Assembly: GCA_964641555.1 (NCBI GenBank) | Contig: CAZXKA010000002.1 | Location: 10,033 to 74,032, forward strand | Source of the DNA: an uncultured Candidatus Peribacteria bacterium | GTDB lineage: Bacteria > Patescibacteriota > Gracilibacteria > Peribacterales > Peribacteraceae | DNA: 64,000 nucleotides | Direction of reading: 5' to 3' | In this document: in pieces, positions 1 through 64,000 of the stretch | Numbering within the stretch: position 1 is the stretch's first letter | Layout of the letters: the number at the start of each line of letters is the position of its first letter | The notes under the pieces: generated by a model | Databases searched by the model: none | What the model saw: only the letters and a program-made list of their open reading frames with translations | What the model was told of the DNA's origin: nothing | Program-made: the position numbers and the translations under genes

Positions 1-909
1 GATCGCGTCGAGCGAATATCCGCTGCGCGTCGTGCGCGCGAAGCCCGCGGGAGGAACCGGCGGAACGTCGCCGTCGGCCAAGAGCGATTGCGGCGGCATC
101 ACGACCTCACCCGCATAGGTCCAAGCATCCTCTGCGCGCGTCCAATCCTGGACTTCGTAGGCGGGGACGGTGAACAGGAAATGTTCGTGGCGGTAGAGGA
201 TGTCGCCGGCGGCTGCGGATGCGACCGATGGCGAGAGGCCAAGGAGGCCAAAGAAGCCGACGAGAATCAGCATGCGGCGTTGAGCGTCTCTGTAGCGATC
301 TCCCGGCAAAGGCGTTCGCTCGAAGATGTGCGGAGGATGCACCGGCTTGGGATGTTCCATGGGATTGGGCAATTCATCGAGCGCGCGGTTCACGAGCGCA
401 TCCGCACGGTAGTTGTCCTCGCGGGGGATATGGACGAAGACGACGTCGGGGAGGTCGTTCGCGAGTTCCTGTACTTCATCGACGAGCGGCTGGAGCGTTG
501 GCATCTTCACCTTGTACTCGCCGTTCACTTGCTTCACGACGAGTTCGCTATCGAGATGCGCGATGAGACGGTTCGGTTGGAACGCCCGCGCGAGTTCAAG
601 ACCCTTGATGAGCGCCCGGTACTCCGCGACGTTGTTCGTTTCCTGCCCGATGCGTTCAAAGTGCTCTTTCAGCACGGTGCCGCTCACGGGATCCTCGATG
701 ATGCAGGCGATGGCGGCGTGCCCCGGGTTTCCGCGCGAGCCGCCGTCGCTGAAGAGGTGGAGCGTTCCGCCGATCTGCACCGGCAAATCGTCCGACTTCG
801 TTGTGGCCAGCGCTTCCTCCACGAGGTTCGTGACGAATTGCTCGCGGTCTCTTGCACGAGGAAAGAGTTCTTGGAGACGCCGTTCGAGTGCTGCCGGAAG
901 ACGAAGCAT
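1..909 (-). CDS. RNase HI-domain protein. Only the N-terminal 303 codons are in the window. The RNase H core is followed by a predicted TM helix and a further region.
   Basis: This ORF is absent from the ORF track because it has no stop inside the window. Hand translation from ATG 909-907 gives MLRLPAALERRLQELF..LHLFSDGGSRGNPGHAAIACIIED..NNVAEYRALIKGLELA..LDSELVVKQVNGEYKVK..REDNYRADALVNRAL, which has the D-E-D-D order of type 1 RNase H. It continues into MLILVGFFGLLGLSPSVASAAA. There are no tta/cta/tca triplets in this frame down to nt 1. Confidence 0.75.
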   Translation of the reverse strand, partial: MLRLPAALERRLQELFPRARDREQFVTNLVEEALATTKSDDLPVQIGGTLHLFSDGGSRGNPGHAAIACIIEDPVSGTVLKEHFERIGQETNNVAEYRALIKGLELARAFQPNRLIAHLDSELVVKQVNGEYKVKMPTLQPLVDEVQELANDLPDVVFVHIPREDNYRADALVNRALDELPNPMEHPKPVHPPHIFERTPLPGDRYRDAQRRMLILVGFFGLLGLSPSVASAAAGDILYRHEHFLFTVPAYEVQDWTRAEDAWTYAGEVVMPPQSLLADGDVPPVPPAGFARTTRSGYSLDAI

Positions 910-920
910 GACGATAGAAT

Positions 921-974
921 ACAGAAGCAGAGAGCAGAAGCAGAATCTGCTTCTCCTTCTACATTCTGCTTCTA
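921..974. repeat. Nested inverted repeat of the AGAAGCAGA/TCTGCTTCT family (copy 1)
   Basis: AGAAGCAGA 923-931 pairs with TCTGCTTCT 965-973 (9 bp), and GAAGCAG 937-943 pairs with CTGCTTC 947-953 (7 bp). The repeat fills the gap between the S41 peptidase stop (972-974) and the RNase H ATG (909). The 19-mer ACAGAAGCAGAGAGCAGAA at 921-939 is identical to 14101-14119. Confidence 0.8.
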
Positions 975-2210
975 CAACAATTCCTGGATTGCTGCATCTA
1001 ATTGCGGATCGCGCTTCGCCTCGAGATCCTCCACCGTCCGATCAATGACGACGTCCGGCGTCACGCCGTGCTTGCCGAGATCCGTGCCCTTGGGCGTCAG
1101 CCACGTGGCCGTCGTTATGCGCAGGCTCGTACCGCCCGGCAAGTCGATCACCTCCTGCACCGTGCCCTTGCCGAAGCTCTGCGTCCCGACGACCCGGGCG
1201 CGGCCGTGGTCCTGCAGCGCGCCCGCCACGATCTCCGACGCCGAAGCACTGCCTTCGTTCTGAAGGATCACGAGCGGGATGTCGGGGAAGAGCGGCGAAC
1301 CGAGCGCGTTGTGGTGATCCTGCGCCTCGCGCCCCGCGACCGTGACCACGCGCCCTTCGCGCAGGAACATCGATGCCAAGTCGATCGCGCCGTCCAGGTA
1401 ACCGCCGCCGTTGTAGCGCAGATCGATGATGAGGCCTTTCACCTTCGAAAGATCGGCGGAGGTCAGAAGACCGCGTACTTCGGGAATCGTCTCGGTGCCG
1501 AACTGGCTGATCGTGAGAAGGCCCACGGATCCGCCGGTGCCTGCTTTTACTTCGTACGTCGCGCTGGGGACGTGGATCGTGTCGCGGACGATCGTCACGG
1601 TCACCGTATCGAAATCGCCTCCTCGCGCGCGGGCGGCTTCAAGCGTGACCGACGTGCCTTTCGGCCCGCGGATTTTTCCGATGACGTCGGGGAGGGGGAG
1701 ACCCGAGACGTCATCGCCGCCGACGTTCATGATGAGATCCTCCGGCAATAATCCGGAGCGCTCGGCCGGCGAACCGGGAATGAGCCGCACGATGCGGACC
1801 ACGCCGTCTTCCACGCTCAATTCGGCGCCGATGCCTTCCAAGTTTCCGTCCAGGCCGTTCACGAATTCGTCGCTCTCCTGCGCGGACATGAATAATGTGT
1901 AGGGGTCGCCGACGGCCGAGACCATCCCGGCCACGGCGCCTTCGACCATCTTCTGGGGATCCATTTCCTCCGGGCGCAGGTAGTGGGCCAGGAGCAACCT
2001 CCAGGTCGTCCACAGCAATTCGATATTCACGTCTTCTTTGGGATTCGCGATGACCGCGCCGCTCTGCGAACGGCCGATGAGCATCTCCTCCAGGCGCTGC
2101 TGCGCCTCGCCGTACTGCACCATCGCGTACCGGTTCCCGAGTTGCCATCCGAGCAGCAGGGTGAACACCGGGACCAAAATGCCGACGAAAATCCGGGTGG
2201 GGCGTGTCAT
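972..2210 (-). CDS. S41 family C-terminal processing peptidase (Ctp-like) with N-terminal TM anchor and PDZ region
   Basis: ORF 972..2702 was trimmed to ATG 2210-2208 (MTRPTRIFVGILVPVFTLLLGW). The motifs NEGSASASEIVAGAL and QSFGKGTVQ are typical of S41 Ser/Lys peptidases. Confidence 0.9.
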   Translation of the reverse strand: MTRPTRIFVGILVPVFTLLLGWQLGNRYAMVQYGEAQQRLEEMLIGRSQSGAVIANPKEDVNIELLWTTWRLLLAHYLRPEEMDPQKMVEGAVAGMVSAVGDPYTLFMSAQESDEFVNGLDGNLEGIGAELSVEDGVVRIVRLIPGSPAERSGLLPEDLIMNVGGDDVSGLPLPDVIGKIRGPKGTSVTLEAARARGGDFDTVTVTIVRDTIHVPSATYEVKAGTGGSVGLLTISQFGTETIPEVRGLLTSADLSKVKGLIIDLRYNGGGYLDGAIDLASMFLREGRVVTVAGREAQDHHNALGSPLFPDIPLVILQNEGSASASEIVAGALQDHGRARVVGTQSFGKGTVQEVIDLPGGTSLRITTATWLTPKGTDLGKHGVTPDVVIDRTVEDLEAKRDPQLDAAIQELL

Positions 2211-2240
2211 GACGTGTGTTCGTGCAGGTACAATCAGCGT

Positions 2241-2807
2241 ATGGGACAGACGATCCATCGCGCAATGCGTGTGCAAGACATTTTGGCGCTGCTGCCAACG
2301 GCGGAACCGCTGCTGGCGGAGTACGGGCTGCACTGCGTCGGGTGCAGCGGCAGCGCCTTTGAAACGTTGGAGGAGGGATATCTGAGCCATGGCTTCGCGG
2401 AAGATCGGCTCGACGATCTCGTGACGGATCTCAACGCGCTCTTCGAACGCCAACCGGAACGGCCGCAGACAATCGAGGTGACCGACACCGCCGCGCGCGC
2501 GTTGGCCGCGATTCTGGAAGCGGAGAACCAAAGCGATCACGTGCTCGTCGTGGGACTCGATGACACCGGCAACTTTTGTCTCGATGTCCTGCCCGACGTC
2601 GCGACGGATCATCTCCTCTTCGGCCATCCCGCCGTCCCCACGCTGAAGCTTGCCGCGTCCCCCGCGACGCTCAAGCGCATCGGCGGAGCGACGATCGATC
2701 ACCGCGAGGGAAGATTTAAGTTGGATTTGCTTGAAGACACTCAGCGAAAAACCTGCGCGTGCGTGGATGGGGGGCTCTGTGGATGCGGCGAATCGTGCGG
2801 TTGCTGA
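2241..2807 (+). CDS. DUF1858-like redox-disulfide domain fused to a HesB/IscA-like domain with a Cys-rich tail
   Basis: ORF 1983..2807 was trimmed to ATG 2241, which has TACAAT (2229-2234) 6 nt upstream. The N-terminus has the CxxC motif LHCVGCSG. The C-terminus ends KTCACVDGGLCGCGESCGC. Confidence 0.7.
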   Translation: MGQTIHRAMRVQDILALLPTAEPLLAEYGLHCVGCSGSAFETLEEGYLSHGFAEDRLDDLVTDLNALFERQPERPQTIEVTDTAARALAAILEAENQSDHVLVVGLDDTGNFCLDVLPDVATDHLLFGHPAVPTLKLAASPATLKRIGGATIDHREGRFKLDLLEDTQRKTCACVDGGLCGCGESCGC

Positions 2808-2813
2808 TTCGGC

Positions 2814-3245
2814 TCAATACGCAAGAACCTCTTCCGGATTGAAAAACCTTTTGATCTCCGCCTCCGCAGCTTCGGGGCTGTCGCTGGCGTGCGCGACGTT
2901 AATCATCTTGCTGTTCTCCGCCTTTGAACCCAGTTCCGCGCGGATGGTGCCGGGCGCCGCGAGCTTGCTGTCCGTCACGCCGAGCATGTCGCGCATTTGG
3001 GCGACGATGCCATCGCCTTCGAGTACGAGCGCGATTACCGGCGCGGAGCGCATGAACGATTCCACCTCGGGGTAGAACGGCTTGTCGGCGATGTGCGCGT
3101 AGTGCTCGCGGAGGATCTCCGGCGTCAGGTGGATCATCTTGCACGCGCGGATCGTGAACCCCGCGTCTTCGAACCGGGCGATGACCTTGCCGCAGAATTT
3201 ACCGCGGACGGCGTCGGGCTTCAGGAGGATGAGCGTGCGTTCCAT
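2814..3245 (-). CDS. ndk: Nucleoside diphosphate kinase
   Basis: ORF 2814..3416 was trimmed to ATG 3245. The sequence MERTLILLKPDAV..NVAHASDSPEAAEAEIKRFF is a classic Ndk fold sequence. Confidence 0.95.
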   Translation of the reverse strand: MERTLILLKPDAVRGKFCGKVIARFEDAGFTIRACKMIHLTPEILREHYAHIADKPFYPEVESFMRSAPVIALVLEGDGIVAQMRDMLGVTDSKLAAPGTIRAELGSKAENSKMINVAHASDSPEAAEAEIKRFFNPEEVLAY

Positions 3246-3300
3246 GGGTTGTATGGTAAAAAGCGGCGGCATTGTGCTCATAAACCGCGCTCGACGCAAG

Positions 3301-3873
3301 TTACTTGCCCAGCAGCTTCGTGCTCGATCGGGAGCGCTTGCCGACGTTGGCGGGCACGCCGCGCAGCAGTTGCCGCATGCACGTGCGATACTTGCCGTCG
3401 TCGTCGACCGGACCACACTTCGCGTTGGCGGCGTCGAGGGTCGCCTTGTCGAGCCTCTTCTCGGTCGCTTTGCGGCCGTCGCCTTCGTCGCGCTTCGTCT
3501 TCTGCTCGGCGAAGAACGCCTTCCGGAAGTCCTGCAGCTGCCGCTGGAATTCCTTGCGCTTCGCGCGCATCTCGACGAGGAACGCCCGCAGGGCCTTCTG
3601 GTAGTCCGATCCGATACCCATGTGGGCGTGGTCGGCCTTCCACTGCGTGATGACCGCGTCTTCCGCGTCGTTGTAGTCGCGCTCCAATTCCTTCCACGCC
3701 TTCAGCGCGTCGGTAATGCAGCGCGCGCGGCTCTTGCCGGACGTGCCTTCGCACGGAACCTCCGTCGGGGCTTGGACGGCGAAGCCCGTCGCCGTTTCGT
3801 CGGCGAACGCGACCGGCGCGGCGGATGCGAAGAGACTGAGAGCGAGGGCGGATGCGGTGAGGCGTGTGATCAT
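3301..3873 (-). CDS. Secreted hypothetical protein (signal peptide, charged helical body)
   Basis: MITRLTASALALSLFASAAPVAFA looks like a signal peptide. The start at 3873 was chosen because TTGCGT-17-GAGAAT lies 7 nt upstream. No family was recognised. Confidence 0.7.
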   Translation of the reverse strand: MITRLTASALALSLFASAAPVAFADETATGFAVQAPTEVPCEGTSGKSRARCITDALKAWKELERDYNDAEDAVITQWKADHAHMGIGSDYQKALRAFLVEMRAKRKEFQRQLQDFRKAFFAEQKTKRDEGDGRKATEKRLDKATLDAANAKCGPVDDDGKYRTCMRQLLRGVPANVGKRSRSSTKLLGK

Positions 3874-3880
3874 GGTTCGC

Positions 3881-3909
3881 ATTCTCACGGTTGTTACGAT
3901 CGTACGCAA
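3881..3909 (-). promoter_or_regulatory. Sigma70-like promoter for the leaderless secreted-protein gene
   Basis: On the minus strand: TTGCGT (3909-3904), 17 nt spacer, GAGAAT (3886-3881), then 7 nt to ATG 3873. Confidence 0.5.
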
Positions 3910-3912
3910 GAA

Positions 3913-5172
3913 TTACGCCAACAACTTCTCCATCGCCTTCTCGTCGTCGCTCTTGCCGATCACCACGAGACGGAGCTCTTCGGGCACGAAGAGCCGCTTG
4001 GCGAGTGCGTCGACGCGCTCTTTCGTCACGTCGTCGATCTTCCGGAAATACTCGGCCGTGTCGCGGATTTCGGGGTAGAGGAGCGCTTGCTTGCCCAGGA
4101 AGTTCGCGCGTTCTTCGCTGTCTTCGAGGCTCAGCGTGATGCGGCCCTTCAGATAATCCTTCGCGCGCTGCAATTCCTCTTCCTCCACGCCGTCCTTCGC
4201 GGCGAGTTCGTACTCGTGGCGGATCGCGGCGATCGCCTCGCCGACGCGCGACTGGTCGATGCCCGCGCGGGTCGAGATGATGCCGGCGTCCAAATAGTTA
4301 TCGGTATCGGTGGCGATGTAGTAGCACATGCCGCGCGCCTCGCGGATGCGCAGGAACATGCGCGAGCTCATGTTGCCGCCCAGGATGATGCCCAGGAGTT
4401 TTTGCGGGAAGTGATCGGGATCCTGCGACGACACGCCCGGCACGCCGAGCACGAGGTGCGCCTGCTCCGTCTGTTTTTTGCGCAGCCAGATGCGCTTGGG
4501 GTTATAGGTCGCAAATGCCGGATACTGCTTGCTCTTGCTGCCCTTCAGATCGCCGAAGAACTGCTTGGCGAATGCCAACGCTTGGTCGCGCGTGATGCGA
4601 CCGGCGAAGGTGATGACGGTGTTGTCGGCCGTGTAGAGCTCATCTTTGTGTCGCTGAAAATCCTTCTGCTGCACGGCGTTGATGACTTCCTCGGTGCCGA
4701 TCGTGTCCCACCCCAACGGGCAATCGCCGAGGAGCAGCTCCTCGAAGTCCCACCCTGCGCGGTACATCGGCGTGTCTTCGTACATGCGCTTTTCCTCGAT
4801 GATCACGCCGCGCTCCTTGTCGATCTCCTCGGGCGGGAAGCTGGCGTGCAGGAGCATGTCGGAGAGGACGTCGCACGCGAGTTCGGTTTTCGGGTGCGCG
4901 ACCTTCACATAGTAGCCCGCGTATTCTTTGCCGGTGAACGCGTTGAAATCGCCTCCCACGCCTTCGATCGCCGCGCTCACCTGCTGCGTGTTCACGTACT
5001 TCTTGCCGCCCTTGAAGAACATGTGTTCCAGGAAGTGGCTGATGCCGCGCTCGCTCTCAGTCTCGTAGCGCGAGCCCGCGCCGCAGAACACGAGGACGGT
5101 GACGGATTCGGTGACGTCGACCGGAGCGGTGAGGACGCGAAGTCCGGAATCGAGCGTATCGATCGTATACAT
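3913..5172 (-). CDS. M16 (pitrilysin/insulinase) family zinc peptidase
   Basis: Full 419 aa ORF with the inverted zinc motif HFLEHMFFKG (HxxEH) near the N-terminus. Confidence 0.9.
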   Translation of the reverse strand: MYTIDTLDSGLRVLTAPVDVTESVTVLVFCGAGSRYETESERGISHFLEHMFFKGGKKYVNTQQVSAAIEGVGGDFNAFTGKEYAGYYVKVAHPKTELACDVLSDMLLHASFPPEEIDKERGVIIEEKRMYEDTPMYRAGWDFEELLLGDCPLGWDTIGTEEVINAVQQKDFQRHKDELYTADNTVITFAGRITRDQALAFAKQFFGDLKGSKSKQYPAFATYNPKRIWLRKKQTEQAHLVLGVPGVSSQDPDHFPQKLLGIILGGNMSSRMFLRIREARGMCYYIATDTDNYLDAGIISTRAGIDQSRVGEAIAAIRHEYELAAKDGVEEEELQRAKDYLKGRITLSLEDSEERANFLGKQALLYPEIRDTAEYFRKIDDVTKERVDALAKRLFVPEELRLVVIGKSDDEKAMEKLLA

Positions 5173-5178
5173 AGATGG

Positions 5179-5613
5179 TTAGGAAAGCGGCCAGAGACGA
5201 AGCATCGCGAACGCGGCGAACACGGTGAGACACGCAAGACCGATGACCGTGCCGATGACCGCGCGCCGGTGGTCGCCCTCCCGCGCGCTCAGGACGATGC
5301 TGAGCCCGCCGTAGAGCAAGCCGACGGCGAGGAGCGGCGTGGGGATCGTCGTCAGCAGCACCTGGCTCCACGGCATCCACAGCCCTTGTCGCCAAAGGAC
5401 CTCCATGCCGAACAGCAGGAGTCCGAGGATGGTGAAGAGGACGGCCGAGAGCTTGTGCAAAAAGTGAATCACGGGCGAAGGATACGTTACTTTGTTTTCT
5501 TCTGCACCGTAATCCTCTTTCGCCCCTGGGCACGTCGCCGCGCGATGACCTGGCGGCCCTTCATCGTCGCTTTGCGCGAGAGGAATCCGTGTTTCCGAAG
5601 CCGGCGGCGCCAT
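5179..5613 (-). CDS. Small membrane protein (3 predicted TM helices); start uncertain
   Basis: The C-terminal 97 aa are hydrophobic (VIHFLHKLSAVLFTILGLLLFGMEV..LACLTVFAAFAMLRLW). ATG 5613 follows a TTGACC-17-TACCCT promoter. An alternative GTG start at 5472 would give a 97 aa protein. Confidence 0.5.
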   Translation of the reverse strand: MAPPASETRIPLAQSDDEGPPGHRAATCPGAKEDYGAEENKVTYPSPVIHFLHKLSAVLFTILGLLLFGMEVLWRQGLWMPWSQVLLTTIPTPLLAVGLLYGGLSIVLSAREGDHRRAVIGTVIGLACLTVFAAFAMLRLWPLS

Positions 5614-5641
5614 TTGAGCTTTCCAAGCATAGTGCTGCGGG

Positions 5642-5670
5642 AGGGTAACGATGCTTACGAAATGGGTCAA
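5642..5670 (-). promoter_or_regulatory. Candidate promoter for the small membrane protein gene
   Basis: On the minus strand: TTGACC (5670-5665), 17 nt spacer, TACCCT (5647-5642). Confidence 0.4.
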
Positions 5671-5676
5671 GCGATT

Positions 5677-5751
5677 AGAGAAGAAGCAGAAAACGGTTAA
5701 AAACGATTTTTTTGCCATAATCACTGCTTCTGCATTCTCCTTCTGCTTCTT
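5677..5751. repeat. AGAAGCAGA/TCTGCTTCT-family inverted repeat (copy 2)
   Basis: AGAAGCAGAA 5682-5691 pairs with TTCTGCTTCT 5741-5750 (10 bp) across a 49 nt spacer that contains an AAAAA-cga-TTTTT mini-hairpin. The right arm abuts the stop codon at 5751-5753 of the adenosyltransferase gene. Confidence 0.75.
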
Positions 5752-6293
5752 TACTCGTACCGTACCGTCTCCTCCGTCACCCCTGCCGCCGCATTGGCCG
5801 TTCGGGCGGCTATAAAGAGCAAATCGCTCAGGCGGTTCAGATAGATGAGGGCTTCGGGGTTGATCGCTTCTTCTTGTGAGAGGGCGACGACGCTGCGTTC
5901 CGCCCGGCGGCAGACGGCCCGGGCTTCATGGAGCAGCGCGCCGCTGCGGTGACCGCTCGGCAAGATGAAATGCGTGAGCGGCGGGAGCTTCGGTTCCATG
6001 CGGCCGATCCACGCGTCGAGCACCGTTACGTGCGACGCCTGGATACGTTCAGTGTGCGCTTTCGTATCCAGCGGCGACGCGATGTCGGCTCCCAACGTGA
6101 AAAGCCGGTGCTGCACCGTCTCGAGCGCGACTTCGACGTCTTTCGGCATCCGCTCGCAGCGCACGACGCCGATCACCGCGTTCAATTCGTCGACGTCGCC
6201 CACGGCCGCGATGCGCAGGTCTGCTTTCGAGACGCGCGTGCCGCCGACCAAACCGGTGGTGCCTTTGTCGCCGGTGCGCGTGACGATGGTCAT
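5751..6293 (-). CDS. PduO-type ATP:cob(I)alamin adenosyltransferase
   Basis: MTIVTRTGDKGTTGLVGG..DVDELNAVIG is the typical N-terminus of the PduO/MMAB family. The gene overlaps pheT by 4 nt. Confidence 0.85.
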   Translation of the reverse strand: MTIVTRTGDKGTTGLVGGTRVSKADLRIAAVGDVDELNAVIGVVRCERMPKDVEVALETVQHRLFTLGADIASPLDTKAHTERIQASHVTVLDAWIGRMEPKLPPLTHFILPSGHRSGALLHEARAVCRRAERSVVALSQEEAINPEALIYLNRLSDLLFIAARTANAAAGVTEETVRYE

Positions 6294-8680
6294 GGGGTTA
6301 TTGGGGATTGCGTCACTTTCCCATGCTCCTTCTTCGCTTCGTCGTCCGTCAGTGTTCGGTCATTCGCTCGGTAGGTGAACCGCAGGGTGACGTTGTACGA
6401 CCCTCGCTCGACGCCTTGGCCGTCGTACAAATCGCGGACCGTGATGTCTTCGAGCAACGGCGATGCTTTCCGCATGGCTGCGACCATGGGACCGATCGGT
6501 TCCGTATGCGAGCGCTTGAATGTGACGTCGTAGCTGATGGCGGGGTGTGCGGGGAGCGGCGTCGATTTCATGATGGCGCCGGCGAGTGAGCCGAGGGCCG
6601 TGAGGTCGATCGTGGCGGCGGCCGCCCGATGCGGCAGATCGAACGCGTTGATGATGGTGGGGTGCACATCGAACACTCTGGCGGCCTCGGTCGATCCGAC
6701 CGTGATGACGCACGCCCGTCCCGGATGCGCGGGGGCGGGAGGATTCGTATCGCGCTCCACGGTCGCCGAGAAGCCGAGTGTCTTCAAGAGGTGCATCGTG
6801 CGTTCGATGGCGACCAAGAACGGATCGTCCAGGAGCGACGAATGCCCGAGCACCAGCAGTCCGCACTCGGAGCGTTCGGGGGCATCCTTCGCGAACACGT
6901 GCGAGCAGTGGAAGGTCGCGAGCGTTCCTTCCGCGAGCAAGTGATTGCGGCGTGCGTGGTCCAGCAGGTGGGGGAGCGTGCTCGTCTGCAGGAGCGACAG
7001 TTCTTCGACGAGCGGGTTGGCGATCGCGATCGCGCGGGCGGGATCGACTCCCGCTTGGCGCAGGAGCTGGGGGCCTACGAGCGAGAGCGGGAGGATCTGG
7101 CGCAGACCGTCGGCGGCGAGCGCGCGCGTGACCCGCTGTTCGATGCTCTCGCCGGGAATCGGTCGCAGGAGTCCGTGCGGACGCGTCTCCGGGATCCGTT
7201 CGTAGCCGTACGCGCGGGCGATTTCTTCGATGAGGTCGTGTGCGCCGAGCAGGTCGCGGAGTCTCCAGAGTGGTGGTGTCACAGAGAGAACAGGTGCGGA
7301 TGTATTCTTGGATCGAGCTGTGGGTTTCTGGACCGTGCATCCAAGCGATTCGAGGATCGTTACGACGTCTTTTGCCGGCAGGTCGACGCCGAGCATCGAT
7401 GCCACGCGGTCGAGGGGAAGCTTGATCGTCGGCGCCGTGCCGTCCGTTCCCCATTCTTCGAGTTTGGAGACGATGCGCGCGCCGGGGATGAGCGTGAGGA
7501 AGAGCTCGAGCGCGCGGTAGAACCCCGCTTCCATGTGGACGGGCGGGACGCTCTTCTCGAAGATCGTCGCGGCGTCCGTGCGGTGGCCCGTCGCTTGGAT
7601 GGTTTTGCGGATGAGAATCGGATCGGGGACGGGGCCCTGCAGGAAGATGCGGCGCGTCTTCTCCGAAATGCTCGTTCGTTTGCCGCCCATCATCGAGACC
7701 AAGTCGAAGATGCCATCATCGTCGCTGATGACGAGCGCACCTTCGGGGAGCGCGCGGTCGACGCCGTCGAGCGTCCGGATCGTCTCTCCCGCCTTCGTCA
7801 TGCGCAGTTCGATATCACCGCGGATGTCGTCGCGGTCGAACGCGTGGAGCGGCGCGCCCCATTCGAGCATGACGGTGTTCGTGATGTCGACGGGGAGCGA
7901 AATCGGGCGGATACCGACCGCCTCGAGCCGGCGCTTCATCCAGTCCGGCGTCTCGCCCGGCGCATCGATGTCGATGGCGCAGCCGAGGTAGCGGACGACC
8001 GACGCTTTGGCGGGGGTCTTGAACGCGAAGGGGAGCGGGGTCTTCGGGAACGTGGGGGCCGAGCGCTTCGGTTCGCCCTTCGCTTTCGCGAGTCCGAGTG
8101 CGATGCACTCGCGCGCCATGCCGCGGTGCGACCACAGGTCCGGGCGGGTCGTGATCGCGGTGTTGTTCACGTCGAGGACCGTGTCTCCTCCGCCGAGTGC
8201 TTCCGCCAGCGGCATACCCGTCTTCATGGATCCGAGATCGACGATCGGGCGTTCGCCGTCCTCGGGCTTCGGCGGGAACTGTGTTTCGATGCCCAGTTCT
8301 TCCGCCGCGCAGATCATGCCGTGGCTCTCCTCGCCGCGGATCTTCACCGGTGCCAGCGTCATCGTCTCTCCGCCGTGCCACTTCACGGTGGCGCCCACGT
8401 GCGCGAACGCGACCTTCATACCGACGCGCAGATTCGTCCCGCCGCAGACGACCTTCTTCTCTCCCCGGTCCGTCTTCACGGATGCGAGAAGCAACTTATC
8501 CGCGTTCGGATGTCGATCGATCGAAAGAATTTCGCCGACGCAGCAGTGCTCAAGCAGTTCGCCGCTGCGGATGACGTCTTCCACTTCGGCCGTGCTCAGG
8601 GTCAGCCGTTCGGCGATCTTCAGCGGATCTTTTTCCGTCCATGCAACGTACTCGCCAAGCCAGTCGAGAGAAATCTTCAT
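6290..8680 (-). CDS. pheT: Phenylalanine--tRNA ligase beta subunit
   Basis: 796 aa. It has MKISLDWLGEYV and an N-terminal tRNA-binding domain, a B3/4 and B5 layout, and a C-terminal anticodon-binding-like domain. No pheS is adjacent. Confidence 0.93.
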   Translation of the reverse strand: MKISLDWLGEYVAWTEKDPLKIAERLTLSTAEVEDVIRSGELLEHCCVGEILSIDRHPNADKLLLASVKTDRGEKKVVCGGTNLRVGMKVAFAHVGATVKWHGGETMTLAPVKIRGEESHGMICAAEELGIETQFPPKPEDGERPIVDLGSMKTGMPLAEALGGGDTVLDVNNTAITTRPDLWSHRGMARECIALGLAKAKGEPKRSAPTFPKTPLPFAFKTPAKASVVRYLGCAIDIDAPGETPDWMKRRLEAVGIRPISLPVDITNTVMLEWGAPLHAFDRDDIRGDIELRMTKAGETIRTLDGVDRALPEGALVISDDDGIFDLVSMMGGKRTSISEKTRRIFLQGPVPDPILIRKTIQATGHRTDAATIFEKSVPPVHMEAGFYRALELFLTLIPGARIVSKLEEWGTDGTAPTIKLPLDRVASMLGVDLPAKDVVTILESLGCTVQKPTARSKNTSAPVLSVTPPLWRLRDLLGAHDLIEEIARAYGYERIPETRPHGLLRPIPGESIEQRVTRALAADGLRQILPLSLVGPQLLRQAGVDPARAIAIANPLVEELSLLQTSTLPHLLDHARRNHLLAEGTLATFHCSHVFAKDAPERSECGLLVLGHSSLLDDPFLVAIERTMHLLKTLGFSATVERDTNPPAPAHPGRACVITVGSTEAARVFDVHPTIINAFDLPHRAAAATIDLTALGSLAGAIMKSTPLPAHPAISYDVTFKRSHTEPIGPMVAAMRKASPLLEDITVRDLYDGQGVERGSYNVTLRFTYRANDRTLTDDEAKKEHGKVTQSPITP

Positions 8681-8734
8681 CGAGCGTCAGAGTAACGCGA
8701 ACGGCGGCGAAAAACGAGCACTGAAAGATGGCGA

Positions 8735-8787
8735 AGAGACCGGAGACACGGAGACCAGACGGTCCGGTCTCTGGTCTCTTGGTCTCT
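8735..8787. repeat. GAGACC/GGTCTC inverted array (copy A) between the divergent pheT and rpmB genes
   Basis: Left units are AGAGACC 8735-8741, GGAGAC 8742-8747 and GGAGACC 8750-8756. Right units are GGTCTCT at 8766, 8773 and 8781. GAGACCAGA 8751-8759 pairs with TCTGGTCTC 8770-8778. The 12-mer GAGACCGGAGAC (8736-8747) recurs at 19802-19813. Confidence 0.8.
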
Positions 8788-8815
8788 GGACGTCTTTTTA
8801 AACCTGTTTTTCCGA

Positions 8816-8844
8816 TTGACGGTACTCTTGGCAATCCCTACTAT
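8816..8844 (+). promoter_or_regulatory. Sigma70-like promoter of rpmB
   Basis: TTGACG (8816-8821), 17 nt spacer, TACTAT (8839-8844), then 10 nt to ATG 8855. Confidence 0.6.
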
Positions 8845-8854
8845 CTCCCGGCCC

Positions 8855-9064
8855 ATGGCCCGCAAGTGCGTCAAAACCGGCAAAGGAACCGCGTTCGGCA
8901 ACACGCGGAGCCACTCCATGCGCCACACGCGCCGGACGTTCAAGGCGAACATCCAGAAGAAGCGCGTCTTCGATGCGGCGACGGGGAAGTACGTGACGAT
9001 GAAGGTGTCGGCCAGTTACTTGCGCACGCTCGCGAAGCGGTTGCAGGCGGGGAAGAAGGCGTAA
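8855..9064 (+). CDS. rpmB: 50S ribosomal protein L28
   Basis: ORF 8816..9064 was trimmed to ATG 8855. The sequence reads MARKCVKTGKGTAFGNTRSHSMRHTRRTFKANIQKKRVF. Confidence 0.92.
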   Translation: MARKCVKTGKGTAFGNTRSHSMRHTRRTFKANIQKKRVFDAATGKYVTMKVSASYLRTLAKRLQAGKKA

Positions 9065-9110
9065 GTCATGCCTCGGTACGATGTGCGCGACGCACATCAC
9101 TCGGCATGAC
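9065..9110. terminator. Nested GC-rich hairpin between the convergent rpmB and arfB-like genes
   Basis: GTCATGCC 9065-9072 pairs with GGCATGAC 9103-9110, enclosing GATGTGCG-cga-CGCACATC. There is no U-tract on either strand. Confidence 0.45.
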
Positions 9111-9115
9111 AGCCG

Positions 9116-9514
9116 TTAGAGGATTGGCTTTCGTAGTTCCTTGATCTCTGATTGATGGTGTTTTTCTTGCAACATCTTCTCCTTCGCGCGGCGGCTGCGG
9201 CGGTCTTTCTGTTTCTTGCGTTTGAACGCGGCGCGCATGAGCTTGGATTCCTTGCCGCGCTTCTCGACTTCGATTTTCAGCAACAATAATTTGAACGCTT
9301 CCCGGCGGTTCAGCGCTTGCGATCGATGCGTATCGCCGCGAACCGTGACGCCCGTCGGAAGATGTTTCAGCATCACGGCGCTGCTGGTTTTATTCACTTT
9401 CTGCCCGCCTTTGCCGCTGCCACGCACGAACTGTTCTTCCACGTCCTCCGGCCGCACGCTTAGCTCCCGCGCCAGGCGCTCCATCGAGACCGACATGTTG
9501 GCGGGGAAGGCCAT
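9116..9514 (-). CDS. arfB: ArfB/YaeJ-like peptidyl-tRNA hydrolase (RF-1 domain, ribosome rescue)
   Basis: GGQ motif (GSGKGGQKVNKTSSAV) plus a lysine/arginine-rich C-terminal tail. TAGAAT (9526-9521) lies 6 nt upstream of the ATG. Confidence 0.85.
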   Translation of the reverse strand: MAFPANMSVSMERLARELSVRPEDVEEQFVRGSGKGGQKVNKTSSAVMLKHLPTGVTVRGDTHRSQALNRREAFKLLLLKIEVEKRGKESKLMRAAFKRKKQKDRRSRRAKEKMLQEKHHQSEIKELRKPIL

Positions 9515-9537
9515 GTCAAAATTCTAGCACGCCAAAG

Positions 9538-9627
9538 TGGCGGAGAGGGGGAGATTCGAACTCCCGAGACCCTTTCAGGTCTACACGCTTTCCAAGCGTG
9601 CGCACTAGGCCACTATGCGACCTCTCC
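9538..9627 (-). tRNA. tRNA-Ser (anticodon GGA), CCA encoded
   Basis: Hand-folded cloverleaf. Acceptor stem GGAGAGG/CCUCUCC; anticodon arm CACGC-UUGGAAA-GCGUG; long variable arm UAGACCUGAAAGGGUCUC; T arm GGGAG-UUCGAAU-CUCCC; 3' end G-CCA. Confidence 0.9.
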
Positions 9628-9682
9628 GTGCATTGACGGGGCCGAAGTATAAGCACGAACGGAGTCCGTGTACACTGTCCAT

Positions 9683-10345
9683 ATGCCCGATCTCGCCTCT
9701 CTTCCACTGACGATCATCGCCATCCTCGTGGCCATCACGGTCCACGAATGCGCGCATGCCTTGGCCGCGAAGTGGCTGGGGGACAGCACGGCCGAGAGCA
9801 TGGGCCGCCTGACGCTCAATCCGATCGCGCACATCGATCCGCTCGGCGCGATCCTCTTCGTGCTCGTTGGGTTCGGATGGGCGAAGCCGGTGCCGGTCGA
9901 TCCGCGCAATTTCCGCCACCCCGTCCGCGACAACGCGCTCGTCGCGTTGGCCGGTCCGGTGAGCAACTTGCTGCTCGCGTTTCTCTTCGCCGTCCTCGGA
10001 ACGGTGCTGCCGCTCGGCGTTCCGGTCCTGGGTGGCAGCGCGCTGGCCGCTGGTGATGCCGCACGCACGATGCTCACGATCTTCATCGTCCTCTCGATCC
10101 GCCTGAACCTGGGTCTCATGGCGTTCAACCTCCTGCTGATCCCGCCGCTCGACGGCGGCAACATCCTGCGCATGTTCATTCCCTGGCGGTACGCCGACCG
10201 GTACGAAGACTTCATGCGCTACGGTCCGTGGATCCTCCTCGCGGTGCTGGTCGCCGAATCGTTCCTGAACATCCCCATCCTGAGCGCGTGGGTCTTCGGC
10301 ATCGAGAATGCCGTGCTCTCGCTCTTCGCGCTGGTTCTTCCGTAA
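9683..10345 (+). CDS. M50 (site-2 protease) family metallopeptidase
   Basis: HExxH motif (VHECAHALAA), LNPIAHIDPLG, multiple TM helices. ATG 9683 is preferred because TACACT 9671-9676 lies 6 nt upstream. An alternative GTG is at 9668. Confidence 0.85.
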   Translation: MPDLASLPLTIIAILVAITVHECAHALAAKWLGDSTAESMGRLTLNPIAHIDPLGAILFVLVGFGWAKPVPVDPRNFRHPVRDNALVALAGPVSNLLLAFLFAVLGTVLPLGVPVLGGSALAAGDAARTMLTIFIVLSIRLNLGLMAFNLLLIPPLDGGNILRMFIPWRYADRYEDFMRYGPWILLAVLVAESFLNIPILSAWVFGIENAVLSLFALVLP

Positions 10346-11767
10346 TCAGCGTCCGGGTGCGCAGTACGCGGTCATGTTCGGGCCCAGACGCGATGCTTCG
10401 AAGAGGTGCCACAGCGCGAGAGGCGTGTCGTTCCAGAGGAGCACGATTTCGTCCGTCGTGCGAGAGGCGCTGCTTCTATGGCAGACGGGCCACTCTTTCG
10501 CCATCGGTGGAAGGGGCTTATCGGTGTAATCCGGCAGGACGATCGTGCTCGTAAGCGGCGCGTGCTCTCGTTCCGTCGCGAGCTTTGCGCGATCGAGCGG
10601 GAAGAATTCATCGGGTTGCACGAGGATGACGGTGTAGGGCGGACGAGTGTCCAGGAACGTGCTCATATCTTCGTACGTATTCGGTAGCGTTGCCAACCAT
10701 GTCAGTCGTAGCGAGATCAGGATCACGAACGCTGCGAGCGCCGGTCGGACCCATGGGCGGGTCTGTTGAAGCGCGACTGCGCCGATGAGCGCGAGCATCG
10801 GGAAAATCGGCAGGAAAAATCGCCCCGCGCTGCTCAAATGGAATCCGAACACGAGGAGGAAGAGTCCGACGTAGAGCGCGATCGGCTGCCACGCCGGATG
10901 GATGTCCACCCCGTCGCGCCAGAGCCGTCGTGCGCCGATGACCGTTGTGATCAACAGTACGAGTTCTCCGCCGATCAATTGCCACAGAATGAGGAATGGC
11001 CTTGTGATGCCGAAATTGAGCCCCACGTCATGGCCGAGATCGGCTCCCGCCACTCCGGATAAGCCGAGAAGTGGTCGTAGGAGAAATGGATAGCCGAGCG
11101 GGATGGCGATGGCGAGCGACGCGAGAAGCAGCGTGGATGCAACGACGATTCGTTTCTTGCTGAATGGGATGTCGAGTATGGACCACAACGGAAACACGAA
11201 TGCGAGGAGTCCACTTTGCAACGTGCAGAATGCCGCGATTGCAGTGGCGAACGACAGTACGATGTTGAGCATGCGATCGCGTTCTCTCGCACGCAGCGCG
11301 AAGAGCAGGCTGAAGGCGGTCCAGAACGCGACGGGGATGTGCGGTCGGATGGCGCTAGTGAAGAGTAAAAAGAGGACGCTCGTCGCGAGCAGAAGCACGG
11401 GATCGATGCCGAGCCCCAGTCGTTTGCCGATGCGCCATAGCACGAGGAATGTGCCGAGTCCGAAGAGGAGCGAGACGAGGCGGCTGGCGAGATACAGCGA
11501 TGCATCGGTGAGGTTGCCGCCGCTGCCGACGAGCATCGCTTCGTAGGTGAGCGCGAACGGCAGCGCGTAAAAGAGGGGGTACTTCCGTTCTTCCAGCAGG
11601 AATTCGCCGAACGTGCCGGCGGTTGCCGCGATGATGCCTTCCTGCGCGTAGCGCATGCCTTGGTTGTCGTACTGCGGGTTCGATTCGTACGAATGCACGC
11701 CGTACGCCAACGCCGCCACCGCGTAGGCGGCGACGGCGAGAGCGGTGAGGATCCGCGCGGGGCGCAC
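10346..11767 (-). CDS. Polytopic membrane protein, GT-C-like (ArnT/PMT-like fold suspected)
   Basis: 473 aa with more than 10 hydrophobic spans and a soluble C-terminus. GTG start with TAGAGT (11779-11774) 6 nt upstream. It shares the C-terminal motif IVLLWND..LALW with the proteins at 35869, 37481 and 56020. Confidence 0.6.
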   Translation of the reverse strand: MRPARILTALAVAAYAVAALAYGVHSYESNPQYDNQGMRYAQEGIIAATAGTFGEFLLEERKYPLFYALPFALTYEAMLVGSGGNLTDASLYLASRLVSLLFGLGTFLVLWRIGKRLGLGIDPVLLLATSVLFLLFTSAIRPHIPVAFWTAFSLLFALRARERDRMLNIVLSFATAIAAFCTLQSGLLAFVFPLWSILDIPFSKKRIVVASTLLLASLAIAIPLGYPFLLRPLLGLSGVAGADLGHDVGLNFGITRPFLILWQLIGGELVLLITTVIGARRLWRDGVDIHPAWQPIALYVGLFLLVFGFHLSSAGRFFLPIFPMLALIGAVALQQTRPWVRPALAAFVILISLRLTWLATLPNTYEDMSTFLDTRPPYTVILVQPDEFFPLDRAKLATEREHAPLTSTIVLPDYTDKPLPPMAKEWPVCHRSSASRTTDEIVLLWNDTPLALWHLFEASRLGPNMTAYCAPGR

Positions 11768-11783
11768 AGGATCACTCTAGCAG

Positions 11784-13055
11784 TTACGATTTGAACGGGC
11801 TCTGGTACTGCGCGGCGTCGCCGAGTTCCTCTTCGATGCGCAGGAGTTCGTTGTACTTGCAGATGCGGTCCGTGCGCGAGAGCGAGCCGGTCTTGATCTG
11901 GCCCGTGCGCAGGCCCACCGCGAGGTGCGCGATGAAGGTGTCTTCCGTCTCGCCGGAGCGGTGCGAGGAGATCGCGGTCCAGCCGGCCTTCTGCGCCATC
12001 TGGATGGCGTCGACCGTTTCGGACACGGAGCCGATCTGGTTCAGTTTGATGAGCACCGAGTTCGCGGACTTCGCATCGATCGCTTTCGTGATGCGTTCGA
12101 CGTTCGTGACGAGCAGGTCGTCGCCGACGATTTGCACCTTCGAGCCGAGCTTCGCGACCATGGTCTGGAACCCTTCCCAGTCATCTTCGGCGTGGCTGTC
12201 TTCGATCGAAACGATCGGGTACTTCGCGCAAAGCGCTTCGTAGTAGGCCACCAATTCCTGGGAACTCAGGACTTTCCCGTCGATGTGGTACGAACCTTCC
12301 TTGTAGAATTCGGAGGCGGCCGCGTCGATCGCGAGCTGCATCTTGCCGGTGTAGCCGGCCTTCTCGATGGCCTTCGTCAGCGTGCCGAACGCATCGTCGC
12401 TGTTTTCGAGGTGCGGGGCGAATCCGCCTTCGTCACCGACGGCCGTCACGTGGCCGCCTTCCTTGAGGATCGACTTCAGCGCGTGGAACGTCTCCGCGCC
12501 GGCGCGCAGGGCGTCTTTGAACGTCGAGAAACCCGTCGGGACGATCATGCATTCCTGGAACGAGAGGCCGCTGTCGGCGTGGGCGCCGCCGTTGATGACG
12601 TTCATGAGCGGAACCGGGAGCAAACGTGGCTCCTGGACACCGAAATACGTGGCGAGCGAGCGCCAGAGCGGCTGTTTTTCAGAAATCGCACGGGCGCGCG
12701 CGACCGCCATGGAGACGCCGAGAATCGCGTTGGCGCCCAAGCTGGCTTTATTCGGCGTACCGTCGAGTTCGAGCATGATCCTGTCGATGGCGCGCTGGTC
12801 GCCACCGTCTTTGCCGATCAACGTTTTGGCAATCGTCTCGTTCACGTTCGTCACGGCCTTCAGCACCGATTTGCCGCCGTAGTTCTTCTTGTCGCCGTCG
12901 CGCAGCTCGAGCGCTTCGTGCGAACCGGTAGAAGCGCCGGAGGGCACCGCGGCTCGTCCGAATGAGCCATCAGAGAGCGTGCAGTCGACTTCGACCGTGG
13001 GGTTGCCGCGTGAGTCGAGGATCTGGCGGGCTTTGAGGGAGGTGATGGTGGGCAT
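11784..13055 (-). CDS. eno: Enolase
   Basis: 423 aa with [18 protein letters not shown] and the typical N-terminus [20 protein letters not shown]. Confidence 0.97.
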
Positions 13056-13113
13056 GAAAAAAGAAGGAAGATTCCCGTACTGCGTATCACCGATGCGCGT
13101 TCAGAACAAGGGT

Positions 13114-13551
13114 CTAAGAAGACTGCGTATTCCGATCGGGCAGGCCATCAAGGAAGTCGTCGATCGTCTCGTAGTGCTCGTTGAAGATTTGGTACAAGCT
13201 TTCAGTCTCGGTCGGCGTGCCGATGAGCACGCACTTTTTGCCAAGGCCGTACGCGACGCCGGCTTCGATGTGGCAGGAGGTACCGACGGGCAGGAGCAGG
13301 ACGAACGTGTCGCTGCTGCGCTCTCCTTCCATGTCTTCCTGGAACACTTGTTTCACGTATGTATCATTCTTCCAATCAAGTCGCTCGAATGCGTCCATGT
13401 GCGCATGTGGATCGATATCTTGTTTATCCGCATTATGCGTTGAGGTGAGAAAACAGTACGCCGTGTATCCGCGTTCGCGGATGCCGCGCTCGAGTGCGCT
13501 GACATTCTCTTTATTGCGCCAGCGCCCGGCGACGAAGAAGTCGTAGTGCAT
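13114..13551 (-). CDS. Nucleoside 2-deoxyribosyltransferase-like protein
   Basis: ORF trimmed to ATG 13551, with TACCAT 6 nt upstream. MHYDFFVAGRW..SDTFVLLLPVGTSCHIEAGVAYGLGKKCVLIG resembles the PF05014-type pattern. Confidence 0.6.
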   Translation of the reverse strand: MHYDFFVAGRWRNKENVSALERGIRERGYTAYCFLTSTHNADKQDIDPHAHMDAFERLDWKNDTYVKQVFQEDMEGERSSDTFVLLLPVGTSCHIEAGVAYGLGKKCVLIGTPTETESLYQIFNEHYETIDDFLDGLPDRNTQSS

Positions 13552-13563
13552 GAGAAGATGGTA

Positions 13564-13638
13564 TGGAGCCGCTGATCGGGATTGAACCGACGACCACCTC
13601 CTTACCATGGAGGTGCTCTACCACTGAGCTACAGCGGC
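13564..13638 (-). tRNA. tRNA-Thr (anticodon GGU), CCA encoded
   Basis: The hand-folded sequence is GCCGCUG-UA-GCUC-AGUGGUA-GAGC-A-CCUCC-AUGGUAA-GGAGG-UGGUC-GUCGG-UUCAAUC-CCGAU-CAGCGGC-U-CCA. Confidence 0.9.
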
Positions 13639-13668
13639 GAAATGCGCAAAGAACGCGGCGGGAGTGTA

Positions 13669-14085
13669 CTAGGCGGCAGGGGGGTCCGCCACCGTTTCGA
13701 CCCAGGATTGAGGGGGAAAAGCCAAGGAGATGCGGAGGGTGTTCTGGAGGGTGTGAAGACCCATCAGAGCGCATTTCATGCGGCGGGCGCTGACGGGAAC
13801 GCCCAGGAGTTCGAGCATGTCTTTCTTCCTGAGGCTGAGGATGTTTTCGGCCGTTCGACCGATGATGTGCTCGGAGAGGAACGACATGCCGGCCTGGCTG
13901 ATCGCGCAGCCGCTGCCGAGCCAACCGACGTCGCGGACGACGCCGTCCTCCACGCGCAGTTCCAGGCGAATTCTGTCGCCGCAGCTGGGGTTTGATTCGT
14001 CGTGCACCGCCGTTGCATCGGCGATGGACCCCGCATGGCGCGGATGCTTGGAGTGATCGAGGATTTGGTCGGCGTAGAGATCCAT
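13669..14085 (-). CDS. sufU: SufU/IscU-like Fe-S cluster scaffold or sulfur acceptor
   Basis: MDLYADQILDHSKHPRH..NPSCGD..GSGCAIS..RMKCAL shows the three conserved Cys residues. The gene is immediately downstream of sufS. Confidence 0.88.
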   Translation of the reverse strand: MDLYADQILDHSKHPRHAGSIADATAVHDESNPSCGDRIRLELRVEDGVVRDVGWLGSGCAISQAGMSFLSEHIIGRTAENILSLRKKDMLELLGVPVSARRMKCALMGLHTLQNTLRISLAFPPQSWVETVADPPAA

Positions 14086-14123
14086 GACGAGAAGCAGAAA
14101 ACAGAAGCAGAGAGCAGAATCGA
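14086..14123. repeat. Half-copy (single arm) of the AGAAGCAGA family; it forms the entire sufS-sufU spacer
   Basis: On the plus strand: GAGAAGCAGAAAACAGAAGCAGAGAGCAGAAT. On the mRNA (minus) strand this is a CU-only tract ending CUUCUCGUC-AUG. It shares a 19-mer with 921-939 and a 17-mer with 35775-35791. Confidence 0.75.
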
Positions 14124-15341
14124 TTAACGAAGGAGAATCTTCTGAGCGGTACGAAGAGCGGGGGCGAGCGTGCGAATGTCTTCTTCCGTCGTGTAGATGC
14201 CGACCGATGCCCGGACGGACGCGTCGATACCGAGCGCTTTGTGCAGCGGTCCGGCGCAGTGGTGCCCCGCGCGTACACAGACGCCTTCGTGGCCGAGCAC
14301 TTCCGCGACGTCATGTGCGTGGATGCCGTCGACGGTGAAGCTGACGCAGCCGAAAACCGTATCGTTACCCGGGCCGAGGATGCGAATGCCTTGTACGGAT
14401 CGGAGTTCGTCGAGAAGGAGCGAAAGCAGACGTCGTTCGTGCGCGACCCGATCGCTCCAGTGCCATGTCTTTTGCCACTCGAGCGCCGCCGCGAGCCCGA
14501 TGGCGCCAAGAAGGTTCGGCGTGCCGGCTTCGAACCGCGCGGGCGCGTCGGCGGGAACGAAGCCTTCCGGCGTGACACTGCGGACCATCCCGCCACCCGT
14601 GATGAACGGGGGCATTTCGGCCAACAGGGCACGCTTGCCATACAGCAGGCCGATGCCCGATGGGCCATAGAGTTTATGACCGGAGCACGCGAGGAAGTCG
14701 CAATCGAGCTTCGTGACGTTGATCGGCGCATGGGCGGCGAGTTGCGCCGCGTCAACGCAGACGAGCGCATTGTTTTTTTTCGCTCGCTTCGCGAGCGACT
14801 GGATGTCGGGACGGTTCCCCAACACGTTGCTTTGGCCCGTCACGGCGAGCAGTCGAACGCGCTCGTCGCGGAAAACCGTTTCAACATCGTTCTCGTTCAG
14901 TCGTCCGTCTTCATCGACGCCGATCCACCGCACGTCGACGCCGCGGCGTTCCCGCAACGCGAGCCACGGCGTGATGTTGCTGTGATGATCGAGCGTTGTG
15001 ATCGCGACGGCGTCGTCCTCGCCCCAGCGTTCCCCGAGCGCATGCGCGACGAGATTGATCCCCATCGTCGTACCGGAGGTGAACACGACTTCGTCGGCGT
15101 GCGCGGCTCCGAGGAACTCCGCGCAGATCCGGCGGGCGCTCTCGAATGCTTCGGTCGAGTCATCGGCCAACGGATGCAGACCGCGATGCACGCCGCCGAC
15201 GCCGTGCATCGCCGCGTTCTTCACGGCATCGATCGCCGCAAGCGGTTGCTGCGTCGTCGCGGCGGAATCAAGGTACGCGAGTTCCGGTCGGTGGGCCGCA
15301 AAGGGGAAGTGCCGGCGGACGGTTTGAGCATCGAAGGACAT
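14124..15341 (-). CDS. sufS: Cysteine desulfurase, SufS-like (class V aminotransferase)
   Basis: ORF 14124..16238 was trimmed to ATG 15341, with TATACT 10 nt upstream. It has the PLP-lysine motif SGHKLYGPSGIG and RAGHHCAGPL. Confidence 0.9.
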   Translation of the reverse strand: MSFDAQTVRRHFPFAAHRPELAYLDSAATTQQPLAAIDAVKNAAMHGVGGVHRGLHPLADDSTEAFESARRICAEFLGAAHADEVVFTSGTTMGINLVAHALGERWGEDDAVAITTLDHHSNITPWLALRERRGVDVRWIGVDEDGRLNENDVETVFRDERVRLLAVTGQSNVLGNRPDIQSLAKRAKKNNALVCVDAAQLAAHAPINVTKLDCDFLACSGHKLYGPSGIGLLYGKRALLAEMPPFITGGGMVRSVTPEGFVPADAPARFEAGTPNLLGAIGLAAALEWQKTWHWSDRVAHERRLLSLLLDELRSVQGIRILGPGNDTVFGCVSFTVDGIHAHDVAEVLGHEGVCVRAGHHCAGPLHKALGIDASVRASVGIYTTEEDIRTLAPALRTAQKILLR

Positions 15342-15395
15342 CGTGGGAGAGAGTATAGGGTACGTGCTACACTTCCGGTACGATTCATCCCCTCC

Positions 15396-18203
15396 ATGAA
15401 CGAGATCCGCACCCGCATCCTCACTCGCGCGCTCTTGGCGCTCCTCATCGTCTGGGGTGGCGTCATCACGTTGCAGTACTTCGCGGTACCGGTCCACCAG
15501 TCGGTGATGCTCGATGAAGGCGGCAAGAGATTGGTCGAAACGGCGTGCTCCGGTTGGGGGTTCCTCTGTAACGGCTTCTTCACGCTTCCCGCGTCGGCGA
15601 TCGCGTTCCTCAAAGCCCTCGGTCCGTTCCTCGTCTACGGCGTCCTCAGCCTCCTCGTGGCGGCGGGATTCGCGTTGCGCACGTACCTGCGCGACGAAGA
15701 TTGGTCGATCCGCGCCACGCTCTCGCCGTTCGCGCTTCTCGTTCTCTTCGTCCTCTCGCTCTGGGGTCTCACGATGACGCTCGCGTTCTCGCAGGAGGAC
15801 GGCATGCCCATGCGTCGCGTCATCGAACCGACGGCTCAGGTGTATCCAGATGCCAGTCCTCAAGGCCTCCAGGATCTGCGAGGGAACTTCGAGGAATTGC
15901 AGAGCCGGGGATGCCTGACGCCGCGGGGTACCACCGTCAGCGGTGCCGGCGCCTTCGACTACAGTCTTTTCTGCGTCCAAACGGGATTCGTTTCGCGCGT
16001 GCTCTCGCAACTGGCGATGCTCCTCCTCATCGCGTTCAACGCGCTCGTCCTTGGGCGGGCGGCGTTGCACATCTTTAGGCTGCGCGGATTCCCCGCGTTG
16101 CCCGAAGGCGTCATCAGCGCCGGGCTCGGCGCGTGTTTGATGGTCGCGATCCTCTGGTCTATCGCGATGCTTGGCGTCTACACGTCGACCGCTGGCTGGG
16201 CGCTCCTGATTGGCATTCCCGTCGCCGGATTCATCCATAGCCGTTATTGGCTTTCACTCTTCTGGAACGAGCGGTGGGAACTCAACGCGAAGCCCTGGAG
16301 CTGGAGTGTGATTCTGGGCTGGATGCTCGTCACGTACCTTGCGTTCAACTTCCTCAACGTCGTCCGCCCGTTCCCGATCGGTTGGGACGACCTGGGCCGC
16401 TACCTGAACCAGCCGCGATTGCTCGTGAGCTACGGCCGTTTCATCCCGTCGCTCGCCACCTTCAGCTGGGAGTACCTCACGTCGCTCGGGTTCCTGCTGT
16501 TCGGATTCGACAGTATCTTTGGGGCGACGCTGTCGATGCTCATCAACTGGTCCGCGGGATTGCTTGCAGTCCTCTCTGTCCTCCTCTTCGGTCGCACGTA
16601 CCTGGGGCAGGGAAGGGGGATGCTCTCCGCACTGCTGTACTACGCACTGCCGATGGTCGGGCACTTCTCGTTCGCCGACATGAAGGTCGACAACGCGATC
16701 TTCGCCGTGGGATCGCTCTCGGCGTTCGCAGGTTTTCTTGCGGTCTGTCCGCCCGCAGAACTGGATGATGACGAAGAGCATGGCCGGTCCGTATTGCCGC
16801 TCCTGGCGCTCGCGGGCGTCTTCAGCGGGTTCGCGTTCGCGATGAAGCCGACGGCCATCATGCTCATCATGGCGTTCGGCGCCGTGATGGCCGGCGTGCG
16901 GCTCGGGTGGTCCGGGTTCCTCGGTGCGGCGTTTTTGGCCTGGGCGCTCTTCACCAAGCAAGACGTCTTCAAAGTCGGTGAAGTGTCGGGTCGCGTGTTC
17001 GGGAATCCCAATGCGCTCTCGACCGGAATCGTGTTCGGCGTCTGCGCCGTCATCGGGCTTGCACTCCTCGGCTACGGACTCCGCAACAAGTTGCGAATGC
17101 TCCGTCCGCTCTTGAGCCAGATCGGCGTGTTCGCGCTCGCGTTCGTCGTGTCGATCCTGCCGTGGCTTATCGCGAACAACGTCCAATACGGCAACTGGCC
17201 GCCGCGCATCGCACTCACTGCCCCCAACCGCATCACGACGTCGTTCGTGATCGATGATGGCGTGCCGCCGCCGAACGCCGTGAACGTCCGCACGTTGCCG
17301 CCGGAGCTTCAGATCGATTCGTCGCATCCCGCGTGCGCGTCGACCTCGAAGGCCGAAGAGCTCGACCGTTACTGGGGTGACTACGCCGGCATCGGCCACT
17401 ACCTGGGCTTGCCGTGGCGCGCGGTCATGAATACCGATACGTTCGGGTACTACGTCACGCTCATTCCGGCGTTGCTCCTCCTGCCGCTCCTCTTGCTCGT
17501 GCCGTTCTTCTGGACGCGCGAAGGCCGCTGGATGCGCTGGCTGCTCTCCGCGACGGTCTTCATGGTCGTTCAGTGGTGCTTCTTCGCCAACGGTATCGTG
17601 TGGTACGGCCTCAGCATGTTCCTCGGCATCGTCGTGCTGCTCGAGGCGCTCTTCGCAGCCGCGCCGAACGCATCCACGCGCCGCACGGTCGGCGTGCTCC
17701 TGGCCATTTCGTTGCTCGCCGCGTTCTCGCACCGCTTGTGGCAGTTCGACACCATGCGCAATATCTTCGAGTATCCGATGGGCAAAGTGAGCGCCGAGAC
17801 GATGGAAGAGCGGACGATCCCGCACTACGACGACATTCGCGACGATATCCTCCAGAGGCGGGCGCACATGCCCGACCGACCGTTCACGTACCGAATGGGC
17901 ACGTTCATCCCGTACTTCATCCCGCAGAATTTCGAGGTGCTGCCGTTGGCCGATAACCAGCTCGATGTTTTCAACTGCTTGCACCAAGAGCGCGACGCCG
18001 CCAAGACGCTCGCCCGCCTGCAGGCGCTCGGGTTCAACAGCATGATTTTCGACATGAACACGCAGACGATCGAGAAGGATCCGAACGGCAGCCTGCATAA
18101 GAAGGTTCAGGCGTTCGTGGACTTTGCGAATACGTCGGGCCTGGGGATCCAGATCGTCGTGAACGATCCGGGTGCGGGCATTGCGTACATCCTGCTGCCA
18201 TGA
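15396..18203 (+). CDS. Very large polytopic membrane protein (935 aa), GT-C-like candidate with a C-terminal soluble domain
   Basis: The real part of ORF 14241..18203 starts at ATG 15396 (MNEIRTRILTRALLALLIVWGG). It has about 20 hydrophobic segments. Its stop overlaps the start of a GT2 polyprenyl-phosphate sugar synthase-like gene. Confidence 0.65.
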   Translation: MNEIRTRILTRALLALLIVWGGVITLQYFAVPVHQSVMLDEGGKRLVETACSGWGFLCNGFFTLPASAIAFLKALGPFLVYGVLSLLVAAGFALRTYLRDEDWSIRATLSPFALLVLFVLSLWGLTMTLAFSQEDGMPMRRVIEPTAQVYPDASPQGLQDLRGNFEELQSRGCLTPRGTTVSGAGAFDYSLFCVQTGFVSRVLSQLAMLLLIAFNALVLGRAALHIFRLRGFPALPEGVISAGLGACLMVAILWSIAMLGVYTSTAGWALLIGIPVAGFIHSRYWLSLFWNERWELNAKPWSWSVILGWMLVTYLAFNFLNVVRPFPIGWDDLGRYLNQPRLLVSYGRFIPSLATFSWEYLTSLGFLLFGFDSIFGATLSMLINWSAGLLAVLSVLLFGRTYLGQGRGMLSALLYYALPMVGHFSFADMKVDNAIFAVGSLSAFAGFLAVCPPAELDDDEEHGRSVLPLLALAGVFSGFAFAMKPTAIMLIMAFGAVMAGVRLGWSGFLGAAFLAWALFTKQDVFKVGEVSGRVFGNPNALSTGIVFGVCAVIGLALLGYGLRNKLRMLRPLLSQIGVFALAFVVSILPWLIANNVQYGNWPPRIALTAPNRITTSFVIDDGVPPPNAVNVRTLPPELQIDSSHPACASTSKAEELDRYWGDYAGIGHYLGLPWRAVMNTDTFGYYVTLIPALLLLPLLLLVPFFWTREGRWMRWLLSATVFMVVQWCFFANGIVWYGLSMFLGIVVLLEALFAAAPNASTRRTVGVLLAISLLAAFSHRLWQFDTMRNIFEYPMGKVSAETMEERTIPHYDDIRDDILQRRAHMPDRPFTYRMGTFIPYFIPQNFEVLPLADNQLDVFNCLHQERDAAKTLARLQALGFNSMIFDMNTQTIEKDPNGSLHKKVQAFVDFANTSGLGIQIVVNDPGAGIAYILLP

Positions 18204-18862
18204 TCGCCGCCGTGATACCGGCGTTGAACGAAGCGACGCGCATCACGAGCGTCGTGCAGGGTGCGCTTCCGTACGTGGACCGCGTGATCGTGGTCGACGA
18301 CGGGTCGACCGACGGCACGGGTGACATCGCGCGCCAGGCAGGGGCGTTCGTTCTCCGGCATCCCGAGAACTGCGGCGCCGGCGCCGCAACGATGACGGGC
18401 ATCGAGGCGGCGCGGCGGTTGGGGGCGGAGATCGTCGTGACATTGGACGCCGACGAACAGCATGATCCGCGCGATATTCCCGATCTTCTGAAAGCGTTGG
18501 AAGGGGGGGTGGACATCGTGTTCGCGAACCGCTTTGGCCAAAAAAATCACATTCCGTTCGTCCGCCGGGTCTTCAACGGACTCGGTAATCTCGTGACGCT
18601 CGCCGCGACGGGCATGTGGATTTCGGACAGCCAATGCGGCTACAAGGCGTTCGGCCCCACCGCCGTGCGGGAGCTGGACCTGCGGATGAACGGGTTCGAG
18701 TTCTGCACCGAGATCGTTCGCGAGTGCGTGCAGCGCAAATGGCGCTACGCGCAGGTGCCGGTGAAGGTGCTGTACTCGGAGTACACGCTGGCCAAAGGGC
18801 AGTCGTTCGCGAACGGCGTGCGAACGGCGCTTAAAATTCTGCTACGATCCTTCCTGCGATGA
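18200..18862 (+). CDS. GT2 glycosyltransferase, polyprenyl-phosphate sugar synthase-like (DPM1/GtrB-like)
   Basis: AAVIPALNE..VVDDGSTDGT..TLDADEQHDP. ATGA overlap with the upstream gene. Confidence 0.85.
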   Translation: MIAAVIPALNEATRITSVVQGALPYVDRVIVVDDGSTDGTGDIARQAGAFVLRHPENCGAGAATMTGIEAARRLGAEIVVTLDADEQHDPRDIPDLLKALEGGVDIVFANRFGQKNHIPFVRRVFNGLGNLVTLAATGMWISDSQCGYKAFGPTAVRELDLRMNGFEFCTEIVRECVQRKWRYAQVPVKVLYSEYTLAKGQSFANGVRTALKILLRSFLR

Positions 18863-19218
18863 TCCTCACGCCCTACCAAATCGTCGTGCCCGTCCTCTCG
18901 GCCGTCGCGATGTTCTACGCGTGGAGCCTGTTCAAGCGCGATCGCAAGACGCTGTGGGAGGCCACGCTCTGGACGTTCTTCTGGGCGGGGGTCGGGTGCA
19001 TCGCGCTCTTCCCGGGGCTCCTGACGTACCTCACGATCATCACGGGTATCCGCAGCCAGGTGAACGCCGTCATCGTGACCGCGATCGGGATCCTCATGTT
19101 CCTCGTGTTCTCGATCATCGTCCGGCTCGAGGAGTTGTCGCAGCGCTATGCCAAGATCATGCGTGCTTTGGCGATTCGGGATATGGAATTAGACGGCAAA
19201 GAAGCGGAACAGAAGTGA
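18859..19218 (+). CDS. DUF2304-like small membrane protein (usual partner of GT2 genes)
   Basis: 119 aa with 4 hydrophobic helices and a charged tail. ATGA overlap with the GT2 gene. Confidence 0.55.
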   Translation: MILTPYQIVVPVLSAVAMFYAWSLFKRDRKTLWEATLWTFFWAGVGCIALFPGLLTYLTIITGIRSQVNAVIVTAIGILMFLVFSIIVRLEELSQRYAKIMRALAIRDMELDGKEAEQK

Positions 19219-19231
19219 TAAGCTGGTGCCG

Positions 19232-20374
19232 ATGAAGACGATTCTTTTGGTCACGCCCTACTGGCGCGAACAGCACCGGTGGATGGTGAGCGGCTACAAA
19301 CTCGCCGAGCTCTGGCAGCGCCTGGGGTATCGGGTCGTCGTGACGTGCATGGGGTCGGAGACGAAGACGGAGCGCATGTCCGATACGCTGGCCGTGCATT
19401 CCCGGAAAGACGTGTTTTTGAAAGATCCGTGGAACTACGGTATTTCTCTTGGCTTTGGCGGCGATGTCGCGCGCATCGCACAAAAGGAAAAGCCGGACAT
19501 CATCGTCATCAACAAATTATTGTTCTGGTCATCGCTCGCATCATTCTCGCTTCGGTTGCGCGGATATCGTGTCATTCAAATCACGGACGCTTTGGTAGGC
19601 ATGACATGGTGGCCACGCGGGAAGATTCCGCAATTCTGCGCGGCGATCTACGCATGGACGATCGGTTGGTTGTTGCTAAAAATCGCGTCGAAGATTGTGT
19701 TTTTTCATCCGCAGCCAGAACCATTGCTACGAAGACTGGGTATCACGCAGAAGACACGTGTTATTCCTACTGGTATCGATCCAGCGCCTTTTAGGAGACC
19801 AGAGACCGGAGACCAGAATGCTCGTCCGGCCTCTGTGTCTCCGGTCTCATCGTCCGTCGTCGTCACGTATGTCGGACGTTTGGAATCTGTGAAGGGCGTC
19901 GATGATTTTCTTGCGGCAACCGATTCACTCATTGATGAATATTCTCATGTGAAAGTTCAAGTGGCCGGTTGGTATCCGGATAAGCATCCGCTCGTGGAGC
20001 AATACGAAAGAAACGTCGCATTTCTTGGATTAGTAGACGATGTGGCCAATGTTCTGGTTCGGACCGATATCTTCGTCCTTCCCAGCCACAGCGAGGGCCT
20101 CAGCAACGCGCTGATGGAAGCCATGGCATCGAAGTGTGCGTGCATCGCGTCGGACGTCGGCGGGAACCGATATTTGATCGAGAACGGCCTCTCCGGTCTC
20201 CTCTTTCCGGCAGGGGATCGCGAGGCGCTGCGGTCGCATATCCGAAGACTCGTGCAGGATCCGGCGAAACGAAAAGCGATGGGTGACGCCGCACGGGCGC
20301 GCGTCGATGCGGTGTTCAGTTGGGAAAAAGTAGGGAAGCAGTATGAAGAACTCTTCCGTTCGATCCACGCATGA
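19232..20374 (+). CDS. GT4 family glycosyltransferase
   Basis: VTYVGRLESVKGVDDFL..LPSHSEGLSNALMEAMASKCACIASDVGGN is the E-x7-E region. ATG 19232 is preferred over GTG 19226. Confidence 0.88.
   Translation: MKTILLVTPYWREQHRWMVSGYKLAELWQRLGYRVVVTCMGSETKTERMSDTLAVHSRKDVFLKDPWNYGISLGFGGDVARIAQKEKPDIIVINKLLFWSSLASFSLRLRGYRVIQITDALVGMTWWPRGKIPQFCAAIYAWTIGWLLLKIASKIVFFHPQPEPLLRRLGITQKTRVIPTGIDPAPFRRPETGDQNARPASVSPVSSSVVVTYVGRLESVKGVDDFLAATDSLIDEYSHVKVQVAGWYPDKHPLVEQYERNVAFLGLVDDVANVLVRTDIFVLPSHSEGLSNALMEAMASKCACIASDVGGNRYLIENGLSGLLFPAGDREALRSHIRRLVQDPAKRKAMGDAARARVDAVFSWEKVGKQYEELFRSIHA
19794..19848. repeat. GAGACC/GGTCTC-family inverted repeat (copy B) inside the GT4 ORF
   Basis: GGAGACCAGA occurs at 19794-19803 and 19808-19817. 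GAGACCGGAGAC 19802-19813 pairs perfectly with GTCTCCGGTCTC 19837-19848 (12 bp, 23 nt spacer). It is in frame and encodes RRPETGDQNARPASVSPVS in the inter-domain linker. Confidence 0.8.
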
Positions 20375-21480
20375 AACCCCGCATCGTCCTCTATTCGGCG
20401 TTCGTCTCTCCGCTGCGCAGCGGAGCCGAAGCGTGCGCCGAGGAAGTTGCGGCGCGACTGCAGGATCGCTTCGACATCATGATCGTCGCCGCGCGCATGC
20501 GGAAGGATCTGCCGACCGACGACGTGCTCTCGACGGGTGTGAAGGTGAAACGCGTCGGGATCGGGAGTTCGATCGACAAATGGCTGTATCCGTTCCTCGC
20601 GCCTGCGGCCGCCGCGGCGTTGCAGCCGCAGATCATCCACGCGGTGCTCGAATCGTTCGCCGGCATGGCGCTCGTGCTTTCAAAAAATCTGCTTCCGCAA
20701 GCCAAAAGAGTCCTCACGTGCCAGAGCACGAACACAACGCTGCTGCTCAGGCCCATGCACGCGGCGGCGCATCGGATCACCGCCATCAGCTCGGTGCTTG
20801 TCGAGCGTGCGAAGAAGTTCGGCTACAACGCGACGCTCATTCCGAACGGTATTCGCGTGAACGAGTTGCAGTCCATGCATGTGGAGTGGGTGCCGGGAAG
20901 AATTCTGTTTGTCGGGAGGTTGGAACCGATGAAGGGGGTGGAGACGTTGCTGGAGGCATTCGCTGTCATGGTTCGACGGACTCACCATGACAGCTTCGCC
21001 GCTGTCACCCTGAGTTCGTCGAAGGGTGACGCGGCGCATCTTCGCATCGTCGGCGATGGCTCACTCCGTTCGTCGCTGGAGCGCCGGGCGCAGGAACTCG
21101 GTATCGCGGATCGGGTCACGTTCGCCGGCGCCGTGTCGCATGATGACATTGCGCGCGAATACGCTTCAGCGGAAATTTTCTGCGGTCTCTCCCGGAGCGA
21201 AGCGTTGGGAAATGTGTTTCTTGAAGCACAGGCAGCCGGATGTGCCGTCGTGGCGACGAACGTCGGCGGTATTCCGGATATCGTGAAGGACGGGGAGACG
21301 GGGTTACTCGTACCGCCGGACGATCCGACCGCCGCCGCGAATGCCCTGGAGCGATTGTTGGGGGATGAGAGTCTCAGGAAACGGCTTTTGGAAGATGGAA
21401 AAACGAATGCCACTGCGTACGATTGGGACACGATCGCGGAGCGGTATGCGGAAGTGTATGACGAGTTAATTTTACATTGA
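20371..21480 (+). CDS. GT4 family glycosyltransferase
   Basis: FVGRLEPMKGV..SRSEALGNVFLEAQAAGCAVVATNVGGIPDIV. ATGA overlap with the upstream GT4. Confidence 0.88.
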   Translation: MKPRIVLYSAFVSPLRSGAEACAEEVAARLQDRFDIMIVAARMRKDLPTDDVLSTGVKVKRVGIGSSIDKWLYPFLAPAAAAALQPQIIHAVLESFAGMALVLSKNLLPQAKRVLTCQSTNTTLLLRPMHAAAHRITAISSVLVERAKKFGYNATLIPNGIRVNELQSMHVEWVPGRILFVGRLEPMKGVETLLEAFAVMVRRTHHDSFAAVTLSSSKGDAAHLRIVGDGSLRSSLERRAQELGIADRVTFAGAVSHDDIAREYASAEIFCGLSRSEALGNVFLEAQAAGCAVVATNVGGIPDIVKDGETGLLVPPDDPTAAANALERLLGDESLRKRLLEDGKTNATAYDWDTIAERYAEVYDELILH

Positions 21481-21552
21481 CCAATAGTAATTTTAGTTCA
21501 AAATAATCATAGGATTGCAGTCGGGCTCACCGACGTCCTATCGTTCCTTCAA

Positions 21553-21558
21553 AAGGAG
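21553..21558 (+). promoter_or_regulatory. Shine-Dalgarno sequence AAGGAG, 7 nt before ATG 21566
   Basis: The sequence is aaAAGGAGttacgtcATG. It is the only strong SD I found in front of any gene in this window. Confidence 0.6.
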
Positions 21559-21565
21559 TTACGTC

Positions 21566-22438
21566 ATGGCACTCACCGTGCCCACTACTGTTCCGCAGCA
21601 GTACACCGCCTGGGACGTTGAAGAAGAGCTGGGATCTTGGTCCAAGCGCTTCGCCGACGCCAACCGTCTTCTACAAGAGACCCGCCTCCTGACGGGGGTC
21701 GACGTGGAGAACGGTGCCGGCAACATGTTGCTCCGGCGGTACGCATCGATCGTCGCTCACGAGGGCTTCGTCGCGAAGGGTGCGATCCAGAACGTCACCG
21801 AGTTCAAGCTGGGAGGAGTGATCAATGTCGCTCTCAACCAGGGGAACAAGCTCGGACTCGTGTGGAACTACCGTCCTATCATTCCACGCGAGCAGATGCC
21901 GGTGTACCGTTTCCTTTGGAATGGATGTGCGAATCTTCTCGAGCCCAAGCTACATCCTGATGATCCGGACATTCGGCTCAGCATCGAGAAGCGCATGCTT
22001 CAGTACAAAGCATTCCTCCTTCGCGTCGCTCCTTTGCTCGGCATGTGGTCGCTCGAATTACCGCGAGGCTACGGCGACGTCACGAAGACGCCGGTGCAAA
22101 ACGCCGAAAGCGAGGCGGAGGAAGAGTTACAGGTTCGCTGCGTTGAACGCTTCGAGCTCGGACTCCTCGGTGAGGACACGGCACAGAACCCTGCCCTTAA
22201 CTCCTACTGCTTCGTGCGGATGGATGTGAAGGGCAAGCCACGACAACCGAGGGATCTGTGGGAGAAGATCGCCGCGAAGGCCGAATGGCTCACGCTATCC
22301 GAACTCGCGCAGGCGTTCAAAGACGGACACGTGGTCGATCCGTACACGCTGGCCGCTCTGCAAGTTCTGCAGTTTGAACGGCCGGACTTGTACGCCTCGA
22401 TCGGTGATCCTCGCCGACGACAAACCCGACCTCTGTAA
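21566..22438 (+). CDS. Nudix-fold (ADP-ribose pyrophosphatase-like) protein with a degenerate Nudix box
   Basis: ELPRGYGDVTKTPVQNAESEAEEELQV aligns to ELPAG..GE..REx2EExGU, with K replacing the first E, S replacing R and Q replacing G. The gene has its own AT-rich upstream block, SD and terminator. Confidence 0.5.
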   Translation: MALTVPTTVPQQYTAWDVEEELGSWSKRFADANRLLQETRLLTGVDVENGAGNMLLRRYASIVAHEGFVAKGAIQNVTEFKLGGVINVALNQGNKLGLVWNYRPIIPREQMPVYRFLWNGCANLLEPKLHPDDPDIRLSIEKRMLQYKAFLLRVAPLLGMWSLELPRGYGDVTKTPVQNAESEAEEELQVRCVERFELGLLGEDTAQNPALNSYCFVRMDVKGKPRQPRDLWEKIAAKAEWLTLSELAQAFKDGHVVDPYTLAALQVLQFERPDLYASIGDPRRRQTRPL

Positions 22439-22498
22439 TCGTCTGAGGCCGGATCTCGGGCCAAAATACAACAAGCAGTCGGTTGCCGATTGCATGAA

Positions 22499-22530
22499 GA
22501 GCCACCCATGTGGGTGGCTCTTTGCTTATG
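22499..22530. terminator. Intrinsic terminator hairpin between convergent genes
   Basis: AAGAGCCACC(ca tg tg)GGTGGCTCTT: the 12-mer at 22499-22510 pairs with 22513-22524, followed by TGCTTA on the plus strand. Confidence 0.65.
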
Positions 22531-23494
22531 TCGTTGATTTCCTAAAAGTCGCCTCTACCATCGCCCCCGCCATGATGAGCGGATGCTTGAACGCGAACTT
22601 CTTCACCGCCGCCGAGCCGCCACCGCCGATCGTCGTCACCCCGACGCGCGCTTTCTTCCAGCGCTCCATGTACTTCCGGATCATTCCCGCAAGTTCGCGG
22701 CGGATCGCGGATTTCGCCGCGCCGCGCCGTTCCGGCGGTAGAAGCGTGACCGCCAGCTCCATCGTTTCCAGCCGATCGTAGAGGCCTTTGCCTGCCGCCG
22801 CGTTTTGGGCCGTGGTGCCTACCGCATGCACGCGGAACTTGCCGAGCGTCCGCGGTTCGAAGTACCAGTCGCTCTTGGCCAGGCAACGCGTCCAGTATTC
22901 GGCGTCGAGGAACTGCTGCATCGTGGGGTGGAAGGGGCCCACCGCGTCGACGAGGCTCCGGCGCATGATGACAAAGCTCGGTTCGCCGATGGCGCTGGGC
23001 TTCAAACCGCGGCTCATCCACTCCGCGAGCGCGGGGATGCCTTCGTGGAGGCCCGGTTTGATGTGTTTTTGAATGAAGTCCGTTGCTTCGTCGTAGATCG
23101 CTTCCTTCGGCATGTCGCCTTCGAAGAGGTACGAACGATTCGCCGAGACGAAGCCGACGGACGGGTGCCGATCGAGAATGTCGCAAAGCGTTTGCAGATA
23201 CTCCGGCTCCCAGAGATCGTCGTAGAAGAGATACGCGAGGTACGGTGCGGTCGCGAAGGGGAGACAGGCGTTCCAGTTCTCGCCGATCGTCCGCAGCTGC
23301 GTTCCCTGCACGAAGCGCACGCGCGGATCGTCGAGGTACTTCTTCAACGCCCCTTGCAGATCGAACTCCCACGGCTGATTGTGGATGATGCACTCCCAAT
23401 CGGTTTCGGTCTGAGCGAAGAGCGCGTCCAGCGCCTGCGCGAAGTACTCGATTTTCGGTTTGTACACCGGCATGAGGACCGAGACGCGTGCCAT
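22526..23494 (-). CDS. GT2 family glycosyltransferase
   Basis: ORF trimmed to ATG 23494. MARVSVLMPVYKPKIEYFAQALDALFAQT..FYDDLW. Confidence 0.8.
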   Translation of the reverse strand: MARVSVLMPVYKPKIEYFAQALDALFAQTETDWECIIHNQPWEFDLQGALKKYLDDPRVRFVQGTQLRTIGENWNACLPFATAPYLAYLFYDDLWEPEYLQTLCDILDRHPSVGFVSANRSYLFEGDMPKEAIYDEATDFIQKHIKPGLHEGIPALAEWMSRGLKPSAIGEPSFVIMRRSLVDAVGPFHPTMQQFLDAEYWTRCLAKSDWYFEPRTLGKFRVHAVGTTAQNAAAGKGLYDRLETMELAVTLLPPERRGAAKSAIRRELAGMIRKYMERWKKARVGVTTIGGGGSAAVKKFAFKHPLIMAGAMVEATFRKSTT

Positions 23495-23495
23495 G

Positions 23496-24308
23496 TTAGG
23501 CTGTCGGAAGAGGTTTTTTGCTACTCGGCGATCCGGCGGGAGCGGGGCGCCATCCGTAGCGGAGGAAATACTTCGTCGCATCGACGATGTGCGCGCGGCC
23601 CGTCCGTTTCTTCAACATCTTCAGCACGCTGCCCTTCGACAGCCGGTGTTCGTTGTGAACGGCCTTCGCGTCGTGCAGCTGCACCACGCGCATGCCGTGC
23701 GCCCAGGCCTCGCGGCACATCGTGATGTCGGACATGAACAGGAAGTACCGCTCGTCGTGGCCACCCGTGGCTTCCAAGCACTGCCGCGTCATGAGGAACA
23801 TCGCGCCCGTGATCCAATCGACGTCTTCGGCTTCGCCGCGGAACGTCATCGTCGACGCGCGGTGGACGTGCGGCTGGAAGAGCCGCCGCCCCATGATTTC
23901 CAGCAGTTTCGGGAACGGGCGCGCGCTGTCTTGCTCGTGGCCATCGGGGTAGATGAGTCGCGGCGCGGCGATGCCCACGTCCGGGTGGCGTTTCAGGTAA
24001 TCGAGCAGCTTCTCGATCGTGTCCTCGTGCATCGTGATGTCCGCGTTCACCGTCGCGATATAGCGTCCTTTCGCCGCCTTGTAGCCTTGGTTATTGCCGT
24101 ACACATAGCCGTCGCGGGGCAGTTCCATGAACGTGACGGGCAAGCCTTCGGCGGCCGAGCGGTCGACACGGTCATTGGCGTTCTGCCCGCCGTTGTTGAT
24201 GCAGAAAATCTCGGTCTCGGCCGGGAGCCGGACCTTTTGGAGCGATCGCAAACACTGCGTCGCGTCCTGCGGCTTGTTCGTATGCAAAATGACGATCGAG
24301 AGCTCCAT
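23496..24308 (-). CDS. GT2 family glycosyltransferase (rhamnosyltransferase-like)
   Basis: MELSIVILHTNKPQDATQCLRSL..ATVNADITMHEDT..DWITGAMFLMTRQCLEATGGHDERYF. Confidence 0.82.
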   Translation of the reverse strand: MELSIVILHTNKPQDATQCLRSLQKVRLPAETEIFCINNGGQNANDRVDRSAAEGLPVTFMELPRDGYVYGNNQGYKAAKGRYIATVNADITMHEDTIEKLLDYLKRHPDVGIAAPRLIYPDGHEQDSARPFPKLLEIMGRRLFQPHVHRASTMTFRGEAEDVDWITGAMFLMTRQCLEATGGHDERYFLFMSDITMCREAWAHGMRVVQLHDAKAVHNEHRLSKGSVLKMLKKRTGRAHIVDATKYFLRYGWRPAPAGSPSSKKPLPTA

Positions 24309-24323
24309 CCCCGTGATTCTAGC

Positions 24324-24860
24324 CTAGTCGGCGGCCGCCAAGAACGGCAGATTCGCGTCCTTCTCCGAGAGTTCGATCACGGGAAGCGGCCAGGTGATGG
24401 CAAACGTCGGGTCGCTGTAGCGAATGCCCCGGTCAGCGTCTTTATGGAATGCCGTCGACACCAAATAGAAGATTTCGGTTTCGTCCTCGAGTGTTTGAAA
24501 GCCGTGCGCGCAGCCTTTGGGCACGTAGAGCATCTTGTGGTTGTCGGCCGTCAGCTCGGCGCCGGCCCATTTTCCATACGTGGGCGAGTCTTTGCGTCGA
24601 TCGGCGACGACGTCGAAGATCCGTCCCTTCGTGCAGCGGATCACCTTCGTTTCCTCGTGCGGCGGCAATTGATAGTGCAGGCCGCGGACCGTGCCCGCCT
24701 TCTTCGTGAAGGATGCGTTGCACTGTTCGATCGTCGGGTCGAGCCCGCGTTCTTCCCAGATGGCGCGGTCGTACATCCGCGCGAAGAAGCCGCGATGGTC
24801 CTCTTTGGGCTCGGGAGAGATGAGGAACGCGCCGTGGACGGCGAGCGGTTCGATGATCAT
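24324..24860 (-). CDS. RmlC-like sugar-nucleotide 3,5-epimerase (cupin)
   Basis: [57 protein letters not shown] overlap with rfbG. Confidence 0.85.
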
Positions 24861-25840
24861 CGAAGATAAGAGCGATACCAATCGATCGTCCTCGTGAGTC
24901 CGTCTTCCAGTGTGTACCGCGGCGTCCAGCCCAGCTGCTCGCGTGCCTTCTTGGAGCTCAGATTCTGGCGAAGGATTTCGTTGGGGGCGTTATTTTGAAT
25001 GATGGGTTGGAGATCGCTTCCCATGAGTTTCAGAATCAGATTCGTAAGATCGATCACACTCACTTCTTGATCCGTCGAGAAGTTATAGGCCTCGCCGCGC
25101 GCTTCCGGATGTGCCGCCAAGTGCTCCGCCAAGACGCGATAGGCATGCGCACCGTCACGGACGTAGAAGTAATCGCGGATGAGCGTGCCGTCGCTGCGGA
25201 TGATCGGGCGCTCGTTGCGGAGGATCGATCGGATCGTACCGGGCACGATGCGGCTCCAGTTGAAATCGCCTTCGCCGAAGAAATTGCCGCAGCGCGAGAT
25301 CGCGACGTTCATGCCGTAGGTCACGGCGTACGACTGCGCGAGCATGTCGGTGCAGGCCTTGCTGACATCGTAGGGATTGCGGGCCAGGAGCGGCATGTCC
25401 TCGGTGTAGGGGAGGACCGGCTGCTCGCCGTAGGCCTTATCGGACGACGCGACGACGATTTCGGATACCAATGGCGAACGGCGGCACGCTTCGAGGAGCG
25501 ACCACGTGCCCTGGATGTTCGATTCGAAGGTCGAAATCGGATTGCGGTTCGCGATGCCGACGATGGCCTGCGCGGCCAAGTGAAAGACGGTCTTGATGTC
25601 GTACTCGCCGAGGATTCGTTCCATCAGCGCCTGATCTTCGAGCTTCCCATGCACCTTCGTCACCTTGTCCATCGACGGGTTCCAATTTTGCATCGGCGAC
25701 GGAACGTCGTCACGGATGAGGATCACGACGGTCGTGCCCAATCCCACGAGTTCGTCGACGAGCGCATTGCCGACCAGTCCCGCCCCGCCCGTCACGAATA
25801 CCGGCCTGCCCTGCCAGGCGATGGGGGAAAGGGCGGCCAT
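24857..25840 (-). CDS. rfbG: CDP-glucose 4,6-dehydratase
   Basis: ORF trimmed to ATG 25840. [26 protein letters not shown] (YxxxK), and position directly after rfbF. Confidence 0.85.
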
Positions 25841-25842
25841 GC

Positions 25843-26706
25843 TTATGCGGCGGTGGGAACCGGTTGAGATGAGAGGATTTTTTCGACCGCGTGTTGTTTC
25901 GCCTGGTCCGCCGCCTGTGCCGCCTGCGTCCAGTGTGCCCACGGCGCCCTCCCCGAATTCCACAGTTCGTTGAGGTGCAGGAATTCGCGGTAGGTGTCCA
26001 TCGCGTAGAAGAAGCCGTCGTGCTTGTACGCCACGAGCTGGCGGTCGGCCGTCAATCCTTCCATCACTTTCTTCTCGAGAACCTGCGACGGATCGTTCTT
26101 GGCGTAGTTGAAGATTTCGGGCTCGAAGACGAAGAAGCCGGCGTTGATCCAGCTGCTCGTGTCGGGCTTTTCGGCGAACGACGTGACGGTGCCGTCCTCC
26201 ATGGTCTCAATGACACCGAAGCGCGAGATCGTCGGGACCGACGTCACGGTCGCGATTTTCCCATGGCTCTTGTGGAACGCGACGAGCTCGTCGAGATCGA
26301 CGTCCGACAGGCCGTCGCCGTACGTGCAGAGGAACGTTTCGTTGCGCAGGTGGCGCCGCACGCGAGCCAGCCGGCATCCCGTCATCGCGTCAAGGCCGGT
26401 GTCGGCCAGCGTCACGCGGAAATCGTGCTCGTCGGTTTTGTCATGGTGGACGATGCGCGCCTCCTCACCGCCCAAATCCACCGTCACGTCGCCGTTCATC
26501 GCGCGGTAATTCACGAAGTACTCCTTGATCTGCTCACCTTTGTACCCCAGCGGCAGGACGAATTCCTTGTGCCCGCAGTGGGCGTAAATCTTCATGATGT
26601 GCCAGAGGATCGGACGGCCCCCGACGGGGACCATCGGCTTCGGCCGCGTTTCGGTTTCTTCCCGGAGCCGCGTCCCTTGACCTCCGCAAAAAATGACGAC
26701 TTGCAT
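25843..26706 (-). CDS. rfbF: Glucose-1-phosphate cytidylyltransferase
   Basis: ORF trimmed to ATG 26706. [41 protein letters not shown]. Confidence 0.9.
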
Positions 26707-26715
26707 ACGCTTCCG

Positions 26716-26745
26716 AGTATAACCACCGGGCATTCAGGAGTACAA
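26716..26745 (-). promoter_or_regulatory. Promoter of the rfbF operon (near-leaderless)
   Basis: On the minus strand: TTGTAC (26745-26740), 18 nt spacer, TATACT (26721-26716), then 9 nt to ATG 26706. Confidence 0.5.
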
Positions 26746-26805
26746 GCGTTTTTGGGTGTTCTTCTGAGACGGAAGCCCTTCGCTGCTTCGTCTGTAGCAG
26801 GTAGC

Positions 26806-27894
26806 ATGGATACGATGCACGTGGTTCTTGCGAGCGGTATCTATCCGCCCGACATCGGCGGTCCGGCAACGTATGTGTCCGCGCTCGCGACGGCACTGCG
26901 ATCGAAGGGCGTCACGGTCCGCATCGTGGCGTACGGCGATGTGCAGGAGAGCGATCGGCGCGACGACGTCACGCGCGTCTTGCGCGCCGGCGGTCCGCTC
27001 CTGCGGTACATCCGCTATGCCCGGACGTTGCGCCGGATTGCGGAAGGGGCCGATATCGTTGAAGCATTTTCGTCGGTGAGCGCGGGCGTCCCGCTGTGGC
27101 TGGCGCACCTGCGAGGGCCTAAAAAAATCCTGCGTCTCGGCGGGGATTTCCTCTGGGAGCGCGCGACGGACAAAGGCGATCCGCGCGGATTGATGCAATG
27201 GTACGAGGAATCGCAGCGGTTCACCGGCCTCATGAACGGATTGCTGCGAACGTTCGACGTGATCGTGTTCTCGACCGCGTTCCAAGAAGATCTCTACCGG
27301 CGCGTCTACACGAATCTGCCGCCGATGACCGTCATCGAGAACGTGTCGCCGTCCGGAACGCCGACGGCGCACGCCAAGCACGACCCGTTCCGACTGCTCT
27401 TCCTCGGTCGGTTCGTAGCCTTCAAAAACCTCCCCGCGCTGATCGAGGCGATGCCGCTTCTGCCGAATGCGACGCTCACGCTGGCCGGCGGCGGTCCGAT
27501 GGAGCAAGCACTGCGCGATCTCGTACGGAACCGGAATCTCGGTGACCGCGTCACGTTTCTGCCGGTGCAGCACGGCGCCGACAAAACCGCGTTGCTGCGC
27601 GATCACGATCTGCTCGTATTGCCCTCCACGACGGAATTGAGCCCCAACACCGCGCTTGAAGCGCGCGCGGCGGGATTGCCCGTTCTCCTGACGCGCGAAA
27701 CGGGGCTCAGCCGCGCGTCGCTTGAAGGGATGACCGTGCAGGATCTGCGTCGGTCCGACGACATCGCGAAGGCCGTTGAGGAAGTCGCGGCGAAGTACGA
27801 TGCGCATGCCGCACGTGCGGCACAACCACTCTCGGAACGCACGTGGAATACGCTCGCGGATGAACACCTTGCCCTCTTCTCGAGCTTGCTATGA
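26806..27894 (+). CDS. GT4 family glycosyltransferase
   Basis: The real part of ORF 25891..27894 starts at ATG 26806 (MDTMHVVLASGIYPPDIGGPATYV). FLGRFVAFKNL..LPSTTELSPNTALEARAAGLPVL. Confidence 0.85.
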   Translation: MDTMHVVLASGIYPPDIGGPATYVSALATALRSKGVTVRIVAYGDVQESDRRDDVTRVLRAGGPLLRYIRYARTLRRIAEGADIVEAFSSVSAGVPLWLAHLRGPKKILRLGGDFLWERATDKGDPRGLMQWYEESQRFTGLMNGLLRTFDVIVFSTAFQEDLYRRVYTNLPPMTVIENVSPSGTPTAHAKHDPFRLLFLGRFVAFKNLPALIEAMPLLPNATLTLAGGGPMEQALRDLVRNRNLGDRVTFLPVQHGADKTALLRDHDLLVLPSTTELSPNTALEARAAGLPVLLTRETGLSRASLEGMTVQDLRRSDDIAKAVEEVAAKYDAHAARAAQPLSERTWNTLADEHLALFSSLL

Positions 27895-28997
27895 ATCTCC
27901 TGATGATCACCGGAGACAGAGCGGTCGCGTCGGGCAAGCGCGGACCGTTCGCGGTGACGCTCACGGGACTCGCGCGGCACTTCGATCGGATCGACGTGCT
28001 CACGCCGAAGGTCTCCGTCGGCGACAAAGCCTGGCAATCGCTCGTGCCGCCGAACGTGCACATCCACAGCGCTCCCGTGGGCTTCTTCGGGCATGCTCGC
28101 TGGATCATGACGAAGGGGGAAGAGTTGGCCGCGCAGCACGACATCCGCCATGCGACCGTGCAGGCGTCGCCGCCGTTCCACCATGCCCTCGGCGCCGTAC
28201 GCCTTGCGAAAAAGACGGGGATGAAATTAGCGCTCGAGGTCCACCACGTCGTCGGCCACCCGCGCGCGGCGTCGTTCCAGGAACGTATCGGATATGTACT
28301 GTCCCGGTTGATGATCCCACGACTCTCCCGAACGGTTCGGGCGGTACGCGTCGTGAACAAGGGGATGGTCTCCTTTTTGGCAAAGTGGGGCGTCAAAGAA
28401 TCGCTGCTGCACGTCGTGCCGTCGTTCTATCTCGATACGTCACTGGTCCGTGCCGTGGCTGACGTGCAGCCAACGGCATCGCTGTCATTTTGCGCCCGTC
28501 TCGTTCCCAATAAAAACCTCCCGCTCGTCTTCCGCGCGTTGCAACTGCTGCCGCAGGCAACGCTCGTCGTCATCAGCGACGGGCCGATGCGCAAGCCGTG
28601 GGAAGCGCTGGCGCGCGATCTCGGCGTCGCACCGCGCGTCACCTTCCTCGGATGGCTGGGGAGTGAGATCGACGTGGCCCGCGCGATGCGGTCGGCGCAC
28701 GTCTTCGTGATGCCGAGTCTGAGCGAAGGCGGACCGCGCGTCGGGCTTGAAGCGATGATGCTCGGAATGCCGGTCGTCTCGACGAAGGTCGGCATCATGC
28801 CGGATGCGATCGTGCACGGACGCAACGGGTTTCTCGCCGATGCAACGCCCGAAGCCTTCGCGGAGGTTTTAAAACCGCTCCTGGCGGATGCGAATCTGCG
28901 GATACGGATCGGCGCCGAAGCATCGAAGATCGTCGACCAGCACGAGCGCGAGACGGCCATCGCGCGCTATGCCCGCTTTCTCATCGCGCTCCCATGA
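27891..28997 (+). CDS. GT4 family glycosyltransferase
   Basis: FCARLVPNKNL..MPSLSEGGPRVGLEAMMLGMPVVSTKVG. ATGA overlap. Confidence 0.85.
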   Translation: MNLLMITGDRAVASGKRGPFAVTLTGLARHFDRIDVLTPKVSVGDKAWQSLVPPNVHIHSAPVGFFGHARWIMTKGEELAAQHDIRHATVQASPPFHHALGAVRLAKKTGMKLALEVHHVVGHPRAASFQERIGYVLSRLMIPRLSRTVRAVRVVNKGMVSFLAKWGVKESLLHVVPSFYLDTSLVRAVADVQPTASLSFCARLVPNKNLPLVFRALQLLPQATLVVISDGPMRKPWEALARDLGVAPRVTFLGWLGSEIDVARAMRSAHVFVMPSLSEGGPRVGLEAMMLGMPVVSTKVGIMPDAIVHGRNGFLADATPEAFAEVLKPLLADANLRIRIGAEASKIVDQHERETAIARYARFLIALP

Positions 28998-30022
28998 AAC
29001 TCCTCTTCATCACGCAAAAACTGCACGAGCAGGACGCATTCACGGTTCTGTGGATCGAGGCGTGGCAGCGGCGCGGGTACGACGTCACGGTTCTTTGTCT
29101 CGAGTGGAAGCCGCACGCCGCGATGACCGCGCTCGGCCGTGATCAGGCGCCGAATGTCACCGTGCGCTCGATGGGCAAGGAGAACGGCGCGTCGCGCTTC
29201 ATGCAGGTTCTGCGCTTCCTGTGGTTCACGGCGACGCTGCGCTACGACCGCGTCTTCATCCACATGACGCCGGTGTGGGGCGCCATCGGAGCGCCGATCT
29301 GGCTGGTCCGACGAACGCCCGTGTACTTGTGGTACACCCACTACAAAATGCAGACGGGATTGTGGTTGCTCGGGAAGTACGGCAAGAGGCTCTTCGCCGC
29401 GACGTCGCAGAGCCTTCCGCACTATGAAGGGAATCCCAAGAAGGTCGTCGTCGGCCACGGCGTGGATCTGTCGTACTGGCCGCAGCGATCCAGTGCTTGT
29501 ACCGATCCGCATCGTCTGCTGATGGTCCATCGTCTCGCGCGCAGTAAACGCTTGGAACTCGCGCTCCATGCGCTGGCATTGCTGCCGCCGGAATTCACGC
29601 TCGATATTTACGGTATCGAATCGGAGCCCGACTACGTGATCGAGACGCAGCAACGCATGCGCTCGCTCAAGCTCGAGCGCCGTGTGACGTTCCACGGCAC
29701 CGTTCCGTCGAAGGATTTGCCGAGTATCTACGCCGCGCATCGTCTTATTCTGAACATGGCCAGCGAGACGATCGACAAGACGATGCTCGAGGCGATGACG
29801 TGCGGATGCTACCCCGTCACGACGGAGCGGAATGCCCAGGCGATCGGCCTCCCCGCCGCACCCACGAAAGACACGCCCGAGGAAATCGCGGCGTTCGTGC
29901 AGTTCTACACGACCCAGGATCTTCCGGCGACCGCCGACGAGCTCTACGCCATCGTTCGCGATCGCCATAGCTTGGACGGCATCGTGGAAAAAATGGATCA
30001 GTACGTTTCGACGGGCACATGA
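28994..30022 (+). CDS. GT4-like glycosyltransferase (divergent)
   Basis: LMVHRLARSKRLE..LNMASETIDKTMLEAMTCGCYPV. ATGA overlaps on both sides. Confidence 0.7.
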   Translation: MKLLFITQKLHEQDAFTVLWIEAWQRRGYDVTVLCLEWKPHAAMTALGRDQAPNVTVRSMGKENGASRFMQVLRFLWFTATLRYDRVFIHMTPVWGAIGAPIWLVRRTPVYLWYTHYKMQTGLWLLGKYGKRLFAATSQSLPHYEGNPKKVVVGHGVDLSYWPQRSSACTDPHRLLMVHRLARSKRLELALHALALLPPEFTLDIYGIESEPDYVIETQQRMRSLKLERRVTFHGTVPSKDLPSIYAAHRLILNMASETIDKTMLEAMTCGCYPVTTERNAQAIGLPAAPTKDTPEEIAAFVQFYTTQDLPATADELYAIVRDRHSLDGIVEKMDQYVSTGT

Positions 30023-31182
30023 GCGCGACGATTCCGTGCAGCGTCCTCGTCCTCACCCGGAACGCCGCCGGAACGATCATTGCGTGCCTCGAGAGCCTGC
30101 GGTCCTTTGCCGAGGTGATCGTGCTCGACGGGGGATCGACGGATGCGACGCGAGACATTGCCGGTCGGTATCCGAATGTGCGGATGCTTGAACAACCGAA
30201 AGAGTATCTGGATGCCGACGGACGCATCCGCGACTTCGCGGCGGTGCGGAACGTCGGGTTTGCGGCCGCGAGCCAGCCGTGGTTTCTGTTCGTCGATGCC
30301 GATGAAACGCTCACGCCGGAACTTTTGATGTCGATCGAACGTGCCGTCGCAGCAGGAACGTGCGATGCCTACGAAGTACGCCGTCGCTTCGTTATCGACG
30401 GCGAAACCGTGAGTCGTGCGGCGGCGTATCCGTCGTTCCACGTGCGGCTCGTACGGACAACCGCAACCGACGGCTTTGGAAAACCGGTGCACGAACGCTT
30501 CAACCTGAAGCCGGACGCAACCATCGGTCGACTTGATGGCGATCTGCATATTCCGCTTCCGGCACCGTCGACGCTCTGGCCCAAGTACCGCCGCTATCTC
30601 ACCATCGAAGCCGAACGCGCGGCAACCATGCGCATGGGGGACTGGCTCTATTGGGTGCTCTGGCGAAGTCTGCGATCGTGCGTGTCGTACGCGATTCGGT
30701 TGCTTGTCGTGTGGATCGTGCCGGGCAAAGGGAAGCGGCTGCCGCTCGCGTATGAGTGGCAATTCCTAGCGTACCCGCTGTTGCTCATCGCCGAAACGTC
30801 GCCGCTGCATCGGTTGCCGTTCGGGCAATTCGTGACGTACCTGGGCACCGGCGGCGCGGCCACGGCGATCAACGTCGGGTTGTACCTGCTGCTCCTGCGA
30901 GCCGGCACGTGGTACGTCGCCGCGTCGGTCGTCAGCGAAATCGCCGGATTCCTCAGCGCGTTCGTGCTCCACAAGTACGTCGCGTTTCGCGCGCACGGCG
31001 ACCGCGCGAAGCATTTCCTTCGCTACTGCGCGCTCGGGCTTTGGAACCTGGCGGCATCGACTGCGCTCATTTGGGTCTTCGTCGATGCCGTGGGCATCGG
31101 CGAATTCGTCGCCAAACTCCTCGTGCTCGCGTGCATGGTCGCGTGGAATTTCTTCATCTACAAATTCATCGTCTACCGCTGA
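30019..31182 (+). CDS. GT2 glycosyltransferase fused to a C-terminal GtrA-like membrane domain
   Basis: CSVLVLTRNAAGTI..VLDGGSTDAT..FVDADE at the N-terminus. The C-terminus FVTYLGTGGAATAINVGLYLLLL..HKYVAFR..FIYKFIVYR is GtrA-like with 4 TM helices. Confidence 0.8.
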   Translation: MSATIPCSVLVLTRNAAGTIIACLESLRSFAEVIVLDGGSTDATRDIAGRYPNVRMLEQPKEYLDADGRIRDFAAVRNVGFAAASQPWFLFVDADETLTPELLMSIERAVAAGTCDAYEVRRRFVIDGETVSRAAAYPSFHVRLVRTTATDGFGKPVHERFNLKPDATIGRLDGDLHIPLPAPSTLWPKYRRYLTIEAERAATMRMGDWLYWVLWRSLRSCVSYAIRLLVVWIVPGKGKRLPLAYEWQFLAYPLLLIAETSPLHRLPFGQFVTYLGTGGAATAINVGLYLLLLRAGTWYVAASVVSEIAGFLSAFVLHKYVAFRAHGDRAKHFLRYCALGLWNLAASTALIWVFVDAVGIGEFVAKLLVLACMVAWNFFIYKFIVYR

Positions 31183-31884
31183 TCACACCGCCTGTCGCAG
31201 CACCTGGAGCCTCCACCACGTCCTCCACATGTCCGCGAACGCTTTCCAGACGGTCGAGGGTTTTCCGCCGTGCGCTTTGCCGCCCTTGCGGGTTTCCTGC
31301 ACGAAGTCGATCTTGGCAATCCGATACCCCCGCTTCGCCGCGCGGATGATGCGTTCGGCCTCCACGAACACGCTCGTCGAGGAGACGCGAATATCCCGAT
31401 AGACCTTGAGGGGCACCAGTTTTACGCTTCCCGAGTCGTACAAATCGACGCCGAAGAGGACGCGCGGGAGCCACCGATAGCAAAACGAGATGACGTGCCG
31501 CGCGAGCGTGTACTGCTTGGTGCTGCGGTTGCAGATGACGATATCCGCGCGATCGAGGAGCGGCATGCAGCGTTCCACGAGTTCGGGCGGGAACTGCCCG
31601 TCGCCCGACACGAGGAAAACGTAATCTTTGGATGCGAGTGCGTAGAGATCTTCGAACGTCTTCGCGATGCCTTGGTTTTTTTCATGACGTTCCACGTGCA
31701 ACCGGGGAAACCGCGCTTTCAACGATTCCAAAATGGAGAGCGTGTTGTCTTTCGAGGTATCGTCCAGCGCAATCACCTCGTAGTCGCTCGTGCAACGCGC
31801 CGCGGCGGCATCGCACCGCGCGACGGTGTCGGCGATCGCGGCTTCCTCGTTGTAGGCGGGAATGACGATGGAGAGGGACGGCAC
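31183..31884 (-). CDS. GT2 glycosyltransferase, polyprenyl-phosphate sugar synthase-like
   Basis: GTG start. PSLSIVIPAYNEEAAI..ALDDTSKDNT..VSGDGQFPPE. Confidence 0.82.
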   Translation of the reverse strand: MPSLSIVIPAYNEEAAIADTVARCDAAAARCTSDYEVIALDDTSKDNTLSILESLKARFPRLHVERHEKNQGIAKTFEDLYALASKDYVFLVSGDGQFPPELVERCMPLLDRADIVICNRSTKQYTLARHVISFCYRWLPRVLFGVDLYDSGSVKLVPLKVYRDIRVSSTSVFVEAERIIRAAKRGYRIAKIDFVQETRKGGKAHGGKPSTVWKAFADMWRTWWRLQVLRQAV

Positions 31885-31888
31885 CGGC

Positions 31889-32977
31889 CTAGTTTAGCGT
31901 TCCGAGCGCCGCCGTCACCTGGTCCACCTGCTCGTTCGTCAGTTCGGGGTAGAGCGGGAGCGAGAGGATTTCGCGTGATAATCGCTCGGCGACGGGGAAA
32001 TCGCCGTGCTTCCAGCGTCCGGCGTAGGCCGGTTGCTCGTGGATGGGCACAGGATAGTGGATGCCCGTGCCGACCCCGCGTTCGGCCAACGCGGCTTTGA
32101 CGGCGTCGCGGTCTTTCACGCGTATGACGAACAGGTGCATCGCGGATGCCCGGTCGGCATGTGCAGCAAAGGGCACGGTCCAGGAGGGAAGCGATGCGCG
32201 ATACCGCTCGGCGATCGCACGCCGGCGTTCGTTCCAGGAAGCAAGGAACGGGAGTTTGGCCAGAAGCACCGCCGCCTGCAGTCCGTCGAGCCTGTCGTTC
32301 CAACCGACGATCTCGTGTTCGTACTTTTTCTTCGACCCGTGATCGCGCAGCATGCGGATGCGCTCGGCGACTGCATCGTCATCGGTCGTGATCGCTCCGC
32401 CGTCGCCGTACGCACCCAGGTTCTTGCCGGGGTAGAAACTGAACGCCGCACCGTGCGCGAGCGAACCCGCGAGCTTCCCCTGGTACGTCGCGCCGTGCGC
32501 TTGGCAGGCGTCTTCGAAGACGAACAGCCCATGCTTGTCGGCAATCGTACGAATCGCATTCATGTCGGCCGGTTGTCCGTAGAGGTGCACGGGGATGATC
32601 GCCTTCGTCTTCGGCGTGATCGCGTGTTCCAGCAGCGACGGATCCAGCAATGCGTCCTCTTCGCGGCAGTCGACGAGCACCGGCGTCGCTCCGGCCTGTG
32701 AGATCGCCTCGGCCGAGGCAAAGAACGAATTGGCGACGGTGATCACCTCGTCCCCGTGGCCGATACCGTTCGCGCGCAACAAAAAGTGCAGCGCCGCCGT
32801 GCCGGAGTTCAGCGCGATGCAGTGCGTGGCGCCGCAGAACGCCGCGAACGCTTTCTCAAAATTCTCGACTTCCGGACCGCCGACGAACGCACTGGATTCG
32901 AGGACGCGTCGGATCGACGCATCGATCTCCGGTCGGATCGTCTCGTACTGCGCCCGCAGGTCGACGAAGGGGATCAT
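31889..32977 (-). CDS. DegT/DnrJ/EryC1/StrS family sugar aminotransferase (WbpE-like)
   Basis: ORF trimmed to ATG 32977. MIPFVDLRAQY..SFYPGKNLGAYGDGGAITTDD. Confidence 0.9.
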   Translation of the reverse strand: MIPFVDLRAQYETIRPEIDASIRRVLESSAFVGGPEVENFEKAFAAFCGATHCIALNSGTAALHFLLRANGIGHGDEVITVANSFFASAEAISQAGATPVLVDCREEDALLDPSLLEHAITPKTKAIIPVHLYGQPADMNAIRTIADKHGLFVFEDACQAHGATYQGKLAGSLAHGAAFSFYPGKNLGAYGDGGAITTDDDAVAERIRMLRDHGSKKKYEHEIVGWNDRLDGLQAAVLLAKLPFLASWNERRRAIAERYRASLPSWTVPFAAHADRASAMHLFVIRVKDRDAVKAALAERGVGTGIHYPVPIHEQPAYAGRWKHGDFPVAERLSREILSLPLYPELTNEQVDQVTAALGTLN

Positions 32978-33444
32978 GCGCGGGGAATCATGGGCTTGGC
33001 CGGGTTTCCGACGACCGTGGCGCCGGCCGGCACGTCCTTCGTGACGACGGAGCCGGCCCCCACCATCGCACCCTCGCCGATCGTGATTCCCGGGAGGATC
33101 GTCGCGTTGCTGCCGATCGAGGCGTTCTTCCGCACGAGCGTCGGCAGGCACTCCCAGTCGTCGGCGGTCTGCACCGTGCCGTCATCCCGCAATGATCTTG
33201 GAGACTTGTCGTTCGTAAACATCACCCCATGGCCCACGAAGACGCCGTCTTCGAGCGTGACGCCGCTGCAGAGAAAACTATGACTCTGGATCTTGCACCG
33301 CTTACCGATGACGACGCCCGACTGGATTTCGACGAAGGGGCCGATCATGGATGCATCGCCGATCGTGCAGCCGTACAGGTTCACGAAGTCGCGGATGACC
33401 ACGTTCGCGCCGAGCGTCACGGAGGGGGCGATCTTCTGGGTCAT
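32974..33444 (-). CDS. Left-handed beta-helix N-acetyltransferase (WbpD/QdtC-like)
   Basis: ORF trimmed to ATG 33444. Hexapeptide repeats (IGDASMIGPFVEIQSGVVIG, IGSNATILPGITIGEGAMVGAGSVV). ATGA overlaps on both sides. Confidence 0.85.
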   Translation of the reverse strand: MTQKIAPSVTLGANVVIRDFVNLYGCTIGDASMIGPFVEIQSGVVIGKRCKIQSHSFLCSGVTLEDGVFVGHGVMFTNDKSPRSLRDDGTVQTADDWECLPTLVRKNASIGSNATILPGITIGEGAMVGAGSVVTKDVPAGATVVGNPAKPMIPRA

Positions 33445-34454
33445 AGGCTGACGGGGGAGCGGGCGACGAGCGATCGGTCGGCTGCCTCGAGAATGCGCAG
33501 CATCATGAGGCCTTCCGTTGCGCCGGCGATCGGCATGTCCTTGCCGTTCACGCAGGCCAGCACGTGCAGCAGTTCGGTTTTGAGCGTTTCGGTGTTGTCG
33601 AGTTTGGGGATGAGCACGTCGCCCGAGCGGTAGATGGGGAAGAGCGGGTCCGCGGGTTGCGCTTCGCCGATCCGTTTCTGGACGCCCGTGTCGTAAATTT
33701 TCAGCTTTTCCGAGGGGTGGATGTCGTCGAACAGGACCATCTTCTTCGTGCCGCCGATGATCGTCTGGCGGATCTTCACCGGCGAGAGCCAACTCACGTG
33801 CACGTGCGCGTCGAAGCCGTCCTTCCAGGAGAGGTGCAAATGCCCGATCTCGCGGTGTTCGCCGTGGTGGCTGCTGCCGTGTGCGAACACCGTGTCGATG
33901 CCGTTGAGATCTTTCAGCTGCCCAAGCATCGCCAAATCGTGGATGGCCAGATCCCAGAGGACGTTTACGTCCGGCTGGATGAGCCCCAGGTTGATGCGCG
34001 TGGAATCGAAGTAGTAGAGCTCGCCGAGCTCGCCGCTCTCCACGAGTTCTTTTAGTTTCCGCACGGCGCCGGCGAACGCGAACGTATGGTCAACGAAGAG
34101 GAGTTTGTTCTGCTTCTTCGCGAGAGCGATGAGCTCTTCGGCTTCGGCGGAAGACGACGCCATCGGCTTTTCGACGAACACGTGCTTGCCGGCGTCGAGC
34201 GCGCGCTTGGCGAGAGGGAAGTGGGTCTTGGTCGGCGTCGCGATGGCGATGAGATCGACCGCGTCGTCGGCGAACACGTCGTCCATCGACGTCGTCGTGC
34301 GGATCGTCGGATAGTTCGACCGGACCTTGGCGAGATTCGATTCCTTCAGATCGCACGCCCAGCGCACGTCCCACTCGTCGATCGACGCGAAGTTGCGGAG
34401 CAAATTCGGTCCCCAGTATCCCAGGCCGATGATGGCGACGGATCGCCGGTTCAC
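33441..34454 (-). CDS. Gfo/Idh/MocA family sugar-nucleotide oxidoreductase (WbpB-like)
   Basis: GTG start 34454 in a GTGA overlap with the upstream stop. VAIIGLGYWGPNLL and VFVEKPMASS. Confidence 0.85.
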   Translation of the reverse strand: MNRRSVAIIGLGYWGPNLLRNFASIDEWDVRWACDLKESNLAKVRSNYPTIRTTTSMDDVFADDAVDLIAIATPTKTHFPLAKRALDAGKHVFVEKPMASSSAEAEELIALAKKQNKLLFVDHTFAFAGAVRKLKELVESGELGELYYFDSTRINLGLIQPDVNVLWDLAIHDLAMLGQLKDLNGIDTVFAHGSSHHGEHREIGHLHLSWKDGFDAHVHVSWLSPVKIRQTIIGGTKKMVLFDDIHPSEKLKIYDTGVQKRIGEAQPADPLFPIYRSGDVLIPKLDNTETLKTELLHVLACVNGKDMPIAGATEGLMMLRILEAADRSLVARSPVSL

Positions 34455-34780
34455 CGACGTATTGTAGCCAATTTCTTCTCGTGACGAGCGACGATCTGCA
34501 TCGTCGCAATCAGGTCTTCTTCCAGAGCCTCGTCGCGCTGACGGCATTCCTCGAAACCCTGTTTCATCGCCACGAAACCGTCATCTACTTTCTTTTCCAG
34601 TCCAACGACTTTGTTCTCCAAACCGTCGATACGATCCTTCAGACCCTTGATGTCCTGCTTCAGCTCGGACTTCATGCCCTGCATGTGTCCAAGAAGCAGC
34701 TGCGACTGCTCATCGATGCGCCTGTCTGTTGCATCCAAGCGTTCCAGAACCATGCCGATGGTAGCCCGTCGTTTTGCCAT
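34451..34780 (-). CDS. Small coiled-coil protein, unknown function; first gene of the operon
   Basis: MAKRRATIGMVLERLDATDRRIDEQSQLL..LKDRIDGLENKVVGLEKKVDD has heptad character. Visibly lower GC than its neighbours. A leaderless promoter lies directly upstream. Confidence 0.65.
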   Translation of the reverse strand: MAKRRATIGMVLERLDATDRRIDEQSQLLLGHMQGMKSELKQDIKGLKDRIDGLENKVVGLEKKVDDGFVAMKQGFEECRQRDEALEEDLIATMQIVARHEKKLATIRR

Positions 34781-34788
34781 GGACACCG

Positions 34789-34817
34789 ATGCTACGACGC
34801 GACGGCGGACGGCACAA
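34789..34817 (-). promoter_or_regulatory. Promoter of the coiled-coil/WbpB-E-D-like operon
   Basis: On the minus strand: TTGTGC (34817-34812), 17 nt spacer, TAGCAT (34794-34789), then 8 nt to ATG 34780. Confidence 0.55.
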
Positions 34818-34879
34818 CCGATCGGGCTAGACGTTATCGGTCACAGCGAGCAATGCCTTGCTGGTAAGCCACATATCGC

Positions 34880-34900
34880 GTTCTGCATGGTGGCAGAACG
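34880..34900 (-). terminator. Short hairpin 3 nt after the methyltransferase stop
   Basis: GTTCTGC 34880-34886 pairs with GCAGAAC 34894-34900. There is no U-tract. Confidence 0.3.
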
Positions 34901-34903
34901 TCT

Positions 34904-35758
34904 TCACTTTTCACCCGTGATGATCGCCGTCATGCCCCACGCTCGACACACCCACTCCTTCGCGGCTTTCGGCAGCAGTTTGCCGAGCGGCAGCCAGGGG
35001 TGGGGCAGCTGGTTCGGGACGCCGTGGTTGTCGTGGATGAAGACGCCGACCTTTTGGAAGTCTTTAAAGAGGTTGCGAAACTGCTTCCGGGAGTAGAACT
35101 TGGCGAGCATGTTGCCGCCGACGTGCGCGCCGTCGGTGTAGCGGTTCATGAGTGATTGGTTGTCGTACTTCAAGTACTGCCCGCGCAGAATGCCGCGGCC
35201 GAATTGGATCGCGTAGCGCATGTGGACGGAGTTCAGGTGGTACATCATCGCCAGGAACTTCCCGCCGGGCTTGAGCACGCGCCGGATCTCGGCGATCGCT
35301 TGCTCGGTCTCCGGCATGTGCATGAGGCAGCCCCATGCGCACACGTAATCGAACGTGTTGTCTTCGAAGGGCATTTTCTGCGCGTCGGCTTGGATCACGT
35401 TCGCGTGCAAGTGATAGAGCTCGAGACGTTTCTTCGTGAGCTCGACGGCTTTCGCGGTCAGGTCGATCGCCGTGACGTCGGCGCCCATGCGGACGAACTG
35501 CTCGGTGAGGACGCCCGTGCCGCAGGCGATGTCGAGCACCTTCTTGCCCTTCAGCCCTTTCATGTCGACGTACCGCGTGAGGAAGGGGTAGCCGCCGTTC
35601 TGCATGAACGGGATCCACTTCAGGAATTTGCGGTCGATGTTCCGATAGAACTCCCACGATCCTTCCTCCGCGTCCACGAAGTAGTTGAAGGGGTTTTTGT
35701 GCCACCAGTCTTGGACCTTGGCGTTCAGGGCCGAATCATTGCGAAATTCCGTGCGCAT
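34904..35758 (-). CDS. Class I SAM-dependent methyltransferase
   Basis: Motif I VLDIACGTGVL and LKPGGKFLAM. TACACT (35770-35765) lies 6 nt upstream of the ATG. Confidence 0.85.
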   Translation of the reverse strand: MRTEFRNDSALNAKVQDWWHKNPFNYFVDAEEGSWEFYRNIDRKFLKWIPFMQNGGYPFLTRYVDMKGLKGKKVLDIACGTGVLTEQFVRMGADVTAIDLTAKAVELTKKRLELYHLHANVIQADAQKMPFEDNTFDYVCAWGCLMHMPETEQAIAEIRRVLKPGGKFLAMMYHLNSVHMRYAIQFGRGILRGQYLKYDNQSLMNRYTDGAHVGGNMLAKFYSRKQFRNLFKDFQKVGVFIHDNHGVPNQLPHPWLPLGKLLPKAAKEWVCRAWGMTAIITGEK

Positions 35759-35773
35759 GCGGGGAGTGTACCC

Positions 35774-35867
35774 GAGAAGCAGAAAACAGAAACAGAAAGC
35801 AGAGTCCTCGGCCTTTCGGTATTCTGGGACATGTTTTCTGCTTCTCCTTTCTGTTTCTGCTTCTTCC
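35774..35867. repeat. Largest AGAAGCAGA/TCTGCTTCT-family inverted repeat (copy 4), in a divergent intergenic region
   Basis: The purine arm is GAGAAGCAGAAAACAGAAACAGAAAGCAGAG (35774-35804). The pyrimidine arm is TTTTCTGCTTCTCCTTTCTGTTTCTGCTTCTTCC (35834-35867). A perfect 13 bp stem forms between CAGAAACAGAAAG 35787-35799 and CTTTCTGTTTCTG 35847-35859. Confidence 0.8.
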
Positions 35868-35868
35868 T

Positions 35869-37476
35869 TTGCGTTCTCGTTTCACTCTCATCGTTGCATG
35901 CATCTCGGTATGGTTGGGGTTCCTCACGATCCTGCCGTACGTCGTGCATGTCGTGCATCCTGCCATGAGCGGCCTTACGGTGAGCCGCGACAAGGACTAC
36001 GCGAACTACTACAGCCGGCTGCAGCGCGCACTCGACGGCTATCCGGAAGAATCCGCGAACGCGATTACGGGCGTGGGATCGGGCATCAAGGGAATGCAGA
36101 CCGCCGGCGTCGAACAGGTGGTTGGAACGCTCTTCGGCTGGACGGGCATCGCGGCCGCCCCCCTCTCCGTCATTCTCACGGCGATTTTTACCGCTGCGTT
36201 GTTCGCATTGTTCTTCTGGCTCTTTCGAGAGATCGGGTTTGATCGGCGCTGGAGTCTCGGAATGGCGGTCGTGCTGTTTTTCGTGATGGGCCACGTCCTT
36301 TCCCGCATGCCGCATCCCGGCTGGTCGTTCCTTCCGGCGATCGTGGCGCTCATCGCGTTCATCCGGTTCTGGCGCCGACCGAGCTTCAACGGCGTGCTGA
36401 TCGCCGGGCTTCTCCTCGGTGTTCTGCCGTTTCTCTACTTCTGGCATTGGACGTTCGTCTGGGCCGCGATTGGATGCGTTGTTCTGTTCTCGCTCGGTTC
36501 AACGCCGAACGACCGGCTGCTCCTGCGCCATCCGTGGTATGCACTACTGCTTGCCGTAATCACGCTGCTCGTTGCATCGCCGTTCATCCTGCAAACCGCC
36601 GCGCTCATGGCCGATCCGCTCTACCCGGAGGTCGCGGTCCGCGCGAGCTTCCTCTACGAACGCACGCCGGAATCCTGGCCGCGGACGATTCTCTTGCTTA
36701 TTCAGTTCATCACATTGGCATCGCTTTGGAAACAACAGCGAGCCGATCGGTCGTACGTTATCGCACTCGGTCTTCTTGGCGGCATCGTCCTCGCGATGCA
36801 CCAGAACGTGCTCCACGCGAAGATTCTCATGTTCGCGTCGCACTTCTACCCGCAGTTGCTCCTGGCGACGATCGTCGCGGGTGCGTGGGTGCTGACGCGG
36901 CGGACGGATCTCGTTCGTCGCGCGGTCATCGCCGGCATCGCGGCCGTCTTCTTGTTGGCCGGTGCGTGGGATTACGCGTTCATGCACGCGTTTTTCGTGC
37001 CGTCCGAGAAGGATTTCAAAGAACAACATCTATTGCAACCGATCGCGCTTCTTCGGGAAATGCCGCCAGCGACGATTCTCACCGACGCGACGACCGGGCG
37101 CACGCTCACCGCATGGACGCACCACGGCATCGTCTACACAACACACGCGCGGTTCCTCTTTATTTCGGATGCCGAACTGGCGGAACGGTTCTGCGTGACG
37201 GAACTCTTCACGCCCGTACCGGATCCCTTCCGCGCGCTCTATATCGAGTACAACCACGTCCTCGATTCGCAAGAGATGCGCCTGCGCGAGCGGTCGCTCG
37301 TGACCGAGGCGTGCGAACGAGTGAAGCAGAATCCGATGGAGTATTTGCAAAAGTACAGCGTCTCGCACGTGCTCTGGAACAGCATCGAGCGTCCCGATTG
37401 GGTCGTGCCGGAGGATGGCTTGCCGCTCGTAACGATCGCTTCCGGCACCGGCTGGACGCTGTGGATGGTAGAGTGA
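35869..37476 (+). CDS. Polytopic membrane protein, family A paralog 1 (GT-C or polymerase-like candidate)
   Basis: 535 aa, TTG start. Many TM helices and a C-terminal soluble domain ending HVLWNSIERPDWVVP..GWTLWMVE. It is a clear paralog of the next gene. Confidence 0.7.
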   Translation: MRSRFTLIVACISVWLGFLTILPYVVHVVHPAMSGLTVSRDKDYANYYSRLQRALDGYPEESANAITGVGSGIKGMQTAGVEQVVGTLFGWTGIAAAPLSVILTAIFTAALFALFFWLFREIGFDRRWSLGMAVVLFFVMGHVLSRMPHPGWSFLPAIVALIAFIRFWRRPSFNGVLIAGLLLGVLPFLYFWHWTFVWAAIGCVVLFSLGSTPNDRLLLRHPWYALLLAVITLLVASPFILQTAALMADPLYPEVAVRASFLYERTPESWPRTILLLIQFITLASLWKQQRADRSYVIALGLLGGIVLAMHQNVLHAKILMFASHFYPQLLLATIVAGAWVLTRRTDLVRRAVIAGIAAVFLLAGAWDYAFMHAFFVPSEKDFKEQHLLQPIALLREMPPATILTDATTGRTLTAWTHHGIVYTTHARFLFISDAELAERFCVTELFTPVPDPFRALYIEYNHVLDSQEMRLRERSLVTEACERVKQNPMEYLQKYSVSHVLWNSIERPDWVVPEDGLPLVTIASGTGWTLWMVE

Positions 37477-37480
37477 GGGT

Positions 37481-39103
37481 GTGGAACGCCGCTTCGTCGC
37501 CGTCGCATTGCCGCTTCTGACGCTCGTATGGTTCGTGGTGCTCGTCGGCCCCTACGTCTCGTATCGGCTCGATCCGGCATTCATGGGCCAGACGCCGATT
37601 CGATTGCTGGATGACGGTTCGTATTTCAGTCGCATTCAGACATCTCTGTTAGGACGGTTCGGTCCCTATGAAAATGGAATTACGAGTCCCGAATTCCAGA
37701 TTCGTGCCGCCGGACCGGGATTACTGGAAAAGACGGAGGGCATGCTCCTGCGATGGACGGGCTGGACCGGCGTCGACGTCGGCGTCGCGTTCATGGCGGT
37801 CGCGGGCGCGCTCATGCTGCCGCTCCTGTACGCGTTTCTGCGCGGCATGCACATTCGTCCGGGAATCGCGCTCGTCGCGTCGGCGCTCTTCTGCGTATCC
37901 ATGGCCGGAGTGCTGACGCGGCCGCATCTTTCCGTGCTGTTGCCGATCGCCGTGCTGACGCTGCTCGTCGTCCAACGCATTGCACATCGGCCCTCATGGA
38001 TCCTCGTGCTTCCTGCGGCCGCGCTCCTTGCGGTGCAACCCGCATTCTACTTTTGGACGTGGATGACGACGTGGGCCGCCTGCGCGGCGCTCTTCATAGT
38101 ACGATGGTGGACGCCGGAAGGATCTATGCGCGATCGAGCGCTGCGGATGTTGGCCGTGACGGGCGGGCTCGCATTGCTCTTCGCATTGCCGTCGCTCATC
38201 TCGACGTGGGTTCTGCAAACGGCCGACCCGACGTTCGCCGAAATGTCGCTGTACCGCAGCGGGCTCTACCCATCGCATGCGATCGCTTCGCCGATCCGAT
38301 CGATTCTCCAACTTCTCCTGGTCGCCGGCGGCGTTATGCTCTTTGTACGCTTCACGGAATGGCGCGCGATCCTCGCGGCTCCGCTTTCGCTCTCCGTCGG
38401 TGTGTTTCTCGTGGTGCATCAGCACGTGCTCCACGGCAACGATTTTCTGTCCTCCAGCCACTACGTTCCGATGGCGACGCTTGCGGCCGTCGCGCTGGGT
38501 GCATGGACGCTCGACCAGCTTCGTGCGGGAACGCGTGATCGACGATTCATAGTTCCGGCGATCATCGCGCTGTTATCGGCTGCGGTGCTCGTTGCGGCGG
38601 CCGCGTGGGATTACAAACTTGGTTGGACGTTCCTCTGGCGCGACGATATCTCCCTCGCGACGCGGCATCTCGCTCCCGCCATGGAATATCTGCGCGACGG
38701 TGACCGTCGCACGATCCTCACCGACGCCCGCACCGCTGTGGAAGTGACGTCGCGCACGGACGACGACGTCGTCTTCACGCCGTACGTCCAGCACCTGCTC
38801 GTGTCGAACGCCGAATTCGCGCGTCGCGGCTGCATGGCCGATCTCTTCCAGCCGAGAGGTCCCGATGTCGCGGCGCTCGCGTGGCACACGCTGCAGTTCC
38901 GCGGCGCATTCATGCTCGAAGAACGCACGGCGGAGTTCCGTAAGATCTGCGGCCGTCTTCTGGAAAATCCTCAGGGAGCGCTCGGCCTCTATGGCGTCGA
39001 TCTCGTGCTGTGGAACGAACGGGAGCGTCCGGATTGGGCGATGCCGTCGTATCTGGTGCAGGTAGAGGAAGGGGAGGGGTGGAGCCTGTGGCGTGTTGAT
39101 TGA
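37481..39103 (+). CDS. Polytopic membrane protein, family A paralog 2
   Basis: 540 aa, GTG start 5 nt after the previous stop. It aligns with paralog 1 (YFSRIQTSL vs YYSRLQRAL; FYFWTWMTTWAA vs FYFWHWTFVWAA; ILTDARTA vs ILTDATTG; LVLWNERERPDWAMP..GWSLWRVD). Confidence 0.7.
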   Translation: MERRFVAVALPLLTLVWFVVLVGPYVSYRLDPAFMGQTPIRLLDDGSYFSRIQTSLLGRFGPYENGITSPEFQIRAAGPGLLEKTEGMLLRWTGWTGVDVGVAFMAVAGALMLPLLYAFLRGMHIRPGIALVASALFCVSMAGVLTRPHLSVLLPIAVLTLLVVQRIAHRPSWILVLPAAALLAVQPAFYFWTWMTTWAACAALFIVRWWTPEGSMRDRALRMLAVTGGLALLFALPSLISTWVLQTADPTFAEMSLYRSGLYPSHAIASPIRSILQLLLVAGGVMLFVRFTEWRAILAAPLSLSVGVFLVVHQHVLHGNDFLSSSHYVPMATLAAVALGAWTLDQLRAGTRDRRFIVPAIIALLSAAVLVAAAAWDYKLGWTFLWRDDISLATRHLAPAMEYLRDGDRRTILTDARTAVEVTSRTDDDVVFTPYVQHLLVSNAEFARRGCMADLFQPRGPDVAALAWHTLQFRGAFMLEERTAEFRKICGRLLENPQGALGLYGVDLVLWNERERPDWAMPSYLVQVEEGEGWSLWRVD

Positions 39104-39106
39104 CAT

Positions 39107-39140
39107 GAAAAATCAGGAGAGACGACGTTCGTCTCTCCTG
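39107..39140 (-). terminator. Intrinsic terminator of the orphan RNA gene
   Basis: On the minus strand: CAGGAGAGACGA-acg-TCGTCTCTCCTG (12 bp stem, 39140-39114) followed by AUUUUUC (39113-39107). Confidence 0.75.
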
Positions 39141-39366
39141 TCCTGGACGGGATCTTGAGCGGGGAGGATGGGACCGAAGTCCGTCGCTCCGTTCGGTATG
39201 CAAGGGCGGTGTTTCACTTGTGACTCAGCGAGGCCCAGAGGCCGGCGTCAACGTCTACCGCCTACTCTACGCAGGCACACCTAGCTTCTGACCGCACATG
39301 TAAGGAGTCGAACCTCCGAAATCCCGAAGGATTCCGCCGCCACCGGGTGCGTTCCCGTTGCCAGGA
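39108..39366 (-). ncRNA. Orphan structured RNA of about 255 nt, class not recognised
   Basis: It has its own promoter and terminator and no plausible ORF. There are two UUCG-tetraloop hairpins (39171-39182 and 39318-39335) and a T-loop-like GGAG-GUUCGA-CUCC (39304-39317). The 5' end CCUGGcaACGGGA (39365-39353) pairs with the 3' end UCCCGUCCAGG (39152-39142). Confidence 0.6.
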
Positions 39367-39371
39367 TCGAT

Positions 39372-39399
39372 ATAGTATACTTAATTTATATATTGTCAA
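39372..39399 (-). promoter_or_regulatory. Near-consensus sigma70-like promoter driving the orphan RNA
   Basis: On the minus strand: TTGACA (39399-39394), 16 nt spacer, TACTAT (39377-39372). It sits in a roughly 40 nt AT-rich block that is conspicuous in this GC-rich DNA. TACTAT is the same -10 hexamer as in the rpmB promoter. Confidence 0.6.
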
Positions 39400-39440
39400 A
39401 TACAGGCGGAAGCCCAGCTCTCTGCTACTCTAAACGTCTC

Positions 39441-40601
39441 ATGCACATCGCGTACTGCACGAACGTCCGGCTTCCCAGTGAGCGCGCCCACGGGCGCCAG
39501 GTTGCCCATGTGTGCCGAGCGTTGTGGCAATTGGGGCACCACGTTGACGTCTTCGCGCCGTACCGTGAGAACGTGATCGAGCAGGATTTCTGGACGTACG
39601 AGCGGTTACCGAAAGACATTACACTGACGTACGTCGGAGATACGGATTACATCAAGACGCGTTGGCCGGGCGCATTGAAACTGTGGCTCATGAACTCAAT
39701 GTTGCGCAAAGAAATGTCAAACATGCTGGAGGAGCGCGAGCCGGATTTGCTCTACACACGCTCGCCGGCGCTACTTCCCGCGTTGTTGAAGACCGGCATT
39801 CCGACCGTGCTTGAGCTGCACCAGCTGCCGCGGTTTGCGCGCCATTTGTTCGTCGAAGAATGCAATGCGTGTGCGCGCGTCGCCTGTCTTACGTCACCGA
39901 TGCGCGATGAGCTCGTGCGATGGGGTGTGAAGAAAGAGAAATTGATCGTGGAGGGCGATGCTGTCGATCTCAGTCGATTCGAGAACCTGCCGTCGCCGGC
40001 CAAAGCCCGTTCGAAGTGGAACGTGAAGACGGATCGGATGGTCATTGGCTACGTCGGCAGACTGACGACGCTGGGAAAAGAGAAAGGAGTCTCGACCGTG
40101 CTCCATGCGTTGGCCATGCTGAAGAGCGAGAAGCGCTTCTTCGGGTTCATCGTCGGTGGGCCGCAAGACGATAAGCAGCGATACCAGAAGCAAGCTGCGA
40201 AATTGGGACTCACCGAAGATGACGTGCTCTTTGTGGGTGAAATCCAAGCCGCGGACGTGCCGGCCGCGCTCTCGGCGTGCGACGTGCTCGCGATGCCGTT
40301 CCCGGATTTGCCGCATTACCGCACGCACATGTCGCCGCTGAAGATGTTCGAGTACATGGCGGCGGACCGGCCGATGATCACGAGCGATTTGCCAACGGTG
40401 CGCGACGTCCTCAGCGAAGAAACGGCGGTATTCTGTGAGCCGGACAGTACATCGAGTTTCGTGCGCGCAGTGCGATGGATTCACGATCATCCGGAAGAAG
40501 CTCGGAAGCGATCGACGGCCGCGGCCGCGCTCGTGAAGCGTCATACGTGGCAAGAACGCATGAAACGCATCCTTGATGGTGTACCATCCCGCCGCGCATG
40601 A
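39441..40601 (+). CDS. GT4 family glycosyltransferase
   Basis: ORF 39393..40601 was trimmed to ATG 39441 (MHIAYCTNVRLPSERAHGRQV). GYVGRLTTLGKEKGV..PLKMFEYMAADRPMITSDLP. Confidence 0.82.
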   Translation: MHIAYCTNVRLPSERAHGRQVAHVCRALWQLGHHVDVFAPYRENVIEQDFWTYERLPKDITLTYVGDTDYIKTRWPGALKLWLMNSMLRKEMSNMLEEREPDLLYTRSPALLPALLKTGIPTVLELHQLPRFARHLFVEECNACARVACLTSPMRDELVRWGVKKEKLIVEGDAVDLSRFENLPSPAKARSKWNVKTDRMVIGYVGRLTTLGKEKGVSTVLHALAMLKSEKRFFGFIVGGPQDDKQRYQKQAAKLGLTEDDVLFVGEIQAADVPAALSACDVLAMPFPDLPHYRTHMSPLKMFEYMAADRPMITSDLPTVRDVLSEETAVFCEPDSTSSFVRAVRWIHDHPEEARKRSTAAAALVKRHTWQERMKRILDGVPSRRA

Positions 40602-41680
40602 AGCTCCTGAGCGTCGCGTCGGCCCGGCCCAACTTCGTGAAGCTCGCGGCGGTCGACCATGCCATTCGGCGATTGAAAGATCCGTCGGTCGAGCATCGGA
40701 TCGTCCATACCGGCCAGCATTACGATCCGCTCTTCTCCGATGTATTTTTTTCGCAGTTGGATATCAGCCTCCCCGCCGTGAACCTGGAAGTGCACGGCGG
40801 TACGCGCGACGAAGCGATCGATCGGACGATGCGCGCGATGCTCCCCGTGCTTGAATACGAAAAGCCCGATGTCGTCCTCGTGTACGGCGACGTGAACGGG
40901 GCCGTGGGAGCGGCTCGGGCCTGCGCGAAGCTCGGTATCCGGCTGGCGCACGTGGAGGCGGGGTTGCGATCGTTCGACAAGACGATGCCGGAAGAGCTCA
41001 ACCGCATCGAAGTCGACCAGCTCGCGGATGTCCTTTTTTGCACCGAGCAGTCTGGTTTGACGCATCTCGAGCACGAAGGGGCGGAGGGGGAGCGGTACCT
41101 CGTCGGGAACACGATGATCGACACGCTCCTGCGGATGTTGCCCTTCGTCGAGGAGGCGGACGTACCGCCGGGATTGCCGGATGTCTACGCCGTGGCGACG
41201 CTGCATCGTCCGAGCAACGTCGATGACCCCGACGCGTTGCGCGCCGTGCTCGATTTCCTCTCCGAGGTTTCCAAAAAATGCCCCGTCGTGTTGCCGATCC
41301 ACCACCGTCTGAAGGCATCGCTCGATCGGTTCAATCTTTCCGAAATTCTCCCGCCGTCGATCCTGCTGCTGCCGCCCCAACCGTACGTGCCGTTCTTGCG
41401 GCTCATGCGCGACAGCGTCTTTTTGTTGACCGATAGCGGCGGGATTCAAGAAGAAGCCGTGCTCCTGCGCAAGCGGTGCTTCACGCTGCGGCGTAATACG
41501 GAACGCCCCGTGACGATCGAGGTGGGGAGCAACATCTTGATTGACCCCGCGATCGAGCGCGACCGCCGCGCCGTGCTGGAGTTCGCCGAAGCGCCGGGCG
41601 ACGTCGGCGTCGATATTCCACCGTTCTGGGATGGGCGGACGGGGGAGCGGATCGTGGAAATCCTCCGAGGAGGATATTAA
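40598..41680 (+). CDS. wecB: UDP-N-acetylglucosamine 2-epimerase (non-hydrolysing)
   Basis: VHTGQHYD, LAHVEAGLRSFD, LTDSGGIQEEA. ATGA overlap. Confidence 0.9.
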   Translation: MKLLSVASARPNFVKLAAVDHAIRRLKDPSVEHRIVHTGQHYDPLFSDVFFSQLDISLPAVNLEVHGGTRDEAIDRTMRAMLPVLEYEKPDVVLVYGDVNGAVGAARACAKLGIRLAHVEAGLRSFDKTMPEELNRIEVDQLADVLFCTEQSGLTHLEHEGAEGERYLVGNTMIDTLLRMLPFVEEADVPPGLPDVYAVATLHRPSNVDDPDALRAVLDFLSEVSKKCPVVLPIHHRLKASLDRFNLSEILPPSILLLPPQPYVPFLRLMRDSVFLLTDSGGIQEEAVLLRKRCFTLRRNTERPVTIEVGSNILIDPAIERDRRAVLEFAEAPGDVGVDIPPFWDGRTGERIVEILRGGY

Positions 41681-42717
41681 GAGAAGGCGCGTAGGATTTT
41701 CAGTACGCCTTGCTTCACGCTCTTGCGGTGCGTCGTGCCGGTCTTGTCGGCTTCGTCGCGATGCGCCAGGTACCAGTCGTACGTGTCGCAGAGCGCTTTT
41801 TCGTTGCTATCTTTGGGCTGCCAGCCGAGCATCGTCTTCGCTTTCGTGCAGTCGAAGTAGAACGGCTTGTGCGGCGTTTTGTAGTGCCAATCGACAAGGG
41901 GTGAGATCTTCAGCCAATCGACGATGGTGAGGATGCCGCGGACCAAGGGGCCCGGCGTCGGCTGCACGCGCGCTCCCGTCTTCGCGTGGGCGATGAGTTT
42001 TTCCAGATCGCCGCGTACCGTGCCGAACTCGTCGGCGCCGATGTTGAAGTCTTCGTTCTTGCAGGGCAGCGTCGCAATCCGCACGCAGGCGTCGGCCAGG
42101 TCGGGGGCGGAGACGAGCTGGAAGAGGTTGTCGCCTTTGTCGATGATGTAGACCTTCTTCCCGCGACGGATCCAGTCGAACAGAATCCCGAAGATGCCTA
42201 ATCTTCCCGTGCCGACGATCGTCCGCGGACGAACGATGGACACGTCGAGATCATTCGTCGCTCGGAATTCTTTCACGGCTTTCTCGCCATCTTCCTTCGC
42301 GAATCCGTACTGTCCGAGCGGCGTCAGCGGCGTTTCCTCGGTGATCGGCACGCTCTTCGGGATGCCGTACACCGAGCTCGTCGAGACGTTCAGGACCTTC
42401 TTCACGCCGTTTTCCCGTGCGGCCCGGAGTACGTTTTTCGTGCCCTGGACGTTCACGTCCCAGAAGACCGAACCAGAGCGCGAGATGGGCAGGACCGCGG
42501 CGTTGTGATGGACGACGTCGACCCCCTTGAACGCCGCTCGCAGCGCGGCGAGATCGCGCACGTCTCCGCGGATGTACCGCACGCCTTTGGCCTGCACCGC
42601 CGGGTCCAACTCCGCGAGATCGAACACGGCGACCGTATCGCCGCGCCCGAGGAGCGCTTCAATGAGGTGGAGCCCGAAGAATCCCGAGCCGCCGGTGATG
42701 AGGTGGTGGAGCGCCAT
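41677..42717 (-). CDS. NAD-dependent sugar epimerase/dehydratase (extended SDR)
   Basis: ORF trimmed to ATG 42717. ITGGSGFFGLHL and YGFAKEDGEK (YxxxK). Confidence 0.85.
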   Translation of the reverse strand: MALHHLITGGSGFFGLHLIEALLGRGDTVAVFDLAELDPAVQAKGVRYIRGDVRDLAALRAAFKGVDVVHHNAAVLPISRSGSVFWDVNVQGTKNVLRAARENGVKKVLNVSTSSVYGIPKSVPITEETPLTPLGQYGFAKEDGEKAVKEFRATNDLDVSIVRPRTIVGTGRLGIFGILFDWIRRGKKVYIIDKGDNLFQLVSAPDLADACVRIATLPCKNEDFNIGADEFGTVRGDLEKLIAHAKTGARVQPTPGPLVRGILTIVDWLKISPLVDWHYKTPHKPFYFDCTKAKTMLGWQPKDSNEKALCDTYDWYLAHRDEADKTGTTHRKSVKQGVLKILRAFS

Positions 42718-42718
42718 G

Positions 42719-43729
42719 TCAGATGTCGAGTCCCTGCTTCTCGCGCGCCCACTGGATGGAGCGGCGCATGCCTTCTTCGAGTTCGACTTCGGGCTTATAC
42801 CCAAGTTCGCGCTGGGCTTTGGAAATGTCGCACGCGATGTCGCGGTCCATCTCGCCCGCCACGTGGAATTCGGTGACGTACATGCCCACCGATTGCAGTA
42901 GGCGATCGACGATGCGACAGATGAACGACGCCAGTCCCGGAATCTTCCGCGGCTTCAGTTCCGTGCCGAAGAGCTTCGCGATCGTCCGGTAGATCTCGAT
43001 CGTTTCGTAGGGCTTCCCGTCCGCGATCCAGTAGATCTGCCCGTTGGCCTCCGGTGTCCTCTCGGCCAGGAGCATGCCCTGGATGGTGTTATCGAGGTAG
43101 CTCATGCTGCGCAGCGCCTTGCCGGATCCGAAGAGAATCGGATTGCCCTTCTGGATCATCCGGAAGAACCGCAGTTGACGTTCAGGCTGGCCGTTGCCGG
43201 GGCCGTAGAACCAGCACGGGCGCAGAATGACGGCTTCGAGTTTTCCTTCCCGCACGAAGCGGAGCACGTGTTCCTCCGCCTGGCGCTTGCTCCGTCCGTA
43301 GGCCATGTACGGCTTCGGCGGATCGCTTTCCTTCATCGCCTTGCCGAGTCCTGCCGCCGAGTTCGAGCTGATCATCACGACGCGCTTCACGCCGGCTTTC
43401 GCCGCGGCTTCGAGCACGTTCAGCGTGCCCGTCGTGTTGATGTCGAAGAGCTGCTGGATCTTCTTCGGGTGGATGAGCCCCACGAGGTGGAAGACCGTAT
43501 CAACGCCTTGCATTGCCGCGTCGAGCGACGCCGTATCGAGCACGTTGCCCGGTACGATCTCGGTGGCGGAGGGCAACGACGACGTGTTGAAACCCGGGAG
43601 CACGAGCGCCTTCACGCGCCGCTCCTTGTGCATGGAAAATTTCTGCAGCGGGTCACTCGGGTCGACGAGGACTTCGAGGAGACGCGTGCCGAGCCAGCCC
43701 GGCGCGCCGGTGACGAGGGTGGTCTGCAT
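42719..43729 (-). CDS. NAD-dependent sugar epimerase/dehydratase (extended SDR)
   Basis: VTGAPGWLGTRL and YGRSKRQAE. TAGGGT lies 9 nt upstream of the ATG. Confidence 0.85.
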   Translation of the reverse strand: MQTTLVTGAPGWLGTRLLEVLVDPSDPLQKFSMHKERRVKALVLPGFNTSSLPSATEIVPGNVLDTASLDAAMQGVDTVFHLVGLIHPKKIQQLFDINTTGTLNVLEAAAKAGVKRVVMISSNSAAGLGKAMKESDPPKPYMAYGRSKRQAEEHVLRFVREGKLEAVILRPCWFYGPGNGQPERQLRFFRMIQKGNPILFGSGKALRSMSYLDNTIQGMLLAERTPEANGQIYWIADGKPYETIEIYRTIAKLFGTELKPRKIPGLASFICRIVDRLLQSVGMYVTEFHVAGEMDRDIACDISKAQRELGYKPEVELEEGMRRSIQWAREKQGLDI

Positions 43730-43758
43730 AACGGGGAGACCCTACCGTATTTCGGGCT

Positions 43759-45069
43759 TCATGCCAAAAACGCCGGGATGAACGCCCATGCGACGGCGAG
43801 GTTGAACGCGGCCAGTGCCGCGGTCGTTTTCATCGAACAGGATTTCCAGGCGATCGCGGCGCAGGCGAGGATGAACGGCGTGCTCATCGTGACCATGAGG
43901 TCGAGGTCCGACGGGAATCGGAGATCGAAGTTGAAGAGCGTGACGAAGGCGACGACTCCCAGCGCGCAGATCGACAAGAACGCGTCCGTGCGGTCGAATG
44001 CGATCGCGTTCTTCCATCGGTTCCACAGCGTCATGGCCGCGATGAGCGTGCCCGTGGGCACGACGATGAAGAGGATGTTTGCGATCTGCAGCGCGTGATC
44101 GACCGAGAAGAACAAGAAGACCGCGGCGCCCGCCAATCCCGCTTCGGTGAGCGGAACGAACGTTTCCTTGTCGCCGCCGCCGTAAATGTCTCCGGCGACG
44201 ATGGCGTACCCCATGGCCGAGACGACGATGAGCGTCGCGACGAAGACGACGACGGCCGTCCCGAGAACGATCGCGCCGTTCCTGGCGGCGAAGCCGAGAT
44301 CGCGTTCCCGCAGCAGCAACGCCGCGAACGCGATGGGAGCGAGATACGCGTTTTGACCGTGTGTCAGCGCGGCGAAGGTGAGCAATGCGGAGCCGAGCAC
44401 CAGCCATCGCGTGCCGCGTTCTTCGGTTCGCAGATAGCGCACGAACGCCCACAGCGACCAGAGCAGAAACGGAATGCCGATGAGCGTGGCTTCGTAGTAG
44501 TCGCGGATGAAGACGATCTGCAACGCACTGCCGAGGTAGAACAGTGCCCCGAGTTTCATCCACGCCCACCGCTTTTCCGGCTCTTGTTGTCCGATTTCCC
44601 ACAAGACCGCGAACAATGAAACGGCTGCGACGGCGCCCATGGCCACCGGAAGCAGTCCGCGATCGATGCCGATGCCGAGCCACCACAGGTAGAACAGGTT
44701 CGCGAGGATGGACGATGCGAAGAGCGTCGTATCGTCGGCCACCAGCGACCGCCAGTGCGAGTCGCCCATGGCGCGCGCGACGTTGTCGATGCCGGCCGTC
44801 GCATGGATCGCGGCGAGGAGCAGGAGCGTCGCGATCGGAAGGAAGCGGCGCCATCCGTCGCCCCATGCGACGATGGACCCGATGCAGATGCACAGAAGCG
44901 CGAGCGTCGCGGACGACGGGAGCGCGTGCCAATCGAGGAGCCATGTCCGCTGGACGACCTCGGTCGGAACACCGCTCAATTCCCAGACGGAGACGTAGGA
45001 GAAGAAGAGGAATGGCGCAACAGCCACGATCACGGCGGCCAGCAGCGTCGGGAAGAGCGAGAATCTCAT
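43759..45069 (-). CDS. Polytopic membrane protein (436 aa), possible Wzy-type polymerase or ligase
   Basis: ORF 43759..45909 was trimmed to ATG 45069 (MRFSLFPTLLAAVIVAVAPFLFF). About 12 TM helices. The function is inferred only from context (a flippase is present and no other polymerase candidate was recognised). Confidence 0.5.
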   Translation of the reverse strand: MRFSLFPTLLAAVIVAVAPFLFFSYVSVWELSGVPTEVVQRTWLLDWHALPSSATLALLCICIGSIVAWGDGWRRFLPIATLLLLAAIHATAGIDNVARAMGDSHWRSLVADDTTLFASSILANLFYLWWLGIGIDRGLLPVAMGAVAAVSLFAVLWEIGQQEPEKRWAWMKLGALFYLGSALQIVFIRDYYEATLIGIPFLLWSLWAFVRYLRTEERGTRWLVLGSALLTFAALTHGQNAYLAPIAFAALLLRERDLGFAARNGAIVLGTAVVVFVATLIVVSAMGYAIVAGDIYGGGDKETFVPLTEAGLAGAAVFLFFSVDHALQIANILFIVVPTGTLIAAMTLWNRWKNAIAFDRTDAFLSICALGVVAFVTLFNFDLRFPSDLDLMVTMSTPFILACAAIAWKSCSMKTTAALAAFNLAVAWAFIPAFLA

Positions 45070-45079
45070 GTCGGACGGA

Positions 45080-45095
45080 AGTATAGCGGTATACT
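45080..45095. promoter_or_regulatory. Back-to-back TATACT -10 boxes for two divergent leaderless genes
   Basis: Plus strand: TATACT 45090-45095, then 10 nt to ATG 45106. Minus strand: TATACT 45085-45080, then 10 nt to ATG 45069. Confidence 0.5.
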
Positions 45096-45105
45096 GGCGC
45101 CGACC

Positions 45106-46290
45106 ATGCGCATTCTCATGCTCACCGACAGCTTCCACCCCGAAGTGGGCGGAAGCGAAACGGCCATTTGGAGACTCGGCGAAGCGCTCGTCGCCCTCGG
45201 GCACGAGGTCGGCGTCGCGGTCATCTCGAAACCCAACGCGAGCAGCCCCTCCGATAAATTTTCGTTCTGGAACGTGTCGTCGAAGATCGGCACGGTGGAT
45301 CTGAAGTTCCTCGGGAAGATCCGGAATCTTCGGACGATCATCCGCGCGTTCCGACCGGACGTGCTCAACGTGCACTTCATGCTGGAATCCGGATACGTCG
45401 GAGTGAAAGCGGCGAAGGCCGAGGGGATTCCCGTGGTGCTCACGAACCGCGGCAAGGGCCTCTACAACGAAGCGACGTCGCTCCAGGAGTCGATCATGTA
45501 CCGGTTCTGGAACCGCGGCGCGGCGAAGGCCGATGCCTACATCGCGACGAGCGAGGAGATGGTCGACCGCGGCCGCGAGCGGTTCGGCCTCGAGACGACG
45601 GCGATTTCGAACGGCGTGGAAATCGACACCTTCCGCCCGGACGTCGACGGCGCGCCCATCCGCAAGCGCTACGGCGTCGGCCCGACGCAGCGCGTGATCC
45701 TCTGTGCGCGGCGGCTCGTCCCCAAGAACGGCATCGAGTATATGGTGCGTGCATTGCCCGGTGTCCTCCGGCATCACGACGCGGTGCTCTGGCTGGCCTC
45801 GCCGCTCATTCGCGAATATGAGACATTGAAAGCGCTCACCGAAGAGCTTGGAATTACGGAGAAGGTTCGGTTTCTCGGCAGCGTCGATCATACGGAACTG
45901 CCGGCGCACTTCACGGCGGCCGATCTGGTCGTGCAGCCGTCCATCGCCGAAGCACGCAGTTTGGCCTGTCTGGAAGCCATGGCCGCGGGGTCAGCGATCA
46001 TCGCGACCGCCACGGGAGGGCTGAAGGAACTTATCACGCACGGCGAGAACGGGTACCTGATTCCCGAATTCCAGGAAGCGACGTACGCCGTCGGTGCGGT
46101 GCAGGAAGAGGGCGTCAAGAATCTCGAACGAGCGGTCATCGACGTGCTCGGGAACGAAGAGCTGCGCCAACGGCTGAAGCGTGGTGCGCGGCAGTACGCG
46201 CTCACGTGCAGCTGGCCGGAAATCGCGAAGCAGACGCTTGCTGTCTACGAGAACACGATCGCTTCCCATTCGTCTTCCAAACACGGCTGA
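45106..46290 (+). CDS. GT4 family glycosyltransferase
   Basis: MRILMLTDSFHPEVGGSE..CARRLVPKNGI..QPSIAEARSLACLEAMAAGSAIIATATGG. Confidence 0.88.
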   Translation: MRILMLTDSFHPEVGGSETAIWRLGEALVALGHEVGVAVISKPNASSPSDKFSFWNVSSKIGTVDLKFLGKIRNLRTIIRAFRPDVLNVHFMLESGYVGVKAAKAEGIPVVLTNRGKGLYNEATSLQESIMYRFWNRGAAKADAYIATSEEMVDRGRERFGLETTAISNGVEIDTFRPDVDGAPIRKRYGVGPTQRVILCARRLVPKNGIEYMVRALPGVLRHHDAVLWLASPLIREYETLKALTEELGITEKVRFLGSVDHTELPAHFTAADLVVQPSIAEARSLACLEAMAAGSAIIATATGGLKELITHGENGYLIPEFQEATYAVGAVQEEGVKNLERAVIDVLGNEELRQRLKRGARQYALTCSWPEIAKQTLAVYENTIASHSSSKHG

Positions 46291-48149
46291 TGTGCGGCAT
46301 CGCGGGCATCGCCGGCAGGATCGGGACCGAGGCGGATCTCGGGCGGATGCTTGACGCCTCGCCCTGGCGCGGACCGGATGATCGCGGAACGTTCCATGAC
46401 GGCGGTGCCGCGCTCGGGCACCTGCGTCTTAGCATCATCGATTGCACCGAGGCCGGCCATCAGCCGATGCGGAGCCACGACGGCCGGTACGTCATCGTCT
46501 TCAACGGCGAGATCTTCAACTACATCGAATTACGGGATGAGTTGAAAGGGTTGGGACACACGTTCAAGACGACGGGGGATACCGAAGTGATTCTTGAGGC
46601 GTATAGAGCGTGGGGCGAAGCGTGCATCGAGAAGATGAACGGCATGTGGGCGTTCGCGCTCTATGACACGCGGGAGAAGACGCTCTTCTGCGCGCGCGAC
46701 CGGTTCGGGGTGAAGCCGTTCTTCTATCGGATCCGCGGGGACGAGCTGCAGTTCGGGTCCGAGATGAAGAACATCCTGGCGCTCGGGAAGGCCGAACCGG
46801 ACTGGCAGTATCTCTACCACTTCTTCGATCGCAAAACGCCGCTCGGGTGTGACCGAACGGTGTTCAGAGATATTCTGCATCTGCGCCCCGGCCATTCCCT
46901 TACATGGAAGAACGGCCGGATCTCCATTCGGCGCTTCTGGGTCTACGATCCGGATGCGGCGCAGCGGACGTACGACTACGCGGATCCTGCGAAGACGTTC
47001 CGCGAGCTCTTCGTCGACAGCGTGAAGCTGCGTCTGCGCAGCGACGTTCCCGTCGGCATTTGCCTCTCGGGCGGCATCGATAGCTCGGCGATCGCCGTGG
47101 TTGTGAAGGAGTTGGGTGTGCGGCCGCACACGTTTTCGTCGATCTACGACGAACCGGCCTACAGCGAGCGGCGGTACATCGACGCGGTGAACGCGGCGGT
47201 CGGTGCGGAGTCGCACACGCTCACGCCGCGTGCCGAGGACTTCTTCGCCGTGATGGAGCACATCGTCGCGCACCACGATGAACCCGTGCGGATGCCGGGC
47301 GTGTACTCGCACTGGCACGTCATGCAGTGCGCCGAACCGCACGTGACGGTGCTCCTCGACGGCCAGGGCGCGGACGAAGTGGTCGGTGGATACAATGAGT
47401 ATTTCGTGTCGTATCTCGCGAGCTTGATGCGCAACGTCGCGATGCTGCGCGGTCCCGGCGAAGCGTTGCGCATGATCCGATCGACGCTCGACACGCTGCA
47501 GAACGAGAAGGGTCTGTCGGCGGGGCGGATGGTGAAAGAAGCGCTTGTGCGAGCCATTCCGGGTATCCGCTCGCTCGGCGGATCGACGGAGAAAGATGAG
47601 ATTTTTGCCCGTACGTTCGTCGTCGAACACGCCCGTCCGATTGCCGAAGATGCCGCCGAACTTGCCGTGCTTGAGAACGCGCGCACGTTGCTCGACGAAG
47701 AGATGTACAAGAGCTTCCGCGAGACGAACCTGCCGATGCTCCTGCGCTACGAGGACCGCAACAGCATGGCGTTCTCACTCGAAGCGCGGACCCCGTTCCT
47801 CGATTACCGTATCGTCGAATTCGCGTCGGCGCTCCCGCTTGAGTGGCGCATTCGCGGCGCGACGACGAAGGTCGTGGTGCGCGAGGCACTCAAAGATCTG
47901 CTGCCGGAGATCGTGTTGAACAGAAAAGACAAGAAAGGCTTCCCGACGCCGACGTCGCAGTGGTTCAAAGGGGTGCTTGCCGAGGAACTGCGATGTCGCT
48001 TGCTCGACGGCGCTCTCTCGGATGGTCGCATCGTCTCGATGGACGCCGTTCGCTCGATGCTCGACGATCACCAGTCCGGCACGCGCTCACACGAGCGTCC
48101 GCTCTTCCGGCTGCTCACGCTCGAGACGTGGCTCCGGCAGCACGCATGA
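46290..48149 (+). CDS. Asparagine synthase (glutamine-hydrolysing) family amidotransferase, copy 1
   Basis: N-terminal nucleophile MCGIAG, PP-loop CLSGGIDSSAI. The start overlaps the previous stop by 1 nt. Confidence 0.88.
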   Translation: MCGIAGIAGRIGTEADLGRMLDASPWRGPDDRGTFHDGGAALGHLRLSIIDCTEAGHQPMRSHDGRYVIVFNGEIFNYIELRDELKGLGHTFKTTGDTEVILEAYRAWGEACIEKMNGMWAFALYDTREKTLFCARDRFGVKPFFYRIRGDELQFGSEMKNILALGKAEPDWQYLYHFFDRKTPLGCDRTVFRDILHLRPGHSLTWKNGRISIRRFWVYDPDAAQRTYDYADPAKTFRELFVDSVKLRLRSDVPVGICLSGGIDSSAIAVVVKELGVRPHTFSSIYDEPAYSERRYIDAVNAAVGAESHTLTPRAEDFFAVMEHIVAHHDEPVRMPGVYSHWHVMQCAEPHVTVLLDGQGADEVVGGYNEYFVSYLASLMRNVAMLRGPGEALRMIRSTLDTLQNEKGLSAGRMVKEALVRAIPGIRSLGGSTEKDEIFARTFVVEHARPIAEDAAELAVLENARTLLDEEMYKSFRETNLPMLLRYEDRNSMAFSLEARTPFLDYRIVEFASALPLEWRIRGATTKVVVREALKDLLPEIVLNRKDKKGFPTPTSQWFKGVLAEELRCRLLDGALSDGRIVSMDAVRSMLDDHQSGTRSHERPLFRLLTLETWLRQHA

Positions 48150-49299
48150 GCGGCGCGTAGAGCGCTTCCAGATCATCCAAGAAACGATCGAGCGAGAAGT
48201 GTGTTTCGATATGCGTCCGGGCGTTCTCACCAGCTTTTGAGAGCTCCGATGCATGATCGCTGCACCACGCGAGGCGTTCGCTGAACGTTGTGACATCCGT
48301 CGGATCGACGACCCATCCCGTCGTTCCGTTGACGATCGATTCCTTGGCGCCTCCCCACGTGGTCGCGATGGCCGGTTTGCCGCACGCCTGCGATTCCAGG
48401 CACATGGTGGGGAAAGGATCGAGGTACACCGACGGTACAAGTGTCGCGTCGGATGCGGCGTAGGCCAGCCGCATGCGTTCGGCGTCGCACGAGCCCAGGT
48501 AGTGCGCGCGCGGACCGAGTGACGCGAGATCGCGTTCGTTCAGCTCTCCTGCCACGAGCAAGATCGCGTCGTCCGGCAGCGCATTGCGGACGGCTGTCAC
48601 GCCCTTGTCGTGGCCGAGGCGTCCTGCCAGCAGCAACGCGGGAGCGTCGGACCGAATGCCGAGTGCTATCCGCGCTTCGGCGCGCGAGGCAATGGGTTTC
48701 CAGAATGTCGTATCGATGCCGTTATGGATCGTCACGATCTCGCGTTTCATCCGCGGTTCTAGGTATAAGCGCAACGCGTCGCTCACGGCAACGATGCGAT
48801 CACATTGGTTGAGAAGCGATACGGCGATCGTCGTGCGCAGCGGATTGAACTCCCATCGTGCACGTTTCACATCTTTGAGCCATAACAGTGTTTCATCACC
48901 GTATACTTTGCCGTACGAGAGGTGCATGACACCGTGTGCGGTGTAGACCACCGGAATGCCCATCGCCTTCGCGAGCGGGATCCAGCGGTAGCCGATCTGC
49001 CAGGCGAGTCCGTGCGCGTGGATGATGTCGGGCCGGACGTGCCGAATGATGCGCATGACTTCTTGCGCACGCGACTGCGAAAAAACGCTGCGGTAGTGCG
49101 CGGTGCGCTTGTTTTTTGGTTGGACCGTTTCAATCACGACACCGTCGATGGTCATGGGAAATTTTTCGCGCGGCGCGCAGGTGAGAATCGTCACGTCGTG
49201 GCCGCGGCGCGCCAATCCCAGGCTCGATTCGAGCGCGATCCGCCCCGAGCCTCCCAGGATGTACGGCGGCAGGTCTTCGCTGATCGTGAGGATCTTCAT
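48115..49299 (-). CDS. GT4 family glycosyltransferase
   Basis: ORF trimmed to ATG 49299 (MKILTISEDLPPYILGGSG). VPSVYLDPFPTMCLESQACGKPAIATTWGG. The 3' end overlaps the convergent amidotransferase gene by 35 nt. Confidence 0.85.
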   Translation of the reverse strand: MKILTISEDLPPYILGGSGRIALESSLGLARRGHDVTILTCAPREKFPMTIDGVVIETVQPKNKRTAHYRSVFSQSRAQEVMRIIRHVRPDIIHAHGLAWQIGYRWIPLAKAMGIPVVYTAHGVMHLSYGKVYGDETLLWLKDVKRARWEFNPLRTTIAVSLLNQCDRIVAVSDALRLYLEPRMKREIVTIHNGIDTTFWKPIASRAEARIALGIRSDAPALLLAGRLGHDKGVTAVRNALPDDAILLVAGELNERDLASLGPRAHYLGSCDAERMRLAYAASDATLVPSVYLDPFPTMCLESQACGKPAIATTWGGAKESIVNGTTGWVVDPTDVTTFSERLAWCSDHASELSKAGENARTHIETHFSLDRFLDDLEALYAPLMRAAGATSRA

Positions 49300-49943
49300 G
49301 GTTTGCGGGCGACGCAGACGACGTTGTTGTAGACGATGCCGGGAGGGCCTTTCAGCCGGTCGAGGGATCGGAAAATTTTCTCGACGCGCGGTGCCAGGAG
49401 CTTGTTGAGCCGCGATCGGTGCGGATTGAGCGGGTTGAAGAACCGATGCTTTACGGTTTCGCCCGCGCTCGCCCAGAATCCGCCGTGCTTCGTGCAGATC
49501 AGGACTTCCAATCCCGCCCGTTCCACCATGTGTCGCATGCCTTGTTCGGTGAACCGGTAGAAGTCCGTCGGGTTCGCGTGGAACGGCGCCATGAACGGCG
49601 CCGAGAGGATGCACGTCCCGCCCGGGCGGAGGATCCGCGCGATCTGCTCGATCATCACCCACGGTTCTTGTACGTGCTCCATCACCTGGTTGCTCACGAT
49701 CGTGTCATAGCTCGCGTCCGGAATCGGCGGGTTGAGAACGTCGCCGACGATGTCGGGACGCACGGCGGGATCGATGTCGATCGAGGTATAGGTCTTCGCG
49801 CGCTCTGAGACGAGCGCCTTCTGCTTCCCGCCGCCCCCGCCGAAATCCAGCACGTCGCCGCGCACGAAATCGAGCAGCGCGACCATGACTTCGCGCGTGC
49901 CGTAGAGCCGGGAGAGGGAGCGTCCGTCGACCACGGGGGCCAT
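49296..49943 (-). CDS. Class I SAM-dependent methyltransferase
   Basis: VLDFGGGGG, MEHVQEPW, LRPGGTCILS. ATG 49943 is preferred over TTG 49961. Confidence 0.8.
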   Translation of the reverse strand: MAPVVDGRSLSRLYGTREVMVALLDFVRGDVLDFGGGGGKQKALVSERAKTYTSIDIDPAVRPDIVGDVLNPPIPDASYDTIVSNQVMEHVQEPWVMIEQIARILRPGGTCILSAPFMAPFHANPTDFYRFTEQGMRHMVERAGLEVLICTKHGGFWASAGETVKHRFFNPLNPHRSRLNKLLAPRVEKIFRSLDRLKGPPGIVYNNVVCVARKP

Positions 49944-49981
49944 GATAGCGGACGGGATCAAACGGGCTATACTGCCGCGGC

Positions 49982-50725
49982 ATGGCGTTCGCCTTCACCC
50001 GCTACAAAGACCAGGGCGCGTTCCACTGGGCCCAGATGGAGACGCGGTCGCTCTGGAAGTACAACGCGTACCAAGCCGCGGCGTACGAGCTGGCGCTGAA
50101 CGCCTTGGGTGACGTGCGGGGCAAGACCGTCGTCGATATCGGGGCGGGGGACGGAGCGCTCTCGTCGCTCATCGTCCGCAAGGGCGCGAACGTCACGGTG
50201 GTCGATAACCAGCAGGCGGGATTGGACGTGGCGAAAAAAATGATCGAGCAGCGCGGCCTCTCCGCGACGTTCGTTCAAGGCGACGCCGGGCACACGACGC
50301 TCCCCGATGGCTTCGCCGACGCGGTGATGTGCAGCGAGCTCATCGAGCACCTCGACCATCCCGAATCGCTCGTTGCCGAAGCGTACCGGATCCTCAAGCC
50401 TGGGGGCGCGTTCGTCGTCACGACGCCGCACAAGCTCGGCGAGATCCCGATGTCGCAGTTCCACGTCCACGAGTTCTTCCCGACCGAGCTCAAAGAACTC
50501 GTCGCGACGACGTTCTCCGATGTCACGGTCCTCGAATCGCACCATGTCTTCTGGTTCTCGTTCTACGGATACCGCTTCCCGATGCTGCGCCGGCTGCAGA
50601 TCGGCAAACCGATCGTGAACATGCTGGCGCTGTGGTTTCGGTTCAATCCGTTCCTGTACGACGCGTCGACGCGCGGCAAGCGCGACTACTACGCCCAGCT
50701 CACGCTGCGGGCGACGAAGGCTTGA
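49982..50725 (+). CDS. Class I SAM-dependent methyltransferase
   Basis: VVDIGAGDGAL, LIEHLDHPE, LKPGGAFVVT. TATACT 49968-49973 lies 8 nt upstream of the ATG. Confidence 0.85.
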   Translation: MAFAFTRYKDQGAFHWAQMETRSLWKYNAYQAAAYELALNALGDVRGKTVVDIGAGDGALSSLIVRKGANVTVVDNQQAGLDVAKKMIEQRGLSATFVQGDAGHTTLPDGFADAVMCSELIEHLDHPESLVAEAYRILKPGGAFVVTTPHKLGEIPMSQFHVHEFFPTELKELVATTFSDVTVLESHHVFWFSFYGYRFPMLRRLQIGKPIVNMLALWFRFNPFLYDASTRGKRDYYAQLTLRATKA

Positions 50726-52043
50726 GGCCTTTGTGCTTCTCGATCTGGTACCACAGGTACAGGTACGGCGTGTTGCTGTTGGCGTATACGATGAGCACGG
50801 CCATGCACATGGCGATGAGCGGAGAGAGAGCCGACGACAGCGAGAAGAACACGATCAATGCGACCGCGATGCCGAAAAGGTTCGCAAGAATGCTCACGTG
50901 CATCTTCTTGAAGAGACGCAATAGCGGCACGGCGACCACTTGGAGCGATGCGAAGAGGTTGGTCGGCAGGAGGAGCAGGAAGGCCGGGATCGCACCGACG
51001 AAGGCCGTTCCGTAGACGTACGGTAGCAGCGGCGGGACGAAGATCGCGGCGCCGATGATGGCCAGGAGATGCAGGCCGAACGATCCCGCCATCAGCTGGA
51101 TGCACGCGCGCTTCAACGACTTCCGATCGAGCGTCGTGAGCCGAGGGATCGCGACGTTCGCCATGCGTGAGATGCTGGGCATGACGAGCGAGCGCGGGAG
51201 TTCGGCCAATCGCAGCGCGAGTCGGAAGAGGCCGACGATTTCGAGCGAGGCGACGGCGTTCAGAACCATGAAGAAGGCATTCGGATAGATATTATTGGCG
51301 ATGCTGCGATCCACCGAAATCCAGAATCCTTGTTTCCAGTATGTGCCGGTGTGTTGACGGAGTATCGAGGGTACGAGCGATTCGAGCGACGGGAATCCGA
51401 GCGCGACGCGCGCCCTGCGGTACAAAAGAAGACACAGGGGTACGTAGAGAAGCGAAATGAAGAGCTGACCGAGGAGGATCCCTTCGACGCCGAGCCCGAG
51501 GACGAGGAAGAGCGTGCCGAGGGCAACTTGGAGGATCGATCGCGCGTTCTCGAGGAGCGCCATCGTGCCGATCCGTTTGTTGAGCTGCAGACTAAGGAAC
51601 AGGAGCACGGCGGGCCACTGGAGCGCGGCGTTGAGGATCGCGAGCCGGGCGATTTCTCCGGCCCGTGCGTCGCCTTGGAGCAGATCGGCGAGCAGGGGCG
51701 CGGCGAGAATCAGGAGCAGGTAGATGACCGTCGTGACGGCCGACACTTGCAGGAAGTAGATGAGGACCGACCGGATGTCCCGGGCGTTCTTCCGCGCGGC
51801 GGCCTCGGAGAGGAAGGTTGTCAGCGTGATCTCCTGCCCGAGCGATGCGACGATCGTCACGATCCCCGCGAACGCGACGACGACGGCGTAGTACCCGTAC
51901 TGCTCGAGCCCGAGCAGTCGCGAGAAGAGAATGGACGACGCGAGCCCGGTGGCCATCGTGACGACGCTGCCGACTTGGAGCTTGGCGAGACCTTGAACGA
52001 AGGGTCGGTGGAGGAGCGCGGTGAGGGCGGAGGGGGTGCGCAT
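50700..52043 (-). CDS. Wzx-like polysaccharide/oligosaccharide flippase (MOP superfamily)
   Basis: About 12-14 TM helices with the typical flippase layout. There are three in-frame ATG candidates (52070, 52058, 52043). The non-overlapping one is listed. Confidence 0.7.
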   Translation of the reverse strand: MRTPSALTALLHRPFVQGLAKLQVGSVVTMATGLASSILFSRLLGLEQYGYYAVVVAFAGIVTIVASLGQEITLTTFLSEAAARKNARDIRSVLIYFLQVSAVTTVIYLLLILAAPLLADLLQGDARAGEIARLAILNAALQWPAVLLFLSLQLNKRIGTMALLENARSILQVALGTLFLVLGLGVEGILLGQLFISLLYVPLCLLLYRRARVALGFPSLESLVPSILRQHTGTYWKQGFWISVDRSIANNIYPNAFFMVLNAVASLEIVGLFRLALRLAELPRSLVMPSISRMANVAIPRLTTLDRKSLKRACIQLMAGSFGLHLLAIIGAAIFVPPLLPYVYGTAFVGAIPAFLLLLPTNLFASLQVVAVPLLRLFKKMHVSILANLFGIAVALIVFFSLSSALSPLIAMCMAVLIVYANSNTPYLYLWYQIEKHKGLKPSSPAA

Positions 52044-52047
52044 GCGG

Positions 52048-53862
52048 TCAGGCAGCATCGTACACGGCATCGAACCAGTGGCTCAGCTGGATGATGCTCG
52101 AGAGCGTGTGCAGGTGGTAGCCGCGTTTGTCCGTGTGTTCGCTCGCGATCCGACGCAGCGCGTCGATGTCGAAGAAGTCTTTCATGCGCGGTTGTTCCAG
52201 CGCTTCGTCGATGAGGGGAGCGGCTTCGCGGCGCAGCCACTTGGCGACCGGCGGGTAGAAGCTCGCTTTCGGGAGCGTGAAGAGGTGTTCGGGCAGAATG
52301 CCGCGGTAGGTGTCTTTCAGCAGGCGTTTCGTGCGCTTGAATCCGACGTGCCAGTTGCCCGGCGTTGCATGGGAGAACGCGATCACGCGCGGGTCGAGGA
52401 ACGGGATGCGCGCCTCCAAGCCGTTGCCGAGTCCGACGCCGTCGATGAGGCGCAGCGATTCGGACACGAGCCACGTATGGCGGTCGAACTCCATGAAGTC
52501 GCGCAGCGGGTCGTCGGTGTGCGGATAGCATTCCGCGAAGAGTTGTCGCGTCGCGGATCCGTCGAACCACGTGCCTCGGGCATAGGAGCAGATTTCGTCG
52601 GCCGGGCGCGCGAGCAGCCGTTCCGCAAGCGCCGCTCCGGGTAACATGCGCAGAACGTCCGCCGGTTGACCCGCGAAGGATCCGGCCAGACCGCGCAGCG
52701 CAGGCGGAACTAAGCGCAGGGCGTGGAGGATCTTGGTCACCCGATAGCGAGGATACCCGCCGAAGAGTTCGTCGCCTCCCGCTCCCGTGAGCGCGACGTC
52801 GACCGTGCGCTTCGCGACCTTGGCGAGCAGGAATTGCGCGACCGAGACCGTGTCGGCGTTCGGCTGCCCGAGCGACCGGACGGTATCGCGGTACAGCGAG
52901 CGTTGGTCGTCCGCCGTCAGGAGGATCTCCGTATGATTCGTGCCGTAGTGCTTTGCCGTGAGGGCCGCGAGATCGGCATCGGCGTTGAATCGGTCGGCGC
53001 CTTCTTCCTTCGTCGCGTCGAACCGGATCGTGAACGTGTTCACCGGACCGCTCGTGGATGCCGCCGCATGGTGCAGGACGATCGACGAATCCATCCCCCC
53101 GCTCAAGAACACGCCCACGGGCTTATCGGAGAGGAGGTGATCGGTGATGACTTGCTGCATCAGCGCCGGGAATCGTTCGCGGAATTCCCGCGGCGATGAC
53201 ACGGAATCGGACACCGCGTTCGATCGAAACGCGGATGCGGTAATCGTGCCATTGTTCCAACTGAGCGTCGTGCCCGGCGCCAATGCCTCGATCCCGTCGC
53301 AGAGCGTTTCGGGCTCGGGGACGTACTGGAGGCGCATGTAGCGCGAGAGCGAGCGCAGGTTCAGCGCGGGTTTCGTCTCGAACGATCGGAGGATCGCCGG
53401 CATCTCGGAGGCGAATCGCAGCTCGCCGGCGACCGTCGACACGTAGAGCGGGTTGATGCCGGATGGGTCTCGGGCAAGGTGCCACGATCGATCGCGCGTG
53501 TCGTAGATCCCGAACGCGAACATCCCCCGCAGCCGCGGCAGGAACGCGAGACCGTGGCGTTCGTAGAGTTTCAGCAGCACTTCGGTATCCGTGTTCGTGC
53601 GGCACTCGAATCGTTCCTGCTCACGCAGCTCGCGGTAGTTGAAAATCTCGCCGTTGAAGACGATCGCGATCGTCCGGTCCGCGTTCCACATCGGTTGGTC
53701 GCCGATCGGGCGCGGATCCAAGATTGCCAGGCGAGCGTGTCCGAGCGAGGCGCCGCTCTCGACGGCGACATGGTCGCCGTCCGGTCCGCGGTGGCGTAGC
53801 GCACGCGTCATCGCCGCGATCTCCTCGCGGCGTTCTCCCGATAGTCCGGCGATCCCGCACAT
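52048..53862 (-). CDS. Asparagine synthase (glutamine-hydrolysing) family amidotransferase, copy 2
   Basis: MCGIAG nucleophile, FLSGGMDSSIV PP-loop. TATACT (53875-53870) lies 7 nt upstream of the ATG. Confidence 0.88.
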   Translation of the reverse strand: MCGIAGLSGERREEIAAMTRALRHRGPDGDHVAVESGASLGHARLAILDPRPIGDQPMWNADRTIAIVFNGEIFNYRELREQERFECRTNTDTEVLLKLYERHGLAFLPRLRGMFAFGIYDTRDRSWHLARDPSGINPLYVSTVAGELRFASEMPAILRSFETKPALNLRSLSRYMRLQYVPEPETLCDGIEALAPGTTLSWNNGTITASAFRSNAVSDSVSSPREFRERFPALMQQVITDHLLSDKPVGVFLSGGMDSSIVLHHAAASTSGPVNTFTIRFDATKEEGADRFNADADLAALTAKHYGTNHTEILLTADDQRSLYRDTVRSLGQPNADTVSVAQFLLAKVAKRTVDVALTGAGGDELFGGYPRYRVTKILHALRLVPPALRGLAGSFAGQPADVLRMLPGAALAERLLARPADEICSYARGTWFDGSATRQLFAECYPHTDDPLRDFMEFDRHTWLVSESLRLIDGVGLGNGLEARIPFLDPRVIAFSHATPGNWHVGFKRTKRLLKDTYRGILPEHLFTLPKASFYPPVAKWLRREAAPLIDEALEQPRMKDFFDIDALRRIASEHTDKRGYHLHTLSSIIQLSHWFDAVYDAA

Positions 53863-53899
53863 GCCGGGGAGTATACCTGCCTGCCGCCGGGCATGTAGG

Positions 53900-56023
53900 A
53901 TGGCCGCGATGCGTTGGTTGTCGTTCTTCCGCCGTCCAAAACACCCGTTTCATGCGCTGGCGACAGAGCCGGCGTACGGCATGCTTCTCGTGGCGATCCA
54001 TGCGTTCGTCACGGCACTGGTAGTCGTTCCATTGCTGTTTCCCGAGCTGGATTTCTGGCGAAATCTCTCACCGAACGGAGGCGTGAAGACGTACGTCGGG
54101 CTCGTCGGAGGCATCGGCGGCGCGATCGTGCTCCTGCGGTGGTTCGTGCCGCGCCTATGGCAGCGCGATTGGGGCGTGTACGGCGCGCTCGTTGCGAAAC
54201 TGTGTCTCCTCACAGTGCTTCTTGTTCTGTTCAACACTTCTTCGTTTGTAACAGCGATCATCGTACTTATTGCAAGCATCGCGATCATCCCGACCGCGAT
54301 ATTCGTCCATGCCGATCGCGAACACGCGGTCCGCGTCGCGCTCGCCGTCTTCGCCGCGGCCGCCGCGCTGATCGTCAGTTTCTCAGCGGAAGATTACTTC
54401 GCCTTCCAAGCGGATCGTTTGGTGTTCGCAACCGTGCTTGCGACCGTCGCGCTGTTCGGTAGTACGTATTGGTGGCTGGGGCGTGAGCCGACGCGCTTCC
54501 GCTTCTTCGATGGCGTCGTCGTTCTGTTCTTCATTGCGTTGCCGTTTCTCTCGGCCGGTCGGTGGGACTTGTACCACTACGGATTGATCCTCGGTCCGGT
54601 TCAAGAGCTGCTCCACAACGGTCGTTTGCCGTTCAGCGATCTCCATGCCTACTACGGCACGGGCCTCACGGTCTTCCTTGCCGGATGGTTCTCGCTTCTG
54701 GGTATCGTCTCGGCGGAAGGGCTTCTGCTTCTTCAAAAATTACTGCTCTCCGGTGCGTACGTCGCGTTGTACGCGCTCTGTCGCTCGCTATGGGGTGACC
54801 GCCGCCTCTCGTTCCTCGCGACGTTCGCCACGTTCGCGTTCTACGGTGCATTCCTCGGTCCTGTCGCGTACGAAACGCCCTCGAGCGGAATGCTCCGCTA
54901 CGGCTGGATGGTCGTCGTCCTGTTGCTCCTCACGCTTCGACAGAGACGACCGATGGCATGGCTGTGGGTCGATATATTCATCGCTTTCATCTGCGCGATC
55001 GCGACGCTGTGGTCGTCCGATAACGTGCTCTACACGGTCGTGCCCGTCTTCGCGTTGCTCGTGCTCGGATGGGAATGGCGGCGATTGGGGATCACGTTAG
55101 GCGCGTACGTTGGATTCTCTGTTGTGCTGCTATTTTTTCTCAGCGCACCAGCGTTACTGGCGGGAGAGCGCATCCACTTCTCGCTCTACAGCGAATACCA
55201 AGCGGTACACGCCGCGGGATTCGGCGGGGGCATCATCGCGCTGCGCGATCTCTTCTGGCTCTTACCGGCGTTCATGGGTCTGGGATTCGCTCTCCGTCGT
55301 GCCGATCGCCCCCAAGATGAGCGCGTCACGCTTCTCGCGCTGTGGTGTCTCGCGACGCTGTCGTATTTCGTGTGGCACGGCCACTGGAAAGTCCTGCCGT
55401 CTGTCTCGTTTGCGTTCGTCGTTCTGGCCATCGCTGGCGCTCGTCTCCTTCCGCAAGCACTATCGCGGATCGTGTCATCGGTCATCGTGGCCGTTTTTCT
55501 TTCATCGCTGTATCTGCCGGCGGCCCATCTGTTGTCCGGTCGCGATGCCGTTCTTGCATCAGCGGGCGACCGGTCGCTCTTGATGTCGAATGCACCGTGG
55601 ATGCACGACGAATTCCGGCGGCGCCGCTGTTCCGACGATGTCTTGGCGCTTCGGCCGTACGTCGAGAGCGGCGGCCTCGCGCTCCTGTTGGATCGGCATG
55701 ATGCGTACAACATTTACGTCTGTCTCGGTACCGGGAACGCGTTCAACATCGATCCGACGCAGGCGTTGGAATTTCCCGGGATCGGCGATGCGCTGTTGGA
55801 GAACGTACGCACAACGCGTACGCAGTATCTTCTCGTCGGCGATCCGAGTGTGCCGTTTATCGCTCATGCTGCGGATCGTCTCAGCCCGATCATCGGCAGT
55901 CGCACGATGCGCGTCGTTCCGACCCAGAAGCTCGATGCGTTGATCGAAGAACTGTCGCTGCGTCCCATCGATACGATCGAGGTCTACGGCGAACCCCTGA
56001 CGATCTACCGCCGCTTGCCATGA
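53900..56023 (+). CDS. Polytopic membrane protein (about 708 aa), GT-C-like candidate
   Basis: The real part of ORF 53639..56023. ATG 53900, or 53909 (MRWLSFFRRP). Many TM helices and a soluble C-terminal domain. Confidence 0.65.
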   Translation: MAAMRWLSFFRRPKHPFHALATEPAYGMLLVAIHAFVTALVVVPLLFPELDFWRNLSPNGGVKTYVGLVGGIGGAIVLLRWFVPRLWQRDWGVYGALVAKLCLLTVLLVLFNTSSFVTAIIVLIASIAIIPTAIFVHADREHAVRVALAVFAAAAALIVSFSAEDYFAFQADRLVFATVLATVALFGSTYWWLGREPTRFRFFDGVVVLFFIALPFLSAGRWDLYHYGLILGPVQELLHNGRLPFSDLHAYYGTGLTVFLAGWFSLLGIVSAEGLLLLQKLLLSGAYVALYALCRSLWGDRRLSFLATFATFAFYGAFLGPVAYETPSSGMLRYGWMVVVLLLLTLRQRRPMAWLWVDIFIAFICAIATLWSSDNVLYTVVPVFALLVLGWEWRRLGITLGAYVGFSVVLLFFLSAPALLAGERIHFSLYSEYQAVHAAGFGGGIIALRDLFWLLPAFMGLGFALRRADRPQDERVTLLALWCLATLSYFVWHGHWKVLPSVSFAFVVLAIAGARLLPQALSRIVSSVIVAVFLSSLYLPAAHLLSGRDAVLASAGDRSLLMSNAPWMHDEFRRRRCSDDVLALRPYVESGGLALLLDRHDAYNIYVCLGTGNAFNIDPTQALEFPGIGDALLENVRTTRTQYLLVGDPSVPFIAHAADRLSPIIGSRTMRVVPTQKLDALIEELSLRPIDTIEVYGEPLTIYRRLP

Positions 56024-57876
56024 GTATCGCGCTGCTCTTGTCGCTCATCGGGACGGGCATGCTTCTTGGTCGCATACTGCATTTCCAACGATGGGCCTTC
56101 TGGGGAATGGCGTGCGTCGGCGGCATGGCGACGTTCATGGTGCTGGCGAACGCACTCGGATACGTCTTCCCGATAGATGTCGCATTCTGGATTACGGCGA
56201 TCGTGCATATCGTCGCCGGCATCGCCGGATTCTGGCTGCTTCTCCGTCGAGAACGGGAGGTAATGGATCGACCGACGATCGTCCTCGGCATCGCCGCCGC
56301 CGTCTGTGCGTTTGCGGTCATCCGCACGCTCGGGAGCGACCCGTGGTTTTGGGCCCAGTACCCGCTCGCCGCGACGATCGCCGAAGGAAACCTGGGGCCG
56401 GTGCGCGAAGTAGGATACCCGGATCACGTCGCCGCGTACCACTACGGACCCCAGCTCTTGGCCGGTGCCTGGTTCGCGCTGGCGGAGTTGCCGCTCGAAT
56501 TCGGCTTCGCGCTCCAGGCGATCCTCGGCGTCTTTGGATGTCTCTTCTTCGCCGCGGAGCTCGCGCGGATGAGCGGCATGCGTTCGTGGAGATCGATCGT
56601 GCTGGCGGTGCTGGCGTTGGCCGGCGGGGGAGTCCTGTGGCTCCATGGAGGGCTCGTCGTATCCGACATACTGCGCGACGACGTTTCGCCGTTCCGCTCG
56701 ATCGTGTTCCTGTTTCGCAGCAACGTGACGAACGCGCTCCTGCCGATGTTCGAGCAGCGGACGACGGCGCTCGGGTACCCGCTGCTCTTCGGTCTGGCGC
56801 TCGCGTTCGCAGCCTCGCTGCGCGAATCCAAAAGCCGTTTCGCGGTTTTCTGCATGACCGGTGCGGTGCTCGGCGCGGCGCTCGCGTTGACGATGGAAAC
56901 GGGATTGTTGCTCTTCGGTCTCGCGGCCGGACTGTGGGGCGTCCTGCTGCATCTTCGGCGCGCAACGCGGCGGGATGGCATCCACGTGTTGCTCGCGTGC
57001 GTGTGCATGCTGCTGCCGGCACTCTTCATCGCCCTCGTACAGGGTGGCGTCCTCTCCCATCTTGGTGCCGAGAACGACGCCGGCGCGTTGTCGGTCGATC
57101 CATCGTTCGGTGTTCCCATCGGGCGCGACGGAACGCGGCTGGCGCTCTGGTCGCCGACGGTGCTCATCGCGTTCGGTCTGCCGATCCTGCTGCTGCCGTG
57201 GACCGCGTGGGTCGCGCGGAAAGAAACCGGATCGCCGCTCCAACTCGTTGCGATTCTCACGATCGTCCATCTGCTCTTCCCGTTCGTCGTTTCGTTTGAT
57301 GAACGTCCGTCCGAGATGGTCCGGCTCCTCTACGGCGCGACGTCGTTCGGCGCATTCCTCGCAGGGTGGCGGTTCCTCATGAAGCCACAGAGATGGGCGT
57401 ATCTCGGTATCGGCGCCATGGTGCTTTCGAGCATTGTCTACGTCAGCGTTCGACTGACGTTACCGCGCTTACGCGCCGAGATTCCGCCGCTCATCGAACG
57501 TCTTCCAGCTTCTACCGTAGCCGAGCACGAGCTCTACGCATGGATCAGAGAGCATACGACGATCGCCGACCGCTTCTACGTCCGTAGCCAAGAGCTCGGG
57601 CCGGAGTTTTTGGAGGAAGATCTGCAGGACATCATCCTGTTCATGACGCGCACCGGGCGATTCGCTGTTGCCGATTACCACGTCGATACCTTTCCCGAAG
57701 AGAAGATTCCACTGCTTCGATCGATCGAAGAACGGTGTGACGGTGACGCGTTCCGGTCGCTCGGCATCCGCTATCTCGTCGTCTTGAACGACGAACGCGC
57801 CGCGTGGTTCGCATCCACATGCGATCGAACGCAATGGGACGCTCTTTCTTCCCGGCTCTATCATCTCATCGACTGA
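56020..57876 (+). CDS. Polytopic membrane protein (618 aa), GT-C-like candidate
   Basis: ATGA overlap with the upstream gene. The C-terminal domain carries YLVVLNDERAAWF, related to the motif in the proteins at 10346, 35869 and 37481. Confidence 0.65.
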   Translation: MSIALLLSLIGTGMLLGRILHFQRWAFWGMACVGGMATFMVLANALGYVFPIDVAFWITAIVHIVAGIAGFWLLLRREREVMDRPTIVLGIAAAVCAFAVIRTLGSDPWFWAQYPLAATIAEGNLGPVREVGYPDHVAAYHYGPQLLAGAWFALAELPLEFGFALQAILGVFGCLFFAAELARMSGMRSWRSIVLAVLALAGGGVLWLHGGLVVSDILRDDVSPFRSIVFLFRSNVTNALLPMFEQRTTALGYPLLFGLALAFAASLRESKSRFAVFCMTGAVLGAALALTMETGLLLFGLAAGLWGVLLHLRRATRRDGIHVLLACVCMLLPALFIALVQGGVLSHLGAENDAGALSVDPSFGVPIGRDGTRLALWSPTVLIAFGLPILLLPWTAWVARKETGSPLQLVAILTIVHLLFPFVVSFDERPSEMVRLLYGATSFGAFLAGWRFLMKPQRWAYLGIGAMVLSSIVYVSVRLTLPRLRAEIPPLIERLPASTVAEHELYAWIREHTTIADRFYVRSQELGPEFLEEDLQDIILFMTRTGRFAVADYHVDTFPEEKIPLLRSIEERCDGDAFRSLGIRYLVVLNDERAAWFASTCDRTQWDALSSRLYHLID

Positions 57877-58561
57877 GCGCGCGCAGTTGCCGAAACAGCG
57901 TCCGGCCGTGCTTCGAGAACACGCCCGGCTTCACGCTCGGCGTGCCGCCGGTGCGATCGAGGAACACGATCGGCACCCAGAAGATTCCCGTGGTGCGTTT
58001 CTGCAGCACCGCCAAGAGAATATTCGCGAGATGGAAATCCGTCGGAATACGATTGAGCAGCGGCTTCAGCGCATCCGCGCGCATCAAGCGATATGGGACG
58101 TTTGGATCCAAAATCCAGGTGCCGGTGGCGACGAGCACAACGGCGCTGACGACGCGAGAAATCAAAAACCGCAGAAGACCGTCTTTCCGCCACCACCGAA
58201 GCCCGTAGAGCACCGGCGAGCGATCGCGCGCATGCCAGAACCGCTCGATGTATCGCGGATCGCACTGACCGTCCGAATCGATCTGCAATACCCACTGAAA
58301 CCCCGCATCGCACGCGCGGCGGTAGCCTTCGATGCATGTTTGCCCGTGGCCGCTATTGGGCTTATCGACCACTTCGACATGCGTATCGTTCTCGGCGAAC
58401 CGTCGCAGGACCGCCAGCGTCCTGTCTTTCGATCCGTCGTTGAGAGCGAAAATGCGGTAATCGATGCCGAGCTTGCTGAGCGCCGCGCTCCACTCGCGGA
58501 GGACGGCCTCCACGGAGGCCTCCTCGTTGTACACGGGCATCACGACGGCGAGATCACGCAT
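57866..58561 (-). CDS. GT2 family glycosyltransferase translationally coupled to glf (candidate galactofuranosyltransferase)
   Basis: ORF trimmed to ATG 58561. MRDLAVVMPVYNEEASV..ALNDGSKDRT..QIDSDGQCDP. It overlaps the glf 3' end by 8 nt. Confidence 0.8.
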   Translation of the reverse strand: MRDLAVVMPVYNEEASVEAVLREWSAALSKLGIDYRIFALNDGSKDRTLAVLRRFAENDTHVEVVDKPNSGHGQTCIEGYRRACDAGFQWVLQIDSDGQCDPRYIERFWHARDRSPVLYGLRWWRKDGLLRFLISRVVSAVVLVATGTWILDPNVPYRLMRADALKPLLNRIPTDFHLANILLAVLQKRTTGIFWVPIVFLDRTGGTPSVKPGVFSKHGRTLFRQLRALSR

Positions 58562-59675
58562 CGGGATGATCCTGGCTGATACGGTCGAACGTCCGCAAGG
58601 CCTCTTCGAGCGCCTGGTCGGTGTTGATGTAGCGGTAGGTCGCGAGTCGTCCGGCGAAGTACACGTTCTTCGTGCGCGTTTCCTCGTCGGCCATCGCTTT
58701 GTACCGCTCGTAGAGCACGCGGTTTTCCGCAGCGGGAACCGGATAGTACGGATCGCCTTCGGCGCGCGGATATTCCACCGAGATGACAGTGTGCGGATGC
58801 CGCTGCTTCGTCGCGTGCTTGATCTCGACCGTGCGGGTGTAGGGGACGTCGAGGCTCGGTTCGTTGATCTGCACGCACGGCTGGACGTACTCGACCGGAT
58901 GTTCGACGAACTCGAACTCGAGCGAGCGCCATGGAAGCTTGCCCAGGGCGTTCTCGAAATAGGCATCGACCGGTCCGCAGTACACGGTCGCGACGCGGGG
59001 CGCGATCTTCCCGCGCACGGCGGAGTATTCGGTCGAGAGCAGCGTGCGGATGTTCGGATGATCGATCATCGCCGCGAACAGCGCCGTGTACCCCTTCGCC
59101 GGCATCACCTGGAACCCCTGGTCGACGTACCGGTTGTCGCGGTTCATGCGGATCGGGATCCGGCCGCAGACGGAGGGGTCGAGATCGCGCGGGTGGCGGT
59201 CCCACTGCTTGAGCGTGTAGCCGAGATAAAAGGCTTCGTAGAGCTCTTTTCCGACGCGCGAGAGGACGAATTCTTCCGAATTTTTTGGGTCTTTGATGTC
59301 GGCTCGGATTCCCGCCAAAAATGCCTCGGCGCTCTCGGGCGTGAATTCTCGGTGAAAGAACATCTCGAGCGTGTCGAGATTGATCGGAATCGGGTACAGC
59401 GTGTCGCCGATGCGGCTCTTCACGACGTAGTCGCCCGGGATCCAATCGGTGAAGGGCGAGAGGTAGTCGAGGAGTTTCTGGTCGTTCGTCCGAAAGTAGT
59501 GCGGGCCGTACGCATGGATCATGACGCCGCTTTCATGAAATTTGTCGTGGCAGTTGCCGGCCACGTGGTCGCGCTTGTCGACGACGATCGACCTCCAGCC
59601 GCGCCGGGTTGCCGCGCGCTCGGCGATCACGCACCCGACGGGGCCCGCGCCGATGATGAGCAGATCGCACTCCAT
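58554..59675 (-). CDS. glf: UDP-galactopyranose mutase
   Basis: LLIIGAGPVGCVIA, AYGPHYFRTN, YTLKQW, GRLATYRYINTDQA. Confidence 0.9.
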   Translation of the reverse strand: MECDLLIIGAGPVGCVIAERAATRRGWRSIVVDKRDHVAGNCHDKFHESGVMIHAYGPHYFRTNDQKLLDYLSPFTDWIPGDYVVKSRIGDTLYPIPINLDTLEMFFHREFTPESAEAFLAGIRADIKDPKNSEEFVLSRVGKELYEAFYLGYTLKQWDRHPRDLDPSVCGRIPIRMNRDNRYVDQGFQVMPAKGYTALFAAMIDHPNIRTLLSTEYSAVRGKIAPRVATVYCGPVDAYFENALGKLPWRSLEFEFVEHPVEYVQPCVQINEPSLDVPYTRTVEIKHATKQRHPHTVISVEYPRAEGDPYYPVPAAENRVLYERYKAMADEETRTKNVYFAGRLATYRYINTDQALEEALRTFDRISQDHPDA

Positions 59676-59690
59676 CGATGGCAGAGTGCC

Positions 59691-60602
59691 TTAGGTGTTC
59701 GTTTTGTACCACTCCACCGCCTTGCGTACGCCCTCCTCGAATCCGGTTTTGGGCGCGTATCCGAGCAGCGTTTTGGCTTTCGTGATGTCGGCGACGTAGT
59801 GCGTCACCTCGCCCGTGCGGGACTCCTGCAGATCGATCGAGGAATGGCTGCCCAGGAGTTCTTTCACCAAATCCGCGAGCCGCACGATCGTCGTACCCTC
59901 GCCGAACGCCAGGTTGAACGTCTCGCCGTTCGCCTTCTCGTGTTGTTCGAGGATGAGGATGACGCCGCGGATGGCGTCGTCGATGTACGTGAAGTCGAGG
60001 CACTTCTCCTTGCCGAAGATTGTCAGCGGCTCGTTCTTCTGCGCCCGGCGGATGAAGAGGGGCACCACGCGGTTGGAGCCGTCGTACGCGCCGTAGACGT
60101 TCGAGAAGCGGACGATGATCGTCTCCATGTCGTAACAGTGCCGGTACGAATGCACGAGCGCCTCGCCGCCGACTTTGCTCGCGGTGTAGGGGCTCTCGCA
60201 GTTTTCGACGCGCACCAAGTCTTCGGTGTAGCTTTTTACCTTGATGTTGCCGTAGCTCTCGCGCGACGAGGCGAAGATGAACGTTTTCACCTTGTTCTTT
60301 CGGGCCCATTCGAGCGCATTGAAGAGCGTGACGAAGTTATCGAGCGCCTTCGAAGGATCCTCGACGAGGTCGTAGACGCGCGCATTCGCCGCCAGGTGCA
60401 CCACCGCGTCGACGCCGGTCGGGTCCAGCTGGTCCATCGCCGCCGGATCGCGCAAGTCGCCGACCTTCGTGAGCGCGTCGACCGCCGGAATCCATTGGTT
60501 GGGCCGTGCGTCGATGCCCTGCACGGTGTGCCCTTCCGCGAGGAGTTGCTCGCAGAGGCGCGTGCCGATCGTTCCGCCGGAACCTGTGACAACCACGTGC
60601 AT
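59691..60602 (-). CDS. NAD-dependent epimerase (GalE-like extended SDR)
   Basis: VVTGSGGTIGTRL and YTASKVGGE. CACAAT lies 8 nt upstream of the ATG. Confidence 0.85.
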   Translation of the reverse strand: MHVVVTGSGGTIGTRLCEQLLAEGHTVQGIDARPNQWIPAVDALTKVGDLRDPAAMDQLDPTGVDAVVHLAANARVYDLVEDPSKALDNFVTLFNALEWARKNKVKTFIFASSRESYGNIKVKSYTEDLVRVENCESPYTASKVGGEALVHSYRHCYDMETIIVRFSNVYGAYDGSNRVVPLFIRRAQKNEPLTIFGKEKCLDFTYIDDAIRGVILILEQHEKANGETFNLAFGEGTTIVRLADLVKELLGSHSSIDLQESRTGEVTHYVADITKAKTLLGYAPKTGFEEGVRKAVEWYKTNT

Positions 60603-60636
60603 GGGCCAGCATTGTGCAGACCGCGCCCCGGATTGT

Positions 60637-61317
60637 CTACGCTTTCGCCCACCGGATCTTCCACATCTTCATCACTCCTTTCCACGCGTCGCTGAAGCGG
60701 ATTTTCTTTCCTTCGGCGAGGGTGCGGGGCTTGTAGCTGATCGGGAGTTCGCGGATGGGGATGCCGCGCTTGAGGCACTTGGCCGAGATCTCGGCTTCGA
60801 GCTCGAACCCGCGGCTGGTGAGATTCAGCGATCGGAACAGCGGCGTCGGGAGCAATTTGTAGCAGGTGTAGCTGTCGGTGATGCGCGCGAAAAAGAGGAC
60901 GCTCAGCACGCCGCTCAGTACCTTGTTGCCCCACAGGAACCGTCGGTAGATCGTCGGGTTCTCGCGCAGGAACCGCGAACCGAAGATCGCGCTGCCGGGA
61001 TGCGCCTCGGCCTCGCGAAGGAGCACGGCAATCTCGGAAGGATCGTATTCGAGATCGGCGTCCTGGATGACCGTGTAGTCGCCATCGGCCTTCGTTAACC
61101 CTTCGCGGATGGCGGAGCCCTTGCCTCCGTTCGGCTTCGTGAGGACCATATCTTGCGACCGCGCATGTGCCTTCAGAATCGAGAGCGAATCGTCTTTCGA
61201 GCCGTCATCGACGTAGATGATCTGCGCGTCGCCGCAGCGCTCGTTCAGCGCGTCCATGATCTCCTTCACGGTGCGGCCCTCGTTGTAGACCGGAACGATG
61301 ATGGTCAGTTTCGTCAT
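60637..61317 (-). CDS. GT2 glycosyltransferase, polyprenyl-phosphate sugar synthase-like
   Basis: ORF trimmed to ATG 61317. LTIIVPVYNEGRTV..YVDDGSKDDS..IQDADLEYDP. ATGA overlap with the upstream membrane protein gene. Confidence 0.85.
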   Translation of the reverse strand: MTKLTIIVPVYNEGRTVKEIMDALNERCGDAQIIYVDDGSKDDSLSILKAHARSQDMVLTKPNGGKGSAIREGLTKADGDYTVIQDADLEYDPSEIAVLLREAEAHPGSAIFGSRFLRENPTIYRRFLWGNKVLSGVLSVLFFARITDSYTCYKLLPTPLFRSLNLTSRGFELEAEISAKCLKRGIPIRELPISYKPRTLAEGKKIRFSDAWKGVMKMWKIRWAKA

Positions 61318-62450
61318 GCGAGATGATATGGATGAATGTTCAAAGCCAGCGAAATGCCGACCGTGAGGCCGAGCAGGATTGTAGCAGAGAGAATGGCCTT
61401 TGTGGGCCAACTGTTCCGTGCGGCCAGCGCGACGACGGCGCACGGATACACCGGCGTGATGACGCGGCCGATCGAGGTGATGGATCCCCAAATGTGGTCG
61501 GCCATCGTGAGCATGAGGAGCGAAAACGCGAGCGCGCCGAGCGTCGGGAGCGAAAAATCCCTTCGCCGGACGACCTGCGTGAGTGTCCAGCCGAGCACCG
61601 GCAGGACGAAGAGTAGGAGCAGCGCGATCGACGAGAGCGTGTAGGCGTTGAAACCCTTTTGGCCGGAAACAATTTCCCAGACCGCGACGAGCGGCAGATC
61701 GCGCTTGTCGGCGCTCAGGAAGAACGGCCATTCGCCGAAGATCGAGAAGATGACCGAGTGCCACGCGGCGAAGACCGCGATTGGCAGCAGCATCCAGGCG
61801 GCATCGTGCCAACGCCGATGCAGCACGAACCAGGCCAGCGCGCCGACCGCGAACAAGACGTTCACCTCGCGCGCCAGAACCGCAAGGGATAGGAGGACCG
61901 CATCAAATAGTTGTAGCCGCGCCCCATCGCGGGCGCGGACGAGGAACATCGTCAAAAGCAGAATCGTCACCGGTTCCGCGAGCGAAAAATGGAGGCCGAG
62001 GAGCGCGGCCGGCGACAGCGCGAGCGCGAGCGCGGCGAGCGCGTTCCCGGTGCCGCGCATCACGACGTACGCGGTAGTGGCCAATGCGAGGAGATTGATG
62101 GCGAGGAACGTCCAGGGGAGCGTGACGTCGTTGCCGAGAGCGAACACTGCCGCGAGCACCGGAAGCAGCACGCGTTGGTAGGCGTACGATTTCGGTTCCA
62201 TCGTTGCCAATGCGTCGCGCCCTTCGGCCGAGAAGATCAGCGGTAGCTGCCGCGCAATACGATAATACAGAGCGCCGTCGTAGGACGGCACATCGAGGAC
62301 GACGAAACCCGGCGGCAGATCGTCGGTCGATTGGTCCGTGCCGTAGTGGAACAGTGCCGACGGATGTCCGCTGTAGGGGACGAGCGTCCAGGCCGTGATG
62401 CCGATCGTGCAGAGCATCGCCGCGCCAAGCGCGAGCCAGGAGGGCTTCAT
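61314..62450 (-). CDS. Polytopic membrane protein (378 aa), candidate glycopolymer-assembly or GT-C-like protein
   Basis: About 10 TM helices. It forms an operon with the GT2 gene and is divergent from HAD-UbiA. I did not recognise a family from the sequence. Confidence 0.6.
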   Translation of the reverse strand: MKPSWLALGAAMLCTIGITAWTLVPYSGHPSALFHYGTDQSTDDLPPGFVVLDVPSYDGALYYRIARQLPLIFSAEGRDALATMEPKSYAYQRVLLPVLAAVFALGNDVTLPWTFLAINLLALATTAYVVMRGTGNALAALALALSPAALLGLHFSLAEPVTILLLTMFLVRARDGARLQLFDAVLLSLAVLAREVNVLFAVGALAWFVLHRRWHDAAWMLLPIAVFAAWHSVIFSIFGEWPFFLSADKRDLPLVAVWEIVSGQKGFNAYTLSSIALLLLFVLPVLGWTLTQVVRRRDFSLPTLGALAFSLLMLTMADHIWGSITSIGRVITPVYPCAVVALAARNSWPTKAILSATILLGLTVGISLALNIHPYHLA

Positions 62451-62455
62451 GGATG

Positions 62456-62462
62456 TATCCTA
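62456..62462. promoter_or_regulatory. Overlapping opposite-strand -10 boxes in an 18 nt divergent spacer
   Basis: Plus strand: TATCCT 62456-62461, then 7 nt to GTG 62469. Minus strand: TAGGAT 62462-62457, then 6 nt to ATG 62450. Confidence 0.4.
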
Positions 62463-62468
62463 GCAGTC

Positions 62469-63878
62469 GTGTCCTCCCTGCCCATCGCCGTCGATCTGGA
62501 TGGAACGCTGACGCGCGCCAACAGCATCTGGGAGCAGGTCGTGCTGCTGCTGCGCACACGCCCGTGGATGATCGTCATGCTGCCGTTCTGGTTGATCAAA
62601 GGGCGACCGGCACTGAAAGCGCGTCTCGCTCGTGTGGCGCCGATCGAGCGGATCGCGTTGCCGTTCCACTCGCAGCTCGTCGAATATTTGAACGAACAAT
62701 CCGTGATCGGACGCGAGATCGTGCTCGTAACCGCCGCCGATCAAACAACGGCCACGCACGTGGCGTCGCTCTTCCCGTTCTTCCGTGAAGGGATCGGCAC
62801 GTCGAGTTCCGTGAACTTGGCGGGCGCGGCGAAGGGCGAGTACTTGGCGAAGCGCTACGGCGAGAAAGGCTTCGTCTACGCCGGGAACGAATTCCGCGAC
62901 GTGCGCGTGTGGGAGCGCGCCGGCGCGGCGATCGTCGTGAATCCGCACCCCGGACTCGAAAAGGCCGCCGCAACCGTGACGTCGATCGAGCGATCGTTCG
63001 AGGATCGTCCGCCGCGTATGCGAACCGTCGTTCGGTCGATGCGTCCCCATCAGTGGCTCAAAAACATTCTCGTCTTCGTACCCGTGTTTACCGCGCACCA
63101 ATTGGGGAATGCCGACGCGCTCTGGTCCGTCATCGTTGCGTTCGTATCGTTTTGCATGGCGGCATCGGGCGCGTACGTCTTGAACGATCTCCTCGATTTG
63201 CCGTCCGACCGCGCGCACGCGACGAAGCGCTCGCGCCCCTTCGCATCCGGCGATCTCCCGGTCGAATGGGGAGCGATCCTGATGCCGCTGCTCTTTATCG
63301 CCGCCGCGGTATTGTCGTCGATGCTGCCGGTCGCCGCGCGTTGGGTGCTGGCGGTGTACGTCGTCGCGACGCTCTTCTATTCCTTCGGTCTGAAGCGCGT
63401 ACCCGTCGTCGACGTGCTCGTGCTGGCGGGGCTCTACGCGCTGCGGATCGTGATGGGCCACGAGGCGACGGGCATCGACTACTCGATCTGGCTGACCGTC
63501 TTCGCGGTGTGCATGTTCCTCAGCTTGGCGCTCTTGAAGCGCTACTCAGAACTGCGCAACCGCACCAACGGCTACGCGCCCGGTCGCGGCTATCACGTCG
63601 ATCATCGCTCCGCCATCGCGGCCGCGGGCATCGCGAGCGGCGTCGTCTCGACGGGCGTCATCGTCGGATACGCCGCCAGCGCGCACGTCCGGGAATTCTA
63701 CGGCCAGCCGCAATTCATCACCATCCTCTGTCCGATTTTTCTGCTGTGGATCCTGCGTCTGTGGTGGCTGGGTTATCGCGGAGACATGCACGAAGACCCG
63801 GTGCTCTTTACGTTGCATGACCTGGCGAGCGCGCTCGTGGGGTGTGCGACGATCTTGGTGATGCTGCTGGCAAGATGA
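62469..63878 (+). CDS. HAD-like phosphatase domain fused to a UbiA-family prenyltransferase (decaprenyl-phosphate phosphoribosyltransferase-like)
   Basis: GTG start 62469, the only start-like codon before the domain. HAD motif I AVDLDGTL. UbiA Asp-rich motif YVLNDLLDLPSDRAH. Eight or more TM helices. Confidence 0.8.
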   Translation: MSSLPIAVDLDGTLTRANSIWEQVVLLLRTRPWMIVMLPFWLIKGRPALKARLARVAPIERIALPFHSQLVEYLNEQSVIGREIVLVTAADQTTATHVASLFPFFREGIGTSSSVNLAGAAKGEYLAKRYGEKGFVYAGNEFRDVRVWERAGAAIVVNPHPGLEKAAATVTSIERSFEDRPPRMRTVVRSMRPHQWLKNILVFVPVFTAHQLGNADALWSVIVAFVSFCMAASGAYVLNDLLDLPSDRAHATKRSRPFASGDLPVEWGAILMPLLFIAAAVLSSMLPVAARWVLAVYVVATLFYSFGLKRVPVVDVLVLAGLYALRIVMGHEATGIDYSIWLTVFAVCMFLSLALLKRYSELRNRTNGYAPGRGYHVDHRSAIAAAGIASGVVSTGVIVGYAASAHVREFYGQPQFITILCPIFLLWILRLWWLGYRGDMHEDPVLFTLHDLASALVGCATILVMLLAR

Positions 63879-64000
63879 ACATCGTCGGTCGCGCCCAAGA
63901 ATGGGCGCGCTGGCACCTTCGTTTCACAAGCATTACAGACTTTTATAGGTTCTTCCGCTCTTCACGAACGCCGCATCGTTCATCACCGATTTTAGATCGT
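63875..64000 (+). CDS. Hypothetical protein, first 42 codons only (runs off the window)
   Basis: ATGA overlap with the HAD-UbiA stop. MNIVGRAQEWARWHLRFTSITDFYRFF.. stays open to the window edge. Too short to classify. Confidence 0.3.
   Translation, partial: MNIVGRAQEWARWHLRFTSITDFYRFFRSSRTPHRSSPILDR

Follow-up and report, generated by a model that had tools for sequence, protein, structure and literature searches.

What are the low-GC, strand-asymmetric inverted repeats that lie at gene boundaries in a Candidatus Peribacteria genome: regulatory signals that the organism depends on, or sequences that have settled where they do little harm? The question arose from an earlier note on a 64,000-nucleotide stretch of this genome (the whole of which is called the window here), which described a repeat family and proposed for it the roles of U-tract-less terminator, CU-rich translation leader or binding site.

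The family, here called family A, is a true one. Its unit AGAAGCAGA and the complement occur 13 times exactly in the window, compared with 0.38 matches expected from shuffled windows (0 shuffles reached 13). Eleven of these 9-mers are intergenic although intergenic DNA makes up 2.7% of the window (p = 4e-16 per 9-mer, 8e-6 per cluster), which bears out the placement at gene boundaries; the 62 kb of coding DNA holds just 2 single exact units. The intergenic matches fall in four clusters, the following copies.

Positions 921–974, no strand assigned: copy 1, a nested hairpin with a left (purine) module at 921–945 and a right (pyrimidine) module at 946–974.
Positions 5677–5751, no strand assigned: copy 2, with a left module at 5677–5693, a loop of ~26 nt and a right module at 5720–5751.
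Positions 14086–14123, minus strand: copy 3, a single arm that fills the 38-nt sufS–sufU spacer.
Positions 35772–35868, no strand assigned: copy 4, with a left module at 35772–35806, a loop at 35807–35831 and a right module at 35832–35868.

All coordinates and sequence identities of the earlier note that were checked hold. The 19-mer ACAGAAGCAGAGAGCAGAA is identical at 921–939 and 14101–14119, AGAAGCAGAAAACAGAA is identical at 14090–14106 and 35775–35791, and the 17-mer AGAAGCAGARARCAGAA occurs four times in the window against 0 expected. Such identities exceed chance, as had been claimed, since shuffled sequences and simulated arms seldom or never match them: under Markov models trained on the family A arms themselves, simulated arms had at least 19 nt in common in 1 of 2,000 runs (first order) and 8 of 2,000 runs (second order). 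Two weaker copies of the original list are not supported. The one at 39417–39440 is not recovered by the arm profile and corresponds to TACTCT, the -10 box of the gene that follows, and the one at 54722–54751 is a single unit in coding DNA at chance level (profile E = 3). An exact unit at 34109 is likewise single, inside coding DNA and at chance level (E = 3). The four copies account for ~15% of the intergenic DNA of the window.

Family A is organized as a left module, CGAGAAGCAGAAAACAGAAGCAGAGAGCAGAATC, followed by a right module that is its imperfect complement, TCTGCTTCTCCTT(T)CT...TTCTGCTTCT; when aligned, the arm ends read (C)GAGAAGCAG... and ...CTGCTTCT. The arms are 25–38 nt long and low in GC, in a genome with 62% GC, and whole copies range from 38 to 97 nt. 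Both arms are built of 6–7-nt purine-rich sub-repeats whose number differs between copies, and they are complementary at 81–83% over 23–27 nt. Modules recur between loci: copy 3 matches the left arm of copy 4 at 31 of 34 nt, and loci 1 and 3 have the 19-mer in common. Folding supports the nested hairpin proposed for copy 1 (-32 kcal/mol, z = -3.9) and predicts a strong hairpin for copy 4 (-49 kcal/mol, z = -5.0) and a weaker one than either for copy 2, whereas copy 3, with its one arm, does not fold (z = -0.4). The hairpins are polarized. Asymmetric hairpins in this clade carry the purine arm first in 18 cases versus 3; the corresponding numbers for 1.5 Mb of unrelated loci are 41 versus 19, mostly classical A-tract/T-tract terminators. 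The NAG-triplet periodicity of the arms recalls the binding sites of TRAP, HutP and Hfq, a resemblance that we regard as numerology only.

An assembly or chimera artefact, which the earlier note had named as a way for the family to fail, is rejected because independent Logan contigs from three wastewater runs cross loci 1–4 with zero differences. A fifth copy was found outside the window, on a separate contig whose depth is the same; its purine arm likewise comes first, and it adjoins a -10 box (TATACT) located 6 nt before an ATG. A 1-nt deletion at 5734, considered as a population polymorphism, in reality belongs to a separate contig with another family copy. Searches of the X1 and X2 contigs yielded no further copy at 80% likeness to copy 1 (912–978) or at 85% likeness to copies 4 and 3; one X2 contig breaks off inside the copy 4 hairpin. 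The palindromic, extragenic copies seen number four in 64 kb plus one elsewhere. Scanning genome contigs with the 17-mer returned chance matches, nearly all of them single and from unrelated taxa among the matches listed. A scan of metagenome contigs with the pattern AGAAGCAGAN{2,4}CAGAAGCAGA gave chance matches and (AGAAGC)n microsatellites among the matches listed, none of the loci listed being related to the window by blastn, and scans of viral contigs gave unrelated coding matches or nothing. An Rfam search produced miRNA-like hairpin matches that were all sub-threshold, which agrees with the statement that no described family matches.

The genes around the copies give each locus its context, and the following features are needed to read it.

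Positions 972–974, minus strand: TAG stop of the S41 (CtpA-like) peptidase gene (972–2702), overlapped by the outer repeat unit of copy 1.
Positions 916–921, minus strand: -10-like box TATTCT of the RNase H gene, 6 nt before its ATG (909–907) and adjoining copy 1.
Positions 5642–5670, minus strand: rpmH promoter, with -35 box TTGACC at 5665–5670, a 17-nt spacer and -10 box TACCCT at 5642–5647.
Positions 5487–5630, minus strand: rpmH, encoding ribosomal protein L34 of 47 aa (translation MLGKLKWRRRLRKHGF...; called as L34 in relatives).
Positions 35765–35770, minus strand: -10-like box TACACT of a methyltransferase gene, 6 nt before its ATG and retained beside the insertion.

At locus 1, the overlap of the outer arm with the peptidase stop and the end of the pyrimidine arm 11 nt short of the RNase H ATG are both as first described, and Pfam confirms S41, RNase H, SufU and SufS. 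Copy 2 lies directly 3' of the TAA stop (5751–5753) of a PduO-type adenosyltransferase gene, and just downstream of it lies the rpmH promoter, whose TTGACC-17-TAnnnT pattern is kept in the window and in the relatives L242, L243 and L245. The real gene downstream of copy 2 is rpmH, missed in the first reading; a 144-aa ORF considered for this position was discarded, as synteny identifies rpmH in a different frame. At locus 3, the left module is on the plus strand, so that the coding strand carries the pyrimidine run. Copy 4 separates the divergent methyltransferase (ATG 35758–35756, minus strand) and a 535-aa membrane-protein gene (TTG 35869, plus strand).

Comparison with syntenic relatives (candidate Peribacteraceae with 84–91% protein identity) bears on how the copies arose. 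About 160 kb of their sequence contains zero family A units and zero profile matches at E < 1, and each of the four orthologous junctions is a short, empty site. The spacer at locus 1 measures 20 nt in L243 and L245 versus 62 nt in the window. At locus 2 it is 53 nt in L242, L243 and L245 versus 120 nt, an insert of ~73 nt replacing ~8 nt. At locus 3 the relatives have overlapping sufS and sufU (TGATG) or an unrelated 34-nt spacer, versus 38 nt here, and at locus 4 the start-to-start gap is 24 nt in the closest relative, L261 (91% aa), versus 110 nt. The promoter boxes beside the insertions have counterparts: L261 has TAGACT where the window has the methyltransferase box TACACT, and RNase H in the relatives has TAGTAT 9 nt before the ATG. 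On its other side, copy 4 took away the ATG and 3 codons of the neighbouring gene, displacing the original ATG and -10 box of the 535-aa gene. Given this absence from relatives and the empty orthologous junctions, family A represents recent, lineage-specific insertions. Comparison with the empty sites revealed no target-site duplication, the ends of the element are not clean, and none of the roughly 58 ORFs of the window encodes a transposase, reverse transcriptase or integrase. Because the relatives do without a hairpin at these boundaries, any function of family A is dispensable. The copies look like a small, lineage-specific "selfish" type of palindromic repeat and not like a conserved regulatory signal.

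A second family of hairpins in the window, family B, behaves alike.

Positions 8734–8789, no strand assigned: family B hairpin of GAGACC(A/G) units, purine arm first, between divergent promoters.
Positions 19795–19849, plus strand: family B hairpin lying in-frame in the inter-domain linker of a GT4 glycosyltransferase gene (19226–20374).

The first copy is flanked by the pheT -10 box (8689–8694) and the rpmB promoter (8816–8844), and family B (GAGACCAAG/GAGGCCAAG units) is present at the orthologous spacer in L243 and L244 and absent from L242 and L245. The second makes the linker ~17 residues longer and supplies most of the extra residues, RRPETGDQNARPASVSPVSS; the GT4 Pfam domains end at residue 189 and resume at 212. 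The ortholog in L121 has no insert, and at this linker the L119 ortholog has another tandem-unit hairpin. In-frame palindromes of this kind are confined to family B, as zero family A copies are coding. Other Peribacteraceae contigs bear palindromic repeats of their own.

Empty sites in relatives are also what would be expected of neutral junk, that is, of microsatellite-derived quasi-palindromes that grow by 6–7-nt slippage and fold-back template switching or gene conversion, have no activity, and are tolerated only because so compact a genome still has a few permissive spacers. Dispensability in close relatives, the variable number of units, the family B copy in a protein linker and others between divergent promoters, where an RNA function is not apparent, all agree with this reading, as do the frequency of (AGAAGC)n and similar arrays in metagenomes and the tandem-unit hairpins of the unrelated bacteria L041, L089 and L146. 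However, local slippage and fold-back leave three features unexplained: the two-arm modules of 19–34 nt common to loci 13–35 kb apart, the steady purine-arm-first polarity, and the single arm of the sole copy inside an operon. We consider the neutral explanation unlikely.

The position of the copies first suggested transcription termination. The idea of a U-tract-less terminator fits loci 1 and 2, where stop codon, hairpin and promoter follow one another and the stem-loop comes right after the stop, but it does not fit locus 3, which lies in an operon and forms no hairpin, or locus 4, between divergent starts. Neither copy 4 nor the family B hairpin at 8734 has anything obvious to terminate, and the family B copy within a gene likewise counts against a terminator role. 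No U-rich tract lies 3' of the stem (the tail of copy 1 is GUAUUCUAUCGUC); a generic promoter/terminator consensus scan found no enrichment and flagged none of the family A copies. These points bear on the proposal that the copies are dedicated cis-elements, selected in this lineage for function as terminators, attenuators or RNA-processing sites and not spreading. The order of elements at copies 1 and 2, the great stability of the hairpins and a polarity as in true bidirectional terminators speak for it. The lack of conservation at 84–91% amino-acid identity, the missing U-tract, the location of copy 4 and the presence of ordinary GC-rich terminator-like hairpins elsewhere in the window (22439–22525 and 39108–39140) argue otherwise, and the proposal appears quite improbable.

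Whether the pyrimidine arm could serve translation depends on where transcripts begin. Almost no Shine-Dalgarno (SD) sites precede the genes of the window. A TAnnnT box lies 5–11 nt before the start in 12 of 25 gap-preceded genes, compared with a background of 2.5%, and in 6 genes, including RNase H (TATTCT) and the methyltransferase (TACACT), it lies exactly 6 nt before the start. With start sites predicted in this way, the RNase H and methyltransferase mRNAs probably begin with their ATGs, which would leave the pyrimidine arm upstream of the transcribed region. The suggestion of a CU-rich, SD-independent leader is therefore mostly contradicted: it probably fails for these two genes, since their -10 boxes sit 6 nt before the ATGs, and retains positional support at sufU and the 535-aa gene, the only two genes for which the arm is necessarily in the mRNA. 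A leader of this kind, acting through ribosomal protein S1 or standby binding, would suit a genome devoid of SD sites; the pyrimidine run stands right before the sufU ATG, where it is unstructured, and stops 1 nt short of the 535-aa gene's TTG. Against this, the gene beside the extra copy, like RNase H and the methyltransferase, has a -10 box at a distance of 6 nt from its ATG, the rpmH -35 box lies downstream of the arm, other SD-less genes lack a CU run, orthologs are expressed without the arm, and any full-length transcript locks the arm in a hairpin of -32 to -49 kcal/mol. A general leader function thus seems very improbable.

Proximity to promoters invites an explanation at the level of DNA, in which the arms are arrays of sites for a nucleoid protein or regulator, or form cruciforms or triplexes that absorb negative supercoils on the promoter side. 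Four or five copies adjoin promoters, two of the hairpins (35772 and 8734) are flanked by divergent promoters, a setting in which negative supercoils build up, and the sub-repeats have a regular 6–7-nt period. The purine/pyrimidine-asymmetric, interspersed BoxC/TMECO motifs of enterobacteria take up non-B structures (PMC4666352). They are GC-rich, consist of three blocks, CCCTCNCCC and then GGGNGAGGG twice, and have been linked to local genome instability (PMC4666352). Like family A, they are interspersed in intergenic DNA, show homopurine/homopyrimidine asymmetry and vary between close relatives (PMC4666352); family A departs from the triplex pattern because its purine strand is interrupted by a C every 6–7 nt, and it is two-armed and AT-rich, with no third block. 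The palindrome centre lies about -36 to -80 from the start site, so that the geometry is not fixed, which also led us to reject the family as a set of transcription-factor sites at a fixed position. The relatives keep the promoters without the family, and no candidate binding protein was identified. A role at the DNA level is accordingly rated as doubtful, with only a slim chance of being right.

Described repeat systems fit family A in part. REP/REPIN sequences, which are mobilised by RAYT proteins, are short non-coding hairpin repeats in extragenic spacers, often just past stops, in species- or lineage-specific families without target-site duplication, all of which holds for family A as well; REPs have been thought to act as terminators, mRNA 3' stabilisers or protein-binding sites. 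They differ from family A in their conserved GT[A/G]G end, which is missing here (GTAG occurs in copy 1 only, as part of the TAG stop); no RAYT (Y1 transposase) gene is found among the roughly 58 ORFs of the window. Family A is further set apart from REPs by its long, low-GC, strand-asymmetric arms, its 6–7-nt tandem sub-repeats, and modules in place of a tight consensus. Classical bidirectional terminators resemble it in having purines on the 5' side and pyrimidines on the 3' side on both strands and in lying just past stops; however, family A lacks their GC-rich core and U-tract, has stems of 20–30 bp of mixed A/G:U/C pairs with bulges, and includes copies where no transcript end is expected. 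The cyanobacterial STRR of Mazel et al. 1990 are reportedly lineage-specific tandem 7-nt units in non-coding DNA, arranged in plain direct arrays; they would differ from the paired inverted arrays with two distinct modules seen here. DNA uptake sequences (DUS/USS) are a single invariant 9–12-mer scattered, alone or as inverted pairs, at ~1 per kb over coding and non-coding DNA, and family A is of another kind: an uptake-sequence reading was discarded, as 11 of the 13 exact units lie in degenerate tandem arrays in 4 spacers.

MITEs, among them Correia/NEMIS, ERIC and the RU elements of enterobacteria, are small non-autonomous elements with inverted terminal arms that lie next to genes, some inside genes, and that can bring or disturb promoters and terminators (PMC3184786, PMC2759123). 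The complementary arms of family A correspond to their terminal inverted repeats. Their target-site duplication has no counterpart, in that copy 2 replaces ~8 nt and copy 4 removed an ATG and 3 codons, and measured against MITEs, family A has no clean boundaries, no related IS in the window and far more divergent copies. Rickettsia palindromic elements and the palindromes of Volvox organelles are lineage-specific and have spread in small, compact genomes (PMC2670323). Family B is like the former in lying in-frame at a permissive position of a gene, the GT4 linker, and differs from them in having one in-frame copy, shorter length and tandem units, and in the host being a free-standing bacterium of the candidate phyla radiation (CPR).

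Taken together, we put at about an even chance the reading that family A is a REP/MITE-like insertion element, small and palindromic, which is kept where transcription units meet and would act there as a terminator or insulator without a U-tract. Several findings favour insertion: copy 2 fits exactly into the gap that separates a stop codon from a promoter conserved across four genomes; copies 1 and 4, like the extra copy, adjoin -10 boxes 6 nt before an ATG; the sole copy within an operon is single-armed; and family B behaves alike, including an in-frame coding copy as in Rickettsia palindromic elements. Against an insertion element stands the fact that the copies are not near-identical, having modules of 17–34 nt in common. 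As genome-specific, non-coding palindromes that belong broadly with REP/REPIN, MITE and Rickettsia palindromic elements, the copies would have entered very short spacers after the split from relatives with 84–91% protein identity. They may survive where a strong hairpin is harmless, just after a stop and just ahead of the -10 or -35 box that belongs to the following gene, most such genes being leaderless. In the sufS–sufU operon a hairpin would be impossible because copy 3 has one arm only. Elsewhere, RNA reading through from the gene upstream would form a stem with the purine arm as its 5' side and the pyrimidine arm as its 3' side, the geometry of a bidirectional intrinsic terminator, in which RNA polymerase would hold a weak pyrimidine-RNA:purine-DNA hybrid next to a stable stem. 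Such geometry would allow the element, which lacks a classical U-tract, to stop transcription, insulate the following unit or shield the 3' end. In front of the start codons of sufU and the 535-aa gene, the pyrimidine arm may be no more than unstructured 5' sequence.

Another proposed route of origin is break repair: a templated polymerase or reverse transcriptase would extend each 3' end at a break with the same purine-rich tandem units before the ends are joined, and the resulting scar would automatically read purine arm, loop, pyrimidine arm on either strand. In one step this would cover the tandem units, inverted symmetry, fixed polarity, genome-specific units and single-armed copies, and it suits the sites that hold different unit families in different genomes, namely the GT4 linker (window and L119) and the sufS–sufU spacer (window and a co-occurring relative). 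It is pure conjecture, however, with no such enzyme or template found in the window, and family A does not have one and the same array on both sides: its left and right modules differ from each other and reappear at different loci, which favours copying of whole elements; we judge it extremely unlikely. A broader extension of the insertion reading is also rather unlikely: that Peribacteraceae and related CPR genomes harbour an undescribed class of mobile palindromes made of arrays of 6–9-nt purine-rich sub-repeats, always with the purine arm leading. The unit sequence would be particular to each genome, and the same permissive sites (stop/-10 junctions, divergent-promoter spacers and a protein linker) would be refilled across lineages. 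Such a class would imply structure- or break-directed insertion and turnover, unlike REP/RAYT and MITE transposition, and would supply terminators or insulators to genomes with -10-only promoters and leaderless mRNAs.

In well-studied bacteria, small interspersed palindromic repeats, among them REP, MITE and Rickettsia palindromic elements, have a hand in shaping operon boundaries, mRNA stability and genome plasticity. A limited full-text literature search found no paper on such repeats in CPR bacteria. Here, a Peribacteraceae-like genome with 2.7% intergenic DNA still gains lineage-specific hairpin insertions; these usually land precisely between stops and promoters, and one of family B lies in a protein linker. 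The elements also break short-read assemblies, as in one X2 contig that ends in copy 4. If purely selfish, they would still allow strains to be tracked by their rapidly evolving presence or absence; should the terminator or insulator role be true, they would indicate how transcription-unit ends are marked in genomes that have -10-only promoters and leaderless mRNAs and lack SD sites.

The repeat units, hereafter family A, are real and are not explained by composition. In the window (62% GC), dinucleotide-preserving shuffles predict 0.38 occurrences of the 9-mer AGAAGCAGA or its complement, where 13 are found; the 17-mer AGAAGCAGARARCAGAA is present four times, with 0 expected. The identities quoted in the earlier note are exact: 19 nt between 921–939 and 14101–14119, and 17 nt between 14090–14106 and 35775–35791. 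Under a generous Markov null trained on the family A arms themselves, a shared stretch of at least 19 nt arose in 1/2000 first-order and 8/2000 second-order runs; family A copies therefore share more than composition. Intergenic DNA, defined by gene calls from codon statistics, Pfam and synteny, amounts to 1,737 nt (2.7% of the window) and holds 11 of the 13 exact AGAAGCAGA units (p = 4e-16; 8e-6 per cluster). Four intergenic clusters together take up ~15% of it.

Family A copies in the window, with predicted fold, order of flanking signals, and junction length here and in syntenic relatives
921–974, copy 1, S41 peptidase to RNase H: −32 kcal/mol, z = −3.9, strong hairpin; stop codon, hairpin, TATTCT, 6 nt, ATG; 62 nt here, 20 nt (TGAagcggTAGTATcgggaacgaATG) in relatives
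5677–5751, copy 2, PduO adenosyltransferase to rpmH: −24 to −25 kcal/mol, z = −1.7 to −2.9, 12-bp stem with long loop; stop codon, hairpin, 6 nt, −35 box; 120 nt here, 53 nt in relatives
14086–14123, copy 3, sufS to sufU: about −5 kcal/mol, z = −0.4, left module alone, no folding; 38 nt here, overlap (TGATG) in three relatives and an unrelated 34 nt in L119
35772–35868, copy 4, divergent 535-aa gene and methyltransferase: −49 kcal/mol, z = −5.0, strong hairpin; TACACT, 6 nt and ATG adjoin one side, a TTG start the other; 110 nt here, 24 nt with two back-to-back −10 boxes in L261

Two weaker copies proposed earlier did not hold up. A profile of the seven arms misses the site at 39417, which is TACTCT, the following gene's −10 box; the profile scores 54721 at E = 3, a single unit within coding DNA, as is that at 34109.

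Family A copies share a two-part structure and are not loose low-complexity runs. The left, purine module reads CGAGAAGCAGAAAACAGAA[G/A]CAGA[G/A]AGCAGA[A/G]TC and is identical at 31/34 positions between loci 3 and 4; in locus 1 the first unit is missing and there is an additional GCAGAA, and locus 2 retains the first 17 nt only. The right, pyrimidine module, TCTGCTTCTCCTT(T)CT...TTCTGCTTCT, belongs to copies 1, 2, 4 and a fifth copy; it complements the left module imperfectly and does not mirror it exactly. Both modules are composed of 6–7-nt sub-repeats, with CAG every 6–7 nt. All hairpins carry the purine arm 5′ and the pyrimidine arm 3′, an order that is equal on either strand.

An assembly artefact was ruled out by independently assembled Logan contigs, which cover every family A locus with zero differences. 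Of three wastewater-metagenome runs from one study, two contain the organism at ~5–8× word depth, and in the third it is patchy. A separate 1,303-nt contig of equal depth from run X1 matches the window at 5720–5751 only, with both flanks different, and is a fifth copy located elsewhere in the genome or in a co-occurring genome. Its sequence, in three successive parts (...GAATGTAGAAGGAGAAAACGAAAATAGCAT, ATCACTGCTTCTGCTTCTCCTTCTGCTTCTT, CTATACTCGTCCCATG...), presents the purine arm and then the pyrimidine arm, adjoining TATACT, 6 nt and ATG. One short-read contig from run X2 stops at 35816, inside the copy 4 loop; family A hairpins can therefore break low-coverage assemblies.

Syntenic relatives (contigs L119–L121, L242–L245 and L261–L263; 75–91% protein identity) contain no family A unit in ~160 kb searched by regular expression and profile, and at each of the four orthologous junctions they have a short, empty site. 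The copy 2 element, ~73 nt, lies precisely after the TAA stop and before the rpmH −35 box. The copy 4 insertion retained the methyltransferase TACACT box and cost the 535-aa gene its ATG, three codons and −10 box; the present start of this gene is TTG 35869, one nucleotide past the pyrimidine arm. Comparison with the relatives' empty sites disclosed no visible target-site duplication at any family A site, and the window encodes no transposase, integrase or reverse transcriptase. Taken together, the results show that family A consists of copied, hairpin-forming elements that were inserted recently, are specific to this lineage and are restricted to gene boundaries. In the sufS–sufU spacer of a co-occurring relative (X2/X3 contigs, matching 14052–14090), a different purine-rich run, GACGAG followed by TGATTAGTAGGTAGTGGTGAGCGG, was observed; the CTCGTCATG junction is common to this spacer and the window.

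The flanking genes are as described in the earlier note (S41 peptidase, RNase H-like protein, SufU, SufS), which overlooked the unannotated rpmH (L34; 5487–5630, minus strand), the true next gene after the PduO adenosyltransferase. Four genomes conserve its promoter, TTGACC-17-TAnnnT (5642–5670), which stops 11 nt short of the ATG. Across the rpmH stop codon, an 11–12-bp hairpin (5473–5525), whose purine arm falls within the coding end and whose pyrimidine arm follows directly after the stop, looks like an ordinary rpmH terminator. Elsewhere, the window encodes housekeeping functions and a large gene cluster for cell-envelope glycans; among named relatives, Candidatus Peregrinibacteria and Peribacteraceae MAGs are the closest (70–78% identity). 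Strongly AT-rich islands lie 5′ of glycan-cluster genes in each genome (window 39350–39422; L242 12828–12932; L119 3761–3852; L121 2208–2283 and 3144–3218), in which a ..GTCAAA.. motif recurs and both strands carry promoter-like hexamers.

[quoted passage not shown] Examples are 916–921, 8689–8694 and 35765–35770, and boxes just 5′ of the start codons at 9514, 9683, 11767 and 62450. Together, box spacing and Shine-Dalgarno scarcity suggest −10-driven, largely leaderless transcription. Because this places the pyrimidine arm before the predicted transcription start, the CU-rich translation leader proposed earlier is contradicted at four genes (RNase H, methyltransferase, rpmH and the gene beside the fifth copy) and could apply at most to sufU and to the 535-aa gene. 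The binding-site proposal, taken as a fixed operator, is disfavored by the varying distance from element to start sites. Copy 3 alone sits at an intra-operon junction, its flanking genes being coupled in translation in relatives, and it alone has no second arm. Across the census of five copies, four in the window and one on the separate contig, predicted signals are suggestive of two-armed copies at transcription-unit boundaries, with only an unstructured single arm within operon mRNA.

A second family, B, with GAGACC(A/G)/GAGGCCAAG units, also forms purine-first hairpins at two window sites.

Family B copies in the window
8734–8789: between the divergent pheT −10 box and the rpmB promoter
19795–19849: between the domains of a GT4 glycosyltransferase (gene 19226–20374), in-frame within their linker

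Family B recurs in L243/L244 in the orthologous rpmB–pheT spacer and after the rpmH stop (L243 6198–6300, 9558–9639), and is missing from L242 and L245. The GT4 ortholog in L119 (85% identity) carries another tandem-unit hairpin, of GCGGGTA/GCAGGTA units, in the same linker (5393–5459), so that different families occupy this linker in different genomes; the L121 ortholog has no insert. The Peribacteraceae relative L262/L263 (874-kb contig) has its own ~130-nt repeat with a perfect 29-nt palindrome, CCACTTTCTTTTGCGTCAAAAGAAAGTGG, pyrimidine arm first (L262 9886–9914 and 14593–14621; L263 1–27). Strand-asymmetric hairpins number 18 purine-first versus 3 pyrimidine-first in the clade, and 41 versus 19 in 1.5 Mb of unrelated loci, the latter set being mostly classical A-tract/T-tract terminators. 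Tandem-unit purine runs or purine-first hairpins also occur in Acidobacteriota L041 ((GCAGAGG)n hairpin, 5810–5950) and L089 ((AGAAAGC)9 past a stop codon, 1413–1478) and in the metagenome contig L146 ((GAAGGTGT)4 hairpin, 4266–4363).

The proposed role as a U-tract-less terminator gains partial support. Transcripts reading through from an upstream gene would form a stem with purines on the 5′ side and pyrimidines on the 3′ side, and RNA polymerase, while making the 3′ arm, would hold a pyrimidine-RNA:purine-DNA hybrid. Established nucleic-acid thermodynamics ranks such hybrids as the weakest, so that even with no U-tract a strong stem could cause the transcript to stall or be released. True bidirectional terminators in unrelated loci have the same purine-first polarity, and copies 1 and 2, in stop–hairpin–promoter order, might act as terminators, insulators or 3′-end protectors. 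Copy 4 is flanked by divergent promoters, which speaks against termination there; it and family B at 8734 may never be transcribed, and may be tolerated or act on DNA supercoiling. Family A copies would persist where a hairpin does no harm, and any function must be dispensable, since relatives live without the elements.

The nearest kinds to family A are REP/REPIN, MITEs (Correia, ERIC, RU), the palindromic elements of Rickettsia and organelles, and BoxC/TMECO, whose motif is purine/pyrimidine-asymmetric (PMC4666352). Family A lacks the GT[A/G]G end of REPs, with no RAYT gene seen in the window, as well as the target-site duplication of MITEs, the U-tract of intrinsic terminators and the third block of the BoxC/TMECO triplex motif. 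It thus belongs among the small interspersed palindromic repeats, distinct from the named families, and stands apart through its tandem sub-repeat arms, a polarity that is strictly purine-first, a GC content that is low for its high-GC genome, and positions abutting predicted −10 boxes in a putatively leaderless CPR genome.

Follow-up and report, generated by a model that had tools for sequence, protein, structure and literature searches.

The window, by which we mean the whole 64-kb stretch of DNA analysed here, probably contains a genuine stand-alone RNA gene of recent acquisition, the core of which mimics the L1 stalk of 23S rRNA. The gene is located in a 337-nt gap bounded by the stop codon (39103) of a gene for a 540-aa membrane protein and the start codon (ATG, 39441) of a GT4 glycosyltransferase gene, two co-directional genes which form part of a cell-envelope polysaccharide cluster. 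A non-coding gap of this size had already been reported in an earlier interpretation of the same DNA (hereafter the sequence-only reading), and its position between two protein genes was borne out. Alignment with six relatives (alignment A2), whose flanking protein is 46-84% identical and each of which has the junction present on the fetched contig, identified ~316 extra bases at positions 39104-39419 (ends ±~5 nt), whereas the spacer between the flanking genes comprises 7-27 nt in these relatives; further fetched contigs stop short of this site. The RNA unit was not found at the equivalent site in any of the six (6/6 with the junction on contig), nor in ~48 kb of the contig of the closest relative, while an independent Logan assembly (L029) contains an identical insert, and sample SRR8893624 carries the locus in identical form. 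The insert occupies the interval from the membrane-protein stop codon to a -10-like box that is conserved ahead of the glycosyltransferase gene (TG-n-TACnCT, 39423-39431, plus strand). This box, a retained part of the ancestral spacer whose G, TAC and CT do not vary among all six genomes, lies outside the insert and 9 nt upstream of the glycosyltransferase ATG, and thereby marks the right boundary. Within a few bases, both neighbouring genes and the box were left intact by the insertion (A2), and neither a terminal inverted repeat nor a target-site duplication was detected at the insert ends. As judged from these alignments, the ~316-bp insertion is specific to this lineage, and because it is missing from all known relatives it points to a recent acquisition rather than a conserved housekeeping RNA.

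The minus strand of the insert carries a putative promoter (TTGACA-16-TACTAT, 39399-39372) inside an AT-rich block (39357-39412), which represents the only sigma-70 match of at least 10/12 in the 64-kb window, both strands included. Its -10 hexamer is identical to that of the rpmB promoter of this genome (TTGACG-17-TACTAT, 8816-8844); the sequence-only reading had proposed both the promoter and this comparison, and both hold. At the opposite end, an intrinsic terminator (39107-39140, minus strand) consists of a hairpin (39140-39114) with a 12-bp perfect stem and a 3-nt loop, followed by an AUUUUUC tail. This GC stem and tail, also described previously, were confirmed as the only hairpin of the window with a stem of more than 9 bp followed by a T-tract, by far the strongest terminator present, with a folding z of -5.9. 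Promoter and terminator are correctly oriented, ~230 nt apart and without an ORF between them, and they delimit a predicted non-coding transcript of ~255-260 nt (39107-39366, minus strand), the start of which is placed by the -10 box and the end by the terminator. Furthermore, promoter, tRNA-like arms, L1-like domain and terminator share one sense orientation. An AUG (39106-39104) directly follows the terminator U-tract and coincides with the left junction of the insert. The minus-strand ORF right after the U-tract (38573-39106) is antisense to the conserved membrane-protein gene, arginine-rich and without a Pfam match, and was judged spurious; as noted earlier, no gene lies downstream on the minus strand.

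No ORF with a ribosome-binding site was identified in the transcript, and codon periodicity was not detected in its interior. Likewise, no protein homology was found in any frame when a concatenated six-frame translation was compared with 5.8 billion proteins (E up to 10), and tblastn with the asparagine synthases of the window yielded noise only. A type I toxin-antitoxin system, for which a small hydrophobic toxin ORF and an antisense RNA would be expected, was rejected, as the minus-strand ORFs are 10-34 aa long, charged and without a Shine-Dalgarno sequence. Collectively, these predictions support a self-contained minus-strand transcription unit without coding potential.

The central third of the predicted transcript resembles ribosomal RNA. 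In an Rfam search of a short (281-nt) stretch, 87 nt at 39195-39281 (minus strand) matched helices 76-78 of LSU rRNA, i.e. the H76-H77-H78 L1 stalk (RF02540 positions 2204-2291), with an E-value of 2.3e-10 and a score of 39.6 bits, which is below the 50-bit gathering score that is set for whole rRNAs. The sequence-only reading had left the class of the RNA unrecognised; this remains correct in that no Rfam family reached its gathering score, but it does not apply to the stalk-like third. A 601-nt Rfam E-value search did not report the L1-stalk match because of speed filters. The domain is closed by the 10 bp of H76 (GGUGUGCCUG/CUUGCAUACC), a helix that had previously been noticed as a GGUGUGC/GCAUACC pairing, with coordinates that were each off by 6 nt (correctly 39281-39275 and 39201-39195). 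It contains a first T-loop (AGAGUA, 39268-39263) with G39270-U39269 just before it, and a second T-loop (UGAAA, 39216-39212). The G:A platform for the tRNA elbow and the invariant core of six nucleotides (AG..A and UG..A) are completely present when compared with the published description of this architecture (PMC3664808). By manual count on the RF02540 alignment, 23 of the 24 highly conserved consensus positions are kept; the one altered position changes GGGAG to GGUAG, which could result in weaker uL1 binding. Canonical pairs are formed at 21 of 23 positions of the stalk alignment, the stems diverging from the consensus while still being paired, and the conserved unpaired nucleotides are kept. 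Several conserved positions depart from the bacterial consensus, which sets the domain apart from a plain copy of rRNA, and the archaeal Rfam model scores higher. No rRNA match was found in the 5' flank searched alone or elsewhere in the 281-nt stretch, and the alignment ends at the 10 bp of H76. Thus, the domain is not embedded in a 23S rRNA gene with H75/H79 and the rest of domain V, but lies in 316 bp between protein genes.

On the 5' side of this domain, the minus strand encodes two adjacent hairpins reminiscent of tRNA. Hairpin A (39318-39335), with a 7-8-bp stem and a cUUCGg cap, is the longest UUCG hairpin of the window and resembles a tRNA variable arm, and hairpin B (39302-39317; GGAGG-UUCGACU-CCUU), with 4 bp and a 7-nt loop of canonical T-loop type, is similar to the T arm of a tRNA. 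Together (39335-39302) they follow a class II tRNA layout, in which a long variable arm directly precedes a T arm with a UUCRANY loop, and their joint folding z is -2.2. A purine/pyrimidine-generalised version of the A+B pattern retrieved only two contig stretches from JGI metagenomes, both with one identical tRNA-Ser gene sequence. The Rfam alignment to tRNA-Sec was weak and non-significant (12.7 bits, E 3.2). ARAGORN identified no tRNA or tmRNA in the unit at default and 90% thresholds, and at 80% it returned only a poor match, beside an obvious false one, with no complete cloverleaf. In addition, no CCA follows the T arm, although the tRNA genes of this genome encode CCA. A standard or permuted tmRNA was therefore rejected, since an acceptor stem with 3' CCA, a tag reading frame and an ARAGORN or Rfam match are all lacking, in agreement with the earlier remark that canonical tmRNA features are absent.

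The two ends of the transcript can be joined by a closing helix between a 5' arm (CCUGGcaACGGGA, 39353-39365) and a 3' arm (UCCCGUCCAGG, 39142-39152), both on the minus strand. The end-to-end helix of the sequence-only reading is hence present (39365-39353/39152-39142), but it is unremarkable, as its -19.5 kcal/mol are equalled or exceeded by 7% of random segments (p ~0.07). A third hairpin, C (GGAGCGACGGAC-UUCG-GUCCCAUCCUCC, 39163-39190, minus strand), shows no excess over chance by energy (z = -0.6) and is directly followed by the 10-nt unpaired stretch CCGCUCAAGA. Two hairpins with cUUCGg (39182-39171 and 39335-39318) and a T-loop-like GGAG-GUUCGA-CUCC (39317-39304) had been noted before, and all three were found again. 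UUCG hairpins of at least 4 bp occur 32 times in 128 kb of strand, and the 226-nt body contains 2 vs 0.06 expected. Compared with shuffled sequence, the body minus the terminator has a z of -0.52 (plus strand, -0.35); the values are +0.5 for the interior without the closing stem, -0.3 for its centre and -0.6 for the 3' part, and the z of -2.8 for the full transcript is attributable to the terminator alone. Of the hallmarks of a folded RNA claimed earlier, those that stand are the L1 module, by its covariance-model score, and arms A+B, by their joint z, whereas the remainder is at chance level by energy.

An Rfam scan and a check of homologues for covariation had been suggested along with the sequence-only reading. 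At gathering score, the Rfam search of the 64-kb window retrieved two tRNAs only, and a c-di-GMP-II match of 16 bits was dismissed as chance. No homologue was found by blastn against phages and plasmids, by IMG/VR pattern scans (in one of which nine matches represent a single phage ORF family with a common 19-mer), by a GTDB pattern scan of 185,579 species genomes (23 matches, all tRNAs or coding sequence) or by nhmmer and blastn against 49 fetched loci, in which a weak match in locus L010 is a gene start. The window itself contains one copy. The sensitivity of the collection scans was low because only exact pattern matches counted and the patterns were drawn from the tRNA-like arms rather than the L1 module. 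As no homologue was detected, conservation was not demonstrable and evidence from covariation is lacking.

Based on the features described above, we tentatively favour, with slightly less than even confidence, an inserted minus-strand gene for a stand-alone rRNA mimic which serves as a decoy or sponge for uL1 or the tRNA elbow. According to this model, a non-coding piece of ~316 bp would have entered a very short spacer of the polysaccharide cluster in this lineage only, bringing a complete minus-strand gene for a ~255-nt RNA with a host-type promoter, an end-joining helix and an intrinsic terminator. The RNA is presumably made, and its predicted modules would be arranged from 5' to 3' as variable-arm/T-arm-like hairpins, the 87-nt L1-stalk copy and a UUCG-capped hairpin. 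The L1-stalk copy would contribute interlocked T-loops and a purine platform, as used by the ribosome for the elbow of the E-site tRNA. By analogy, the domain presumably adopts its ribosomal fold, and this predicted fold in turn predicts uL1 binding; a 55-nt rRNA stalk fragment is enough for specific binding of uL1 (PMC2175363). Furthermore, the domain may dock a tRNA-type elbow, either that of a tRNA in trans or that of the RNA's own T-arm hairpin, and the RNA could form a particle with uL1, potentially sequestering free uL1 or tRNA elbows in the manner of a decoy or sponge. Locally, and as a by-product, the terminator would prevent antisense read-through into the upstream gene. It is possible, if distinctly more doubtful, that this gene is the first member of a class of stand-alone L1-stalk-mimic RNAs, carried on a small horizontally acquired cassette and acting as a uL1/tRNA decoy outside the ribosome. 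In such a class, a tRNA-like arm would be joined to the entire module for uL1 binding and tRNA-elbow docking.

As the main alternative, the insert might be an inert mosaic relic, i.e. filler DNA that was captured during a rearrangement of the cluster and consists of fragments of a 23S L1 stalk and a class II tRNA gene, with a promoter and terminator left from a lost gene or operon and a transcript without specific function. The cluster changes often, with other lineage-specific gains and losses vs the closest relative at 34470-34907 and 49300-49967 and with a minus-strand methyltransferase gene that fills the same spacer in more distant relatives. Such a history, the singleton status of the insert without homologues, the thermodynamically unremarkable body, and a domain score of 39.6 bits vs 80.7 bits for a longer E. 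coli stalk segment, as would fit a decaying copy, are compatible with a relic. We nevertheless consider it unlikely, as the modules lie between the best promoter match and the strongest terminator of the window, both undamaged and in the proper position, every module is in sense orientation, and the stalk has retained 21 of 23 pairs and 23 of 24 conserved positions where a drifting pseudogene would be expected to have lost some. Moreover, the L1-like module has no rRNA-like flanks, and the neighbouring genes and the -10-like box were spared to within a few bases.

In their standard anatomy, bacterial sRNA genes have a promoter and a Rho-independent terminator on either side of ~250 non-coding nt. 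This anatomy fits the insert, and the missing folding-energy signal observed here is usual for such sRNAs, so that an ordinary young sRNA, lineage-specific and regulating in trans, could be envisaged which base-pairs via an unpaired C-rich stretch and resembles rRNA and tRNA in shape only incidentally. In line with this, RNA segment 39171-39153 (CCAUCCUCCCCGCUCAAGA) could form 18 bp, interrupted by one bulge, with 53091-53117 (blastn E 0.029), the PP-loop-coding region of an asparagine-synthase-like mRNA of the same cluster. However, this complementarity is statistically marginal and falls within coding sequence rather than at a gene start, and an RNAduplex target prediction over gene starts was uninformative. 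As the 87-nt L1-stalk match (E 2.3e-10) would also be left unexplained, we regard an ordinary sRNA as improbable.

A little less probable again is an orphaned cis-regulatory leader, i.e. the promoter, leader and attenuator-terminator of a gene belonging to a different locus or genome, cut just after its start codon, for example a leader sensing uL1 or tRNA. The AUG directly after the U-tract at the left junction (39106-39104) would suit such an origin, and the tRNA-docking module is common to the L1 stalk, T-box Stem I and RNase P (PMC3664808), while uL1 is known to control its own operon via mimics of its rRNA site (PMC3616713). Against this, no gene lies downstream in this orientation, an alternative antiterminator pairing is not evident by inspection, and the known L1-binding leaders are 37-41-nt stems just before rplK or rplA (PMC3616713). 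A uL1 mRNA leader in its usual context was consequently rejected, the neighbours being membrane-protein and GT4 genes and not rplK or rplA, and a T-box leader was rejected as well, with no Rfam match to T-box or other leaders even at E up to 10. Slightly less credible still is a 316-bp non-autonomous mobile element with outward signals, of the MITE or IS200/IS605 derivative kind. The clean presence/absence polymorphism at a conserved spacer and the perfect subterminal hairpin 10 nt from one end are features of the insert that agree with this idea, but the hairpin is found at a single end only, terminal inverted repeats and a target-site duplication are lacking, no second copy exists in the 64-kb window or any fetched locus, and no transposase, reverse transcriptase or integrase was identified among the larger scanned ORFs of the window.

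Permuted tmRNA genes have their T arm near the 5' end, a position which also matches that of the T-arm-like hairpin. [quoted passage not shown] Even though a variable-arm hairpin followed by a T-arm hairpin inside a 5'/3'-closed molecule is reminiscent of YrlA (PMC4201824), a divergent member of either class missed by Rfam is very improbable and was largely refuted by feature tests, as the larger scanned ORFs, including the nearest flanking genes at 33.4-42.8 kb, contain no TROVE/Ro60 gene, GNCGAAN0-1G is missing from the 5' end and occurs only in the terminator loop (GACGAACG), there is no convincing D arm, D loop with GG or closed acceptor-like stem, the RNA is ~2x the size of YrlA, and relaxed ARAGORN searches, the lack of CCA and the lack of a tag reading frame speak against a tmRNA.

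Among known systems, one close counterpart of the proposed rRNA mimic is the L1 stalk of 23S rRNA itself, with which it shares the three-helix layout, the T-loop cores AG..A/UG..A, the G:A stacking platform and 23 of 24 conserved positions. In contrast to the ribosomal stalk, the copy in the insert is located outside an rRNA gene, within a predicted ~255-nt transcript and between unrelated flanks. Since the match was seen only with a short search stretch, rRNA-like modules of intergenic RNAs may be routinely missed. Like the uL1 sites on mRNA, which are located before rplK/rplA in bacteria and on the L1 operon mRNA in Methanococcus (PMC3616713, PMC2175363), it would be an extra-ribosomal RNA that mimics the uL1 site of 23S rRNA. 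Those sites are 37-41 nt long with a 6-12-bp stem and a G-A bulge (PMC3616713); they lack the T-loop module and adjoin the ribosomal protein gene that they regulate, whereas the insert comprises the full 87-nt stalk in a polysaccharide cluster. The six-nucleotide core and the architecture of the platform recur in Stem I of the T-box and in RNase P (PMC3664808), but the insert does not match the T-box or RNase P models at the sequence level, and it contains helix 78, which is otherwise found in the ribosome only. YrlA and other bacterial Y RNAs mimic tRNA and are bound by Rsr (PMC4201824). Similar to YrlA, the RNA described here would be stand-alone, with 5'/3' closure and a V-like hairpin followed by a T-like one; it differs in the lack of a nearby rsr gene, a 5' GNCGAA motif and a D arm, in its ~2x greater length and in its rRNA-like domain. 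With lineage-specific trans-acting sRNAs, it has in common its own promoter, a Rho-independent terminator, the absence of an ORF and a patchy distribution; typical base-pairing sRNAs contain, to our knowledge, no large rRNA-mimic domain.

Short mRNA sites through which ribosomal proteins repress themselves are known mimics of rRNA, and tmRNA and Y RNAs are known mimics of tRNA. We know of no description of a separately transcribed RNA with a near-complete L1 stalk that includes the tRNA-elbow platform. If our interpretation is true, a complete RNA gene can land in a ~20-nt spacer without harm to either neighbour, and, beyond the cis-acting sites on ribosomal-protein mRNAs, trans-acting decoys for uL1 or tRNA elbows become conceivable.

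The gap that holds the putative RNA gene is 337 nt long. It opens after the stop codon of the gene for a 540-aa membrane protein (37481-39103, plus strand) and closes at the ATG of the gene for a GT4 glycosyltransferase (39441-40601, plus strand). Homologs of the membrane protein share 84, 78, 63, 58, 46 and 43% identity with it; the spacer to the glycosyltransferase gene is 7-27 nt long in five of the lineages looked up, and in the sixth (43% identity, the most distant) it is taken up by a minus-strand methyltransferase gene. The latter (6660-7514 in the fetched loci L030 and L031) occupies the exact spacer that holds the RNA cassette in the window, where, as in closer relatives, that methyltransferase gene sits upstream of two membrane-protein genes. 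Alignment places ~316 extra bases (39104 to ~39419) directly 3' of the stop codon. Their right end adjoins a TG-n-TAC-n-CT box that precedes the ATG by 8-13 nt and is conserved in six of six genomes (39423-39431 on the plus strand of the window, ~7625-7633 in L002, ~3221-3229 in L003 and equivalent sites in L004, L005 and L032). No Shine-Dalgarno sequence precedes this ATG in the six genomes, and the box resembles an extended -10 element, as if the gene were leaderless or nearly so. The start of rpmB is built similarly, with TACTAT 10 nt before the ATG. A Logan assembly made independently from run SRR8893624 has the identical locus sequence, so the cassette is not an assembly artefact.

The surrounding 50 kb constitute one large polysaccharide cluster, which gains and loses DNA often. 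Stretches 34470-34907 and 49300-49967 are missing from the contig of the closest relative; one contains a 111-aa ORF of unknown function that certain other relatives share, and an additional methyltransferase gene (221 aa) lies in the other. Long ORFs of 473-1320 aa in or beside the cluster (10346-11767, 14241-18203, 43759-45909, 53639-56023 and 56020-57876) have no Pfam or NCBIfam match, nor does either of the two membrane proteins of ~540 aa encoded at 35869-39103.

The insert carries its own expression signals in the right order and orientation, and both that the sequence-only reading had pointed out stand out within the window. The minus-strand promoter (TTGACA-16-TACTAT, 39399-39372) is the only sigma-70 match of at least 10/12 on either strand and lies inside one of only three AT-rich blocks. 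It had been likened to that of rpmB, which indeed reads TTGACG-17-TACTAT; with the TATACT and TACACT boxes of tRNA genes, these motifs indicate that the cassette promoter is of the host's own type. The terminator, a 12-bp perfect hairpin (39140-39114, minus strand; z = -5.9) followed by AUUUUUC, is the sole case in the window of a hairpin longer than 9 bp preceding a T-tract, and apart from this inserted one, canonical U-tract terminators seem to be absent from the genome. Downstream of rpmB (9066-9110, plus strand), a nested hairpin GTCATGCC...GGCATGAC surrounds GATGTGCG-CGA-CGCACATC without a U-tract. A second AT-rich intergenic block (21452-21523) with a TTGACC box and an AAGGAG ribosome-binding site precedes a 290-aa ORF (21567-22438) that has no Pfam match and lies in a gene region aligning poorly with the closest relative. 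The RNA unit contains no usable ORF and its interior no codon periodicity; a minus-strand ORF starting directly after the U-tract (38573-39106) is an artefact, lying antisense to the real gene on the plus strand.

The RNA had been described as belonging to no recognised class, which no longer holds for its central domain. Positions 39195-39281 (minus strand) match the LSU rRNA model RF02540 locally at positions 2204-2291 (39.6 bits, E 2.3e-10), a significant match to the part of the model that is the L1 stalk, helices 76-78. The match appeared when a short stretch of 281 nt (39100-39380) was searched, with laxer filters, and was unseen in a 601-nt search (38950-39550) because of speed filters; short rRNA-like modules can thus escape routine scans. 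By our own count on the alignment, 23 of 24 highly conserved consensus positions are retained (the exception being GGGAG to GGUAG), and 21 of 23 base pairs are canonical, despite stem sequences unlike the consensus. The previously proposed GGUGUGC/GCAUACC helix exists and corresponds to H76, 6 nt from where it had been placed, at 39281-39275 and 39201-39195. The docking core is intact, and so are the G and A that make up the stacking platform for the tRNA elbow (Lehmann et al., PMC3664808); the sites are AGAGUA (39268-39263, G-U directly before) and UGAAA (39216-39212). At several conserved positions the domain differs from the bacterial consensus (AUAG to GUAG, GAA to GAC, GGAG to UGAG, AUACC to ACACC); it scores higher with the Rfam archaeal than with the bacterial model, and is therefore not a plain copy of typical bacterial 23S rRNA.

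The gap also contains the two cUUCGg hairpins and the T-arm-like hairpin noted earlier. Upstream of the L1-like domain, hairpins A (39335-39318) and B (39317-39302) match class II tRNAs in layout, A as the variable arm and B as the T arm. Genome and metagenome pattern scans were built on these arms, chosen before the L1 match was seen, and the purine/pyrimidine-generalised A+B pattern recovered nothing but one tRNA-Ser gene sequence, present on two contigs from metagenomes. On the JGI contigs L043 (2300-2700, minus strand) and L044 (10100-10500, plus strand), a tight tRNA gene array includes a tRNA-Ser with a UUCG-capped variable arm. A chance pattern match also retrieved a Planctomycetaceae contig (L010) with a truncated c-di-GMP-I-GGC riboswitch aptamer at its edge (1-46, minus strand; 43.9 bits). 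No complete tRNA, tmRNA or YrlA-type fold was found in the RNA, in agreement with the sequence-only reading on canonical tmRNA.

Of the hallmarks of a folded RNA claimed there, the UUCG hairpins, ~35-fold enriched in the RNA body, and the variable-arm/T-arm pair (z = -2.2) stand out, but the body without terminator does not (z = -0.52; plus strand of the same stretch, -0.35). With the terminator the full transcript reaches z = -2.8; the interior without the closing stem (+0.5), the central third (-0.3) and the 3' hairpin region (-0.6) complete the picture, and folding energies of the RNA do not exceed chance. The end-to-end helix (39365-39353 with 39152-39142, minus strand) is present as proposed, but 7% of random segments equal or better it.

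We tentatively favor the view that the cassette is a self-contained gene, recently acquired, for a structured RNA with an L1-stalk-mimicking core, which would act as a uL1/tRNA decoy or sponge. The insert would be transcribed, and its L1-like domain would bind uL1; a 55-nt stalk fragment suffices for specific uL1 binding (PMC2175363). An elbow of the tRNA type, perhaps the RNA's own T-arm hairpin, may also dock on the domain, and a decoy or sponge for uL1 or tRNA would be the most likely mechanism.

The main rival, an inert mosaic of rRNA and tRNA gene fragments captured in a cluster of frequent DNA gain and loss, appears less likely. In its favor, the element is a singleton: neither the window nor any fetched locus, among them ~48 kb of the 60-kb contig from the closest relative, holds a second copy. 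Folding energy likewise gives no signal, and the model score is below that of a genuine stalk (80.7 bits on the bacterial model for a longer, 121-nt E. coli segment that spans the stalk and was used as calibration). Against such a mosaic, promoter and terminator signals are intact, all parts share a single orientation, stalk pairs and conserved positions are kept, and no rRNA similarity extends into the flanks of the domain.

Among lesser alternatives, an ordinary base-pairing sRNA draws on a marginal 18-bp complementarity, with one bulge, between the 3' part of the RNA (39171-39144, minus strand; CCAUCCUCCCCGCUCAAGA) and 53091-53117 (blastn E 0.029 within the window), which encodes the SGGxDS PP-loop of a minus-strand asparagine-synthase-like gene (52048-53862) and could be a chance match or a target site. 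The points in favor of an orphaned leader, truncated just behind its AUG, are circumstantial. As to a small mobile element, the insert has neither terminal inverted repeats nor a target-site duplication, and no mobile-element, reverse-transcriptase or Ro60 genes occur among the larger ORFs scanned. A divergent member of a known RNA class is likewise a lesser option; the tRNA, tmRNA, YrlA, T-box, MITE and type I toxin-antitoxin readings each lack one or more of the features that define them.

Known uL1 mimic sites are stems of 37-41 nt directly before rplK or rplA (PMC3616713). In contrast to such short stems, the cassette RNA would mimic the complete stalk within a small RNA that stands alone. 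To our knowledge, none of the described cases has this arrangement. The claim is provisional, coming from a single example; the cassette RNA may be regarded as a variant form of rRNA mimicry.

Follow-up and report, generated by a model that had tools for sequence, protein, structure and literature searches.

A putative polyprenyl-phospho-ribofuranose pathway and an accessory glf cassette in a surface-glycan region of Candidatus Peribacteria

The three-component pentofuranose system described in 2024 for Citrobacter youngae is the closest known counterpart of the locus studied here. Its ORF15 is the type member of the bifunctional polyprenyl-phosphoribose synthases (PRP phosphatase plus PPPRS; Kelly et al., PNAS 2024, PMC11127046). 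The activity of ORF15 is PRPP-dependent, and this architecture provides polyprenyl-P-ribofuranose for extracytoplasmic GT-C glycosylation (PMC11127046). A second point of comparison is the mycobacterial locus Rv3805c-Rv3809c, in which Rv3806c is homologous to the PPPRS found here and with which glf is shared. The first-pass annotation of this DNA had read the locus as arabinogalactan-like. It is best read as a new member of the known three-component pentofuranose system, to which it is closer than to Rv3805c-Rv3809c, and the arabinogalactan analogy is superficial; of the earlier interpretation, the part that stands is the extracytoplasmic use of lipid-linked furanose donors.

The stretch of 64,000 nucleotides analysed (the window) comes from a wastewater bacterium of the Candidatus Peribacteria (CPR) with a tiny genome. 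The module described here forms the end of a tract of surface-glycan biosynthesis genes that spans 50 kb or more. The named best matches of its enolase (73-83% identity) all belong to Candidatus Peribacteria or Peribacteraceae. All six ORFs of the module delineated in the first pass are present, and their coordinates and domain content agreed. GC3 is 0.80-0.86 in five of the six frames and 0.68 in that of the GT2 at 60637, where it was measured solely within a longer ORF; codon-position GC thus marks the six frames as coding, amid many spurious high-GC ORFs. Five of the genes form an operon (62450 to 57866, minus strand) that diverges from the PPPRS gene. The features referred to below are:

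50700-52070, Wzx-like flippase
53900-56023, plus strand, 707-aa membrane protein, candidate GT-C, with ~12 predicted TM segments and a C-terminal soluble domain of ~165 aa
56020-57876, plus strand, 618-aa membrane protein, candidate GT-C, with ~13 predicted TM segments and a C-terminal soluble domain of ~140 aa
57866-58561, minus strand, 231-aa GT2, ArnC/GtrB-like (PF00535 6e-17)
58554-59675, minus strand, UDP-galactopyranose mutase (Glf, 373 aa; Pfam GLF 2e-64), predicted to make UDP-Galf
59691-60602, minus strand, 303-aa extended SDR, nucleotide-sugar 4-epimerase/dehydratase-like (Pfam Epimerase 3e-47)
60637-61317, minus strand, 226-aa soluble GT2 of the dolichyl/polyprenyl-phosphate hexose synthase type, DPM1/AglJ-like
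61314-62450, minus strand, 378-aa polytopic membrane protein, GT-C fold according to AF2 and Foldseek
62469-63878, plus strand, HAD-UbiA fusion (469 aa, GTG start), predicted bifunctional polyprenyl-phosphate phosphoribosyltransferase and phosphoribose 5-phosphatase
63933-64000, minus strand, convergent 3' end of a TviB-like nucleotide-sugar (UDP-GlcNAc-type) 6-dehydrogenase that runs past the window

Judged by sequence and structural model, the HAD-UbiA fusion is a member of the known, characterised PPPRS family. An N-terminal HAD 'PRP' domain (residues ~1-178) is followed by a C-terminal UbiA-type PPPRS domain (~183-469), and the protein matches NF006088 (PRK08238) over its full length with 542 bits (cutoff 351). 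Homologues are labelled '4-hydroxybenzoate polyprenyltransferase/phosphoserine phosphatase' by JGI, and the generic Pfam UbiA match is compatible with such a function, in which an aromatic or lipid prenyltransferase (e.g. for 4-hydroxybenzoate) would be fused to a phosphoserine-phosphatase-like domain and be unrelated to glycans. However, the NCBIfam DPPR synthase models match the UbiA half at 1e-49, against 1e-14 or weaker for the quinone, heme, chlorophyll and archaeal-lipid models, and the UbiA, heme o synthase and chlorophyll synthase models reach 1.5e-8 or weaker. The best PDB sequence match is the mycobacterial DPPR synthase 8j8j (5e-27), the runner-up scoring just 1e-4. In the AF2 model (pLDDT 91.3) the C-terminal half again matches 8j8j (Foldseek E 5e-11, target TM 0.79), clearly ahead of other UbiA structures, which together with the sequence matches places this domain in the phosphoribosyltransferase clade, as the first-pass reading presupposed. 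The NDxxDxxxD...RP motif agrees with Rv3806c, the characterised homologue ORF15 depends on PRPP, and the surrounding genes are glycan biosynthesis genes throughout, so that a prenyltransferase unrelated to glycans is extremely improbable. The HAD part had been called phosphatase-like, in agreement with its fold, which matches phosphoserine phosphatases (1l7o and others), and with its intact DxDxT motif. Residues D9, D11, K122, D144, N239, D240, D243, D247, R358 and E361 are invariant, and every catalytic residue mutagenised in ORF15 (D18, N247, D248, D251, D255, R366 and E369; PMC11127046) is kept at an offset of 8-9. The view that furanose donors are lipid-linked and act outside the cytoplasm holds because of the PPPRS clade, the HAD fold and the characterised homologue (PMC11127046).

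We propose that, on the cytoplasmic face of the membrane, the UbiA-type domain uses PRPP to attach 5-phosphoribose to polyprenyl phosphate, and that the fused HAD domain then strips the 5-phosphate to give polyprenyl-phospho-ribofuranose. This donor would be flipped, most likely by a GtrA-family protein, after which a GT-C-type membrane glycosyltransferase may put the pentofuranose on a surface glycan outside the cytoplasm. The divergent operon would supply further lipid-linked donors and a transferase: Glf would convert UDP-Galp into UDP-Galf, which the ArnC-like GT2 may load on polyprenyl phosphate for extracytoplasmic galactofuranosylation. As a whole, this proposal (a ribofuranose donor made by PPPRS, extracytoplasmic use and an accessory glf-GT2 cassette) seems to us reasonably probable from the sequences and models, and the host probably modifies its surface sugars extracellularly instead of assembling an arabinogalactan of the mycobacterial kind.

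The pentofuranose is most likely ribofuranose because a DprE1/DprE2-type 2'-epimerase is lacking; it would be xylofuranose if a neighbouring SDR acts like ORF13 of C. youngae. That the window holds no such epimerase pair was already remarked in the first pass and is upheld by our search: DprE1-like queries found no match in the 64 kb even at E up to 10. DprE1-like genes were likewise absent from the compared loci L001-L004, L007, L020 and L087-L089, DprE1- or DprE2-like genes from the seven related Peribacteria loci, and DprE1-, DprE2- or GMC-like genes from the 7 kb downstream in L002, the closest syntenic relative. In contrast, 46 of the 80 other PPPRS loci carry a DprE1-like gene (one matching DprE1 4aut at 4e-65), and ribofuranose (or xylofuranose) is therefore more likely than arabinofuranose. 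The DprE1-like genes at most PPPRS loci of other phyla, the homology of the PPPRS to Rv3806c and the presence of glf would fit a true arabinogalactan-like (DPA) pathway, in which an oxidase/reductase pair encoded elsewhere converts polyprenyl-P-ribose into polyprenyl-P-arabinofuranose and a galactofuran is made as in mycobacteria. Another part of the genome could encode this pair, as the search in this genome covered 64 kb of a 198-kb contig, and a GMC-type FAD oxidoreductase and SDR pair in the Peribacteria loci L003, L004 and L007 could be an alternative epimerase. Nevertheless, the window encodes neither a homologue of this GMC oxidoreductase nor a GlfT1/GlfT2-type polymerase nor a GT-C of the Pfam Arabinose_trans type; DprE1-like genes, where present, usually abut the PPPRS gene (directly downstream in 30 of 72 loci), and L089 does without the glf cassette. 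We consider a DPA pathway unlikely.

In the C. youngae-type system the flippase is MATE/SMR-like, whereas GtrA is proposed here from the synteny of relatives. Inside the window no flippase gene lies beside the PPPRS gene; in syntenic relatives a GtrA-family gene is found ~2 kb past the position of the window end. In L002 the PPPRS (85% identical) is followed by a TviB-like dehydrogenase, a 309-aa SDR, GtrA, a 327-aa GT2 and a 394-aa membrane protein, a set that also adjoins the PPPRS in L004, L089 and L020. The ORF starting at 63875, left undecided in the first pass, is probably no gene, the edge being occupied by the convergent dehydrogenase, which can be viewed complete in L001 and L002. L001 carries the contig 545 bp further and covers the last 223 aa of the enzyme, which share 91% identity with the protein of L002 (392 bits to TviB, 371 bits to TIGR03026).

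The large membrane proteins next to the module, described earlier as GT-C-like, remain candidate GT-C glycosyltransferases; fold support was obtained for the 378-aa protein only. The latter models confidently with a GT-C glycosyltransferase fold (AF2 on a 53-sequence alignment, pLDDT 93.5, pTM 0.93): its top 15 Foldseek matches in the PDB are without exception GT-C or GT-C-fold enzymes (ArnT, PglB, ALG9, PimE, AftA, STT3, ALG3/6/12 and PIG-U; probability 0.96-1.0, E 1e-3 to 5e-2, query TM 0.32-0.50). Y57-D58, in the loop after TM1, is invariant, and NF046093, 'cell surface glycopolymer formation protein', gives a weak match (105 bits, cutoff 150). Related proteins are conserved across Peribacteria and Peregrinibacteria, the two groups to which all named family members belong. 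The gene of the 378-aa protein overlaps the start of the downstream 226-aa GT2 by 4 nt and is translationally coupled to it. This GT2 (PF00535 5e-25; best NCBIfam match AglJ, 9e-31) is closest in the PDB to DPMS 5mlz (2.6e-12 over residues 3-204), with ArnC second, and orthologues with 74% identity adjoin the PPPRS in L003 and L004. The two genes are a Peribacteria-wide pair, present without PPPRS in L087, which speaks against a ready assignment of the 378-aa protein as the GT-C that uses the ribofuranose donor.

Neither the 707-aa nor the 618-aa protein has a Pfam or NCBIfam match, the former even at E up to 5, and a PDB profile search with the latter was blank. Orthologues of the 707-aa protein were found only in L002 (80% identity) and L089, each directly upstream of the 618-aa protein, which co-occurs with PPPRS in these two loci and the window. 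The 618-aa family is narrow (103 clusters among 1.84 billion representatives); 12 of its 63 members match DUF2298 (best 8e-9) and one PMT_2. Both proteins lack detectable similarity to any gene near the 80 other PPPRS loci, and also to a conserved 525-aa membrane protein whose gene adjoins that of PPPRS in two Peribacteria loci, L007 and L020.

Glf falls below the TIGR00031 cutoff (281 bits, cutoff 304) and matches the D. radiodurans UGM 3hdq at 5e-108 (residues 4-367) and 13 UGM structures at 1e-60 or better. Its gene overlaps that of the 231-aa GT2 by 8 nt. The first pass counted this GT2 in its arabinogalactan-like module; it is ArnC/GtrB-like, unlike the mycobacterial galactan polymerases GlfT1/GlfT2. 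The best NCBIfam match is ArnC (4e-16, residues 3-191) and the best PDB matches are ArnC (3e-11), GtrB (2e-8) and DPMS (6e-5). Residues 95-99 (DSDGQ) fit the DxDxQ motif, a proposed hallmark of polyprenyl-P glycosyltransferases (PMC10821137). The glf-GT2 pair is a widespread accessory cassette that often has GT-C and GtrA genes at its sides. Of the 40 metagenome loci that encode a homologue of this GT2 and could be evaluated, 24 show glf next to it in the same orientation; the flanks of such pairs, taken over 35 loci, show enrichment of 7-11-TM proteins, PMT_2 (7 matches) and GtrA (2 matches).

From these similarities we expect that the GT2 probably transfers Galf from UDP-Galf to polyprenyl phosphate, which would yield a lipid-linked galactofuranose donor. 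The enzyme might instead be an ordinary cytoplasmic galactofuranosyltransferase that passes Galf from UDP-Galf to a polyprenyl-diphosphate repeat unit for export by the Wzx-like flippase, with no lipid-P-Galf donor. To our knowledge, all characterised bacterial Galf transferases take UDP-Galf directly, and the literature searched yielded no paper describing a polyprenyl-P-Galf donor. The Wzx-like flippase and the many GT4 and GT2 Leloir enzymes in the region also suit a cytoplasmic transfer, as do the 16 of 40 homologue loci without adjacent glf and the finding of an exact DxDxQ in just 32 of 80 homologues. Yet the closest characterised relatives are polyprenyl-phosphate glycosyltransferases (ArnC, GtrB, PgfS and DPMS), the motif is present in the GT2 itself, and the flanks of the pair elsewhere constitute a three-component signature, which leaves the cytoplasmic role conceivable but somewhat doubtful. 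Transfer to polyprenyl phosphate is the reading we prefer. The cassette is an inserted accessory element that L089, syntenic in other respects, does not have, so Galf and the pentofuranose need not share one polymer, as had been supposed.

The 303-aa SDR upstream of glf was originally called GalE-like. It is an epimerase-family SDR (motifs GSGGTIG and YTASK) that stays under the cutoff for NCBIfam RmlB (160 bits) and GalE (119 bits); its best PDB match is the UDP-Glc 4-epimerase 4zrm (2e-35), followed by RmlB and UDP-GlcA 4-epimerase. A tie to Galf is not upheld: orthologues with 57-62% identity occur in L004, L020 and L089, none of which has glf, and GtrA lies beside them in L004 and L089.

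From ~14 kb to the end of the window, nearly all genes are glycan-related. They encode GT4 and GT2 glycosyltransferases, rmlA/B/C-like proteins, a DegT aminotransferase, a UDP-GlcNAc 2-epimerase, SDRs and methyltransferases, as well as two AsnB-type amidotransferases, a Wzx-like flippase, a GT2-GtrA fusion and a GT2 with a DUF2304 protein. The sample source is a wastewater metagenome, and the enolase of the window is 73-83% identical to proteins which, where named, are from Candidatus Peribacteria, Peribacteraceae or Peribacter (Peribacteria being a class within the candidate phylum Peregrinibacteriota). A NifU_N scaffold gene of the SufU/IscU type (13669-14085) adjoins the enolase gene and fits the minimal Fe-S machinery remarked upon in the first-pass annotation. 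The same annotation had described six genes between 57866 and 64000 as an arabinogalactan-like module, and all six were recovered at the same positions.

Genes of the module and its flanks (window positions)
53900-56023, plus strand: membrane protein, 707 aa, ~12 predicted TM segments, soluble C-terminal tail
56020-57876, plus strand: membrane protein, 618 aa, ~13 predicted TM segments, soluble C-terminal tail
57866-58561, minus strand: GT2, 231 aa (GT2a), overlaps glf
58554-59675, minus strand: predicted UDP-galactopyranose mutase (Glf)
59691-60602, minus strand: extended SDR, 303 aa
60637-61317, minus strand: GT2, 226 aa (GT2b)
61314-62450, minus strand: polytopic membrane protein, 378 aa
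62469-63878, plus strand: HAD-UbiA fusion, 469 aa, GTG start
last 68 bases, convergent to the fusion gene: 3' end of a TviB-like nucleotide-sugar dehydrogenase gene

The ORF formerly seen to start at 63875 is probably no gene, since the last 68 bases belong to the convergent dehydrogenase; 545 bases past the window end were recovered from a matching 3.4-kb Logan contig. At a window GC of 62%, codon-position GC picks out the module frames among many spurious ORFs. The five minus-strand genes form one compact unit, divergent from the fusion gene, in which neighbours either overlap by 4 or 8 nt or lie 15 or 34 nt apart. The 18 bp (62451-62468) between the divergent starts of the 378-aa gene (ATG at 62450, minus strand) and the fusion gene (GTG at 62469) contain TATCCT at 62456-61 on the plus strand, 7 nt before the GTG, and the overlapping complement TAGGAT, 6 nt before the ATG. 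As a pattern only, these face-to-face -10-like hexamers fit leaderless transcripts in both directions; a promoter and terminator scan gave promoter results at chance level.

The key enzyme of the module is the HAD-UbiA fusion. It matches the NCBIfam model NF006088 (PRK08238) with 542 bits (cutoff 351), residues 3-468 of 469 aligning to positions 11-479 of 482. The next best models are three for decaprenyl-phosphate phosphoribosyltransferase (DPPR; 1e-49 to 2e-37), and those for archaeal lipid, quinone, heme and chlorophyll prenyltransferases score 3e-14 or weaker. In a PDB sequence search the mycobacterial DPPR synthase 8j8j was retrieved at 5e-27, with the next family at 1e-4. An AlphaFold2 model (36 homologues as input, pLDDT 91.3) has a C-terminal half whose closest structures are 8j8j and 8j8k (E 5e-11, target TM 0.79-0.80, 29% identity), above other UbiA structures, and an N-terminal half with the fold of phosphoserine phosphatases of the HAD type (probability 1.0, target TM 0.53-0.59). 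NF006088 and the DPPR models, together with the sequence and fold matches to 8j8j, thus place the UbiA domain in the phosphoribosyltransferase clade, as the first-pass annotation had proposed.

The same architecture has been characterised in ORF15 of C. youngae, which combines an N-terminal HAD phosphoribose phosphatase (PRP) domain with a C-terminal UbiA-type PPPRS and whose product from PRPP is polyprenyl-P-ribofuranose (Kelly et al., PNAS 2024, PMC11127046). In that system a small flippase, ORF14, and the GT-C protein ORF12 (founding member of GT136) act next, so that the O antigen receives alpha-Ribf in the periplasm (PMC11127046). Residues D18; N247, D248, D251, D255; and R366, E369 of ORF15 were mutated, and the NDxxDxxxD loop and the R/E pair are needed for the activity of both ORF15 and Rv3806c (PMC11127046). 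With an offset of 8-9 these correspond to D9; N239, D240, D243, D247; and R358, E361 of the fusion. All of them are invariant among the 36 homologues, as are D11 of the HAD motif VDLDGT, K122 and D144. Since the ORF15 architecture has been characterised and the mutagenised residues are all invariant, the fusion was filed as a member of the PRP-PPPRS family of the ORF15 type (hereafter PPPRS), whose activity we infer from sequence and structural model.

Database labels for this family miss the characterised function. Many members (P0008, P0023 and others) are called '4-hydroxybenzoate polyprenyltransferase/phosphoserine phosphatase' by JGI, a widespread annotation that is wrong, and the NCBI label is the generic 'UbiA family prenyltransferase'. 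On two Azospirillum plasmids (L085, 7507-10829; L086, 7480-10820) the PPPRS homologues are ~970 aa long, with an N-terminal extension of ~500 aa; the next gene encodes a 125-aa 'EamA family transporter', and a FAD-binding oxidoreductase lies nearby; these proteins may be GT-C-PPPRS fusions with an ORF14-like flippase.

The identity of the pentofuranose can be approached through the genes around the PPPRS. In the ORF15 system one SDR, ORF13, suffices to change the sugar to Xylf, and DprE1/DprE2 homologues accompany Araf-adding systems (PMC11127046). The comparison set consisted of 80 diverse PPPRS loci from GTDB genomes (at most 45% identity to the PPPRS of the window, among the matches listed). 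Among these listed matches, 46 of the 80 loci contain a DprE1-like FAD_binding_4 gene, which lies directly downstream of the PPPRS in 30 of 72; one such protein matches DprE1 4aut at 4e-65. DprE1-like queries, run on the window at E up to 10, gave no match there, nor did they in nine related loci (L001-L004, L007, L020, L087-L089). Since the annotated window genes also include no FAD_binding_4 or adh_short-only protein, the earlier remark that the window holds no DprE1/DprE2 pair agrees with both approaches. L002, the closest relative, is fully syntenic and its PPPRS is 85% identical; there the PPPRS is followed by a TviB-like dehydrogenase, a 309-aa SDR, GtrA, a 327-aa PgfS/ArnC-like GT2, a 394-aa membrane protein, a cupin and an extended SDR of 315 aa of the sugar-nucleotide epimerase type (best NCBIfam matches RmlB, LegB, GalE and TviC), with no oxidase among these genes. 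L001, a contig that overlaps the window end, confirms the TviB-like dehydrogenase as the first gene after the PPPRS on the window's own contig. Because a DprE1-like gene is lacking in the window and the Peribacteria-type loci, as against its frequency in the comparison set, and because L002 shows no oxidase, ribofuranose is the most likely sugar. The product would be xylofuranose instead if the 303-aa SDR, or the 309-aa SDR adjoining GtrA, acts like ORF13, and for arabinofuranose other parts of the genome would have to supply the genes. In three more distantly related loci an overlapping GMC-type FAD oxidoreductase (513 aa) and SDR (350 aa) lie near the PPPRS (L003, 2525-5114; L004, 2550-5139; L007, 10150-12847). 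This pair could be a non-orthologous DprE1/DprE2 substitute; the oxidoreductase has no homologue in the window. As a practical rule, the presence or absence of a DprE1-like gene beside the PPPRS can predict Araf versus Ribf/Xylf.

As to the partner transferase, a model of the 378-aa protein (pLDDT 93.5) has only GT-C or GT-C-fold proteins among its 15 best fold matches in the PDB (such as ArnT, PglB, ALG9, PimE, STT3, AftA, AglB and ALG3/6/12; probability 0.96-1.0, modest E of 1e-3 to 5e-2, query TM 0.32-0.50), and Tyr57-Asp58 in its first extracytoplasmic loop is invariant. The family is widespread in Peribacteria, its named members being from Peribacteria/Peregrinibacteria lineages, and its conserved neighbour is a DPM1/AglJ-like GT2 of 226-228 aa. 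In L087 this pair is found beside a dehydrogenase with no PPPRS nearby; we therefore expect that the 378-aa protein probably uses the lipid-P-hexose of its DPM1-like GT2. The idea that it is a divergent ribofuranosyltransferase, as its position next to the PPPRS might suggest (in L007 and L020 a 525-aa protein has such a position), was downgraded for the same persistence of the pair without a PPPRS.

The 618- and 707-aa proteins co-occur with the PPPRS in the window, L002 and L089, and are absent from L003, L004, L007 and L020. They had been described as large GT-C-like proteins; the polytopic topology stands, but Pfam at E up to 5 finds no GT-C family, and it is only in topology that these candidates resemble GT-C proteins. 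In a set of 1.84 billion representatives the 618-aa family forms a narrow group of 103 clusters, and only some of its members match DUF2298 or PMT_2, weakly. Neither these two proteins nor the 378-aa protein resembles any gene near the 80 other PPPRS loci, among the matches listed. PDB-sequence profile searches with the 378-aa and 618-aa families gave no match, hhalign comparison of every membrane-protein family from the window and its relatives with the others showed no pair to be significant, and ten membrane proteins had no Pfam match at E up to 5. L007 and L020 share a conserved 525-aa protein with 9-10 TM segments and an 'IDDSF' loop as the divergent neighbour of the PPPRS, which has no counterpart in the window. 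With respect to the flippase, no small MATE/SMR-family gene is present within 57866-64000. A GtrA-family gene is found 2-4 kb past the PPPRS in L002, L004, L089 and L020, a position that the window ends short of. By synteny with these relatives the flippase is predicted to be a GtrA-family protein, atypical with respect to the known system.

The second furanose-related element is the pair of glf and GT2a. The sequence of the former unambiguously predicts a UDP-galactopyranose mutase: it matches 3hdq at 5e-108 over residues 4-367, 13 UGM structures at 1e-60 or better (the M. tuberculosis UGM 1v0j is matched at 3e-77), and both Pfam GLF and NAD_binding_8, the TIGR00031 score of 281 bits being just below the cutoff of 304. 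The translational coupling of GT2a to glf implies a Galf (furanose) donor. In the main rival reading GT2a would be an ordinary galactofuranosyltransferase of the cytoplasm. GT2a is not GlfT-like: among characterised proteins it is closest to ArnC (3e-11), GtrB (2e-8; both values from PDB), PgfS and DPMS, and at residues 95-99 it carries DSDGQ, an instance of the DxDxQ motif, which has been put forward as typical of polyprenyl-phosphate glycosyltransferases (PMC10821137). GT2b matches DPMS at 2.6e-12 over 90% of its length, with the motif DADLE and not DxDxQ. By sequence both GT2s are closest to the polyprenyl-phosphate group (GtrB/ArnC/DPMS/GacI).

The gene order of L089 is that of the window (GT4, methyltransferases, Wzx, AsnB, two large membrane proteins, 228-aa GT2, 377-aa GT-C, PPPRS, dehydrogenase, SDR, GtrA), yet this locus is without the GT2-glf pair and its orthologue of the 303-aa SDR adjoins GtrA; the glf-GT2 cassette is therefore an accessory insertion. 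A GalE function in the sole service of Glf was rejected as the only reading of the 303-aa SDR, as orthologues occur in glf-less loci. The pair of glf and an ArnC-like GT2 is conserved in many environmental and human-gut metagenome contigs (L090-L169). Where a GT2a homologue (35-55% identity) was evaluable in metagenome loci, glf was adjacent on the same strand in 24 of 40. The flanks are often proteins of 420-840 aa with 7-11 TM segments; PMT_2 (GT-C) is their commonest Pfam family (7 matches), and GtrA occurs twice. The pair with such flanks has the signature of a three-component system and suggests a polyprenyl-P-Galf donor; no description of such a donor was found in the published literature, and the cassette of these contigs may be an undescribed three-component galactofuranosylation system. 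A tentative reading, to which we give somewhat less than an even chance, is that glf and GT2a make polyprenyl-P-Galf for a widespread, unrecognised extracytoplasmic galactofuranosylation of the three-component type. In the present module this would stand beside polyprenyl-P-ribofuranose, so that surface furanosides would be built wholly from lipid-monophosphate donors by divergent GT-C proteins invisible to profiles. If true, the cassette would represent a new donor class in bacterial glycobiology, relevant to gut and environmental bacteria with the same genes.

The module would work like the three-component pentofuranose system of Kelly et al., to which its key enzyme belongs, in an unusual host. 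It shares with the C. youngae O1/O2 loci (ORF15/14/12/13) the two-domain donor synthase with aligned catalytic residues, a polysaccharide locus with polytopic GT-C-like proteins and SDRs, and, with the Ribf and Xylf versions, the lack of DprE1/E2. In contrast, the host is a CPR bacterium with a small genome, the synthase has a GtrA-family gene predicted by synteny and no MATE/SMR-like flippase beside it, and the context is of the Wzx type instead of an ABC transporter. Between the candidate GT-C partners and the GT-C genes around other PPPRS loci (among the matches listed) no similarity was detected, and at least two additional polyprenyl-P-hexose synthases and the glf cassette are extra. The recently defined PRPP-based pathway to lipid-linked pentofuranoses is hereby extended to the Candidate Phyla Radiation, whose genomes are of ~1.2-1.4 Mb; the present one nevertheless devotes at least 50 kb to envelope glycans. 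Soluble glycan phosphoribosyltransferases act directly on the glycan in the cytoplasmic gPRT-PRP ribofuranosyltransferases, as far as these are described in the citing paper (Kelly et al. 2022, cited in PMC11127046). On that description PRPP is the ultimate ribose donor and a HAD-family phosphoribose phosphatase domain follows in both cases, whereas here a membrane UbiA-type enzyme would make a lipid-linked donor.

The interpretation in the first-pass annotation is supported in part, and its arabinogalactan analogy is not supported. Homologous to the mycobacterial DPA/arabinogalactan genes are the phosphoribosyltransferase (Rv3806c UbiA; 8j8j, 29% identity, target TM 0.79) and Glf; the extracytoplasmic GT-C logic is common to both, and the GtrA-family protein nearby by synteny has a GtrA-like counterpart in Rv3789. 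The features that do not carry over are DprE1/DprE2 (absent from the 64-kb window, with no DprE1-like match in the nine related loci), a GlfT1/GlfT2-type polymerase, in place of which glf is partnered by the 231-aa ArnC-like GT2, and Emb/Aft: no window membrane protein matches Pfam Arabinose_trans or another GT-C family at E up to 5. Furthermore, the phosphatase is a fused HAD domain instead of the PAP2-type Rv3807c, and glf belongs to an accessory cassette. Compared with the hexose systems GtrA/GtrB/GtrC, ArnC/ArnT and GacI/GacJ/GacL, the two small GT2s match ArnC, GtrB and DPMS best and the 378-aa protein matches the ArnT, PglB and PimE folds, but neither small GT2 has the C-terminal TM hairpin that GtrB and ArnC carry, and one of them is coupled to glf. 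A GacI/GacJ-like GT2 and DUF2304 pair and a GT2-GtrA fusion are found elsewhere in the window.

The former pair lies within 14241-19218, where the gene of a 1320-aa protein with ~17 TM segments and no Pfam match comes first and those of the GT2 (220 aa) and the DUF2304 protein (119 aa) come after it, with 4-nt overlaps. We take this pair to resemble the GacI/GacJ (or WpsA/WpsB) polyprenyl-P-GlcNAc synthase, and it would add one more lipid-P-sugar system to the region. The fusion at 30019-31182 (387 aa) consists of a GT2 catalytic domain and a C-terminal GtrA/DPMS transmembrane domain and is a candidate for a further polyprenyl-P-sugar synthase. Eight polytopic membrane proteins with 9-17 predicted TM segments have no Pfam match at E up to 5 (10346-11767, 14241-18203, 35869-37476, 37481-39103, 43759-45909, 53900-56023, 56020-57876 and 61314-62450). 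Several have a long loop after TM1, and membrane proteins of 535 and 540 aa are tandem paralogues (32% identity). The density of such unrecognised, possibly GT-C-type proteins is unusually high for a genome of ~1.3 Mb. Finally, the two AsnB-type glutamine amidotransferases (46206-48149 and 52048-53862), taken together with the TviB-like UDP-GlcNAc 6-dehydrogenase (L002, 11466-12737) and the extended SDR with a TviC-type 4-epimerase match (L002, 16892-17839) expected by synteny past the window end, suggest that the glycan contains amidated (N-acetyl)hexosaminuronic acids.
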